DNA of 64,000 bases from assembly GCF_964204645.1 (NCBI RefSeq), contig NC_134034.1:13095062-13159061 (forward strand), written 5' to 3'. Source of the DNA: Tubulanus polymorphus. Its lineage: Eukaryota; Animalia; Nemertea. The notes beneath the pieces were generated by a model, which made no database searches, was not told the origin of the DNA, and saw nothing but the letters and a program-made list of their open reading frames with translations. Shown piece by piece: positions 1-64,000 of this stretch. Positions within the stretch are counted from its first letter, which is position 1; the number at the start of each line of letters is the position of its first letter. The position numbers were made by a program, and so were the translations under genes.

Positions 1-201
1 ATATGGCTGCTGATTGTGGTGCATATGGCTGCTGATTGTGGTTCATATGGCTGCTGATTGTAGTTCGTATGGCTGCTGATTGTGGTGCATATGGCTGCTG
101 ATTGTGGTTCATATGGCTGCTGATTGTGGTTCGTATGGCTGCTGATTGTGGTGCATATGGCTGCTGATTGTGGTTCATATGGTTGCTGATTGTAGTTCAT
201 A
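1..201. repeat. 22-bp tandem minisatellite (ATATGGCTGCTGATTGTGGTKC), about 9 copies, intronic in the NIT-GC gene
   Basis: Unit recurs at 1, 23, 45 and onward; array truncated by the window start. Confidence 0.95.
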
Positions 202-259
202 TCAAACAGTCGTTTTTGTCATTATTAAAACACGCGCTGATTTCTCGCTCGAAACAAAC

Positions 260-3200
260 CTTAATTTCAGTTTTTCCGCGCTGTTCCACTGCAAACATGT
301 CCGTTTTCTCTAACATTCTCGCTGTTCTGGCGCTGATGTGGATGCGATTTGCTGCAATGGAAAGGTTCCGAGCATAATCTATGATAAATAGTTGAAAATC
401 AATGAACTCGGTAGCGTTGGGACTGCTGTAAATATTTCACCGAGTTGAGAATCAGGGAACTCGGTAGCGTGTTGAGACTGCTGTAAATATTTCACTGAGT
501 TGAGAATCAGGGAACTCGGTAGCGGGTTGGGACTGCTGTAAATATTTCACCGAGTTGAGAATCAGAGAACTCGGTAGCGTTGGGACTGCTGTAAATATTT
601 CAAACCTAGGTGTTCATCCCAAAGAATATTTTTTTTGCTGTGTGCCAATTTCCTGATGAACTTACGTAAACCTTGTGACTCCATACGCGAGGCCGTGTTG
701 ACCGTATCCCCGAACAGGCAATATCGAGGTAAAGCTGTGCCCACAACACCGGCTACAACAGTTCCTACAATAAGTGATAATATTGAGGAGACCCATTATA
801 GAACATTTAAAAGATTAAACACTCCTGATGATGGGGGAGAGGGAGAGGGAGAGGGAGAGGGAGAGGGAGAGGGAGAGGGAGAGGGAGAGGGAGAGGGAGA
901 GGGAGAGGGAGAGGGAGAGGGAGAGGGAGAGGGAGAGGGAGAGGGAATTAGCTTTTTAACAGGGAAGGATCACTTACCGGAGTGTATTCCTATTCGGAGA
1001 GACAATTTACCGGAAGTGTCGAACTCTTTTTCGGAAACTACCTTCATGACATCCAGGGCCATCCGGGCTATTTCTGATACGTGACGTCGCCCGTTATGTT
1101 GCGGCAGACCTAACGATATTCATTTCAATATTCGGTATTCATTTCACGTGAAAAACATAAAGCAAAATCCGGAAAAAGGTAAAAACGATTTATCAAAAAC
1201 TATTCAGAAATTGAGAATCGAATAGTAAGGGTCAGGCTAGAAGAGCGCTTTCCACCCAAGCCTGCAATGTCTTCTACTCCACAAACGTAACCCACGAGGA
1301 TGAAAATTCACCATTTTCAAGAGCTATTTCCTCCAGATATTGTGCATTTGAAAGTTGTAGAAGGCAGCGGGGGCAGAGAAACCCTTGGCAATTACGAGTC
1401 AAACATCGATCGATTAAAGACCCTATCAATAACTCTGTTAGGCATTGAAAAGTGCTTGTCAGTCCCAAGTGAAGTCAGTCCCAAGTGAAGTCAGTCCCAA
1501 GTGAAGTCAGTCCCAAGTGAAGGATTCTAACATTGTACGCCGGCGAGTCCCAAAAACATGGCGCCTGGAAACTATAAAAAGGCGTGTTGGATATAACAAT
1601 ATTTCCAAAAAGGGCATCATTTCTACCAAAATTCCTCGGAGGGAAGGGGGGGGGGCTTAAAAACATCGAAGATGCACTGATCGGGTCAAAGTTAACAGTA
1701 ACCGGGTCTTGGCGTTTACTTACCCGATGCTACCATATACTTATCCCCGACCGTTTCCACTTTATAAACGTCGTACAAGTCGATCCTCTCGTCCAGAAGA
1801 CTGTACAAATTACCCAGCAAACCGACGATTTCGATGGGAACCATTTTCGCCGTGATCTTGTTGAAACCGGCGATTCCCGTGAACAGTATCGTCGCCTCTC
1901 GAAAATATTCGGCGTTCACTTCGCGATGGTACTTCAACTGTTCGGCCACCGTGCGCGGCAACATTTGATACAGCAACGAATCGGTGAGTTTCTTCTCTTC
2001 GTTTAGTTCTCTCGTCTTGTCGGCTAAAGTCAACGCGTACCGTTGCATGTCGTTGGTAATTTTGACGACCAGTTTCGTTTCGATCGGACTGATGGCCAGC
2101 GCTATGATGATCATCACGCAATTTAGAACCAGCGACCGATCCGTGGATGATATCTTCTGATCAATGGCGTCGGTTATGACGTCAGCCAGCTTAATTTGCA
2201 TACTCAACAGGGCGTTGATGTATTCGGTCATGTCGTCGAACCAATCGGCGGCCATTTCGTGCGACGTGCCGGTCGTGTTGCGATTTTTGATCTGATATCG
2301 ATACGACTTGATGCGCTTTTCGACGTCTATGCCCGACTGGTTCGTGATGGCGTTCGACACTTCGGTGACGATGCTCGAATAGTTTTGCGCGCCGCGGAAA
2401 AACGTCACGTAGCTGTGATAGCGGTTCATGTAGAAGGTGAAATTGTCGGTGTCGGCGAATCCGTTCATGGCGAAGAATATCGTACCCATCGCCCTCTCGG
2501 CGCCGCATTCGTCTTTACTGGCCAGAATCTTCTGATAGGCGACCATCGGCCGCCATAGCAGGCCACTGCCAGTGGCTTTAATGGCGTCGTATAGCCAGTG
2601 AACGAGAACGGACTGGATTTCCGAGTAGAATATGATTTCTTCGGTGATCGTTTGCGAAGAGTTCAGGTCCTTGCGCCCGATCTCGTTGCGGTGTTTCGCC
2701 AGGTGAGCGATGAACGAGTATTTGTTTTTGAACTCGGGTCGGGCGATCAGGTCTGGGTTCTCCGGCCAATTCGGGATCGTGGCCACCTATTGGTAAACGA
2801 GAGAGTTATCTTTAAAAGCGCGATACGGAACTGTCACAACAAGGTTTGACTAGTCACCCGTCACAACATGGCGGAGGGGAAATTGCAACACAGTTATTCA
2901 CCAGATGGCGTGACGAGCATTCGATATATTGTCTGTGGGGATGTAGCTCAGTGGTAGAGCGCCCGCTTTGCATGCGGGAGGCCCGGGGTTCGAAACCCCG
3001 CATCTCCAACGATACCTGTTACAGTTACAGTAATATTGATTTTTATAAATGTTTTATCTTCTATGTACCTGGTGGAATCCTCGATTGTCACATGAGCGAG
3101 TTTCCCAGTCTCGCGATACCACCGGGTTCGAATCCCAGCGTCTCCACTTGTGGATCATGACGTCTATGTCTATGGGAACAGTGTGCGTACAACGACTATT

Positions 3201-5622
3201 TTTTCTACGTACCTGTGCGTCGGTGCTGGCCCAGAGAGCGTGCAAGAACTGGTTTGTATTCGGTCCGATCGAACTCAAATAGAACGCCGACATGTCGCGT
3301 TCCCGCTGCAGCTCGTGCAGCAAAGTTCCGATTTGTATCGAGAACTCCACCGTGTTCTTAGCCTGGGTAACAATAATAATAGTAACACAGGTCACTAGAA
3401 TGAAACAATGCCGATTTCGCAAAGAATTACTACACCGTCCCAGGTCAAATTAAACCCACACGACCGTGTCGAATTAGATCCATGGTCAAGTCGGGCCCAC
3501 GCAACTGGATATTGGGTGAAGGTGCGAGTCAAATTGAACAGATAGGATATACCCACACAACTGTGGAACTGGGTTTAGGGTAAAAATGAAACCCACAAAA
3601 CTGTAGAACTAGATCCAGAGTCACAACTGTGGAACTGGATCCACATTCAAATATTAAACCCGCATCACTGTGGAACTGGATCCAGAGTCAAATTAAACCC
3701 GTACATCTGTGGAACTGGATCCAGAGTCAAATTAAACCCGTACAACTGTGGAACTGGGTCCAGAGTCATATCAAAGACCCACACAATTGTTGTATCCACA
3801 GTAAAATAAAACCCACACAACTGTGGAACTGGGTTCAGCATCGAATTCAATTGTACACATGTAACTGAAAGAAATAAAGACGCGTCTAGCGCAAACTTAC
3901 TGAAGATAAAGTGATACGAGCTTCTGTGTTGATCACCAGTGAGTAAGTGATAACGCAAACCAATGCAACTGTCGGCACCAAGGTGATACTGAGCATTTTC
4001 ATCAATTGTTTGCGCTTTCCGGACTCCGACAAAGGATCCGGAGGCTTGCACGAGAAACCTATCGATAATCATTAGAAACGGATTTAATAATATTATCACG
4101 TGTATCAATGATAAATTGGATCTATTGGAATCTAAATGAATTTAATAAGACTTATTACAGTTTCCGGGCGCTGTTTTTGGGTACCCCTGGGTCCGCATTG
4201 TTGAATCTTATAATGTTTGTTGTCCCTATTTTTTCTAATTTTCTTATTTCTATTTCGTTCGTATCTCTGGATAGGATGACGATAGAAACGAAGTGAAAAT
4301 ATCGATCAAATTACTAGATCGGGTGCACAGGTACATGCGCAGGTACATGCGCACGAAAACTTGCCGCATCAATCAGATTGCCTGTTGCGTAATCGTTGAG
4401 GCAAATTTCACAGATATCAACTATAAATTGAAACCCGTGATAAAATGAAACGGGATATCTGACTGGCTAATATTGACATCATCTAAGCTTCGTATGCGGC
4501 TACGCACCCGGTCTAATGTGGAGAAGGGCTCGAATCCCTACTAGGGGAGGATGTGACAAAACTAACTTCAAAGCTACACCTGTTACCAACGGTCAATTCT
4601 GGTCAACAATGTCAACATTAAATTACCGAATATGCCAAGTTGATCGCTGCTAATGTTTTCCAGTATATCATCAGATATTTCACCGCTAGGTGTCTCCGAG
4701 GTAATTTCTCGCAGTTCGACTTGTTCGTTGACCGTCGATACCTTTCTGACTAACCCCGCTGCGACCGTCAACGCGTGATCTGAAAACACGAAAATATGGC
4801 GTCGGGATTCGAAAGTTTAAGAGAGTATTATATTTTGGTCAGGAAATCATCTTCTTTATGAACGATTGAATTTCTACTTGTGTGGCAATTCTGCTCAAAC
4901 TGAATACCCCGCGTAGGCCTACCGCGCGGGATCAGATTCATGAATCCCTTACTTTCGGAATGTCTCTGACTTCCCGTCTTACTGTGCGATACTTGACGGC
5001 CGTGTTGTTCACTTGCAGGAACCGCTATCGAATTCTTTTCCAATCTCACCTTCGGCATTGCCGATGACGTCGATGCAATCGCCTGCTTAATACAACAAAA
5101 ACGAGGGTGTCTCAGAAAATATGTTACCAAACTTCTAAGATTAGTTATTCATTAACTATAATTGAAATGAATTTCTTATTTTTTTTTGGGGGGGGGGTAA
5201 ATTTGGTAGACCCGGGTGTTTTCTCGGGGTTGTAATGTTAAAATGCAACGATCAGCCACGCGTGGCTGAGCACTATCGTGTTTATGAATGGCCATGAAAA
5301 TTATGGAACCAAATAATCGAACCAAAAAATGATGGATTGTTCCATTGTGCATCGTAGGCCTATATTAGAAAACAACGATTGTTCGAAAAACCACGCTCAA
5401 AAGTGGCGGAAAAAGGCTAGAAAAATGACATCATCAATATATTTCTCCTAATCGGGCAGGTCATCTAGATAAACTACAAAGCGTAATCAGTTTATTTATA
5501 TCTATCGTGGGTGCTATAGTTTCATGTTTATATCGCCGAGTAACCAATGTTGTCAGTATCGGTGTACATAATTCCGATCTAAATACACACAGACACGTAA
5601 ACACCTTTTTTTCACCTACCAT
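260..5622 (-). CDS. NIT-domain receptor guanylyl cyclase (NIT-GC), multi-exon, 3' end outside the window
   Basis: Exons on the minus strand: 5622-5620 (ATG, tentative), 5082-4923 (tentative), 4779-4627, 4058-3901, 3362-3213, 2786-1724, 1109-978, 764-666, 351-260. All introns are GT-AG, phases match, and the total is 2010 nt (670 codons). The protein has TM1 ([23 protein letters not shown]), NIT-type motifs [12 protein letters not shown] and [13 protein letters not shown]2, a coiled coil ([15 protein letters not shown]) and a class III cyclase ([48 protein letters not shown]). The Glu and Cys guanine-specificity residues are present. Confidence 0.9.
403..602. repeat. 55-bp satellite family with internal inverted repeat, about 3.5 copies
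   Basis: Unit GCTGTAAATATTTCACCGAGTTGAGAATCAGGGAACTCGGTARCGTGTTGGGACT; same family at 9437-9474 and 34972-35505. Confidence 0.9.
833..945. repeat. (GAGAGG)n microsatellite
   Basis: Pure hexamer run in an intron; source of the spurious GE-repeat ORF 635..1084. Confidence 0.95.
1458..1521. repeat. 16-bp tandem repeat GTCAGTCCCAAGTGAA x4
   Basis: Direct reading. Confidence 0.9.
2937..3008 (+). tRNA. tRNA-Ala(TGC): tRNA-Ala, anticodon TGC, intronic and antisense to the NIT-GC gene
   Basis: Complete cloverleaf: acceptor GGGGATG/CATCTCC with the G3-U70 alanine determinant, D arm GCTC/GAGC, anticodon arm CCCGC-TTTGCAT-GCGGG, T arm CGGGG-TTCGAAA-CCCCG, discriminator A. A T-run terminator lies near 3040. 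Confidence 0.96.
3070..3146 (+). pseudogene. Degenerate tRNA-like remnant
   Basis: T-arm/B-box CCGGGTTCGAATCCCAG followed by CGTCTCCA, a tRNA-like 3' end; the 5' half does not fold. Confidence 0.55.
3437..3850. repeat. 39-bp satellite family (AAATTAAACCCACACAACTGTGGAACTGGATCCAGAGTC), degenerate array
   Basis: Repeated CAACTGTGGAACTGG core. Other arrays at 23255-23700, 42040-42320 (reverse) and 46385-46585 (reverse); fragments at 33070-33165 and 34530-34600. Confidence 0.85.
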
Positions 5623-6652
5623 TTTCTTTTTTTTGTCAGCCTTTGCGAGCAGTGGTGATCCGGCCGCGGCCGTGTGGCGATGAGTTTGGATTCAGCGTAA
5701 TGAATTTCGACACGCGCTCACGCGGTGCGCGATGCGTTATTAGTGAGTAGACTGCTGTGATTCAGTAATTTCCGGCTGGTCGAAATTCTATCCTCGCCTT
5801 CATCAAACCAGACCGCGGGAGCCAGCCGACTGTCGTGTGATGACCGTCCATCTTAAGTTAGCCCCGGATTTTGACCGGAGAAGACCTATCTTGTATAATG
5901 AATAAATCAGCTTCAGAAAGAATGCTGGTGTGTCTGGTGTTTGTAGTTCAATTTCTATCAATGTATCGAAGATCGCAGGGCCATGGTTAGACCGGGCAAA
6001 TGATTCTGCCGATGAAGAGTTTTTCATGAAGGTTTTTTTTTTTTAAAAAAACCCCAGCTAGACCTGCTCCCATTGCCTCAGATAACGTGTTTTGGAATGG
6101 ACTATGAAACAGCTTTGTGCTTCTAAAACATTATGATCCGTATCAGCGACTCAATCAACCTCAATCACCGGAAACCGTGGTCTCAAATAGCCCTACGAGC
6201 CTTCGAAATGCAACAATATTAAAAAGACTCTTTGGGGAAGACCCCCAACCTCTCAAACTATAAGGTGCGAATTCTTCCCCAGATTGACACCTTCCTTCTA
6301 ACCGATAGTTCGTCATATCCAGTTTGAAATCATTTAAATTGTCTTCTTTGGGATGAAATCCTAGGTTTGTAATAACTGATAAATCTTCATATTCGGGGTA
6401 GTTATAACGAGGTTCCACTGTTCACTGTATTCGATAGGACGTTTCCAATGGGGGGGGGGGGGGGGGGATTCCAATTCCGTAGATTCCAAGCGAAAAACGA
6501 GCAATAGCGAAACGATAAAAATAAGCCATAGCACTATCTTTGAACTTCATACCCTTTTTTCTTGTTTTATTTAAAAAAATCTTTTAAAAATGCTCATCGT
6601 ATTAGACTAAAATTAAAAATACATTTCAACTAAAATATTGTCATCGAGATCG

Positions 6653-9600
6653 TCATCTATTGTCCGCTTCCGGTACTGACGACGGTTTCCGGTATTTACA
6701 CTGCACCCAAACGCGATACATTTTCAACTGGCGCCCTCTATTGACCTGCAGTCGTCGATCAACCAGATTCTGTTCTTCGACGAGCCCGGCTTTAGTGAAC
6801 ATGTCCCGCAGTTCGTCTGCAATAAATGACAATACACACTTTGAGAACATGCGGACTGATCTGATACTGCAACTTAGGCTAAAAAAATGATACCTTGTTT
6901 CTCCGCTCTGCTGAGCTTAAAAGTTGACCCTGTCGGCCGCCTATCTACCCTATACATTACTTTTTTAAAATCGTGATCAATTTTACCATAACAGACCCGG
7001 CCGCTATAGACATGAACTGTTTACAAATTTTATCATATCTTACAAAAATGACCCGGCCGCTGCGGAGAAACAAGGTATCATCATTTTTGTTTAGCCTTAT
7101 ACTTCGTGCTTTCAGCCCCTGCATTGCCAACTGCCCTCTTCAAATTAACATTTTTAAAAGTAATCGGGGAAAAAGAATTCCTGGTCAAAATGTACCGATT
7201 TACTCATTCACCATTTTTAATTTTCTATTCGTCAAAATTGAAGGAGTTTCTGGCGTTTTGATGAAAAATTTAACTACAGTCAACCCCCGGATATACCACC
7301 CTACCATACACCGCCACCCCGCCTACCACCAAGTTTTCTCAATGTACATTTCAGTACAAATACATAATAGTAAAACACCCCCGATATACCACCCTACCAT
7401 ACACCGCCACCCCTGCCTACCGCCAAGTTTTCTCAATGTACATTTCAGTACAAATACATAATAGTAAAACACCCCCGATATACCACCCTACCATACACCG
7501 CCACCACTGCCTACCGCCAAGTTTTCTCAATGTACATTTCAGTACAAATACATAATAGTAAAACACCCCCGATATACCACCCTACCATACACCGCCACCC
7601 CTGCCTACCGCCAAGTTTTCTCAATGTACATTTCAGTACAAATACATAATAGTAAAACACCCCCGATATACCACCCTACCATATACCACCACCCCCGCCT
7701 TCTCAATGTACATCTCTATACAAATACATAGTTAAACATCCCCAATATACCGCCCTCCCATACACCGCCACCCCACCTTCCCGTACATCTTTATACAAAT
7801 ACATAGTAAAACACCCCCGATATACCGCCATACTCTCTATACCGCCAAAATCGTATATCGGGGGTCGACTGTAGTTTCGAGGACCTCTAAATGCAATTTC
7901 CGTTCAGAATGAGTTCATTTTAGGAATGAAGGAGTCGTAGGGACCCGATGCGTATTTTTCGTGCGATACCTTGCGTGAAAAAATAAACACGAGTTCCGTC
8001 GCCTCGTACGTAGAAATTATCGGACAAACATCGGCCTTTTTTGAAACGCAGCTGAGCGAGATCGTAACGACCGTAATCACGAAACACGATTAGACCACCG
8101 GGTTTTAAACAGCGACTCAAACGATTTATACTGCTCTGCATTCTGAAAAAAACAGAAAAACCAATTAAGAATACTTTAATCATGAGTACCCAAACTTTGA
8201 CAGTCTACTGTATTTCTCAAATTCTTACTCAGTATTTGACACCAACTCTGGGTAGAATTTTACCGGTCTCAACTTTACCGCAGTAAGAGACAGAGTCTAC
8301 TGTATTTCACAAACTCTTACTCAGTATTTGACACCAACTCGGGGTAGAATTTTACCAGTCTCAACTTTACCGCAGTAAGAGACGGTCAGAGTCTACTGTA
8401 TTTCACAAACTCTTACTCAGTATTTTACACCAACTCGGGGTAGAATTTTACCAGTCTCAACTTTACCGCAGTAAGAGACAGAGTCTACTGTATTTCACAA
8501 ACTCTTACTCAGTATTTGACACCAACTCGGGGTAGAATTTTAACAGTCTCAACTTTACCGCAGTAAGAGACAGAGTCTACTGTATTTCACAAACTCTTAC
8601 TCAGTATTTGACACCAACTCGGGGTAGAATTTTACCAGTCTCAACTTTACCGCAGTAAGAGATAGAGTCTAATGTATTTCATAAACTCTTACTCAGTATT
8701 TGACACCAACTCGGGGTAGAATTTTACCAGTCTCAACTTTACCGCAGTAAGAGACAGAGTCTACTGTATTTCATAAACTCTTACTCAGTATTTGACACCA
8801 ACTCGGGGTAGAATTTTACCAGTCTCAACTTTACCGCAGTAAGAGATAGAGTCTACCGTATAAAACAAACTCTTACTCAGTATCTCACAACAAAGCATGA
8901 ACACCAGAATATTTCCACAACCCTCCAACTAATCTAAATTCCTGGTTGTTACTCACTTGTCGGGATGAATAGCTGACAGGACGAATATAAGAACGATGAC
9001 ATCAATGGATCGGTCCGGAAACGGTAACGGAGTCGTTTCATCGGTTAAATCGTAAACAAAACCATAACATCTTTTCTCATTATATTCATTGTGTTCCTAA
9101 AAAATAACCGTGTACAGTTTAGAGGACTGCATTAATTACGCTCTCGGCACCCAGTTCCATATTTGTGACATGATCCCTACAGACCAGTCATTCCTGGATT
9201 TTAAAGAGTTGACAAGGAGTTTGGAAATGAACTTTGATTTAACTCAAGCCTCAGAGTCCAAGGGGTCAGATTTTAAATGAGAACTTCGGAACTGGGGCCT
9301 GATTTCTTATCTGCGTACCTTGACTAGCTGTATGGCGGATTTGGCGAAATCGCAGCAATACACAAATAAACCGGGATCGCTAAAAAAAAGATTAAAAATA
9401 CATAAATAAGATGATTTTTAAACATTTTCAGCACCTGCTGTAAATATTTCACCGAGTTGAGAATCAGGGAACTGGTGAGGTTAGGACGAAGTATTATTTC
9501 ATAGAGTTAAGAATCAATCTAACACACTTTATAGATTATCAAAATCGCAGACGTACTCATTAGTTTGTAAGACAGGAAATACAGTGTTGCCGACACCGCA

Positions 9601-10929
9601 TCCTACTTCCCAAACACGATAACTAGCATTACAACCCGGGTAAACATCACTAGACGTCACAGGAGCAGACACAACAGGGCCAGGAGCAGATGTCGTAGGA
9701 GCAGACGCCTGAGGAGCAGACGTCACAGGAGCAGACACCTGAGGAGCAGACGTCACAGGAGCAGACGCCTGAGGAGCAGACGTCACAGGAGCAGACGTCA
9801 CAGGAGCAGACATCACAGGACTAGATGTCACAGAAGTCTCTTTCTCCTCTCCCACGTTGACTTTGCGCGGAATTTTTTCGAGCGTCAAATTCGGAGCGAG
9901 TTCGGGAAATTCGGTGAACAGCCAGTGACGATCTTTGAAGAAACGATTTTGATGCTGTTCGTAGAATTCGTGCCAAAACCGGTCGGCGTCGGTTTCGTAT
10001 TCGGCTTGAAACGACAGAAATGAATATTTAGATACGAATGGAAGATAATTATCAGAGATTCAAAGATCTTACTTTAAAACATGTATTGTAATATGGCACT
10101 TCATTGATTTTCAAATAACATGTACCTATTTTTTCATTCGGAAGAATTACTTCGCTGTTCTCGGCTATTTTACCCTCAGCTGCCACAGTCTGCTCCTCAT
10201 CCCATTCGACATTATCCCTGATGGATAAAAAATAAAATTTGCCATTGATGTAATCAGGTTCAAATCCCTGTGAGGGAGGATGTGTCTACTAGGACAGGGG
10301 TTTGTACTGTAACAGAGTCTCATGATGTCATCAGGTTCAAATCCCTGTGAGGGAGGATGTGTCTACTAGGACAGGGGTTTGTACTGTGACAGAGTCTCGT
10401 GATGTCATCAGGTTCAAATCCCTGTGAGGGAGGATGTGTCTACTAGGACAGGGGTTTGTACTGTGACAGAGTCTCACGATGTCATCAGGTTCAAATCCCT
10501 GTAAGGGAGGATGTGTCTACTAGGACAGGGGTTTGTACTGTAACAGAGTCTCATGATGTCATCAGGTTCAAATCCCTGTGAGGGAGGATGTGTCTACTAG
10601 GACAGTGGTTTGTACTGTGACAGAGTCTCGTGATGTCATCAGGTTCAAATCCCTGTGAGGGAGGATGTGTCTACTAGGACAGGGGTTTGTACTGTAACAG
10701 AGTCTTATGATGTCATCAGGTTCAAATCCCTGTGAGGGAGGATGTGTCTACTAGGACAGGGGTTTATGAGGACGAATATTTACCAGGCGTTGTGCTCGAA
10801 TACGTTCTTCTCTCCGGTCAGGAATCTATTCCCGAACTGTGGGCGCTTATTCTGCTCGTCCTGAGTCCCTTCCGAATGGCTCAGATCACCAACAGGGACA
10901 GTGCCATCGGTCGCTGCTTTCGATGACAT
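6653..10929 (-). CDS. METTL2: tRNA N3-methylcytidine (m3C32) methyltransferase, METTL2 family, 7 exons, 407 aa
   Basis: Exons 10929-10784, 10217-10126, 10004-9557, 9379-9319, 9096-8957, 8142-7970, 6816-6653; all GT-AG, total 1224 nt, in frame. Motifs: [51 protein letters not shown] (SAM motif I), [72 protein letters not shown]. Confidence 0.96.
6877..7096. mobile_element. PIF/Harbinger-type (Tourist-like) MITE, about 220 bp
   Basis: TIRs GGCTAAAAAAATGATACCTTGTTTCTCCGC ... GCGGAGAAACAAGGTATCATCATTTTTGTTTAGCC; 3-bp TSD TTA (6874-6876, 7097-7099); near-identical copy at 51979-52199. Confidence 0.85.
7277..7871. mobile_element. Tc1/mariner (pogo/Tigger-like) MITE containing an internal 93-94 bp tandem array
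   Basis: TIRs CAGTCAACCCCCGGATATAC and GTATATCGGGGGTCGACTG, flanked by TA on both sides; internal units start at 7290, 7383, 7477, 7571, 7665. Confidence 0.8.
8202..8885. repeat. 92-bp satellite family, about 7 copies (reverse orientation to the other arrays)
   Basis: Unit AGTCTACTGTATTTCACAAACTCTTACTCAGTATTTGACACCAACTCGGGGTAGAATTTTACCAGTCTCAACTTTACCGCAGTAAGAGACAG, in a METTL2 intron. Confidence 0.95.
10254..10765. repeat. 77-bp satellite family with tRNA B-box motif, about 6.5 copies
   Basis: Unit contains GGTTCAAATCCC; fills most of METTL2 intron 1. Confidence 0.95.
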
Positions 10930-11307
10930 CACTCTTGACAATCTGAAATATGTGAAAATGAAACTGGGCATCTTTTGACAAAACTTAATCAATTAAATGA
11001 AAGTTTCCACCATTGATTTGGTAATGATCTAGCGCAATAGACAGCAGTCCAATAAATTTCGGTTTTTATAGTTAGTCATGACCTGTCGTCGAAGCAAATA
11101 ATCGAAGGCCGTATAGTTCAGCATTTCACATGTTGGCCATCCTGTTGGGTGACTGCCTTCAATCCTGTGGTTGAATAGTTCCGACAAACTGACGTGATTC
11201 ATGGTGTCATTAAGTTTGCAATAAGTCTACAAAAACCGATGTTAGCCGTACACTATAGTCAGTAACCTGTCTGTGGTTTAGTTTCGCACTTGGAATTGGA
11301 TTGTCCT

Positions 11308-11378
11308 GTCCTGTGGCATGGTGGATAAGGTGTTGGACTCACAACTGAGAGGTTGAGGGTTCGAATCCTAGTGAAACC
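11308..11378 (+). mobile_element. tRNA-derived SINE head (Pol III A and B boxes)
   Basis: TGGCATGGTGG (A-box-like) and GGTTCGAATCC (B box) at tRNA spacing; stems do not form a full cloverleaf. Confidence 0.55.
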
Positions 11379-11999
11379 ATGCATTCAGATAGGACACATA
11401 TCAGTGCCGGTCGACTCACGGATTTAACAACAAAAGTCCGTACCTGGCAAATATCTTCAACATGTTGAAGTTGCCCAGTAATAGGTAGGTAGGTAGAGGA
11501 ATTGGATATTTTCACAAATATTAGCCCTACTTACACACACCTACCTATCAATAATTATTGGTAACAATTGTGTTTTTCGACCAACCAAAGATTCTCTTAT
11601 TGAAATATAATTAGATCTCACAAACAGCGATGACAATGACATGACATATTATCGACGAAACGTACACATTTTCTGAAAAACGTCCAATATATTGTTAATT
11701 GAATTGAGCTTTACAAGTAGAATCGGGCGATTTCCTATTGATTTATTAAATCAACTAAGTTTTGAAGGCTCATCTTTTTCGAGTATCATTTCAACTAGGC
11801 TATTTGCCGTCAGATCTCACCGAACTAAGCTGGTTTGAAAGATATTTCCGTCTAGCGAGGGAAAAATGTGACACCGTACTATGTTACAATAAATTATGAA
11901 TTGGGAATTGAATTTGTGTTTTCCGTATCAAATTCGAATTAACTTTATTATGAAAACCCATAAATCACAACAAAATGTAATACACAAGACAAAAGTAAA

Positions 12000-12420
12000 A
12001 CGGAGCAAAGAGCGAAGACAAAACGTTACTTAAACAATTTTACTAGTTTTATCGGAAGATATAACTGGGGAAATCCCACACAAAAAAACCGAGCCGGCAC
12101 CCGCGGCGTCGACCGGACCTGCAACAGCTCAAAAGTCCGGTCCATGCGTCTTAAATACAACCTCAAGGTCGTCGAGCGTGTTGTTTTTCTGTGGATAAAT
12201 TGCGGAAGCCAATAATAACCATATTTATAAGGTGAGGCAGTGGTGGAATCAGCAGCAGATTCGAATCCATTCAATTTTAATTTCTGACATTTTAGTTAGG
12301 CGACGGAGGAGCAAAGGTGTTGAATATTCCATTCCATTTCCGGCAGTAGCGTGACGTTGTCTCACAAAATGGCCGCTTTTTCAATTGCTGGTTAGGGAGG
12401 CTAGGCCGTAGGGTTAGGCT
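12000..12420. promoter_or_regulatory. Probable bidirectional promoter between METTL2 (-) and the C7orf25 homologue (+)
   Basis: CpG-rich segment between divergent genes, with clustered ETS-like TTCCGG, CRE-like TGACGT and YY1-like AAAATGGCCGC motifs at about 12338-12378. Both start codons are preceded by splice acceptors, implying non-coding first exons in this interval. Confidence 0.5.
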
Positions 12421-13414
12421 ACAGATGAAGTTAAAAAGATTTTGAATTGGAATGTGGCCGTTTTAGTTTTAGTGGTTAAAATGCTTACAAGCACAGTGGT
12501 ATGTGCATGCTTGAATCCCCGTTTTGACGCTGTAAACGCAGTAAGCCTACAGTACGATATGCGTATAACTACTATGCGTTATGAGGTTCTGTTGGAGCCG
12601 TGCACTACGTCGTCAATATCGACGTTTCAAAATTACAATTAAAATAGCGAATTTCGGCATTTCAATTTCTCAGGTTATAAATATTTCATAACGCTTAATT
12701 TATATTTGATCACATTTTGTTTAATATTTTTGAGAGTATGTGCAGAACGTAGACTGGTTACCGGTCTCTACCTGCAGTTAGACTGGTTGCCGGTACCGAA
12801 TTCAATTCAATTATTGAAATATTCAAATCGAAAGTAGAGCTTTATTGATCCCAAATATCATATCATATGAATAATATTATATTATTTCGTCGACGTAATA
12901 CATGTGATATTTTTTTTAAGGTGTCAATAAAGTAGTTCCTTGTTATAGTTATTAGGTAGAAGTGAATTCAACTAGCGAAGACCTAGTAGAAACCACTGAC
13001 TGACCGTGCGGTTTAAGCCCTTTAAAGAACTTTTTGATTCACTGGTTGAGGATTTAGTAAAAGCACTCCCTAGGATTTATGAACATAATGAATGTGAACT
13101 ATGATGTCTCTTGCTGGTGGAGCGGCCCGGGTGCGTATCGTCACCTATTGGAGGCCACCGGCATCCCTCACATGGCCAGAAGGTGAATCTTACACTACAG
13201 ATGATGAACTCATTACAAATTGAATTGTGGTTTACGAAATTACCCGGCCCATTAGGAGAAACAACGCGTCATGTTATTTTAACCCTTTGATTTTCAATAA
13301 GATTGTCTGCTGAAAAATGTTGGCGTTAAGCGTTTTGGCGTTAAGCGCCTTTCGGCAGCAGCGTTATAACGGACTTTGACCGTATATATGCCGTATCTGT
13401 TGTAGATATAGATT

Positions 13415-13555
13415 ATGATGTCCAGTTGTGTAACGCTAGAGGATCACATTGTTTGGGCCGAGCTGTTGATTTCGCGTTGTAACGAACTGTCGGCGGTCCG
13501 CGGCTGTAACAAACTACATCGGAAAATATCGGCCGAATTGAAGTTTCTCAATAAG
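13415..13555 (+). CDS. C7orf25: First coding exon of the C7orf25 homologue
   Basis: [47 protein letters not shown] followed by donor AAG|GTAAGC (phase 0). Confidence 0.82.
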
Positions 13556-16500
13556 GTAAGCAGAAGAGACGACTGTCAGAAATCAGCTATAGAAAGAGTC
13601 GGATCCTGGTGGTGGTGGCAGCAGCGCAGTGCGTTTAATGGCCTCGTGTTAATTGTAAACCGCAAGACGCAGTGTAGTGCGGCATATACATTTCTTTTAG
13701 TTATTTTTATTAGATTATTATCATTATTATTACTATTTAAGAGTATTCATAAAGCAATTGCAAGGATTCAGAAATGCTCAGCGGATACGGTGCAAAGTAT
13801 GGCATAGTCCGGCTTGTATTAATTCTGACCCCCCCCCCCCTTTAAAAGATCCCAGTGACGACCCTGAAGTTAGTTTTCTCGTTGAGGCAGGCTCGTTAAG
13901 TTATGTTGATAGCTCGGAACTAGCATTTTGTCCTAAATAGGTTCTCGTTATGACTGCAGTGAACTGATATAAATCTCAGTGTAGAGTTTACAAATAAAAA
14001 CCAACTGTAGAAACAGTTTATATCCTTATAGTTTCGAGGTTAAAACTAAGCGAAAAAAAATTTTTTAAATTTTTTTTTGATCCTCTGAAGATGTAGTTTT
14101 AACCTCGAAGCTGTAAGGAAATAAACTGTTTCTACAGATCAGGTTTTTATTCGTTAGGTTGTCGTTAAATCGCCTTTAAATGAACTCGAGAATCGATCGA
14201 TTTCGCGCCGGTGTCAGGTTCTTCCACGGTGGAATTTATTAGCCTAATTTTCCCCCGATCAGAAGCGACGGCGCGCGCAACACACGGTTGAACGTACGTT
14301 CCTCGATGCCTGGATGGTTTATTGCGGCGCGCGCATGTTCTTATTTCTCTAATCCGCGGAGAGATTGCGCGCGGGCCCAATCAATAATGCCGGCCGTAAA
14401 TCAGAATATTCCGAGTACACCAGTAATTAATGATGAAGAAAAAATGATCGTCTGCCTCGTGTGTGATCGCCCCTAGCAACGGGAGTAAACAATTTCTCCA
14501 TCCCGCGATATCGCCATAAACTAAATTCAACCCGGGCTAATATTTCACGATTTCGGTCGACGGGTGACGGGTAACTTCTGTTAATGCTTTCTCGTAAAAT
14601 TGATAAAGCCTCGATTCAGTCTTCAGAGAGATGGAAGGAAATATGACCGATTTATGTTTCTTTCTGCCGAGGGATTTTCAACCTGATAGACATCGTGAAT
14701 CTGTTTTTGTAACAGCGCAAACCTCACTGCTCTAGTAGGGATTTGAACCAGATGGCATCACGAGACTCTGTCACAGTACAAACTCCTGTCCTAGTAGACA
14801 CATCCTCCCTTACAGGGATTTGAATCTGATGACATCATGAGACTCTGTCACAGTACAAACCCCTGTCCTAGTAGACACATCCTCCCTCACAGGGATTTGA
14901 ACCTGATGACATCGCGAGACACTGTCACAGTACAAACCCCTGCCCTAGTAGACACATCCTCCCTCACAGGGATTTAAACCTGATGACATCATGAGACTCT
15001 GTCACAGTACAAACCCCTGTCCTAGTAGACACATCCTCCCTCACAGGGATTTAAACCTGATGGCATCATGAGACTATGTCACAGTACAAACCCCTGTCCT
15101 AGTAGACACATCCTCCCTCACAGGGATTTGAACCTGATGACATCGCGAGACTCTGTCACAGTACAAACCCCTGTCCTAGTAGACACATCCTCCCTCACAG
15201 GGATTTAAACCTGATGGCATCACGAGACTCTGTCACAGTACAAACCCCTGTCCTAGTAGACACATCCTCCCTCACAGGGATTTAAACCTGATGACATCAT
15301 GAGACTCTGTCACAGTACAAACCCCTGTCCTAGTAGACACATCCTCCCTCACAGGGATTTAAACCTGATGGCATCATGAGACTATGTCACAGTACAAACC
15401 CCTGTCCTAGTAGACACATCCTCCCTCACAGGGATTTGAACCTGATGACATCGCGAGACTCTGTCACAGTACAAACCCCTGTCCTAGTAGACACATCCTC
15501 CCTCACAGGGATTTAAACCTGATGGCATCACGAGACTCTGTCACAGTACAAACTCCTGTCCTAGTAGACACATCCTCCTTCACAGGGATCTGAACCTGAT
15601 GACATCACGAGACTCTGTCACAGTACAAACCCCTGTCCTAGTAGACACATCCTCCCTCACAGGGATTTGAACCTGATGACATCGCGAGACTCTGTTACAG
15701 TACAAACCCCTGTCCTAGTAGACACATCCTCCCTCATAGGGATTTGAACCTGATGACATCGCGAGACTCTGTCACAGTACAAACCCCTGTCCTAGTAGAC
15801 ACATCCTTCCTTTACAGGGATTTAAACCTGATGGCATCATGAGACTACGTCATACAGATCCGCCTTTTACCGTAAAATAAAAAAAGGAAGTAAAAAAATG
15901 CATTTGATAATATAAATAATATATCGTTTTTATTTTTGAAATATTTATTTACATATACAGTTATAAGTTCGTATAGGGAGACATTTTTAGAAAAATTCCA
16001 TTTTAAGATTCTCAAAAAAATCAAGATAGTTATGACCGACTCTCGGGTTTTGGAACGTTCGTAGAATTACCGCCGCCAGAGGGCGTGACCGACTGGTTTA
16101 GAAGTTTCGCCCGAGCTTTAACCCTGGGAATCACATCTGAACCAGGGTTCTCACGGGTTTCGAAAAGTCTTGGAAAGTTCGGGAATTTTTTGACCTTGGG
16201 GCAATCGCGACCACTTCGAAAAAGACGGCGTTGTATAATTCACCGGCTCAGTGACGCCATCTGACGGTTGGGTTGTTTAAACACTGACGATATAGAAATG
16301 CACCTTGATCTTATAGTCGAAATTGCGTACAAATTGAAAAAAATTATCTAGACTATTTCTATGCCGGATCGATGATGTAAACAGTTACTAATTCGTTTCG
16401 TTAGAAATGGTTACTAATTAGTTACAGCCACTACGTTACTAAATTAATAATACGAGTAGATGTTTGGAATGTTATTATGTCCTGATATTCTATCCAGATT

Positions 16501-19500
16501 TTTTTTACGACAAAGTCTAGATGTAAATCGACAACACGTATATACTTTTCACGTCGCGGAGTGCAATCGATAAATAAATCAATAAATCAATAAATCAATT
16601 TAAAAAAATACGATAAACAGAATTGACACAAATAAAAACGATTATAATTTAGAAAGAAGAGAACCACAAAATTACTCTAGAATTCATCTGGTTCGTACAA
16701 CAGGTTTAGGTTAAGGGGGCTGATCCATGGGGGGAGGGGGGCACAAGGAGTACGCGCTCCCGTCCCGCGCCCTTTTGAGAATACAATGGAAATATTTTTC
16801 CATTTATATTGCTATAAAACGACCCCAAAAACAGCGTTTTCCGCGAGGTACTAGCGAACGGAGTCTACTGAGTCATCATACGGTGTTAGTAGTGAAATAA
16901 GAAAATAAATGCTACAAAATATTAGTAGATGTTTGTCTAAACTAAAATCAACTATAAAAAAAAATCTACTAAAATATATATTCATAGTATTTTTGGGACC
17001 GCCTTTTAGATTTAAAGGAGTTTAAAAAGTTTGAATCGATTTGTAGAACTGATTAATGATATGTCGGAATTTGTTTTCAACGGTTTACGAAGATTCGTCT
17101 TGAGCGGAGTCAACTTTATCATCCAACTCAGATATCACTGTCAAGTCAAAAGATCAGACTTGAGCGGAGTCTACTGTATCATCCAACTCAGATATCACTC
17201 TCAAGTCAAAAGATCAGACTTGAGCTGAGTCTACTGTATCATCCAACTCAGATATCACTCTCAAGTCAAAAGATCCGACTTGAGCGGAGTCTACTGTATC
17301 ATCCAACTCAGATATCACTCTCAAGTCAAAAGATCCGACTTGAGCGGAGTCTACTGTACCATCCAACTCATATATCGCTCTTAAATCGGATACATTAACA
17401 CGGCCTGAAAACAAACACTATGACTTGTGTTCTATTTATTCGTGATGATTTATTGTCAGGAGAGTTGTCAAGTCGAATACTTCACAGTCACTTTCTCGAG
17501 ATGTTCAAGGAATTGATTTGCGAGGAAGACATTACGAGGCCTACGAGATTTCCAGAGACTGCGGTCAATGATTTCAGTGTTAGTGAAATAATCGCCATCG
17601 TTTCAAATCTATTAGGGTAGAAATATGTACATTAGAAACTATAGGAACCTATATTGCCGACACAAGCATTAAACGATATTGGATTCGCAGATATGCATGT
17701 ATGAAGAAAATTTTCAAAAAGCAGATTTTGAAATGACTGTCTTGTGAAGAGTATTCACCTAAAACGGCTAAAAATTATATCTTCTCTTCATCCGCTGGGT
17801 CATTTTTTAACTGCAATATAGATTGTGATCAGTTCATTTCTATTACTGCCGGGTCTGTTATTATTATCTCGATCTGATATGAAAAGCGGTCGGTAGAAAT
17901 GAGAGACAAGGTATCAATGTTTTGTCTTGATACGTCCATTTCTACAGACACCCAAATTGCTAACACAAGTAATCGGTAGCATCCTATTAAAGATTAATCG
18001 TGCCTATTAACAGATTTAACGATAAGAATTATAACTATCTTAAACATTGAAATTGATTTAAGTTCTTACAAGCTACAACTATTTACAATTCGGTTGAATT
18101 TGTGCGTGGAGTTTCTCTCTCTCTGACGAAGAAAGAATCGATGGCCGCCATCTCGTCATTTTCGTCAATCTTCAACCGGGCCCTTTTTCGCGCTGGCTGC
18201 TTCATTTTAATAATAATCATAACATCATAATATAATAACATAACAATGCATAATATTCCTTATATATATGTATAAATATAGATATATGATACACTAGATT
18301 CCCAATTCAATTATATACATGTTAGTTAAATGTAGCTAAAGCGACCGGCAAAATTGGGCAAACACTGCGACCGACCGGCAAAATTGGGCAAATACTGCGA
18401 CCGACCGGCAAAATTGGGCAAACACTGCGACCGACCGGCAAAAATTGGGCAAACACTGCGACCGACCGGCAAAATTGGGCAAACACTGCGACCGCAAGCT
18501 GGCTCTTGACACTATAGCTATATACGCGGATAAAATGTGAAGTCTATATAATCTACGCGTAGTACAATAATAATCGACCGCTCGATTCAAATCAATCTAT
18601 CGTTATTTTCTAGATTTCTGTATATTATAATTTGTCAGCAGTTTAATCCATTTTACCTCTGTCTCAAACATTGCGACTTACGACACAGCAAAAAAAGAAT
18701 CGTTTACGCCCATCATTTCAGACGTTTTGTTAATCATCGGTTTTTAGGCTTAAAAGTATGATACCTTGTTTCTCCAAATCAGCCGGGTCACTTTTGTAAA
18801 CTGCAATAAGACGTGTAATCTATAGCTGCCGGGTCTGTTATTGTTAGCCTGATCGTGATTTTAAAAACGTAATGTACAGGGTTGACAGGCGACCGACCGG
18901 GTCGACTTTTTAGCTAAGCAGAAATGAGAAACAAGGTATCATTTTTAGTCATCCATTCCGGCTGATTTCGTTCTCGGAAATTTCTACCTTTACAAAATTC
19001 GTTTTATCTCGCTTATTAAAGGGGACCGTCCATCCGGGGAACACTCCCCCTGAAATCATCGATATACCACTTTAACCTTGACCTGAATTATCGCACTTTG
19101 ACATTATTGATTTTCGAACGTTTCTTCTCGCTGACATTCTATTCACCTTGATCTCGATCTGCTGCGTTCTCGCCTTGACATTCACAGAGGACACGCAATA
19201 GCTTCTTATAAATTATTGATCGGATATATTGGTATTTCTTGCCGTTCGCGATGAAACGTATTCAAAGCACTATACGTGTTTTTAATTAAACGTTCACTTT
19301 TTGACCTTGACAGTGCACGAACCATCAGGTATCTGGAACATGTCATACAGTATTCACCCTCGTGCACAGCTGGTGATCGGAATTCGACAGTCGACCGTTC
19401 ATCGAATTCGGCGATTTTTTCATGTACACCCACGGTTTCGTCGTCGGCGGTGGCCCCGGTCCCGGAATTCTACCGCCAGGGGGCGGTAGCGCCGTGCCCG

Positions 19501-22500
19501 CGTCTAACGACCGTTGATACGGCAACGAAGCGATCGGACAGAAAACCGGCGACATGGCGTCGAGGGTCGGGGTGACCGGCTCGCGTTGTTCCTGCTCGTC
19601 GCGGCGGTCGTAGTTTTCGGCGGTATCGTCCGCAATAATTCGACTTTGCGACGTGCTCGGCTGCGGTTGGTTGTATTGAACAGTCTGCGGTGGGTATCGC
19701 TCCGAGGACAGCGGTAAACTACCGACGTCGCCCGGGTAGGTCGGTATGCTAAAACAGCGCGGGTTATGCGCGCAGATATGCATATGCGGCGCGACGTTGG
19801 CGCAGTGATTCATATTCGGCACCTCCAACATGACCCCGCCTTTATCGTTCTCCCAACACTCCTCGTGTATTTCATGTATCGTAATATCGCTGAATTCGCC
19901 GTGCGCGCCCGGGTGATAGCTACTCGATTCGGGATCGTGCGCCACCGAGTCGTACTGGCTGTCGAACTGGCTGTCGTATCGGCTGCTCTTACGACGAACG
20001 CGGTTGGTCATGTGACGTTGTTTACACTGCGACATTAACACGATTAATACGATAATTGCCAGGGCCAGGAAGGCGCCGATACTGCTGCCGATTGAGACCG
20101 GTATATGCCAGGTTGTAGTCATCGCGTCCATACAGTGCCGACTCGGCGAATCGACAGAACTCGAGTTGTTATAAAGCGCCAGACAGATCTTGTAGTTCGT
20201 GTTGGCCAGTAGTTTGTCGATGCTGTAATTCGTAGATTCCGGCGGTAACAGGTCGCTGTATTTCACCAGCGTGCTGCCGTATCGTTGGTAGTGCACCTTA
20301 GCGCCGATCAGGTTGACCGTAAATTCTCGGGTGATCGCCCATCGTATGTTGATGGTCGTCGCCGAAGCGCTGGCTAGTTCGAGGAATTGAACGATAGATG
20401 GCCCTGCCGTCGTCGACATCGTGTTCAGAAGGTTGAACATCTCGCGTGGCTTTACTTAACTGAAATGATATCGAAAACGAAAAAGAATGAGAAGATTGTT
20501 CGTGTCAACATTGTCGTTTAAAATACTCATTTCATCATTGAAATAACTTAAGTAGTTTCCTTTATAGAATAAGTAATCGATAAGGATTTTAATTGTAGTT
20601 ACTTTCACCATTGATATGATTGACTTCACTATCAGAAAATTTACGAACACTGGGCGGGGTGACCCCCTAAACCCCCTCCCCTCGGATCCGCCACTTCTAC
20701 GTGATTAGTTATCCGTTGCCATTTTTTTCTCGGCGGGTTTGAAGAAACCGATCTACTTCTTGACGGCCATTACCGCTCGGCTGTCGATTTGTGCTCAGTG
20801 CGATGATGTATTTTTTCTGCATCCCCGAACCGAGGTGAGGCTAATAGCAGATTGATTGATTGACAGCTCGTGGGAGGGACGTGTGTTTTTCTTTTTTCGC
20901 GGTTTTTTCCCCGTACGACTTGTCGGTCGCTAATCGATAACTTGATGAATGGAGCTCGGTACTATATACCTGCGCGTATTATCGGAAATCGATATTGGCG
21001 CCAGTAATAACACAACCGGTGAGCCGATTGCTTTACTTCTGCTATGTCCACATTTGGTATTAATGAAGTCAACAACAATCTCAGCCGTTCCTCGAATCGA
21101 AGTTCGTCGCCTTGCGGCTATTTTCATTAAACTTCACTAGTACGGATGCCATTTTTCTATTTTACTATTTTCACTATTTATCGAATTATCTCTATCAACT
21201 TTGAAATCAACATTCTCAGCTGCCCTTAAAATAGGACTACCCCGCCTCGCAGCATTTCCGCGATGTTTACAACCTCACTAGTACGGATGGCTGCCTGGCG
21301 ACCCTTTTTATTTAATTTTTTCACTATATCGACGGCAACGGTTCTCGGGCCCGGGTTCGAACTCCGGAATTACCATGCCTTGGTTCCGATTGCACTTTGT
21401 ATATGTTGTTTCTAGGGCAAATACCTAAATTTTTGTCGAGATTGAATTTCAACCTCGTCACTCAGCTATCAAGGTCATCTTCAAGGTCATGTCGGTGGAC
21501 AAAAGAGTTTTAGTGCCTAGTTCTGCCATTCTGGCTATAACATAGGTATGCCTCTATAGATATCTATGATGACATCTCAATGGTTGCTGCCTTGCGGTCA
21601 CTTTTAAATGAAAGCCTTTTTTAGCTATGACGAGACTTCATCGATTCTGAATATTGCTTTCGGCTGTGAAAATCTCGCATCAATTTCTGCCTTGCAACTA
21701 TTTTTGAAGTATGACCTAATCCATTGTGATGTTACAATGGCTGCTGCCTGGCGGCCATTTTGAAAAATTCAATTTTAGCTATATCGATATCGAATAGGTG
21801 TAGTTACTATTAAACATTCGATTACACTTTGACGATATCACGATGATTGCTGCCTCGCGGTTTTTTTTTAAAAATTTTTGAGAAGCTCAATCACGTTTCC
21901 GTAATCGATATTTTCGCATCGATCGGTCGGTGGCAAACAGCCTCCCCCGCGGCCATTTAAAAAAGAGTTGTTCGTCCTTTGACAACGGAATAACGAAGTA
22001 AACTTCGATTCGGTGCACTGGTTGATCCAATTATATTATGTGTATGCCTTGCGGCTGTCTTGAAAATCTACATGATTCGCGTAACCCCGACACCGTTTTT
22101 TTTCTCTATCTGAGTATAGCGCGATTGATCAATGATTCTGATATTCATCAATATTCAACTACAGCCTAGCTGGAATGATTCCCTGGTAAGCGAGTACGGG
22201 TGGTATTTTTCGATAAGATGCTTACGATGATCTACATTGTATACACTCGCTTGGTGTGTACACAATTTCATGACGCCGTAAAAACCGATACAATAATGTT
22301 TATATATACATTGATACCTATAGCATGCGACGGGGTTCTGTGTCAGTCGATGTGCACTACGTCATCGATATTGGCGTTTCAAAACAATCATTATAAGAGT
22401 GAATTGTTTTTATTTTGTTATAAAAAAGATATTTCAAAAGATATTATAAGTCTTATTTTGATAAATTTTAATCGTTGTTTTTGTGAGGAATCGGACTAAA

Positions 22501-25500
22501 TTATCAATATTGGCGTTTCATAGTAATAAATACAATTGTGAATGTTCGCGTCTTTTTGTTGTCAGATTTCTTATTTCTATTTCTGATGAACTCTAATAAT
22601 GTTTTTCGAGGGGAGGTTAAACCGGTTTTCGGTCAATCCAATGTCACTTGTTTGCTCCGAGTTCAGCGATAAATGACCCCAAACATTTGCCCCCACTGGC
22701 CCAAGCGAGTCTCTGGCGAGCGAGTACGGGTGTTTTGTTTTTGTCTCGATAAGATGTAGGCACGCACGCGCGGTATGTACACAATTTTTCACGGATCGGC
22801 CCCCGGTAAGCGAGTTTCGTATATTTTTTTTCTACGGTCCCTGGTTGTTGTCATAAGCTCGACGCGCGTCATGTGTCATTATGCGAACACGAGGAGAAAT
22901 TCTGCGAACTGCGCAAATAGTCTGGCCGCATTTATATATCAACCACGTGATGTTTTCGTTAAAGCTGTAAAAACGTTTGCAAACATGTTTTCGTATATTG
23001 CTAACTGCTATGCGTTTATTGATTCAGACGATGTGCACTACGTCATCAGTATTGGCGTTTCATAATGATGATTGCGGCGAATATGAATTTGCATCTATTT
23101 TTTTTATTAGTAAGATTTCATTATTCTCTTTTTATGTTTAATGAATTTTCATGTCTTGTGCATTTCAACGATAATTGAGGGTATCATATGCGGGCATGTG
23201 TGTGCACTATACGTCATCAATGTTTGGGCTAAAGTGGCTTTAGCCCGCATCGACAACAGTGGAACTGGATCCTTAGACACATAAGATGGACGCAATATGT
23301 GGAACTAGATCCAGTGTCAAATTAAACCGACACAACTGTGGAACTGGATCCAGAGTCAAATTAAACCCACACAACTGTGGAACTGGATTCAGTGTCAAAT
23401 TAAACCCACACAACTGTGAAACTGGATTCAGTGTCAAGTTTAACCCACACAACTGTGGAACTGGATTCAGTGTCAAATTAAACCCACACAACTGTGGAAC
23501 TGGATTCAGTGTCAAGTTTAACCCACACAACTGTGGAACTGGATCAAGAGTCAAATTAAACCCACACAACTGTGAAACTGGATTCAGTGTCAAGTTTAAC
23601 CCACACAACTGTGGAACTGGATTCAGTGTCAAATTAAACCCACACACAACTGTGATACTGTGAATCCTTGGTTACAGAATCATATTAAACCCACACGCGG
23701 TTAGATTATGGTCCTCGGGTGTGAGTGACGGTGATGCGCGTTTAGTTCGTTTCACGGATCTCACTTACAACGCACGAACGCAGACGGCGCGAAGGTGACT
23801 TCGAAACGAATGCGAGCGAATCATCCTCATCAAGGGAACGACGAAACGACGAAAAACCTAATTGATAAAACGAATTCGGCGCTCGGCTTCATCCGTCGAA
23901 ATGTCACCTTCGTTTCGACGTTATAATCTAGCAGTCTGCGGAAATTACAAAACGCGGTTACAGAATCACACTGGTTCGCGCGCGATTGCCGCCGGCAAGT
24001 GGGGATCGGACGAAAACCGACTGAAAATATCATCATCGATCTAACGAGTTTAGAATTCCCTTTGAAACCGGCCGCCGTTTTGTCAGTAATTACAAATCGG
24101 TCTTTGATGTTGCTAGCGTTTTGATTGCTAAAATGCTGGCTGCTCTTGTTTCAGTCACGTTCATTGGCCTGTTTGTTCTGGGTCCAATCGGTGAAGGTTA
24201 CAGTACTAGCAGATCCGACTGATTGGCGCTGGTTTAGTTTACGAAATTCAGTTCGATCACAGTGGTTTTGCTATAGACCGGCTCTAATTGGTGGGTTTGC
24301 TAGAATGCAGTCCAATCAGAGTGGTTTTCAGATATAGACCGGCTCTAATTGGCGGGTTTGCTAGAATGCAGTCCAATCAGAGTGGTTTTCAGATATAGAC
24401 CGGCTCTAATTGGCGGGTTTACCAGAATGCAGTCCAATCAGAGTGGTTTTCACATATAGACCGGCTCTAATTGGCGGGTTTGCCAGAATGCAGTCCAATC
24501 AGAGTGGTTTTCACATATATACCGGCTCCGATAGGCTGGTTTGTCCGAATACGGGCCAATAAGAGAGTCCCGCAAGTAGAATAGTGATCGGGGTATCCAA
24601 TCAGAATCGGTTTTACAAAAAGATGAACAATTTTGGTCCTTAATATTTCCCTCTCTTCTTCTGATGCTGTTTTGTTGATATCTTTGACGCGTGATCATTC
24701 GTTCCTGACCGATGTTTGTTCTTGATCGTTGAATAATTAATCGGTTATCGTCTGCCGAGTGGCGCCGGATTTTCTATGTATTGTTGTGAGAATGTGAAGC
24801 GCGAACTGCGCTAGTATTTACTATTTTCTCTTCTCGCTTTGATTTCTTATACAATTCAATATAAAAAACGAATGAACTTTTCTCTTACTTAAACAGACCT
24901 TCATTGAAAATTGCATTTTGTCTACTTCTGAATGTGTGATAATGTATGGATTCGGGAGCCAGATTTTTGAGGGACAGTTCTATATTAAGAAAAAGGGTAC
25001 CTTTTCACCGTGAAAAGGGGACACTGTCTTTCCTATCGAAAAAAGTATTGATCTTAAATATGAAGGGCACCTGAATGAATCATTCGAGAATGCATTACTG
25101 TTCATTCTCCAAAAAAAACATCAAAAACGACGAATGAAGGAACCTATAATGGTTTATAAGATTTTCCATGTCACCCTTCGCCAGTTCAAAGTTGAAAATG
25201 AATTGATTTTTGTGAACGTAAAGAGCTGGTTTCGAACTCGGGAATAGAGCGCCCGTATGAGTGCTAGTTACGCCATCTGGCGGAATAGTTGGTGCTCGAA
25301 GTTAAACACAACTCGCGTTCATTTCTGGACGCAAAATCTAAACAGCAATTTACAGGAATTCTAGGATATATGGAGCGATGGTACTGCGCGCGCAGTGTTT
25401 TTCGTTAATTAATGAAAATTCCCCGTGGTTCGTTTCCCCGTATAGATGCCCCCTCCCCGCTCGCCCCGCGGCGCGAGACTGCGCAGTCGAATGATATTTT

Positions 25501-28500
25501 TCAATTAACCAAATGAGGAAAATAAACGATAAAACATGAATATCGCCGTGCTGCGTGTATAAGCCTCGATCACTCCTATCGCTCTCGCTTTCTCTCTCCT
25601 CTCTCTCTCTCCTCTCACTCTCTCCTCTCTCTCTCTCCTCTCACTCTCTCCTCTCTCACTCTCTCCTGTCTCTCTCTCCTCTCACTCTCTCCTCTCTCTC
25701 ACTCTCTCCTCTCTCTCTCTCCTCTCACTCTCTCCTCTCTCTCACTCTCTCCTGTCTCTCTCTCTCCTCTCACTCTCTCCTCTCACTCTCTCCTGTCTCT
25801 CTCTCCTCTCACTCTCTCCTCTCTCACTCTCTCCTGTCTCTCTCTCCTCTCACTCTCTCCTCTCTCACTCTCTCCTGTCTCTCTCTCCTCTCACTCTCTC
25901 CTCTCTCTCACTCTCTCCTCTCTCTCTCTCCTCTCACTCTCTCCTCTCTCTCACTCTCTCCTGTCTCTCTCTCTCCTCTCACTCTCTCCTCTCTCTCACT
26001 CTCTCCTGTCTCTCTCTCTCCTCTCACTCTCTCCTCTCACTCTCTCCTGTCTCTCTCTCCTCTCACTCTCTCCTCTCTCTCACTCTCTCCTGTCTCTCTC
26101 TCCTCTCACTCTCTCCTCTCTCTCACTCTCTCCTCTCTCTCTCTCCTCTCACTCTCTCCTCTCTCACTCTCTCCTGTCTCTCTCTCCTCTCACTCTCTCC
26201 TCTCTCCTGTCTCTCTCTCTCCTCTCACTCTCTCCTGTCTCTCTCTCTCCTCTCACTCTCTCCTCTCTCTCACTCTCTCCTGTCTCTCTCTCCTCTCACT
26301 CTCTCCTCTCTCTCACTCTCTCCTGTCTCTCTCTCCTCTCACTCTCTCCTCTCTCCATCCCATCTGCCCCAATGCGGCTATAAATCTATTAATACATGTA
26401 TTCATTATTCATTTATTACTTCATCATCTTCAGGTGTACACTGTACTAGCATACGATTAGCTCGAGTGAACCGGTCCAAGGAAACATAGAAGGACTCTTT
26501 ATACTCTTCCACGTGAGACAGGGTTTCTCGTCGGTCGTGTTAAGTCTTGCCCTAACCGAACCAGTCTTTCCACTTACAGTGGTGGATTTTGCTCTCGTGA
26601 CGGTGTAACAAAAGAAAACAACATTTTGACCAACCGTTTCAGCGCATTTGATACATCAAGATACCATGCATCTAGTTGGGCTCGATTTTTATTTTTTTAT
26701 CCAGAATTCCCCCAGTCCGGTCAATAGGTGCTGCTAATGCCATCCCTGGAACCGCCCCTGTCTTATTCGGCAAAGTGATGGAATGAATGTCGGTCGCACC
26801 TTTATCCGTTTCCACCTATGAGATCATCAATCACTCATTAAGCGTACACAGTGTATGTGCGTAATCTCACGGGTCAGGAGCCAACTCTGGCAAGTGAATT
26901 ACCGTAGCTATTATACCCGGTTACGATCACGTGTCTTCAGGGAATCGATGCATATTCGTGGCTAGTTAATTGGGTAATAGTGTTTAAAGTCCCCGGTGAC
27001 AGACCCGGTAATACACTGCGCCGAACTATATCCAGATATTCATTCACCTGCGGGATTTTATTCGACGAAATGAGGTTTTGGGAGAGAGACCTGGATTGAG
27101 CGACGGGGAGAAGGGGTGGGGGAGAGACGGTCAATAATGAGCGAGAGGGAGGGAGGGAGGGAGAGAGGGAAGGTGAGGGAGAGTGAGAGGGAGGGAGAGA
27201 GGGAAGGTGAGGGAGAGTGAGAGGGAGAGAGAGGGAGACGGAGAGAGGCGAGTAAGATGCGGAGAGAGAGAGAGAGAGAATTGATAGAGGGAGGGATATA
27301 TTGTGATATAATATGGACGGGGATAATGATTAATTCATATTTTCATTACCGCCACGTCACCTGAGATCAGATACATTGATACCGAGCACTGTGTGCGCCG
27401 CTCACAAAGTCATCGTTAAGAAACCTGAACGATGCCATTAATATTGTCTTCTGCTAATCACTTTCTCTGCGGGCCTGCGAAATGTTATTGTTATATTTTC
27501 GTAGTCTCGTCCGCTTCGAATCCAGGGTAAACATCACTATCCAGTGTCAAGGTCAAAGTTAATAATGCGACGGTAACTGAAAAACCGCCTGTTAGTCCAC
27601 CAGGTGTCGTAACAAGCACTCAGTCAGGCTCGAACCTAATCTTCGATTCCTACAGCAGGGCGTAGGTGTTTAATGGGAGTTAAATTAGAAAGTGGGGTAG
27701 TCTCGCATTCTTTGGTTACCGGACATTTCTGGAGTCAATATTATTTTTCCCAACAGTAATCGCACTAAACGACATATAGTTGAATCTGCTTTGATTTCCA
27801 CTCATTCTGGTCGCTCCGTCAACCTTAACAACGGTTTCAGCCCCCATAATAAACTTCTTTCAAGGTATGTCAGTGCTCTAGTCCCCATAACGTAATGCGC
27901 AGCGATTCGCGTCCTATTTCATGTATTGATAAGTGTGTCATTTTAGACTGAAGTAGGGTAGTAGGAACCATCTGAAATATTTCTCATATGTTTTCAAAAT
28001 AAACATTTTATCATTAATTAATTTATTGTGGGATTTTATTCATATCAGGTCGCAGGTGCGTTCCTCGTTCTTATCTATAAATCGCACACGGGGCGTTCAG
28101 TTTTGATAGATGGCGCCACAATACGGTGACAGGTCGGATAGATCATCGACGACGTTATGACGTTGGTAATGATTGTTTTGTTGTTGTGATAACGACCATC
28201 AACGTTTCCGCTTTCTTCGAAACGGTCACTCGGATGTTACTGAGCGAGATCACTTATAACGGTCTCAACAGGCTCTTCGATCGAGTGCGATAGTGTCACG
28301 ATAGCGCCGGAGATTCACCACGCGCTGCGCATTGTGTACACACAGGGCGACAAATACAAATATAGAACGATCTTCAAACCTCAGCGATTGCTGATAGGAG
28401 ATTATTGGAATGGCACCAACTTCCGATACTCGATGTCGAACTATCCGTGTCTTGATCGAAGTAATTGAAAATTGTAAAATTCTACCCCGAGTTGGTGTCA

Positions 28501-31500
28501 AATACTGAGTAAGAGTTTGTGAAATACAGTAGACTCTGTCTCTTACTGCGGTAAAGTTGAGACTGGTAAAATTCTACCCCGAGTTGGTGTCAAATACTGA
28601 GTAAGAGTTTGTGAAATACAGTAGACTCTGTCTCTTACTGCGGTAAAGTTGAGACTGGTAAAATTCTACCCCGAGTTGATGTCAAATACTGAGTAAGAGT
28701 TTGTGAAATACAGTAGACTCTTTCTCTTACTGCGGTAAAGTTGAGACTGGTAAAATTCTACCCCGAGTCGGTGTCAAATACTGAGTAAGAGTTTGTGAAA
28801 TACAGTAGACTCTGTCTCTTACTGCGGTAAAGTTGAGACTGGTAAAATTCTACCCCGAGTTGGTGTCAAATACTGAGTAAGAGTTTGTGAAATACAGTAG
28901 ACTCTGTCTCTTACTGCGGTAAAGTTGAGACTGGTAAAATTCTACCCCGAGTTGATGTCAAATACTGAGTAAGAGTTTGTGAAATACAGTAGACTCTTTC
29001 TCTTACTGCGGTAAAGTTGAGACTGGTAAAATTCTACCCCGAGTCGGTGTCAAATACTGAGTAAGAGTTTGTGAAATACAGTAGACTCTGTCTCTTACTG
29101 CGGTAAAGTTGAGACTGGTAAAATTCTACCCCGAGTTGGTGTCAAATACTGAGTAAGAGTTTGTGAAATACAGTAGACTCTGTCTCTTACTGCGGTAAAG
29201 TTGAGACTGGTAAAATTCTACCCCGAGATGGTGTCAAATACTGAGTAAGAGTTTGTGAAATACAGTAGACTCTGTCTCTTACTGCGGTAAAGTTGAGACC
29301 GGTAAAATTCTACCCCGAGTTGGTGTCAAATACTGAGTAAGAGTTTGTGAAATACAGTAGACTCTGTCTCTTACTGCGGTAAAGTTGAGACCGGTGAAAT
29401 TCTACCCCGAGTTGGTGTCAAATACTGAGTACGAGTTTGTAAAATACAGTAAACTCTGTCTCTTACTGCGGTAAAGTTGAGACTGGTAAAATTCTACCCC
29501 GAGTTGATGTCAAATACTGAGTAAGAGTTTGTGAAATACGGTAGACTCTGTCTCTTACTGCGGTAAAGTTTAGACTGGTAAAATTCTACCCCGAGTTGAT
29601 GTCAAATACTGAGTAAGAGTTTGTGAAATACAGTAGACTCTGTCTCTTACTGCGGTAAAGTTGAGACTGGTAAAATTCTACCCCGAGTTGGTTTCAAATA
29701 CCGAGTAAGAGTTTGTGAAATACAGTAGACTCTGTCTCTTACTGCGGTAAAGTTGAGACTGGTAAAATTCTACCCAGAGTTGGTTTCAAATACCGAGTAA
29801 GAGTTTGTGAAATACAGTAGACTCTGTCTCTTACTGCGGTAAAGTTGAGACCGGTAAAATTCTACGGCGAAGAGCGCTCTTCTACTCTATCACGACCTTC
29901 ACCCGACAAAATCTCGTCAATTCACGCGGAGTTTAACGAGATGTAATAGCTCGCACTCCTGTCGTCTGCGCGATCGATGACGATAATATAACGATATTAT
30001 TGTATTTTATGAGCGCCCCGCTCGAGTCGACATATCGCCGCGCGGTATAGCATTGCGACCGTTATGAGATATTTCAACTGTCAACAATAATAATCTTTCT
30101 GCTGCCTCCGCTGCAGGTTGCAGGTATATCCAAGCATTGCCATGCACCTTTTCCTCGGAGCACTCCCTAATTGGGTAACGGGAATGCTACTGCGGTGGCA
30201 ATCGAGGAGGATTGTTCCCGTGCTAAGTTGGGTATTTGTTTATGGGGAGCAAACCGTCCGAGCGTATTATTCTTGGAGCAAAGTATCGTTGACGTTGCGC
30301 GAGAAATTGTGAACCTATTCGGTCAAACCGGTGCATTTCTGTTTCGTCACAAGCTCCAGTAAAATTCTACCCCGAGTTGGTGTCAAATACTGAGTAAGAG
30401 TTTGTGAAATACAGCGTAGACTCTGTCTCTTACTGCGGTAAAGTTGAGACTGGTAAAATTCTACCCCGAGTTGATGTCAAATACTGAGTAAGAGTTTGTG
30501 AAATACAGCAGACTCTGTCTCTTACTGCGGTAAAGTTGAGACTGGTAAAATTCTACCCCGAGTTGGTGTCAAATACTGAGTAAGAGTTTGTGAAATACAG
30601 CGTAGATTCTGTCTCTTACTGCGGTAAAGTTGAGACTGGTAAAATTCTACCCCGAGTTGATGTCAAATACTGAGTAAGAGTTTGTGAAATACAGCAGACT
30701 CTGTCTCTTACTGCGGTAAAGTTGAGACTGGTAAAATTCTACCCCGAGTTGGTGTCAAATACTGAGTAAGAGTTTGTTAAATACAGCGTAGACTCTGTCT
30801 CTTACTGCGGTAAAGTTGAGACTGGTAAAATTCTACCCCGAGTTGATGTCAAATACTGAGTAAGAGTTTGTGAAATACAGTAGACTCTGTCTGTTACTGC
30901 GGTTAAGTTGAGACTGGTAAAATTCCACCCCGAGTTGATGTCAAATACTGAGTAAGAGTTTGCGAAATACAGTAGACTCTGTCTCTTACTGCGGTTAAGT
31001 TGAGACTGGTAAAATTCCACCCCGAGTTGGTGTCAAATACTGAGTAAGAGTTTGTGAAATACAGTAGACTCTGTCTCTTACTGCGGTAAAGTTGAGACTG
31101 GTAAAATTCTACCCCGAGTTGGTTTCAAATACTGAGTAAGAGTTTGTGAAATACAGTAGACTCTGTCTCTTACTGCGGTAAAGTTGAGACTGGTAAAATT
31201 CTACCCCGAGTTGGTGTCAAATACTGAGTAAGAGTTTGTGAAATACAGTAGACTTTGTCTCTTACTGCGGTAAAGTTGAGACTGGTAAAATTCTACCCCG
31301 AGTTGATAAACAGAAAACAGAAACTGCTGCGCATTTCTACGCAAGAAACCAATGGTCTGAAAGCGGTTTCAATCAGTATAAGTGCCGCTGATTCGGAAGT
31401 GTATATTTAAATCAAATCCTATTTAATACCGACACGAAATTGGATTTCTTCACGCGTTACTGTGGTTGACGCATTGTACGACGATTGTGCAACGGTATCT

Positions 31501-34500
31501 ATTTTTCATTTTTCGTCAGTGTTGTCACAATATTATCGTTCCGTCGGAGCCACCCCAGGTTTCATCGCAGCTTTTTCCTCTCATCTCGCCGTTTGGTTTC
31601 GTCTTCGAGGTTTTGATATCCCGCGCGCCAAACAGCGGCGTGACGTAAACGAGGACTCCATCTCATACATAGTGTGGGAATTAACCCTTTTCTTGCGACT
31701 ACTTTCGAGAAAATACCACCCGATCCGTGCTGTCGTATATAGTGCTGTTAATGGAATATGTTCTATTTTTTTCGCTACGAGGGGTTGATTGCGAACTCGT
31801 GTCAGTGAGGCTAGTTCACCGATTACCCACGTGTTTTGTTCTAGCGTGGACTAGCAGAGACCATTGTTCGAGCGTGCCGAAGTAAAGCGTGGTCGATCGC
31901 CGAAGCCACCGATGCCTGCCCAACCCCTTTCCCTCTCACAGGATTCGTAGAATCGTAATAGTCAACCAGAATGAGTATCGCTCACGATCGAGTAGAGTTG
32001 TCGGCTACTGCTGCAGATATCGTGTTAATTTCAGTACACCAGAATTTCTGTATAGCGCGGGATAAACTAAAAAAAACTTCGTTCGTCGCGGTGTAATATC
32101 ACGTACTGCGCCTGTCGGGCATTTTCCGCTAGGATTCATATCTTTTTTGTTGTTGTCTGCGACAGAAGTGTGATTATCGTGGTGGTTATACATTGCGTCT
32201 CAGTTATACGAGCCAACAGAATTATCACGACTTCCCGCTGCGAAATGAGAGTCGGCAAGGCGATCATTATAATTTCGTTGTCTTTCGGCCATTTTCGATA
32301 ATAGAATTAGATTCAAGTCGTTTTCTGTCTCGATTTTCGCTACAGCGTCGCGTAAATATAGGCCGCAACAGGTGGCCTATATATACAGGGTCTTGTGCTT
32401 ATTCACGTAATTACACCGTATTCGCGGTTACACAACGAACTCTCGAAGTTTGTAAATAAATCCCCCTGGGGGCCAGTTCCGTGGATAGAAATCTTTTTTC
32501 ATATTTGTCTTCGAAGCAATCGCTGATTACTCCGAAATTCGTCTGCTCGCTATACTCCGATCGGGTCTCGTCGCGAATTTACAAAAGCGATTTGACCTTT
32601 TCTCGTTGTGTTCGACGAAAGCCTTTGATCGGTCGGCGCGCCGCGAGTGCGCACGCGTGCGCGCTCTTGTCATCGGAATTTGCGACGACATATCGACGAC
32701 GAGGGAAGGATTCTAAGCCTGATTCGTGTTACTGTGTGTTCGCTATACCGAAAACAACACAATCCACCAAAGCGAACGAAAGGGCATCAACGGAGATGAA
32801 AGCTGACGCTGCGTTTGTGTCTTTGTGACTGATTACAAACGAGCGGAGGTATAAGCATCTTCATTCTCTAGGGCTATACGTCAAATCTACAGCTATCTAT
32901 ATTAGGAGACACTGGCGACAAATTGTTCTAGCGACTTTTAGACGTTCAGGCGAATGCCGTCTGGAGCCTCAAGTTGTGACCTTGACATTAACCCCCCACC
33001 GACGTTACCATATAGGCGAATTCTATTTCACTAGATTTGATGGCTCTGATTAAACGACAGAACTGAATTCGCAATCAAATTAAACCAGCACAACTGTTGA
33101 ACTCGATCTAGCTTCAGGTTAAGCCCGCACGTTACTGTGGAACCGGGTTCGGAGTCAAATCAAGGACTCATTAAAACAAAGCCAAGATAAAACCGCTACA
33201 AACTGTCGGAAAAAGTTACACAAATTAACTTCGAACGTATTTTCTTCATTTATATAATCCACCCGACTCGTTAGTATATATCGTAAAAAATAACATTGAC
33301 AACGAGTTGTATAGGAAATGAGGCGGCGGTTTCGAGGAAGCGATGTGTTCTCGGTAAATCAGTATTGGACTCGAACGTCACACCAGTCTGACGTCTTCAA
33401 CTCGCGTTGTGTTACTGCAGCCGATAGTAAACAGAAACTTGTGAGGTTTTCCCTTTGATAACTCGACCTTCTAATGATGTTTACAACACTAGCTCAGATC
33501 AATGTTTAATACCACCTCCACCCCTCCTCCTACTACCCACTCTCCGACCCAGTGTATCGATTCAACGTTAAAGCGATGACGATGACGATGATGATGATGA
33601 TAAACGGACAGACGATGAAATATAAAAGTTTGAATTTTACTATTATTAGTGCTTGGGAGGGAGAGTGAGGAAGGGAGGAAGAGAGAGGAAGGGAGGGAGA
33701 GAGAGGAAGGGAGGGAGAGAGAGGAAGGGAGGGAGAGAGAGGAAGGGAGGGAGAGGAAGGGAGGGAGAGGAAGGGAGAGGTCGGAGTGGAGTTCACCCAT
33801 ACAGTCCTAGCTGTGTGGTTGTCTCCACAGTGTCGACATCTCCATCGCTCTACGATCCTACAGTGTAACCGAGAGGGCCAGAGATAGGGGAGAGATAGGG
33901 GAGAGATAGGGGAGAGGACAAAATTTGAAAATGGGATAGAGAATTAAGTTGGTAGGTTTAGGGGGAGTCATCGACGTGGCAGAAAGGGGGTAGACCGGGA
34001 GAGAGGGAGGGTGAGGGGCGGAATGTAGCGTGCTGCCGGCGGGCAGACTTCAAGACGGGAAGATATGACACGCACGTACACACGTTTATTATATACCAAT
34101 GTATTACATCACACCAACAACAGAATTTACCTGCGTCGCGTGCAGTTTATCGATTAGAAATATAAAACACCCGCCGGGTAATATTTATCTATTTGCGAAT
34201 CATAATTCGACCTCGGGCGGTGCGCATTCGACCCGGCGCAGTGCAAACTAGACTCACGACGACACGTATACGCGCATGACACTCGACAAAACGATGTTTC
34301 CTTAAACGGCTACAATAACGTCATGTTTTCTAAGTGCGGGTTGCGTAAACACGTTAGAAATAACCGGCGTGACTGGAGTTTGGTGTGGCGACTTGAAACG
34401 TGACGAAAACTTAACGATTTTCGAGATCAGTGTCGACGAAATGAAATTCAAGTCGTTTTAGATTAGTTACTATTTGAAACTCGCTTCATGAACGTGTAGA

Positions 34501-37500
34501 AATTATACGAAGCCTTAGGCGTTTCGAGGGTGAATTAAACCCCCCACATAAATGTGGAACTGGATTCAGAGTTAAATTAAATCCACGTTGTGGAACACTG
34601 TCAAAGTGCAAACTATCCCAAGGGCCTGAAATCCTGTCAATCTATCCCCAAGAGCCTGGAATCCTGTCAAACTATCCCCAAGAGCCTGGAATCCTGTCAA
34701 ACTATCCCCAAGAGCCTGAAATCGTGTCAGTCTTAATATATTTTTTAGGGAAAATAGTGCCGAGACTGTCGAATAATTTCGTTAATGCGCTCGCTGTAAG
34801 TAGAAAATCTACTCAAAATTCAACAGCGCACATTCGACATACGAGAGCAAAGTTATTTATGGCAGGCAACGTTTTCTCTTATTACGTAATAAAACAAATT
34901 AGTCCCTCCAGGAGTCGGCAACAACATCGTCGACAGAGATGAATAGCATTAACTCTTCATATTTATATGATGCTGTAAATATTTCACCGAGTTGAGAATC
35001 AGGGAACTCGGTAACGTGTTGGGACTGCTGTTAATATTTCACCGAGTTGAGAATCAGGGAACTCGGTAACGTGTTGGGACTGCTGTAAATATTTCACCGA
35101 GTTGAGAATCAGGGAACTCGGTAACGTGTTGGGACTGCTGTTAATATTTCACCGAGTTGAGAATCAGGGAACTCGGTAACGTGTTGGGACTGCTGTCAAT
35201 ATTTCACCGAGTTGAGAATCAGGGAACTCGGTAGCGTGTTGGGACTGCTGTCAATATTTCACCGAGTTGAGAATCAGGGAACTCTGTAACGTGTTGGGAC
35301 TGCTGTAAATATTTCACTGAGTTGGGAATCAGGGAACTCGGTAGCGTGTTGGGACTGCTGTAAATATTTCACCGAGTTGAGAATCAGGGAACTCGGTAGC
35401 GTGTTGGGACTTGCTGTAAATATTTCACCGAGTTGAGAATCAGGGAACTCGGTAGCGTGTTGGGACTGCTGTAAATATTTCACCGAGTTGAGAATCGGAG
35501 AACTCTATCGAATCGAGACTGGTTAAGAAATACTCACGCGAAAAATTAAACGTTTTCTAAGAATCGCCGAATTTCAAGAGTAGCAGTTTTCCGACATCAC
35601 CTGAAGTGTATGAAATGAGTAGGCCCGTTTTACTCTTCGCTCGTGCGCCATATCAATTTTTCAAATACCGGTGCGAAAATGTCATCATAAAATGAACGTG
35701 AACTGTCGGCGATATTGATGTACAGCCAGCCCTGCGGGACCGTCACCGGTGTTATATCGCTACAATATTGTCTTAAACGATGATGGATGTTCGTCATTAT
35801 CGTGATCGGCGAAACATTTTTTTTTTTTTAAGAAAGGCTAATTATAGCGCCTCGGTCTCGATCGGAAGAGGGATATATGGAGATATGACGTCATCGAATT
35901 GCCTGCTCTAATGATAAGAAAGGTTAGAATGAAAAAGAGAGAGTAGTTAGGGCGGTTTTGTGAGTCTCCGTATGACGTCATTAATTGCGAACTACAGTGA
36001 TCTCATCCATTCAGCTCCTTCAAAAGTTGTAGATGCCCCTTAATTCTCCGTGTTGTTTTTTTTTTCTTCAATTTAGAAATCTATTCAGTAAATAATGATA
36101 TAAACGATTGTGGCTGAACGATTGTGGCCGGCTCGACCTCAAGTAGAGCTAAAGCAGACATTGTGTCAAACACTATGAATGACATCATCAAAATGCCTAC
36201 ATAGTGATTGGGAGTTTAGCATTGACACCGATGGGTTGTGACATAACCGAGAGGTCACTGATGGAGGTTAATTGCCTCCTGGGGGAGTTAGCGATTTCCA
36301 ATTGATCAATGGTTTTGTCACCAGGGGGCGTAACATGCTGTTCTATTAAGCTATTGAAAACCGCAACAGGAAGCCGACACCAGGGGGCGGCACTGTTATT
36401 GTTACTGGCAGATAATTTCAGCGACAGATGGCCTACAATGAATGGGTTAGATTGGGGGAGAGGGAGATGGAGAGGGAGAAAGAAGAGAGGGGGAAATAGC
36501 GGACCATGAGATAAGTAGATAGAGATATTGAGTGACAGGGAAGGCGCCCGCGCGCACTATCATCCATCTTCATCTAAACACCCATCGCAACGCTAGAACA
36601 ATGTCTAAACAGCCTGGCGGACGTGATTGCTCACTTAAACTGATTATAGCTAATTCTCTGAAGCATTTATGGTGACAGGACCCGGTATTTCCGTTCAGCG
36701 CTAAATCCGTCGTGACAGACGATGATATATGGAATGTGTCGTCAGCTGGGTTTGGTATAGACTCCGAAAAAAAAAACGGAAGAAAATGTATGGGAATTTT
36801 TCGATTTGTTTATCGTTTTGTTTTTACAGCGTTTTGGAGTCCGCTTAAATTTTAAATGTTTATGATACGGCTCCAAAAATCCATTGAATTGCTGAATGTT
36901 GATGTAACTGCGGGTGACATGGGGAATAATGGTCAATGTCGCGATACATGGACGTGGAGGAGATCTTCAATGTCTATAGCTGGATCTATTCATCGGGTTA
37001 GATTTGATGACGTCATAGATGTTTGATGGATGCAGCCATCTTTCCTCGAAGAGTCGTCTAAAACTAAAACGATTTCGTCATCGGGGATATAGGAGCTGGC
37101 TATCTTAACTGGAAGGGTCGATATAGCCAATCGCCGCTACGCAAAAGGGGATTTATTAAGGGGGATTTATTAAGGCGGCTATCTTTTCTAGAAAGGTCGA
37201 TCGATCTAATCACCGATAGTTAATTTGATGACGTAATAGGGGGATTTAACGGTCGCGGCCATCTTTTCTAGAAGGGTCGATAGGTCTAATCACCGATAGT
37301 TAATTCGATGACGCAATAATTTCAATCAATGAAGGCGACCATCTTTCACGGACGAGTTTTGATGCTGGTCGGTATTCGGGACCGGAATGTGGCTCCATCT
37401 ACGGCACCGCCCACAACACTGGGGAAATCCCCATTTTCATAAAAAAAACCCGTGGATAAGTCGCAAGGACCCTGAAAGGTTTTATAGTCCGCAAGGACAT

Positions 37501-40500
37501 TCTCCGCGAGCGCCCGCGTCACCCTAGGCGACACGTGACGTGTGACGTAGCTTTCTATCGTGTTTGACTGTTGCCATGAAACTGATACGAATTCCAGGTA
37601 AACACTTGGTGTGCTGTTCGCGAGTCGCGCATTTCTGTAATTATTGTCAACAACTGCGACTGAAACGACGAGAGAGAGGGAGAGAGAGAACTGCGCGCCA
37701 GATTTTACCTATTGTGTTTATATTTTCATCCACCGCAGAGCGGATCGACGTTTTAATTCGAAAGCGCTGTATACGGGGGGGGGGGGAGAGGGCGGATGGG
37801 GAGCGAACGTCGCGGATGTCTTGATGATAGATTATACTGTTGACAGTTACGAATTCACCGTCTATCATGCGCGCGTGTATAGGTATTCAAACATAGCGGA
37901 ATGCGAATTTTCGAGGCTTTTTTTCATTCGCTTTTCGAACGTGTTTCATCGTCCCTTCGTTTTTTCAATATAGTAAGCGACCGCCTGATCCGTAGCGACT
38001 AAAACAAACAAAATGGCGGTCGTTCTCGCCGATTTAAAGCTAATTTATTCATCATTCCTTCAACTCGATGCAAAATGGATATAAAAACGATGATTTATCT
38101 GGACTGCACAGCCCTACTGATTCGATTAGGACTTTTTTTTGTGGTATGCACGCCGACAATTAAGAGAAATATCTCCAAAAATCATCGATGCCAATCGAAA
38201 GTAAATTAATAGACTTTAATATCGTTAAAGCGGATCGATAATCAATATCAACCCGTATTTATGTGATATCTTGAATTTGTATTTGCTGTTTAAATTTATC
38301 GGCGCCATTCTCGCGAGATAATCAACAACCCGGAAATAAAATCCGAGCCAGTATACGCGAGCCCCGGGGATCCTCGGCCGGTAAATTTACTGCTCAGAAC
38401 TCTCCGAAAGAAACGTATGACAATCTGTCTTGAATACGTCGATTCATTGCACGTTATGTTGTCGCTCTCAAAACGCACTAAAAATCTGACACCGATTCCT
38501 AGGAATTTTATGAGGTGTATGCGTTATAGACTCCGCTCTCAAGTTACACACAGTCTGCTGAGGGACATCTCTCCGGTAGATCGTCTGTCATTAGACCCAC
38601 AGTCTGCTGAGGGACATCTCTCGGTAGATCGTCTGTCATTAGACCCACAGTCTGCTGAGGGATATCTCTCCGGTAGATCGTCTGTCATTAGACCCACAGT
38701 CTGCTGAGGGACATCTCTCCGGTAGATCGTCTGTCATTAGACACAAAGTCTGCTGAGGGACATCTCTCCGGTAGACCGTCTGCTGAGGGACATCTCTCCG
38801 GCAGATCGTCTGTCATTAGACCCACAGTCTGCTGAGGGACATCTCTCCGGTAGATCGTCTGTCATTAGACACAAAGTCTGCTGAGGGACATCTCTCCGGT
38901 AGATCGTCTGTCATTAGACACACAGTCTGCTGAGGGACATCTCTCCGGTAGATCGTCTGCTGAGGGACATCTCTCCGGTAGATCGTCTGTCATTAGAGCG
39001 GATGACTAGCAGTCTGCAGTTGATTCCTAAATTTCTTACCGGAAATTATGTTCGTATAATTGTTAAGTTAGATTAGCGAAACGTTCAGCGGAGTCAGAGG
39101 TCACGGACGTGTGAAATGTTTTTAACTCAAGTATATAAAATCGAATAAAACATAACTGATGCATTAGATATTTCCATCGGTTGCGGATCATGAACTTTCT
39201 CTCTAGACAGCAGATCCATAAGGTTCGAATCCAACAATTAGTAATTTTGTTTTTTAAATTTCTACATAGTTCGTTTTTATCGTATTGTCTGTTCTCCGCG
39301 TTAACGGGCTATTCTACGAAAAGGAAATGTCATTGTTATAATGGTATTCACCAGCTTTTGAGCGAATGAGGCTATATTTACATATTGCCTTAAATGACTA
39401 TCTGATTGGAAGCCTAACGGCGAAGGAGAGCGCGAACGGCCAGTTAGAACTTCTTAATTCTTGATTGGCTCAAGCTTTAGGCAGAGTGATAATGATCCTC
39501 GTGTCTGCGGAAAATATGTATTTGTAGCCAATTGGCCATGATGGTCTGGTGTGAATTTGAAAATGTTTTCGGGTCGAGTGGGACTCGAACCCTGCTGCGT
39601 TACTAAAATACGAATGTTGAAACTAAATCATGTCCAGACCGGTCCAATTGGGGCCATACCTGGAACGGGCCAAATTTAGAACGGACCAAATCAGACTGCG
39701 CGTGCGAACACGCGTTGCTAAATTGGCTAGAGATAGTTACGACTTGCCCCGTAAGATGTCGCCGTGAGTATTTTAACCCGAGATTTATATCTAAATGATA
39801 GATTTATGAGTTATTTATTATGAAAAATTTTGATGATCGCAATTTATCATCATATCTGGACTCATACATCTATGGTAAATTGTAGGAAGGACATTTTTTC
39901 AAAACAAAGACTTTAATACGGACAACTTTGTCGATCAGTTCCAAACAACAGAAAAACGCTTCGTCGTCCCGAGGTCGAATACGGCTCAATACCGAAACAC
40001 GTTCTTCGTGAGATCCGTCCTCGACCGATGGAACCAACTGGACAAACAGACGATCTAGGCGTCGATCAGCTCCAGCGTATGATTGGCCTAGTAACGTTCA
40101 GGCTCTATAATTCCACAGTCGTGAGTTAGAGAGTTAACTCCTAGTTAAAATTAGTTCATTTTCGATATGAGTTAACTCTTAACCCACAACACTGTGAAAC
40201 TGGGACCTGGGTCCAGTTCCACAGTTCTGAGTTAAGATTTGACCCTGGGTTAAAACATTGAAAATGAACTAACTTTAACTCAGAGTTAACTCTAACTCAC
40301 AACTGTGGAACTGGGTCCAGAATGATAAACCAATGCTCTGTTCTCCGGTGCCAAGCTCCTCATCAGGACAACTTCTAACTATTGATACACTAACAGAAAT
40401 TGAAACGGTCACTGCCAATGACCAGGGTTCAGTTCCGAGTTAAGATTTAACTCATTGAAAATGAACTAACTTTAACTCAGAGTTGATCTTACTAACAACT

Positions 40501-43500
40501 GTGGAATTTGGTCCATGATTGTCATGATACGCCCGATTTCCAAAAATCAAAATCCGTCTCCATCGCTCTTATCCAGTTTATCGATACGGTTTGCCGATGT
40601 ATTGTAATTATAATATTGTTTATCGTAGGATCGATTCGCTGAAGGGGTGGGGGCAAATACGAAATTATTTGCCGAAGGAAATTAACTGATATGCAATGTA
40701 AATCGAAACGGCGTGGATCTATTAAGGTTCGCGACGGGGTGAACAAACACGCGTCGTCTGCTCTATTACATAACCGTTTGTAAACGTAAACCGCCCTCCT
40801 CCCGCCCATTTACAGCGATCTCTCAATGAGCGCCGAAATATTTCACCGCGACATTAGAAAATAACTATTCGGTAAAATTATGATTAGTTACCGTCGTTAT
40901 TCTCAATCGTTTCAACGAATCGGTCATTATAACGATTTGTTCCCGATTGGCGACCTTCTCATTCTCTCCAAGACTTCACATATTCGGTAAGATTAGTTTT
41001 AGCGCGGAATACCTGAGGCGAACTTCTCGTTCTCGATCGTTTCCATGATTCGGTGAAGTTATGAATAATTTTTAATCGACCAAGACCTTCACCTTTGTTC
41101 TCGATAACCTCGACGATTCGATATCTATATAGCTATCGATCTCCTTTGCCGTTCGAGGAGGCCACTTATTGCAAGTGACGATCCGCTAGGTGTCACTAGT
41201 GTTCAGTAGGACATCAACTAGGCCTATTGTGTAATTTCATAATGCATGACCTCCTTAAACTATGATTTAAGTTCGGAGAAATAAAGTTACATGTTATCTT
41301 ATCAACTGTTGTTGTGGCAATGTAGAGGATTCGACTTGTAACAAGTGAGGATTCACCAGGTGTCGCTAGTGCGCAGTAGGTCATCAACTACTGGGGCCAG
41401 TTGCTAACTATTTGGTTAATTCAACCCGATAGACACGGCGACAATTCAAAGTTTGATATTACTATTCACCCGCCGGTTATCTTTAACCAACTTTTCAGCT
41501 ACTGATCCCAGGATGGCAATCGAGGCAACCCGCTTGTGGCAAGCGAGGATCCGTTACACGGCAACGATGCGCAAATTTCTCCAGGAAATCCGATAAGACG
41601 AATTGATATCATTGCGACGAGTTTTAAAGCGATATTTCGACGATTCGATGATATTCGATACGCTCTCGGCTCCACGGTATTCCGTCGGTCGTCCGGGTAG
41701 AAGAGACACGCGAGAGATGCACCGAGTCTCGTCTGCGGCGTGGTGTTCATTTAGCCGGAATAATATATCTTACCGTTATTAATCATCACTGTATCATTAA
41801 TTACTAGTTGCACGCTTTAATAAGCTTATATATACCTGCAACTTCAGCCGATCGGTATATTATGGCGTGTGTATATACACTAGTTACGTATTTAGAGTTT
41901 AGTGGCGGTATTTTCTCTCTCCCTGATTAGCACCGCGAAACGTTGGCCTTGCGCAATCAGCGAATCGTCGAATGTATCGAATCGAATCAGTTACGTTCGA
42001 ATTTGCCGTGACCAGGTCGTCTAATTTACTTCTAATCCAGAGTTCAACAGTAGTGTGGGTTTAATTTGACCCTGAACCGGCAGTTCCACAGTTTTGAGGG
42101 ATTGCTTTGACTCTGAGTCCAGTTCCACAGTTGTGTGGGTTTAATTTGACCCTGAACCGGCAGTTCCACAGTTGTGAGGGATTGCTTTGACTCTGAGTCC
42201 AGTTCCACAGTTGTGTGGGTTTAATTTGACCCTGAACCGGCAGTTCCACAGTTGTGAGGGATTGCTTTGACTCTGAGTCCAGTTCCACAGTTGTGTATGG
42301 ATTTAATTTGACCCTGGCTACAGGTCCCCAGTTTCCCAGTTCTTTCCATAGTTCTTGGTTAGGATTGAGACTTTATTCGTTTTCAATTTTAAACTCTTGG
42401 GCCAAATTTACACCTATAACCGTCGTCCTGGGTTCCGATTACTCACGTTACCTGCGGATCATTTTCCACAAAACTGCAGGAGTATTCCATTTGGTTTTCT
42501 ATCTTTCTCATTTTCAATCATTCCCAATGAAATCAGTGCAACATTATTGATAGCAAGTTTGTGCTGTAAAGTGCCAATTAGCGAACTCTTTCGCCAATGC
42601 TACAGTATTCAAACTTACCTCGGAAAAACTTCTCGCTTAGAAATCAGGTCGGGCGCATGTACCATCGATCAACCAGTGAATAAATCCATTTCGGTGTCGA
42701 TTCTAAAATCTGTCGTTTTTGCCTCGCTTTTTAAAAATGTCTATAAACCGATCCCGTTTTGAACGGCAACAGATAAAAAAGAAAACTCAATTTTCCATAA
42801 ATCCGATTATTTGAAATGAAGCGTTTGAACCGGCGCGACAATGCCAGTTCGATCGCGCCTATGTATATTATGTTTTCGATGGTAAGCTGTTGTCGTATTT
42901 CGAGTTGTTTGTCGCTGATTTCATCAATTTCACAATAGCTTAATCCGTTGTCGTTTCGGCGACATTCGATTGAAAGCACCGGTTTCGATTGTGCTGCTGC
43001 TGCTGCTGCTGCTGCTGCCGCTGCTGCTGCTGCTGCGTGTGACTCAGTGATGGACTCGTCTGTCACTAGCGCGCTGTTTACAGTCTGTTCCGCGTCGCGA
43101 TTATTCAGCGGAATCGCACGAACAGGTGCCGCGCCATCATCGTTACATCAAATTCTCAGTTGGCGATATTTGAATACGAATAGTCTTTTAGGTTATTATT
43201 GAAAGTACGCGCACGAGTATTTTCAACTTCATATATCTGATATCTAAAAATACTTGACAAATTTCGGTTTCCTCCTGCCATCCTTAGCTGCCTGAGGTCC
43301 ACTAAAATTCGGTAACCTAAATAAGGACATCGAAAATTATTTCTATAGTTTAATTATTATTAAGTTTATAAATCTTTTTTTTCAATGGGCAACACATCCC
43401 CTCCCCCCCCCCCCTATTAAGCACAGCCTCTACGGCTCGGATTCGTCAAGTTGTGAAATCGTATCTAAACAATAAGTAAATAAATCATCATTGAATTGCT

Positions 43501-46500
43501 ACCACAAAAAATACAGATTTTAACCGAAATAAGAAGGACCCAGCGTTTCACCTTGCCTCATGACGATATGTACGGAATGAACACCAGTGTGATTGTTGCT
43601 TGATGTATAAATAGAAGTTCAATGTGAGTGATATTGTAGATGCGAAATGATCTACCATCGGTGATATCGTGTATCACAGTACACGTTCATCTGTAAATGA
43701 AAGGTGAAAAGTGCACTTACGATTCTTAACTTCCTCAGTTTGATTGGAATTTGATGACATCCATGAGACTCTGTCACAGTACAAACCCCTGTCCTAGTAG
43801 ACACATCCTCCCTCACAGGGATTTGAACCTGATGACATCACGAGACTCTGTCACAGTACAAACCCCTGTCCTAGTAGACACATCCTCCCTCACAGAGATT
43901 TAAACCCTGATGACATCATGAGACTCTGTCACAGTACAAACCCCTGTCCTAGAAGACACATCCTCCCTCACAGGGATTTGAACCTGATGACATCGTGAGA
44001 CTCTGTCACAGTACAAACCCCTGTCCTAGTAGACACATCCTCCCTCACAGGGATTTGAACCTGATGACATCATGAGACTCTGTCACAGTACAAACCCCTG
44101 TCCTAGTAGACACATCCTCCCTCACAGAGATTTGAACCCTGATGACATCATGAGACTCTGTCACAGTACAAACCCCTGTCCTAGTAGACACATCCTCCCT
44201 CACAGGGATTTGAACCTGATGGCATCATGAGACTCTGTCACAGTACAAACCCCTGTCCTAGTAGACACATCCTCCCTCACAAGGATTTGAACCTACGGTT
44301 TCATGGGACTCGTACTACAAACCTCCGCTTCCTCCAGCTCAGCTTGAAGCTACCAAATCCGTTAAAAGAAAACTAAAGCGTTTATCGTGTTATTATCGGC
44401 GCTGCCCTCGGGCTCCTGTTCGAGATAATTCACTTCGCGTCCGGTACAGCGACGACACCAGCTCTGTATATACATCGTCTCAACACAATTCCACTTCACC
44501 CAACACGGTGCTTAATACACGACAAACTGTTTATCTCCACTCGCACGAGATAAAGCCTCCCTGAGAAAAATCCGTTTTAAAATACCCGCTGTAATAAACA
44601 TAATTTCATATCACTCTGTTCGCCATTTTGGAGGCTGTGGTCGTCACCACGCTGCATCCTGTCTGACAGCCAGTTCTAAAGCCTTATCTTTCTATTTGCC
44701 CGTATAACTATTGCTTGTGGAAGTAGATATCACAATATTTAGAATTCGATCCTGAGAATTCCACAGCTTCGGCTTTTAAATGGAATGGAATGGAATGGAA
44801 CGGAACGGAACGGAACGGAACGGAATATAATAGAATAGAGTAGAATGGTTTATTTCGCTCAAACCAAACAATTTACGAAGCTTAAAAACAAGAAAACAGA
44901 AATACACATATAATAGCATAATGATAGAGATAACAGATATGTATACATGAAATTTACTTAAATAGCTAGAGACCGGCATTTACAAATCTAGCGAGTTTAA
45001 TTAGGATATTGTTATCTACAGTAATTGTGACATCTTAAAAGTGTCAGGTCTACTTACGTAACAATGACGTCGTACAACTGCGCCCTCTTGTGTTCAGTAA
45101 CACAGTCACAACGCTCCTGTTTATCATATTTCGAAGAAAATTACGTCGTGTAAATAACTGCAGATGTTGTTGAATGACGTCACTGAAGTGGATTCGTCCG
45201 AAATGCCATGAAGATCATCAATTATTCACCGTTAAAATGCGCGACGATTTTCACTTGAAAATTCACTGCATCGCGGATTATGGTTTATCACGTCGTTTAT
45301 GACGTCATCGAAAAAGACGTTTCAAAACGCCGTTTAATTACGTATTACGTTAAATCATCGGCGCCTCGCGATGATCCAACGTGTTGTAATTCTCCGAACA
45401 GAATAAAAGAGATTCTAAGATCGTTTTTAAGTCATCACTCTTCGGTCTTGAACTTTTCTCATTATTGAATCAATTTTCGGTGAAATCAATTCTATACCCT
45501 GAGTGAAAAAAATGTGAAAGTTCTTATATCCTATGAATCGTTTGATGGTTTTCACATTTGGAAGCCCAAAACATCAGAGTTCAAATTTCATCGAAAATGA
45601 ACTGATTCTCACTGCGAATAAGGATTAGGATTAGGATAAGGATTAGGATTATGATTAGGATTAGGATTTCATTCACTCTCCTCCAACCATTTCTATGGAG
45701 GGAGACTTATACAAAGTATACAATATTTACAATTAACAGAAAGTATAAACTTTGATAAAATATAACAAAGTTATTAACAATATATACATACACTGAATAA
45801 TAAGCTGTTTTGTTGCGCCATCTGGTGACGGCCAGAATCTCACTGTCGATTCAAAACCAATCATAGCGTGAATGATGCATTTCACAAAAAAAATCTCACT
45901 CGGCATTTGATCGTGTTTCTCTATCAATTAAATCAACATAAAAATAGCACTTGATTTGGTTTTGGTGAAACTGGGCGGCGCTGACTGGTTCCCATCCCTC
46001 GGCGGCCGTGTGAATATTGCATGTTTTGATACGTGCGCGTCGTTGCGGTTCGAGCCCCGATTTTTCCAATGCGATGAAATGCGATGTTTATATTAATTGT
46101 CACGTCTCTGTTAATCAGGATCTCGTCCTCGCTGCTGTGATTAATCGCGATGTAATTAAATTGATTCTCATCATTCGATTAATAACTGAACGATGACATT
46201 CGCTTTATTTATCCGAAATAAAAGCGCGCTACCTCGCATCAGCAGCGGCGGCAGCGGCAGTAGCAGCAGCAGCGAATCGGGGATCATTTCTGAACGAACA
46301 AAAATAACCGGCTCATAGAATCGGAAAAAATCGAAACGGTAGATTCGTAGCCTCTACGGGTCCCTTTTCCTAGGTATTTGTCCTATGACCCAGTTCCCAC
46401 AGTTGTGTGGGTTTTTAATTTGACTGGACCCGGTTCCACAGTTTAATGTGATCAATCTTACTCTGGATCCAGTTCCACAGTTGTGTGCGGGTTTAATTCG

Positions 46501-49500
46501 ACTCTGGACCCAGTTCCACAGTTGTGCGGGTTTAATTCGACTCTGGACCCAGTTCCACAGTTGTTTGGATTTGACTGTCAACCCGCAGTAGTATGTGATG
46601 TGCGCACCTAGCTGGCTCGACGGAGCAGGTCTATTTCAGCTGGCCGGTTTACTGACAAACCGCGGTACCGGTAACTATAAGGATTTTTACCTCTCACTCG
46701 CTGTCAGTGAGATTCTGAATTATCTAAAGATTTAATCTGAATGCTCGAGCATGTTCGGCGCAGTGTTTAAACATGTCGTTGAATATTCGCTTGTCTGATT
46801 GTGTCCGTTTGTTACGAGAGTTCTCCAAGTAACTGTCAATCTTCACTATTGCTAGTATCGACGAAAGCGGTACCAACTAATAGACCTCGTGCGGGCATCG
46901 CGAGACTCTGTCACAGTACAAACCCCTGTCCTAGTAGACACATCCTCCCTCACAGGGATTTGAACCTGATGACATCATGAGACTCTGTCACAGTACAAAC
47001 CCCTGTCCTAGTAGACACATCCTCCCTCACAGGGATTTGAACCTGATGACATCGCGAGACTCTGTTACAGTACAAACCCCTGTCCTAGTAGACACATCCT
47101 CCCTCACAGGGATTTGAACCTGATGACATCATGAGACTCTGTCACAGTACAAACCCCTGTTCTAGTAGACACATCCTCCCTCACAGGGATTTGAACCTGA
47201 TGACATCATGAGACTCTGTCACAGTACATACCCCTGTCCTAGTAGACACATCCTCCCTCACAGGGATTTGAACCTGATGACATCACGAGACTCTGTCACA
47301 GTACAAACCCCTGTCCTAGTAGACACATCCTCCCTCACAGGGATTTGAACCTGATGACATCATGAGACTCTGTCACAGTACAAACCCCTGTCCTAGTAGA
47401 CACATCCTCCCTCACAGGGATTTGAACCTGATGACATCGTGAGACTCTGTCACAGTACAAACCCCTATCCTCCCTCACAGGGGGGATCTGCTGTGCGTTC
47501 GGTTATTAGCTCCGGCCACAAGTCGAGACTTACAACGAAAACCGAAGTTCACCCGGGGTGAATTTTTTGAAATACACATCGAGTTCCTTCCTTGGCACAC
47601 TATTCAATATTCAGCAAACGATCTACGACGCGTTACATTAGACCTGCGCCGGTGTGCGCGCCATTTTCACGACATTCTATCTTGATGATAATAGATGACG
47701 GTCCTTAGTAGAGTTATCCGTCAACAGTAATCGACGACGCTTGTGAACTCACATGCCCCGAGTCGCCTCAATCAAAATTAGTGTTTCAGTCCATTACCGT
47801 GTGCAAAAAACCGCTTCGTTATGGCCGAGAAAGAGTGATCGGGCTATCCTTCCATCTGAATACATTCTACTGTGGCAATTGAGGATCCGCTAGGTGGCGC
47901 TTGTTTGAAGTAAGTCTTCGTGTTTGTTTTTGTACGATTGGATATAATATTGTTTATTCCTCCGTACACGCGTGGAAGGTGCAATATCGGGGTATTCGCG
48001 TGCCGAGTCCGTTTTCCGTATGCCACGATCTTCGCGCGATCTTCCGAAGTGAACTTTGAAGACTAATCGAGTAACAAGCCTTGATAGTCGATCGTAAGAA
48101 CGTGACACGAGCGAGGAAGAGAGACGGGGGAGAGTGGGAGAGAAGAAGGATGTTTTCGATTAAGATTTCTAATTACTGCATCGCGCGGTTTCGCCAGAAT
48201 TACTGTCATCACTCACTGATTGTGAAGGTGTTTACTTCGATGAGAGCGGTATCGATTGAACCGCCTGATTGATCGTTGTCGGCCATTTCTCTAAATCGGG
48301 ATTTTATTCGATACGCCTAGCGCGTGCGTGCTCGCTTACCAGAGTCAGCGCCAGAGTCGATCACGGCCTACTGTCCCAGCATTGGGCGAGCATTCGATTT
48401 AAAAAAAAGTTGATCCATCGAATCGTTTGTCCCGCCAATCGACAGAATGCCAGTTTAGCTAGGGGTTCGAGAGCGACCGGTGTTTCATATATAAGTTATT
48501 CAGCATTCGATTTACCCCAGAAGACAAACTAGCGCCACCTAGTGGATTTTCAATTGCAACAGTTTTGTTTCCATTATTCGTTTCCTTTCATTATATACCA
48601 TTTTCAATAATGATGGCCAGCATATTATTAAGACCGACCGCTCACCAGCGCTACCTACCGGATCGACGATTGCCACCGATGCAGCATTCGCGCTAACCAA
48701 CGGCACGAGAATCGATACGCGATGCGTGGCAGGTGATCGAATGCGTAGAAATGAACGTGAGCTGCGCGTGATCGGTCTAATCACAAAAATACACCATCCC
48801 TACAAAAATAATTTCCCTAGGCGGGAAATTATCATTTGCCTGAACGGATGATTGCATTCATGTTAGCAAGGAAGAAAAAAGGTCGCGCCGGAGACTAAAA
48901 GCCCCGTCCAAGGCAGCTGTTTGACATTTAAAAAAAAAAATCGAGTATTCAACGCCTCGTACGTATAACCGTATATCGGAAGACTAATGTCGAATGACTT
49001 CACGCGGTTTACGATGAGACTGATATCGTACGCGATCGGACTGCTTGAAAGTCATAACCTCCTTGTCGTCAATGTCGAAATGATGCGCGCCTCTACCGGG
49101 ACTTCGAGGAATCGAAATTTTGACCTGGGCCCAGTTTCACAAAAAGGATTAAGGCCCAAATCGATTTCAGATAAATGGAATTAATGATGAAATCGAATCG
49201 ATTTATGAGTTAAACTCTGGCCCTGGCACTAAATTTTCTTCTCTAACTCGAGTCACACGGAAACACGGAAACCCGAAGACGGAATGTTTCCGATCAGCGT
49301 TTCCCGGTGTCGTGTGCGTTTAACCGAGAAACAAGAAACACGGTTTCGGGAAACAACTTTCTCCGCGTGTTTCCCTGCGCTTCGTTTGCGTTGGGCTTCG
49401 ATATGGTAGAGTAACTTTTAGAGAATATTGTCTCTCCTGTAACTGGTGACTTATCAGGGTTGGATCTAGCCTGAGTGCTGGTGTGCCACCGGGCACCTAA

Positions 49501-52500
49501 ATGTCATAGATAATTTTGAATTCGTAGCGCTCTGAGATGTATTCTGAGAAGACATTTCGGGCTTCAAATCTATTCTTCCTTACATCTGCAAAATATGGCA
49601 TTTTTACCTGTTGAATAGAATGTTATCAATAAGTTACCATTTTCGATTATTCAAATCGACCGTTTTGATTATTTCTACCAGAACTTGAACAAAAAAATAG
49701 AACGGGCGCTTCTTCAAAGTAAGGTGAATAGCGCGACCCAAGCAGTATTTCAGCGCCAGATTGGATTATATTGAAATATAAGGATATAGCGTTCGCCTGG
49801 CCCCGGTAGGTTTATCATCACTGCCGCGTTAGCAGCAGATACCATAGCAACTATATCAAGCCTTCATATCGACATAAGTCAAACGAAAGTGAAAGAAAAA
49901 ATCAATACGGAAAATCGATATAAAACGCGTGTATTTTCGATTCTATTTTAGACGGGTGACTGTTATTGCGTTTCGAATAAAATTCGTCTCTCTCTCTCTC
50001 TATCTTTCTCTCCCGTTTTACAGCTGTACCTACGTCAGTCGTTATAGGAATAATCGATTTCTTTTAAAATGAAATACCGTATAATGACGAGCTTTGTCTT
50101 GTGCGCAATAGAATTCGTAGTCGCTTGAAGATCTATTATTGTACAGTAGAGTAGAAACAGCGACTAAAAAAAAGTTCGCTAAATCGTGATTACGCAGAGA
50201 CGGTTTGTGACCCGGGTCATCCTCGCTTGCCAGAGTTTGATTGCCTCCCGTCGAAGCTCACGCGAACACAAACCCTGACCACAAACCCTTTATTGGTCTA
50301 TTACACTGTTCGCGATTTCTTGGGCGGACAGGTCTCCGCTCATCGGCCACCAGTCTATATTTTTAGCCAAACAGATGCGATTAGACTGATAGCGCGAATC
50401 TGCCGGTGAAAAACAACGCATCTGATTGGCTTAATACATAGACTGGTGGCCGCCGAGCGGCGACCAATCCGCCCGAGAAAGAATGAAGGATTTTTCAATC
50501 GAATTTATCGATCAATATGTGGGGATTCACATTACATAATTCGCAGACGGAAAATAGAAATTAGTACCGAGCGGAACAAAAATGGGGGTTGGGTTGTTCC
50601 GCTCGCAGACGTGTTATTTTCGAGCGATGACGTAAGTGTTTTTTTTTTGGGAAGAGACGCTGTGGATTGCGTGTGTGTGAAGCACGCTATTTGATAATTA
50701 GACCCGTCGCATCGGCAGCTGAAATACCTTGATGTACAGCACTTTCATACACCGTCGGAATTACCTACCCTCTCCTGGTAAACAGGTGTGCGTCGTCACA
50801 TTTAGAAAGAAACTCACCATCGACTATTTTTTCTTCGAAAAGTTCGATGTTGACAACCCGGCAACGAAGTATTGATAATTGGGTAATGCAGTAAGTATAG
50901 GAGAGTAGTGCATTTGTTTAATTGCACCTGGAAACTTGGCGAAATCAGTTCGAGTTTTTAACGATAGGAGAATACGTTAGAAAAATCGCTTTGTCCAACT
51001 GTTACGCACTACCATTAGCAATTCATTGGTCTACTGGTTAGCACGCTTGCATTCTACGCGCGAGACCCGGGTTCGAGTCCTGGTGGGCGCACGATTTTTC
51101 ACTGTCACTTCAATCTTAATCGCGATGAAAAAAAAAATTCGTAGACGCAGCCAGCTATAGACGAGTAGCATTGTATAAGCTTTTACTATTTTATTTGACG
51201 CACGGGCTTTTGCTACTAATGTAAAGAGAAGCTTCATCATTCACTCCTGATGAAGCTCCTGTTAGTATCAAAAGCTCGTGCGTCGAATGAAATAGTTATC
51301 GTATTTAGTACTATACAAATAGTCTATAGTTAACATTAGTGAACTACTCTTAATTCTCTCAATTGGCGCACGAGCTAGTTCACGGCGGCCACGTCCGAGT
51401 AAGGCTTACTGTATTTTCAAACTCGGAGGGAATATTTGATAACTTGTAGATATATACTTGGTGTTTGTTTTCGGGCCGATGGGAAATCTGCTCAACGACC
51501 CGGTAATTGGCGTAGGCGTGTCACACGCTGGCGCAACAGACACGTACGGACCATTGATCAATTAACTGTTTCTTCTACGGGGTTCATCTTTGTTATCAGT
51601 CACAATTCATCAGAATTTCCTCTGCTGCTTCTGATGTTGCTGCTGGTGCTGCTGCTGGTGGTGCTGTGGGTGGTGGTGGTGGCGGCGCTGCTGCTGCTGC
51701 TGCTGTTGCTGCTGCTGTTGATCTTGTTGCAAAACTAGAATCGCCAAACAAAATTCAGAAATATCATTTGTGTTTGAGAGGCGAGAGTTTATTTTGCAAA
51801 AATCAAATCGATACAAACTCTGGTCATGTTTTTTGTGCGCATTTCTAACTTCCTAATTGAAAATAAATTCACTTTTTAAATGCGATTTTGTACACTAAGT
51901 CACTACTAGCGAACCTGTTAAAAAGCGTCGATTGCTTCATGCGTATGACATCATGACATATAAACTATAGACGAATAAGGCTAAAAAAAAATTGATACCT
52001 TGTTTCTCCGCTCTGCTGAGCTTAAATGTTGACCCGGCCGGCCGCCTATCTACCCTATACATTACATTTTTCAAAATCGTGATCAATTTTACCATAACAG
52101 ACCCGGCCGCTATAGAAATGAACTGTTTATAAATTTTATCATATTTTACAAAAATGACCCGGCCGCTGCGGAGAAACAAGGTATCATTTTTGTTTAGCCT
52201 AAAATATATAATCAAATTTGTAAATAAACAGATAAATAAATATTTACCTTTTTTGTGTAAGAATATATGTAAAAATACTGTAGAACTGTATACATAAACA
52301 TATTCATATTTCCGTCGAAGAATAAAACTAGTATTTCTAGTTTGCTAGGGTTTAAACCCGGGCAGGGATTCACCCCCAAATCAAAGGGCACATCGACAGA
52401 AAGCATTAACTCGACATGTTTGAAAATACGTAAAACAAGTCGGAAAGTGGAAAATATCGAACTGAAACCTAAAAAAAAGGTTTAAATTCATAAGCTTGTT

Positions 52501-55500
52501 CTCTGTATTTCTAAAATTGGGTTAATATTCTCTGATCAGAGTTTCCTTTTGTCGTGCCCTTTTAATCAAAAGATATGGCCTATTTTGGGGATGCGACCCT
52601 CCCTGAATCAGACCCTAGATGCGTCGCTGTAACTTTATTCGAGAAAAGACTTTTTCGTATAAACTGAACGGCCCCTCGTCGGCTACTGAAACTAACCGAG
52701 CAAGGCTGCCGCCAGACGTCCTCTTGAGCGAAGTTGAAATAGCAGACATTAGCTCAGAAACGGATCATTTGTTAGCCTGAATTGGGACGTTTCCAGATGT
52801 GCCGCAAAAACACCTCTCTCAGACCATCGCTCCTGTTTTTGTTAAACAGTTAGCCTAGCGGAGGGAGCCGCGATTTTAACGTGATCGGACACGTAGGCTA
52901 ACGACTTATAATATGACAAATCTATCGTACTAGCCGATAAACCATCTAAAAACTGCTCGCGTGTCCGATTGAAATACAACTCTTCCAGACAGTCGAATCC
53001 GACCGGCGATTTAGAGGGCTCGAACTTATTAGCGAAAAGTTCGGGACGGCGAGAAAGTGTTGGTAGATCCCCGGCTGTAAAAACGCAGATTCCGTTCCTC
53101 CAACTGTCACCGGCACACGGGTGCACCGGACCCATTCTCCAAATCTTGTACCTCGCTAGGAAAGGTAATTTCACCGGGTCGGTCTCGTGGATTTTACCTG
53201 TTGGAAAGAGAAATTTTGAATATCCATAATTATTCTTGATTTTTGAGTTAAAATCGCACGCATGAATGGCTGTTGTGTGAATTTCACTTCAGAAAAATGC
53301 TTCAAAAACAAAACAAAAATGGGATCCTAATATGCAAGCACCGCAGCGTCGACTAAGCGCTCTAACCGCCTGAGCTAACGAGGCCGACCTACAGCGGTTC
53401 TATAACCTACTGCATATCTCTTAAATGCATACCCTAACCCTAATCGTAAATCCTACCCTAATCTTTACTCTCTTGGCCATTCACCCTAATTTCTGCAGTT
53501 GAAAAAGCCACCATTTTGTGTATATGTGATCGAACACTACCCTGATTTCGGCGGTCCGGCCCTCAGTCGATTTGAAGCCTGAATCGATACTTGCCAGTGT
53601 AAGCTCCCGGTGCGCCTAGTTGCGGGTTATGATTCAACGTGGCGAAAAAATACTCGTCCGGTATCGTCGTGTTTGCGAACCAATTGTATAAGTACTTGGC
53701 GACAGGCGCATGCGTGGCGAACTCGACGAATCCTCTCGATAGTACCACGTGCACGGCGCCTCTCACCACCGTAACGCCATCTGGTAGTGGACGGTATTTC
53801 AACTGCGTAGCATAACGTTCCGGGAAGGAGCTGCAAGAAGATAAATTGCAAACTATAGAAAATTACAGAATGCATAAATCATGTTCACAATCCGCATCTC
53901 ATTCTTAAGGCGTTCGAACTTTGAATATGTTATGACGTAAAGGGAATTACAACCCATGAATAAGTATCTACCGTCTAATCGTGCCCTGCACGTCGTTGGC
54001 GCCGTTGTACGTTTTCAGAATGTTGACCAGTTCGTAATTCGTTTTCAGCGGAGCCTCGTGGCCGGTGAGATTGATAAAGTATTTCCACGATTTACTCATC
54101 ATAAGCAATTGTTTCATACAGCTTATTTCCGGCTGCAGTACGCTCAGTTCGCCCCATTCAACCTTGTAACGTTCCGGCGACAGAAACACGTTCGGGAAAC
54201 AGTCGGTGATACCCGTGACGTTTGCCATGAATTCGTCGGGCGATTTCGCGTCGACGTGCACGCAATAGTAATTCTGAGGTCGGTAGATCATTCTGAGCAG
54301 GCGTTCGAAACGTTCCAGGTCTTTATAGATGAGTATACTGAACGCGATCGGGAACTGATGTTCAGTTTCCGTCAACGGATGTAAAATGTACTTTCTACCG
54401 CGCCTGAAGGCGTCGCGATCACTGACCATGTTCAGATATTCATTTGCTCCGCGCTGCTGCGGAGTCTGGTCGGTGGTTTCCACTTCAGCTACCAACTTAC
54501 TGATGTTAGTGCCTTCTTCGAAAAGTGCTCCGCAGTTTTTGAACGCGATTTCTGCGCGGATTTCGGGTATTGTGACTAACTCGGTATGATCGTCGCGACA
54601 ACCCGTCGGGTTCGGCGGCGGCCATGTGTTTGTTATCAAGATGAGGAAACATGTCTCTAGCAACACGAACAAAACGACTAGTGCAGCGAACGATCCAAAC
54701 TTCATCGCCCTCTTACACCTTCAAAATAGAGAGTGAAATACATGTGTGAATACTAGATTTAAAATCATTCATAATGCATAAATGAATAATAGATAAATAG
54801 CTGTTTGTTTATTTCTGATACTATCCCGAGGAAACACTGACATTACAGCTGATTCGTCTTCACGTCCTCGCATTGCGATAGGGTCTACCGAGCAACGCTA
54901 CTGTGGCAAGCGGTATTCCGCCATAATCCGCCAGGTGTCGCTAGTGTACAATACGACGCCGACGCTGGATTTCTTTTCAAACTCAATTGAAATCTAACGA
55001 TATTCTATCCATCCACCGATCCACCCATCCACCCATCCATCCATCCACCGATCCATCCATCCATCCACCGATCCACCCATCCATCCATCCATCCATTCCA
55101 TCCATCCCATCCATCCATCCATCCATCCATCCACCCATCCACCCACCCAACCACCCACCCACCCACCAATCCATCCACCCATCCATCCACCCACCCATCC
55201 ACCCACCCATCCATCCACCCAACCACCCAACCACCCACCCAACCACCCAACCATCTATCCATCCATCCATCCACCCACCCATCCATCTATCCATCCATCC
55301 ATCCACCCACCCATCCATCCATCCATCCATCCAACCACCCACCCACCCACCCAACCACCCACCCAACCATCTATCCATCCATCCACCGAAAATAGAATAT
55401 ATTCAGGCCTATACAGTAGAATATATTCAGAAATAGTTCGGCCTTGTTTTAGGTTTATTGGGGCTGACAATAGAAGCGAGGTGAGAAACAAGGTATCAGT

Positions 55501-57420
55501 TTGTGTCTGAATGCCGCAAAACCGACCAATAATCTCCGATCATGGCCGCAGCCTTTATCAAAATCGTCGAAATTTCAGGAATAAATCTTCGATCCGATTT
55601 GGATCGGAACCGCCGGAAAATATCCGAACAAACTATCAAAGCAAATTAAGTCGTATTGGTAATTACTATTTCATAACAAAACAATGTATTTTACGAATCG
55701 AATTTGCGTTCTGGCGACGCACCATTGTAAACAAGAATTTAGATTTCGATTCTGAATTTTTATTCGTTTGCGACGCGGAGGAATTTTCATGTTCGGGGAA
55801 CCGGCTCGTCGCGTGATATGACGCGGTTATTCGGCCGCTTAAAAAATTGCGAACTTTGAGGAAATCCCGCTGAGTCCGTGCGTTGTATAAAACATTCAAA
55901 GGAAGGCCATCGAGTGGGCGCGGGGATCACCAAACCGCCAAGAACATTTCAATCTATGTGTCGTTCTTCTTTGTTTTATGTTATTTATTGTTTAAGGCAA
56001 TGAACTGGTATGACATGGCATCCGGGTATACGGCATTCAATACTTTATTACCGATGTATCGTGTGTTTTGAAAGACTTGAATGCGATCTTTTTTCCATCG
56101 AATTATTGAATTTGATAGTAACTTCTGCCGCTACGGAAGCCTGCTGGTGGCGTACGAGATCGATTTATTTTCTTTATGATTTCGATTGATTATGTAGAAA
56201 TTCGAGTCGATTCAATCGTTTATTCACGTCATTTATAAATCGAGATTCGACGTATTTTGTCCAGAATTCGAAATCCGACATCGAAATACCTCGAATTTCT
56301 ACTCAACTGACTCGAATTTCGACGACATAGAAATAGTCGATTTCCGACAAAATATTTCGTAACATATCCGATGTAACATTTTATCTCGCATGTCACCAAC
56401 GGGCCTCCGTATCCCACAGATTTCCAGACATAGTGTATCTCGCATGTCACCAACGGGCCTCCGTATCCCACAGATTTCCAGACATAGTGTATTTTTCGTA
56501 TATTCATTACCAAACTTTATAGTTTTATTTATTAGAATGATATCTCCCGACGATCGAATGAAAGTTCGATTTCTTCGATAGTAGACTTGTACTTTAGTGG
56601 ATCTACTTGTTGGTAGTGTGGGGCGCTATTCTACTATTTTTGGCGATGAAATTATGAAATATGATATCCGCAAAATTTCGACATCGCGTGTAAAGATCCG
56701 AGTCAGAGTTTTTCTCTTGAATAGCTCCGCCTAAAGATTTTCAAACATGGCCTTAAAAATAGCGATTCGCAAATTTGGAGGAGGGGTCCGGACGCCCTGA
56801 ACCCACTCTAAATCCGCCACTGCATTGGACATTCTATCATACATTTTGGTTCACAAAAGCGTTTATTCATTTTTATTCGCAAATGATCGTCTAGTTTTAA
56901 TTTGAAGTATTTGCTAGGATTGCGAACATTCAAACCGTCTATAAGATTACCACGTAGCCGATAAATCGATCTTTTTCCGTCATGTCTGTTATGAAGAACT
57001 GTCGGGTATAAGTTAACGCGTATCGAGTCTATGTAAAGTGATTTTGTTTTGGGGTTGTTTTTTTTTTCAGAATTATTGATTTGAAAAACTTCCCCCGTCA
57101 GTTTTGAATCGATAATCACTCTGTTCGTATTTAACTTTGCTCGGTGCTGCCACGATTCCGTATTGAAAATACTCAATACTAAATCACTAGCTTAATGAAT
57201 TACTTTTCTCGTTTATTTCCGCCTTAAGACGCCTGAAATTAAATATATTCTCCTTTCTCATTTTTAGAAAATATAATTTCTCCCTTCACCCTTTCAATTT
57301 TTCTACGAAAAAATCCGCGTTCCGATTAATAACGAATGGCGTTTGTTAAGTTGTTAGCGGCCTATTTATCCTTTTAAATACAATTAATTCGCGATCGGAT
57401 ACTGCGTGGTATTAGGGTTA

Positions 57421-57504
<84 letters not shown>

Positions 57505-60500
57505 ATTATAAAGGCTTTTACAAACAACGATTTATTTTTTGGTAAATTTTCTTTTCGAATAGAGAAAATATCAACCATTTGTGAATATTTAACAATATGC
57601 TCCCAAGCCTACGAAACATTAGTTTAAAGACGTATTTAGTTTAAAGAGTATTCGTTGGACTCGGTTGATAAAAAAATTACCGATATTTTCTCTATTCAAT
57701 CGAGCGAAGGAAGACTTTTTGGCAATCATTCAATGCGGTGTTTAGTCGATATGAAACGATGGTTCATTGGTTGTATCAACACCAATTCGAGGTATGTTTG
57801 AAAAAAAGAACTAAGCGAAATCTTTTTCCGAAAAGAAATCGATACAGACAAAAATGACATACACACCTGACGAAGGTGCGCGACTGTCGGCTGATGAAAT
57901 TTCTCATTCTTGTCGGGTCGATACTACATCAAAGTTGGATTCCACGAGCACGTGACCATCTATAATTCCATTCGAAATAACTCGTCGTATCGTAATGAAG
58001 TACGGATATCGATTTTTTCGAAACTGAACAGACAAATATCTTGGTTTTACAAAATGGCGTCTTTTAACAGGGTCTGAACTCGAGTAAAAGTAGATCCTTC
58101 AGCGGCCGGCGCGGAACCGATATCAAGTTCCAGATTTAAGAGATCGCGTTTAGACGCACCTGAATACGAAACAGAATCATACGAACATACGAACAGCGAG
58201 ACAGAATCTTTTCGTTTCTTTTGATAACTTGTTACTAGAGACGTTTCGAGATATCGAAACTAAGCACTCCAAGCAAATCGACACCCGTAGATAAAAATCT
58301 AGGTTGTTATTCAACCGGCGTGTAACAATCAACCCGCATAAAACTCGCTTTAGCGTCAATTTGATCGCCGTTTTTTCATTTCAACTCGCAAAAATAGCAT
58401 AACCCACATACAGTGAAATGGCCTGTACATTGAAATGAATTCAAACGCACGCAAAACTAATAACTGATGCGTCTGATGAGCTCAGTAATGAGATCGGTGG
58501 AACCAGGCGTCGGTCTTACGTTATGGTCGAAATGCAAAATATTTCAATTCTAGCGTCAAGAAGTTGCGATAAGTCAATATTCTGAGCTCCTTCAAATCCT
58601 AATGATATCATACGCGCCATAACACGCGTGTAGATGATTGATTTTTCTATTTTGTTAGAGTTCTACCCCGAGTTGGTGTCAAATACTGAGTAAGAGTTTG
58701 TGAAATACAGTAGACTCTGTCTCTTACTGTGGTTAAAGTTGAGACTGGTAAAATTCTACCCCGAGTTGGTGTCAAATACTGAGTAAGAGTTTGTGAAATA
58801 CAGTAGACTCTGTCTCTTACTGCGGTCAAGTTGAGACTGGTAAAATTCTACCCCGAGTTGGTGTCAAATACTGAGTAAGAGTTTGTGGAATACAGTAGAC
58901 TCTGTCTCTTACTGCGGTAAAGTTGAGACTGGTAAAATTCTACCCCGAGTTGGTGTCAAATACTGAGTAAGAGTTTGTGAAATACAGTAGACTCTGTCTC
59001 TTACTGCGGTAAAGTTGAGACTGGTAAAATTCTACCCCGAGTTGGTGTCAAATACTGAGTAAGAGTTTGTGAAATACAGTAGACTCTGTCTCTTACTGCG
59101 GTAAAGTTGAGACTGGTAAAATTCTATCCCGAGTTGGTGTCAAATACTGAGTAAGAGTTTGTGAAATACAGTAGACTCTGTCTCTTACTGCGGTAAAGTT
59201 GAGACCGGTAAAATTCTACCCCGAGTTGGGGTCAAATACTGAGTAAGAGTTTGTGAAATACAGTAGACTCTGTCTCTTACTGCGGTAAAGTTGAGACCGG
59301 TAAAATTCTACCCCGAGTTGGGGTCAAATACTGAGTAAGAGTTTGTGAAATACAGTAGACTCTGTCTCTTACTGCGGTAAAGTTGAGACCGGTAAAATTC
59401 TACCCCGAGTTGGGGTCAAATACTGAGTAAGAGTTTGTGAAATACAGTAGACTCTGTTCTTTACTGCGGTAAAGTTGAGACCGGTAAAATTCTACCCCGA
59501 GTTGGGGTCAAATACTGAGTAAGAGTTTGTGAAATACAGTAGACTCTGTCTCTTACTGCGGTAAAGTTGAGACTGGTAAAATTCTACCCCAAGTTGGTGT
59601 CTAATACTGAGAAAGAGTTTGTGAGATACAGTAGACTCTGTCTCTTACTGCGGTAAAGTTGAGACCGGTAAAATTCTACCCCGAGTTGGTGTCTAATACT
59701 GAGTAAGAGTTTGTGAAATACGGTAGACTGTCTCTTACCGCTGTTTAGTTTAGATGAATTTAGTTTAGTACAATTCAGCGAGCTGGTTTGAAAAACAACT
59801 GGCGGAACTCATTCAGTTCAGTCGGTAAACTTGGGTGGGGTCTCCTCAACTGCAGCTCTAGTATTAGCCCTCCTCGGTCAAAAGGTAATTTCAGCGACAT
59901 TTAATCAGGTCATTAATGGAACACAGCCGTTCACGTCGATCGGATACATCAACGTAATAGCCTCTCGAATAATCGGTAATAGATACACGCGTTCACCTCC
60001 ACCTGACCTTCACGTAACCCGACCGATCGATAATATATACGTTTAATTTACGCGGTGAAAATGTCACGGAAAATAGAAATGTCACGACATTTGTAACAAT
60101 CGATTTCTGATAGTTCAGTTGAAGCAACTCGTCCGCTATTGACAGCGGCATTCATTGAATAATTCATCAACGTAAATGGTTAAAGTTAAAGCTGCTATCG
60201 TAAGCCGCGATCACGCGAAATTGACCCGGACCAACCGTTCACGCGGGTGCTAAATGGGCCCGTGTGCCTGTTTAGCCGACCAAAAATCTAAAAACGTCTA
60301 CCCAATCCGAACCAAATTTAAGCACGGGTCAATTATTGCGTGTGAATTGCAACTGGTTCCAGAAGTGATTCACTTCGTTTTGTTTTAAAGGTTGTTTAGT
60401 ATCGAGTGAGTGGTTTACGTGTGGACGCGCTCTCTAATTAGGCACGGGTCAAAATTGGTTCTGTGTTATCTCCCTCTCCCGCTCCTCCTCCCCCCTCTCC

Positions 60501-63500
60501 CCTCCCTTTCTCCGCTCTCCCTCTCCCCATCTCACTCTCCCTCTCCCCCTCTCCCCTCCCTTTCTCCCCTCTCCCTCTCCCCTCTCCCTCTCCCCATCTC
60601 ACTCTCCCGCTCCTTCCCCCTCTCCCGCTTCTCCCCTCTCCCGCTCCTTTCCCCCTCTCCCGCTTCTCCCCTCTCCCGCTCCTTTCCCCCTCTCCCGCTT
60701 CTCCCCTCTCCCGCTCCTTTCCCCCTCTCCCGCTTCTCCCCTCTCCCGCTCCTTTCCCCCTCTCTCTACCGATAACATTATCGCGAATCAAACGGCACCT
60801 GATTAGCGCCACGAATCGACCTTGTACTTTTCACGACCTTCGCCGCAGACGTCTTGATGGGGACACGTCGATTGTTTTGCGGCCACCGGCTCGTAATCTC
60901 GTTTGACATTTTGTGCGGCGTTTCGGTGATTTCTATGTCTCTCCGTAATTCCGGCGGTCACGCTGATTGTCGACGAGCGCCGAGGACATTTATCTCTTCT
61001 GGCGGAAACATTTTATCTCTTGTCACATGTCGTCGTGATTATATCGCGGTTAAGCTTCGTGGGAGCGCGTGCGCACACGCCGAGTGAAGCGCCGAAAATA
61101 TACCGTCGTTGTCTATACTCGAATAAGATGCTATTCACATCCGGGCGGTGTGAAGGAATGCGCCTGTGGGATGCGAGGGTTTATTCGCGCTTAGCTTTTC
61201 TCAAATAAACGGAGACCCGGTTGGTTCCGCTAGGCGGCGCCAGTAGGACACGACGAATTTACACGCGTAATAGTTATCGCATGCGTTCACTAGATGGCGC
61301 TAGTGAAAAGTGAGTCTTCCACTTGTCCACTCTTTATGCGATTCAAACGTTGCCTAGCAAATCTGCTGCGGACATTTTGCGACACGATCAACTGAAAAAA
61401 CAGACCTTTTCGTAACTTCCTGTTTCGCATATTGACCGATAGAGGGCTCTATCTTTCAATTCTCGATGAAAGCACAATGTTTTTAAGGTCTAACTCTAAG
61501 ATTTACAATATTTACCATGTCGATATTTTCAGTTATCGAACGCTCGGCAAAGTGAGAGCCCGACGAAAATAAGCGGCCACCTGAAATGTAGCAACTTGCG
61601 CCAGCTGGCGGGAATCGTAGAAACTGCCGAACGAGCAGATGACGTCATCAGCGTAATGCAACCGTTTCGTAGCATCCTACCGCAAGGTATATACAAATAA
61701 ATGTTTGAGGGGATCTTAAGTAAAGAAATTCGGGGTTTTTTGCCGCCTAGAATACCTATTTACTCATTTTCACATTCTTTTGATTAGAATACTTGATTGA
61801 TTCCAGATTTAAGGGTTGAGTAATCCAGTTAGGGTTGAGTACTCCAGTTAGGGTTGAGTACTCCAGATAGAAGTCGTATCCAAGTTTGAGAAATCAGTTA
61901 ATCATCTTCACTCCCCAATCTCAATATCATCATTCGAACCTTATAAAACGTCATGAGATTCCCGACTCGTTTTTATTCAACTTTGTCGAGGCTTCAGTTT
62001 TGCGAAAACATGAACTCCATACGGACATGTACTTTTGAGTAAAAGGTCTTTTTTGTTTTTTTGTTGGAAATGAAATGATGAAATGCTCCGATTTCTGAAA
62101 TGAGGAAATGATGATATGTTCCGATTTTGCAGACGTTGATACCAGTGGCGCCGCCAAGTGTGATAAAAAGCCTCACGAGATCGATGTCGTCTGCGACGGT
62201 GGTAGAACGTGGATTCGAGTCGTCGCTCAAAAGGCGCAAATCATCCATTCGACCTGGTCCGGTTAGTATTTCAGAGAAAGCACCGAATAGTAAAAGCAGT
62301 TAAAGTAGGTCAACCGGCACTCACTAGGTGGCGTTACAATGCACTTACAGTGAAAATGAGTTCACTTTCGATGAACTGGATTTTTAGAATCTCAAATAGA
62401 AATGTTATGAAACAAGTCATGAAATAGATATAAGATTGACGTTCCATCCCTCACCTGACTGTCTTGGCCTCAGATTTCGTGTTCAATCGTAAACAACTAG
62501 TTTTTTATATCTCTATTAAATTTGAATTGTTTTTATTTATCTACAGGCGAATGCAGTTACGGTAAACGCAACATCGTCAGTCAATCGGAAGCGTTGGTCA
62601 CGTGCGCTCGTCACAACCCTGTCAACTACACCACGCCCACGGTCATGTTCAAATTCCTACAAGGCGTCACCGAGTCGGTGGCGGCGGCTCTGCGCGCTCG
62701 AGGCGTTCTGATCGACATGGTCAGCGCGATCGTAGCCGATCATTGTAGTTCTCCACGTGTTGACCTCGACCGGCGACTCGAATACAACCTCGACGCCGAC
62801 GATCCGCCAGACGTCGCGCAGTATCTACGAAGTCTTGGCTTTCGATCGCCGGATGGGGCAACGACCGCGATCGAGGTCGTCGACGATTGCGAATTGGTAG
62901 CACCGAACGACGGACGATCTTTCGGCGGTTCGAACGCGGGGTTTAATCGATTCGATAGTTCGGATTTCGGCGAAATGAATTCGCTTCCGAACCCCGACGC
63001 CGGCAGCGATATCGGGCCCGATAAACGTGGCCGGACTTACGAGTCGACCGGAGCTGGTGCGGATCTAGCGCAGACGGCGTACGGCTCGCCCACTGCGGCC
63101 GCGACTGTTGTTGTCGACAACATCGAATCGTCGTCGGACAATCGAAGACTCGTAACGAGGATCGAAAACAAGCCGTCACTAACAGCTGGCCAAACGGTAA
63201 TTGCCGACCGTAATTATCACCATGACGTCAACGACAGCTTATTAATTCAGTCAGAAGAGGAACAGTTGGCAATTAACGATTCTGATAATAGTACGCCGGT
63301 CGCAGATTTCGTAGATTCGAATCCGCTGTTGTTATTATCGAGGTCGCCGTTATCGGGTTATTCGGTACAGCCGGTAGAGGGCGTTGATGCAGTCGGCGGT
63401 GACGACTACGAAATTGCGAATGAAAAATCGATGCTTAGTTCTAGCGTCGACTTTACTTCGTTTAGTGACCGTCCCTTAGAAGGTGAAATCGCTACGGGAA

Positions 63501-64000
63501 AGTCCAATATATGTTTTGGTGTACGGCCGCTAGGGGACGTTGGTGACTGGGCAGCCGACGACCGGGTAGAGAATGGAAACAGCCGATCGGTGCCGAACGG
63601 AGTTAATTCGATCCGTGGCGGTCGCTTAGAAGATGAAACCGCGCGCGATGACTCGAATACTCGTCGTTCGTTCGATGTCATTTTATCGCGACCGGGAATC
63701 GCTTCGTCTTCGGGAGCGGCCGCTACTCATCACCTGAAATCTCGTCGTCAAGTCTCGTCTGATCTCGGAGACGGAAATCGTCTGCCGTCGCCGAAGCCGT
63801 CGACAGACGATCGACGTCAGCCGCGTTGTTTATCATCCGAAGCGATTAACATCTCGGCTACTGGTTCTTCTGTCGCTGTTGCTGCTGTTGCTGCTAATAC
63901 GAACGACTCAATTCTTGTTGATGATGTTGTCAAAACAACAGATAAAGAACGAGCTCATCAAACGTCTTGCAACTCGTTTCGTATCCTTAGCGACGACGTC
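13415..64000 (+). CDS. C7orf25: C7orf25/UPF0415-family protein, multi-exon, 3' end outside the window
   Basis: Exons 13415-13555 (..[18 protein letters not shown]), 61533-61686 (..[31 protein letters not shown]), 62133-62261 (..[28 protein letters not shown]) and 62547->64000 ([41 protein letters not shown]..). Introns are GT-AG with matching phases. The blocks are colinear with remembered human C7orf25 blocks AELKFLQK, HLQSTNLTHL, VDVVANGGHTWVK, GQYGDKSIIEQAE. Confidence 0.85.
14737..15847. repeat. 77-bp satellite array, about 14 copies
   Basis: Unit GACATCRYGAGACTCTGTCACAGTACAAACCCCTGTCCTAGTAGACACATCCTCCCTCACAGGGATTTRAACCTGAT. Confidence 0.96.
17096..17385. repeat. 60-bp tandem repeat, about 4.7 copies
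   Basis: Unit TGAGCGGAGTCTACTGTATCATCCAACTCAGATATCACTCTCAAGTCAAAAGATCMGACT. Confidence 0.93.
18337..18495. repeat. 30-bp tandem repeat, about 5 copies
   Basis: Unit CGACCGACCGGCAAAATTGGGCAAACACTG. Confidence 0.93.
18747..18950. mobile_element. Diverged, inverted copy of the Harbinger-type MITE
   Basis: TGATACCTTGTTTCTCC ... GAGAAACAAGGTATCATTTTTAG termini; interior resembles the reverse complement of 6877-7096. An older copy lies at about 17765-17930. Confidence 0.7.
19343..20440 (-). CDS. Single fibronectin type III domain transmembrane protein, 365 aa, nested in the C7orf25 intron
   Basis: Uninterrupted ORF with FN3 hallmarks ([29 protein letters not shown]), [22 protein letters not shown], a basic stop-transfer segment and a long Pro/Ser/Tyr-rich tail. 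A splice acceptor (TTTCAG) lies 19 nt upstream of the ATG. Confidence 0.85.
   Translation of the reverse strand: MFNLLNTMSTTAGPSIVQFLELASASATTINIRWAITREFTVNLIGAKVHYQRYGSTLVKYSDLLPPESTNYSIDKLLANTNYKICLALYNNSSSVDSPSRHCMDAMTTTWHIPVSIGSSIGAFLALAIIVLIVLMSQCKQRHMTNRVRRKSSRYDSQFDSQYDSVAHDPESSSYHPGAHGEFSDITIHEIHEECWENDKGGVMLEVPNMNHCANVAPHMHICAHNPRCFSIPTYPGDVGSLPLSSERYPPQTVQYNQPQPSTSQSRIIADDTAENYDRRDEQEQREPVTPTLDAMSPVFCPIASLPYQRSLDAGTALPPPGGRIPGPGPPPTTKPWVYMKKSPNSMNGRLSNSDHQLCTRVNTV
23255..23700. repeat. 39-bp satellite array, about 10 copies
   Basis: Unit AAATTAAACCCACACAACTGTGGAACTGGATTCAGTGTC; produces the 13-aa periodic spurious ORFs. Confidence 0.95.
24262..24560. repeat. About 61-bp tandem repeat with paired CCAAT/ATTGG motifs, 4-5 copies
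   Basis: Unit ATATAGACCGGCTCTAATTGGCGGGTTTGCTAGAATGCAGTCCAATCAGAGTGGTTTTCAG. Confidence 0.9.
25570..26355. repeat. Compound CT-rich microsatellite (about 780 bp polypyrimidine)
   Basis: CTCTCACTCTCTCCT-type units; source of the spurious Leu/Ser ORF 25555..26460. Confidence 0.96.
27140..27290. repeat. GA-rich simple repeat
   Basis: Direct reading. Confidence 0.85.
28474..29865. repeat. 92-bp satellite array, about 15 copies
   Basis: Period 92 (TCTACCCC at 28481, 28573, and so on). Confidence 0.96.
30357..31307. repeat. 92-bp satellite array, about 10 copies
   Basis: Same unit and orientation as 28474-29865. Confidence 0.96.
33655..33780. repeat. 18-bp purine-rich tandem repeat (GGGAGGGAGAGAGAGGAA)
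   Basis: Direct reading. Confidence 0.9.
34609..34725. repeat. 30-bp tandem repeat x4
   Basis: Unit AAACTATCCCCAAGAGCCTGGAATCCTGTC. Confidence 0.9.
34972..35505. repeat. 55-bp satellite array, about 10 copies
   Basis: Period 55 (GCTG at 34972, 35027, and so on); same family as 403-602. Confidence 0.95.
37000..37345. repeat. Degenerate 80-90 bp tandem repeat
   Basis: Recurring GATGACGT, GCGGCCATCTTTTCTAGAAGGGTCGAT and CTAATCACCGATAGTTAATT blocks. Confidence 0.65.
37350..37780 (-). pseudogene. Decayed PIF/Harbinger DDE transposase fragment
   Basis: Minus-strand translation [30 protein letters not shown] resembles the HARBI1-type motif GFPxVIGAIDGTH (first catalytic Asp); upstream frames are broken. 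Confidence 0.55.
38546..38997. repeat. About 49-bp tandem repeat, about 10 copies with internal deletions
   Basis: Unit CAGTCTGCTGAGGGACATCTCTCCGGTAGATCGTCTGTCATTAGACCCA. Confidence 0.93.
39900..40060 (+). mobile_element. 3' remnant of a CR1/L2-group LINE ORF2
   Basis: Translation [33 protein letters not shown] matches the typical C-terminal (S/T)FFxRxxxxWNxL motif of these LINEs. Confidence 0.6.
40109..40515. mobile_element. Cluster of three short (about 100-110 bp) TIR elements
   Basis: Best copy about 40210-40318: GGTCCAGTTCCACAGTT ... AACTGTGGAACTGGGTCC. An inverted copy lies immediately upstream and a truncated copy at about 40425-40515. Confidence 0.7.
42040..42320. repeat. 39-bp-family array, reverse orientation, two alternating unit variants
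   Basis: CAGTTCCACAGTTGTG cores alternate with GGTTTAATTTGACCCTGAACCGG and AGGGATTGCTTTGACTCTGAGTC. Confidence 0.9.
43753..44293. repeat. 77-bp satellite array, about 7 copies
   Basis: Same unit as 14737-15847. Confidence 0.95.
46385..46585. repeat. 39-bp-family array, reverse orientation, about 5 copies
   Basis: GACCCAGTTCCACAGTTGTG cores. Confidence 0.85.
46895..47483. repeat. 77-bp satellite array, about 7.5 copies
   Basis: Same unit as 14737-15847. Confidence 0.95.
51019..51091 (+). pseudogene. tRNA pseudogene or tRNA-derived SINE head
   Basis: A box TGGTCTACTGG, T arm CCGGG-TTCGAGT-CCTGG, 3' TGGGCGCA and a following T-run; acceptor and anticodon stems are broken, so the isotype cannot be assigned. 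Confidence 0.65.
51620..51730. repeat. (CTG)/(GTG) trinucleotide tract
   Basis: Direct reading; a similar (GCT)n tract lies at about 42992-43036. Confidence 0.85.
51979..52199. mobile_element. PIF/Harbinger-type MITE, second intact copy
   Basis: Near-identical to 6877-7096; TSD TAA (51976-51978, 52200-52202). Confidence 0.85.
52842..54705 (-). CDS. Core-2/I-branching beta-1,6-N-acetylglucosaminyltransferase (GT14, GCNT-like), 3 exons, 441 aa, nested in the C7orf25 intron
   Basis: Exons 54705-53972, 53830-53595, 53197-52842 (1326 nt in frame). Type II N-terminal anchor; motifs [63 protein letters not shown] (catalytic Glu), ARYKIW, ICVF..GDL, LFANKF. Confidence 0.94.
53349..53387 (-). pseudogene. 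tRNA 5'-half remnant in the GCNT intron
   Basis: Minus strand GCCTCGTTAGCTCAGGCGGTTAGAGCGCTTAGTC gives an acceptor 5' strand and D arm/A box; no T arm follows. Confidence 0.5.
55005..55386. repeat. (CCAT/CCAC/CCAA)n tetranucleotide microsatellite
   Basis: Source of the spurious W/G/M/D-rich ORFs. Confidence 0.95.
56382..56492. repeat. Exact tandem duplication of about 54 bp
   Basis: TATCTCGCATGTCACCAACGGGCCTCCGTATCCCACAGATTTCCAGACATAGTG occurs twice. Confidence 0.9.
57424..57501. repeat. (TA)n microsatellite
   Basis: Direct reading. Confidence 0.97.
58661..59741. repeat. 92-bp satellite array, about 12 copies
   Basis: Same unit as 28474-29865. Confidence 0.96.
60468..60766. repeat. C/T-rich compound minisatellite
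   Basis: CCCCTCTCCCGCT-type units. Confidence 0.92.
61533..64000 (+). CDS. C7orf25: Coding exons 2-4 of the C7orf25 homologue (exon 4 open to the window end)
   Basis: 61533-61686, 62133-62261, 62547-64000. Manual translation of 62549-64000 gives 484 codons with no stop; it is absent from the ORF track because it is unterminated. Confidence 0.88.

Follow-up and report, generated by a model that had tools for sequence, protein, structure and literature searches.

A putative substrate-half, beta-type subunit among the NIT-domain guanylate cyclases of the nemertean Tubulanus polymorphus

The catalytic site of class III cyclases spans the dimer interface, with a pair of metal-binding Asp residues coming from one chain and a Glu, Cys, Asn and Arg from the other, and the C2 domain of mammalian adenylyl cyclase (AC) is a class III domain that lacks the metal Asp pair and gives a base-, ribose- and phosphate-binding half to its partner domain. 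Homodimers of soluble guanylate cyclase (sGC) are inactive because the catalytic residues are split between chains, and both Asp residues are described as essential to metal coordination (PMC3591389). Among receptors, ODR-1/DAF-11 of C. elegans is an obligate heterodimeric guanylate cyclase (GC) whose chains are each said to contribute essential catalytic residues to a single site (PMC5225109). The NIT-GCs were first described in 2020 (Moroz et al., 2020), with an NO response shown for just one. Expressed by itself in COS-7 cells, Platynereis NIT-GC1 produces cGMP when given an NO donor (Jokura et al.), so pairing is no general need of the family. Platynereis has 15 NIT-GCs, among which NIT-GC1 and NIT-GC2 are co-expressed. 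Neither Moroz et al. (2020) nor Jokura et al. discuss defective half-sites or heterodimers, and we found no NIT-GC heterodimer described in the literature using the term NIT-GC, also when combined with “heterodimer.” Receptor-GC heterodimers are thus already known from ODR-1/DAF-11; half-site pairing in NIT-GCs, as proposed here from sequence comparison, appears not to have been described.

The window, meaning the whole 64-kb stretch of T. polymorphus DNA that was analyzed, contains eight of the nine exons of a minus-strand gene that NCBI annotates as LOC141911637 (723 aa). All nine exons have GT-AG borders, their 723-codon frame is unbroken, and their translation matches the database protein (P0239) exactly. 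Exons were joined by a GT/AG-aware junction search, which agrees with the manual and NCBI models, and single exons or database proteins served as queries in sequence searches. The exons are as follows.

Exon 1, 4923..5058, minus strand: start codon at 5058-5056, cytoplasmic N-terminal extension, donor GT; matches P0239.
Exon 2, 4627..4779, minus strand: N-terminal extension, with AG/GT borders.
Exon 3, 3901..4058, minus strand: first transmembrane segment (residues ~119-141) by hydropathy scan.
Exon 4, 3213..3362, minus strand: start of the NIT domain, including the LQRERD helix (Pfam NIT positions 2-38, E 2.5e-6).
Exon 5, 1724..2786, minus strand: remainder of NIT, second transmembrane segment (~417-437), signaling coil and first half of the cyclase up to MVASG.
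Exon 6, 978..1109, minus strand: middle of the cyclase, with Arg592 of LRIG at 996-994 (Pfam Guanylate_cyc 70-108).
Exon 7, 666..764, minus strand: substrate half of the site (Pfam Guanylate_cyc 110-140, E 1e-11).
Exon 8, 260..351, minus strand: PNRIHIS...TEIK.
Exon 9, C10:13094603-13094791, minus strand: GKGEMVTYWLL... to the stop, 271-459 bases before the window start.

Pfam searches of these exons together with the hydropathy scan give a TM-NIT-TM-coil-cyclase architecture. The only Pfam matches were NIT (PF08376), the HNOBA C-terminal coil and Guanylate_cyc (PF00211), all three of which fall in exon 5 (E-values of 3e-14, 2.4e-8, and 6.7e-16, respectively), and the hydropathy peaks at residues 119-141 and 417-437 lie on either side of NIT. 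Neither a kinase-homology domain nor the HNOB heme domain (PF07700) was found on the exons by Pfam, the HNOB genes of this genome sitting elsewhere. The layout is that of the NIT-GCs of Moroz et al. (2020) and of Platynereis NIT-GC1/2 (Jokura et al.), and full-length trees place LOC141911637 in the same family, within a lophotrochozoan NIT-GC clade (support 100/99). Two single exons of the neighboring gene had no Pfam match.

The residues on which the argument turns lie in exons 5 and 7.

Gly503 codon GGA, 1875..1877, minus strand: column of the first metal-binding Asp, within [13 protein letters not shown].
ETVGDK, 1740..1757, minus strand: guanine-selecting Glu543 (1757-1755), second metal Asp547 (1745-1743) and Lys548 (1742-1740).
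Cys613 (720-718), Asn620 (699-697) and Arg624 (687-685), exon 7, minus strand: within [18 protein letters not shown].

A sequence-only reading of this stretch had reported a Gly codon at 1877-1875, a second site reading VETVGDKY and an intact Glu/Cys/Asn/Arg set; the minus-strand translation bears out each of these, with VETVGDKY at 1760-1737. That reading gave the range as 666-1900, which covers the cyclase from its beginning in the large exon through the end of exon 7. A self-sufficient homodimeric class III guanylate cyclase has both metal Asp residues as well as the Glu/Cys and Asn/Arg pairs; in LOC141911637 the first Asp is replaced by Gly503, while Asp547, Glu543, Cys613, Asn620, and Arg624 are retained. 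This is the half-site pattern of a beta-type chain, in which the first Asp is lost and Glu/Cys/Asn/Arg are kept. The comparison with sGC beta-1 (GUCY1B1) drawn in the same reading was correct: in PDB alignments the corresponding columns read FSDIVGFT and ETIGDAY in human GC-A and FSGIVGFN and ETVGDKY in human sGC beta-1, which likewise has Gly at the first metal Asp and retains the second Asp and the Glu/Cys/Asn/Arg set, and whose FSGIVGFN and ETVGDKYM motifs are nearly the same as those of LOC141911637. Tubulanus sGC beta also has Gly at this position. Of the NIT-GCs in the first 94 matches, nearly all have Asp there.

Converting GGA to an Asp codon takes two base changes, and a paralogue on C4, an old twin of LOC141911637, has the identical GGA codon at the metal position, which makes a sequencing error of one base improbable. 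The two genes differ at a dN of 0.11 with saturated dS, which puts dN/dS at no more than ~0.1, and LOC141911637 departs from the family at just five of 95 family-conserved columns. Gly is present in all five nemertean members of its clade, one from Lineus and four from Tubulanus (support 100/99 in a motif-masked tree). It is very improbable that the gene is a decaying duplicate or an artefact of annotation or assembly. LOC141911637 is indeed the faster-evolving copy of its pair, but the nine intact exons and unbroken frame reproduce the RefSeq model, and the saturated dS, low dN/dS, the twin's GGA and the Gly of Lineus all argue against such decay. A pseudogene was accordingly rejected and is largely refuted by the intact model, purifying selection and the twin's codon. 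Judged by codons and substitution rates, Gly503 is not decay, as the sequence-only reading had argued. Its further suggestion of two coordinated beta-type changes, to be sought together in relatives, held only in part: the Asp-to-Gly change is kept in the clade, including the C4 twin and Lineus, whereas the Lys of GDKY is Thr in both of these and the column is variable across the clade. The Lys is therefore lineage-specific and carries little weight as a beta-type change. The terminal branch of LOC141911637 (0.29) is ~10 times longer than that of its twin (0.025-0.036), and given this length the function of the gene may have been altered or in part relaxed.

The likeness to sGC beta raises the alternative that exon shuffling or gene conversion brought in the beta-type motifs as copies of those in an sGC beta gene, and the letter-for-letter match to sGC beta-1 in ILF-G-I-GFN and ETVGDKYM is what would be expected from such copying. 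However, the motifs are separated and surrounded by receptor-type sequence (86 bits to GC-A vs. 68 bits to sGC beta-1), both share one large exon with the NIT domain, there is no HNOB domain, and relatives have the intermediate motifs GDTY and GSKY. When the motif columns are removed, LOC141911637 stays inside the NIT-GCs, and the sGC clade (SH-aLRT 98) leaves it out. We consider copying the remotest of the explanations weighed here; descent or gene conversion from sGC was rejected on the receptor-type flanks and the motif-free trees. By these trees the likeness to sGC beta is convergence, in agreement with the earlier proposal that a membrane sensor had converged on alpha/beta asymmetry. Unlike sGC beta-1, LOC141911637 lacks heme (HNOB) and PAS domains, crosses the membrane twice with its NIT sensor outside the cell, and has a cyclase domain that groups with receptor and NIT cyclases.

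The T. polymorphus genome contains 12 NIT-GC genes, of which four are beta-like, four alpha-like and four complete. The beta-like genes (LOC141911637, its C4 twin and two genes on C2) lack an intact metal Asp pair and keep Asn/Arg; in the two C2 genes Asp1, Asp2 and the RIG Arg are all gone (G, S, Q). The alpha-like genes, on C2 at 0.84, 28.81, and 28.82 Mb and on C7 at 6.33 Mb, have the opposite defect, keeping both Asp (DEDRC) with Asn replaced by Thr or Ser and Arg by Lys or Ile; the three on C2 are annotated as LOC141900864, LOC141899152, and LOC141899153. Human sGC alpha-1 (NNVTLANKFES) and Tubulanus sGC alpha similarly have Thr/Lys at the Asn/Arg columns. The complementary paralogue for which the sequence-only reading had proposed looking is therefore present in four copies, as would be expected under ODR-1/DAF-11-type logic. 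LOC141911637 has no alpha-like neighbor, and the most closely spaced alpha-like and beta-like genes are on a different chromosome, separated by 170 kb.

Together these observations lead us to favor, with moderate confidence, LOC141911637 as a substrate-half, beta-type subunit that would need the Asp pair of a partner. The protein would combine an extracellular NIT sensor and a signaling coil with a cyclase domain that retains just the substrate half of an active site, i.e., Glu and Cys to select guanine, Asn to bind ribose and the transition-state Arg, its metal half being damaged by Gly in place of the first of the two Asp. Because the site is built across the interface, a homodimer with Gly503 would carry two defective sites. 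We infer co-expression and physical pairing with a chain supplying the Asp pair, which is predicted to be an alpha-like NIT-GC of the same genome (Asn to Thr/Ser, Arg to Lys) or else a complete NIT-GC, and the pair, presumably responding to a ligand of its NIT sensors, would contain a single working site beside a degenerate pseudo-site, as do sGC alpha/beta and mammalian adenylyl cyclase C1/C2. Given sister receptors with the opposite defect in its own genome, NIT-GCs with opposite half-site defects probably make cGMP only as mixed pairs. The Lys that replaces Arg in alpha-like proteins might retain some activity, which would count against strict pairing.

An active homodimer could still form if Asp547 and another acidic or backbone group bound enough metal, Gly503 then merely tuning activity or metal preference, and the retention of the second metal Asp and the RIG Arg in LOC141911637, its C4 twin and Lineus is in keeping with this. 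We consider it improbable in view of the essential role ascribed to both Asp (PMC3591389), the inactivity of homodimers of sGC beta-1, which has the same Gly and retained second Asp, and the additional loss of Asp2 and Arg in the two C2 genes, which indicates that the metal half is dispensable in the clade.

Since a 185-column cyclase-only tree was poorly resolved at depth, a full-length tree was built with the three motifs masked. It contains two old lophotrochozoan NIT-GC clades, one alpha-like and one beta-prone. All 19 rows of the former are alpha-like (support 100/100). The beta-prone clade (23 rows, 100/99) keeps Glu, Cys, Asn and Arg in every row and has lost a metal Asp in 13, the beta-like state requiring at least six changes on the tree (Gly, Ser, Glu, and Asp2 to Glu). 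The half-site trait thus belongs to the whole clade and is not peculiar to LOC141911637, and repeated Asp loss is the pattern expected if the Asp pair were dispensable in a heterodimer.

Such losses might instead produce a pseudo-enzyme or brake, in which LOC141911637 formed dead homodimers or poisoned complete NIT-GCs and served as a ligand-binding scaffold or dominant-negative regulator. The missing first Asp, the more extensive losses in the two C2 genes, the existence of inactive sGC beta homodimers and the faster evolution of LOC141911637 relative to its twin would all suit this possibility. A protein that never catalyzes, however, needs none of the Glu, Cys, Asn and Arg that strong purifying selection has kept in 23 of 23 rows, and productive pairing accounts best for the reciprocal alpha-like clade. 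We therefore regard a pseudo-enzyme as unlikely, although less so than an active homodimer.

Alpha-like and beta-prone genes stand head-to-head in Haliotis rufescens and Lingula anatina; such adjacency was absent in four of the six genomes checked, around the Lottia, Lineus, Mactra, and Mytilus genes. A word search of Lineus with an alpha-like query returned no alpha-like clade member despite the presence of a Gly subunit, so the alpha-like clade cannot be the sole possible source of partners. We suggest only tentatively that bilaterian NIT-GCs may include an old obligate-heterodimer system of alpha/beta type, independent of sGC. Its two sister clades would have been born as a head-to-head pair (surviving in abalone and Lingula) whose products share a single catalytic site alongside a pseudo-site, the beta-type chains then losing metal residues repeatedly (to Gly, Ser, or Glu) and LOC141911637 being a nemertean beta-type chain.

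If a large part of the NIT-GC family does consist of alpha/beta-type pairs, single-gene expression assays and knock-downs would mislead for those members, and receptor types could multiply as NIT sensors are combined in twos. NIT-GCs would then represent a second, independent instance of a symmetric cyclase divided between a catalytic and a substrate half, in which the reasons for the evolution of such asymmetry, e.g., the creation of an allosteric pseudo-site, could be tested directly. ODR-1/DAF-11 resembles the proposed pair as a membrane guanylyl cyclase with residues split between chains, but its chains are nematode receptors with kinase-homology domains, whereas the NIT-GC case involves two clades kept across several phyla. 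The C2 domain of mammalian AC, in lacking the metal Asp pair and completing a partner, resembles the role proposed for LOC141911637; there a single chain joins C1 to C2, whereas the NIT-GC halves would be encoded by separate receptor genes. The C2 exons of Tubulanus AC read IGSTYM.

The window (G000:C10:13095062-13159061) belongs to the 268-Mb genome of Tubulanus polymorphus, a palaeonemertean ribbon worm. Nine exons, joined by introns that are GT-AG throughout, translate exactly to NCBI protein P0239 (LOC141911637, 723 aa).

Exons of the NIT-domain guanylate cyclase (NIT-GC) gene, read from sequence
5058-4923, minus strand
4779-4627, minus strand
4058-3901, minus strand
3362-3213, minus strand
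2786-1724, minus strand
1109-978, minus strand
764-666, minus strand
351-260, minus strand
271-459 bases before the window start (L032:8604-8792), minus strand, last exon

The protein carries NIT, HNOBA C-terminal coil and Guanylate_cyc domains (Pfam), and its NIT domain is flanked by two hydrophobic stretches (residues 119-141 and 417-437). This is the NIT-GC architecture as published (PMC7400543), and the gene is a member of that known family (PMC7400543; bioRxiv 10.1101/2023.08.02.551600).

The first cyclase strand reads [15 protein letters not shown], in which codon 1877-1875 encodes Gly503, and the second motif reads VETVGDKY (Glu543, Asp547, Lys548); later exons supply LRIG (Arg592) and [18 protein letters not shown] (Cys613, Asn620, Arg624). 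In PDB alignments, the counterpart of Gly503 is Asp in human GC-A (FSDIVGFT) and Gly in human sGC beta-1 (FSGIVGFN), and the second motif is ETIGDAY in GC-A vs. ETVGDKY in beta-1; the stretch as a whole is nearer GC-A (86 bits) than beta-1 (68 bits). Translation and alignments bear out every detail of the site residues as described in the sequence-only reading. Its argument from two beta-type changes stands for the Gly, which is common to a nemertean clade, and is weak for the Lys of GDKY, which originated on the window gene's own branch and is not conserved.

It is very improbable that Gly503 reflects decay or an artefact. Two substitutions separate its GGA codon from any Asp codon, and the identical GGA is found in a paralogue on C4 (P0095, the C4 twin; 80-83% identical to the window protein). 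Between the two genes dN is 0.11 and dS is saturated (above 2), so that dN/dS is at most about 0.03-0.09 across every part of the large exon. Among 96 NIT-GCs, 95 columns are conserved at ≥85%; the window protein differs in 5 of these and the twin in 4. With a terminal branch of 0.29 vs. 0.025-0.036, about tenfold longer, the window copy is the faster-evolving of the pair, yet clearly constrained. These results, and the presence of the Gly in Lineus as well, agree with the earlier claim of selection rather than decay.

Transfer of the motifs from sGC is less credible still. Pfam found no HNOB domain in the window gene, the genome's nine HNOB genes lying at other loci; a cyclase-domain tree built without the motif columns keeps the protein among NIT-GCs, outside the sGC clade; and intermediate motifs occur among relatives (GDTY in the C4 twin and Lineus, GSKY in two C2 genes). 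The sequence evidence indicates that the beta-type site is convergent on alpha/beta asymmetry, as had been proposed, and not descended from sGC.

Relatives were collected by querying the 50% representatives with the large exon (HMMER, profile-free), and by two word searches, blind to proteins >1.75 times the exon length, with the C4 twin and an alpha-like paralogue (both Asp kept, Asn/Arg altered) as queries. Site residues were tabulated for the resulting set of about 400 proteins, and full-length trees were built quickly (96 rows) and carefully (65 rows, three motifs masked). The careful tree joins the window gene to the C4 twin (support 100/100) and both to the two C2 genes and Lineus longissimus P0097 (100/99), all five rows carrying Gly. 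Because Tubulanus and Lineus come from separate nemertean classes, the Gly is old.

The nemertean clade nests in a lophotrochozoan clade of 23 rows (100/99), here called beta-prone, in which Asn/Arg is kept in 23/23 rows and a metal Asp is changed in 13. At least six changes are needed on this tree to account for the beta-like state (metal Asp lost, Asn/Arg kept).

Metal-site changes in the beta-prone clade
Gly: nemerteans and, independently, venerid bivalves (Ruditapes, Mactra)
Ser: Mercenaria, Dreissena, Mactra
Glu: Babylonia, Littorina
Asp2>Glu: Lingula

A second clade (19 rows, 100/100), comprising Capitella, Lingula, three Tubulanus C2 genes, a chiton, gastropods and bivalves, is alpha-like in 19/19; support for the two clades as sisters is weak (81/37). 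Asn/Arg is altered throughout one clade, with the Asp pair retained, and is retained throughout the other, where Asp is lost repeatedly; such reciprocity is expected if the two pair, since a mixed pair would require only one of its two symmetric sites. Ambulacrarians have a comparable pair, an Asn/Lys clade beside an Asp2>Glu clade. Outside Lophotrochozoa, crustacean NIT-GCs (rows P0366-P0377; crabs, lobsters, shrimps, barnacles) show a further alpha-like variant, in which Arg>Lys is accompanied by Cys>Thr at the residue that selects guanine (PRYTLFG).

The complementary paralogue that the sequence-only reading had sought, keeping the Asp pair with the other half altered, is represented by four of the 12 NIT-GC genes (NIT matches with adjacent cyclase exons) of the Tubulanus genome.

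Site residues of Tubulanus NIT-GC genes from splice-aware models (Asp1, Glu, Asp2, RIG Arg, Cys, Asn, Arg)
Beta-like (4 genes in all), window gene and C4 twin: G E D R C N R
Beta-like, further decayed, two convergent genes at C2 1.01 Mb (counted among the 4): G E S Q C N R
Alpha-like (4 genes), C2 0.84, 28.81 and 28.82 Mb, C7 6.33 Mb: D E D R C T/S K/I
Complete (4 genes), C7 2.08 Mb (two genes), C1 29.35 Mb, C2 23.8 Mb: all seven residues

The Thr/Lys pair of the alpha-like genes is that of human sGC alpha-1 (NNVTLANKFES); the worm's own sGC alpha also has Thr/Lys, and its sGC beta has Gly. In the C2 sisters (L042, G000:C2:1008833-1010400, plus strand; L043, 1012300-1013750, minus strand) the metal/phosphate half is entirely gone (Asp1->Gly, Asp2->Ser, RIG Arg->Gln) and Glu/Cys/Asn/Arg are kept, a fuller beta/C2-type half-site than that of the window gene. 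Several site residues are missing from another cyclase domain of this genome, G000:C7:15395770-15396312 (L006; strand 1, ALELNN; end, TALTLMY).

In a gastropod and a brachiopod, a beta-prone gene also lies head to head with a putative alpha-like one, 4-8 kb apart.

Head-to-head NIT-GC genes
Haliotis rufescens, L053: 1-6133 (minus) and 10001-24871 (plus)
Lingula anatina, L055: 1-1556 (minus) and 10001-20548 (plus)

In Haliotis, beta-prone P0100 is about 3.9 kb from a 670-aa NIT-GC that we take to be alpha-like P0265, given equal length, the same 990,008-bp contig and a consecutive LOC number (LOC124112690). In Lingula, beta-prone P0242 faces P0147, taken to be alpha-like from its best matches, which are without exception alpha-like clade members. 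Such pairs may have survived from the original duplication, and a promoter may be common to both genes. Within 10 kb of the Lottia, Lineus, Mactra and Mytilus genes there was no such neighbour; on Tubulanus C2 an alpha-like gene lies 170 kb from the two fully decayed beta-like genes, and the window gene has no cyclase neighbour.

Both sGC and adenylyl cyclase are known examples of heterodimeric half-site cyclases. In sGC, metals are bound by alpha through its two Asp and phosphate by beta through Arg552, a division of residues that leaves homodimers inactive (PMC3591389); a receptor-type example is the nematode pair ODR-1/DAF-11 (PMC5225109). The window protein is probably a substrate-half (beta-type) subunit: its extracellular NIT domain would bind ligand, and it would give Glu/Cys/Asn/Arg to a single composite site whose metal-binding Asp pair would come from an alpha-like or complete NIT-GC partner. 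Against this reading, Platynereis NIT-GC1 is active alone, and none of the word-search matches to the alpha-like query was a Lineus member of that clade. That the protein is instead a non-catalytic or dominant-negative receptor is a minority possibility, and residual homodimer activity via the retained Asp547 seems unlikelier again. In the library searched, the papers using the term NIT-GC contain no treatment of defective half-sites or heterodimers; the principle is known, and the new variant is an alpha/beta-type split within NIT-GCs, conserved across several phyla.

Intron 4 of the window gene holds, on the opposite strand, a tRNA-Ala gene (anticodon TGC; 2936-3010, plus strand), and by eye a second tRNA-like stretch, without an ARAGORN call, lies near 3095-3170. 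Every intron in the gene's 3' half contains a tandem array.

Tandem arrays in introns of the window gene
1-202: 22-nt x9, continuing before the window
390-602: 55-nt x4
835-946: (GGGAGA)x19
1458-1522: 16-nt x4
3556-3838: 39/78-nt x3-4

The next upstream gene (6650-8200, minus strand) gave no Pfam match on two single exons; by eye its peptides resemble a small-molecule methyltransferase C-terminus, and its introns carry tandem arrays with 94-nt and 92-nt units, at 7283-7833 and 8202-8883.
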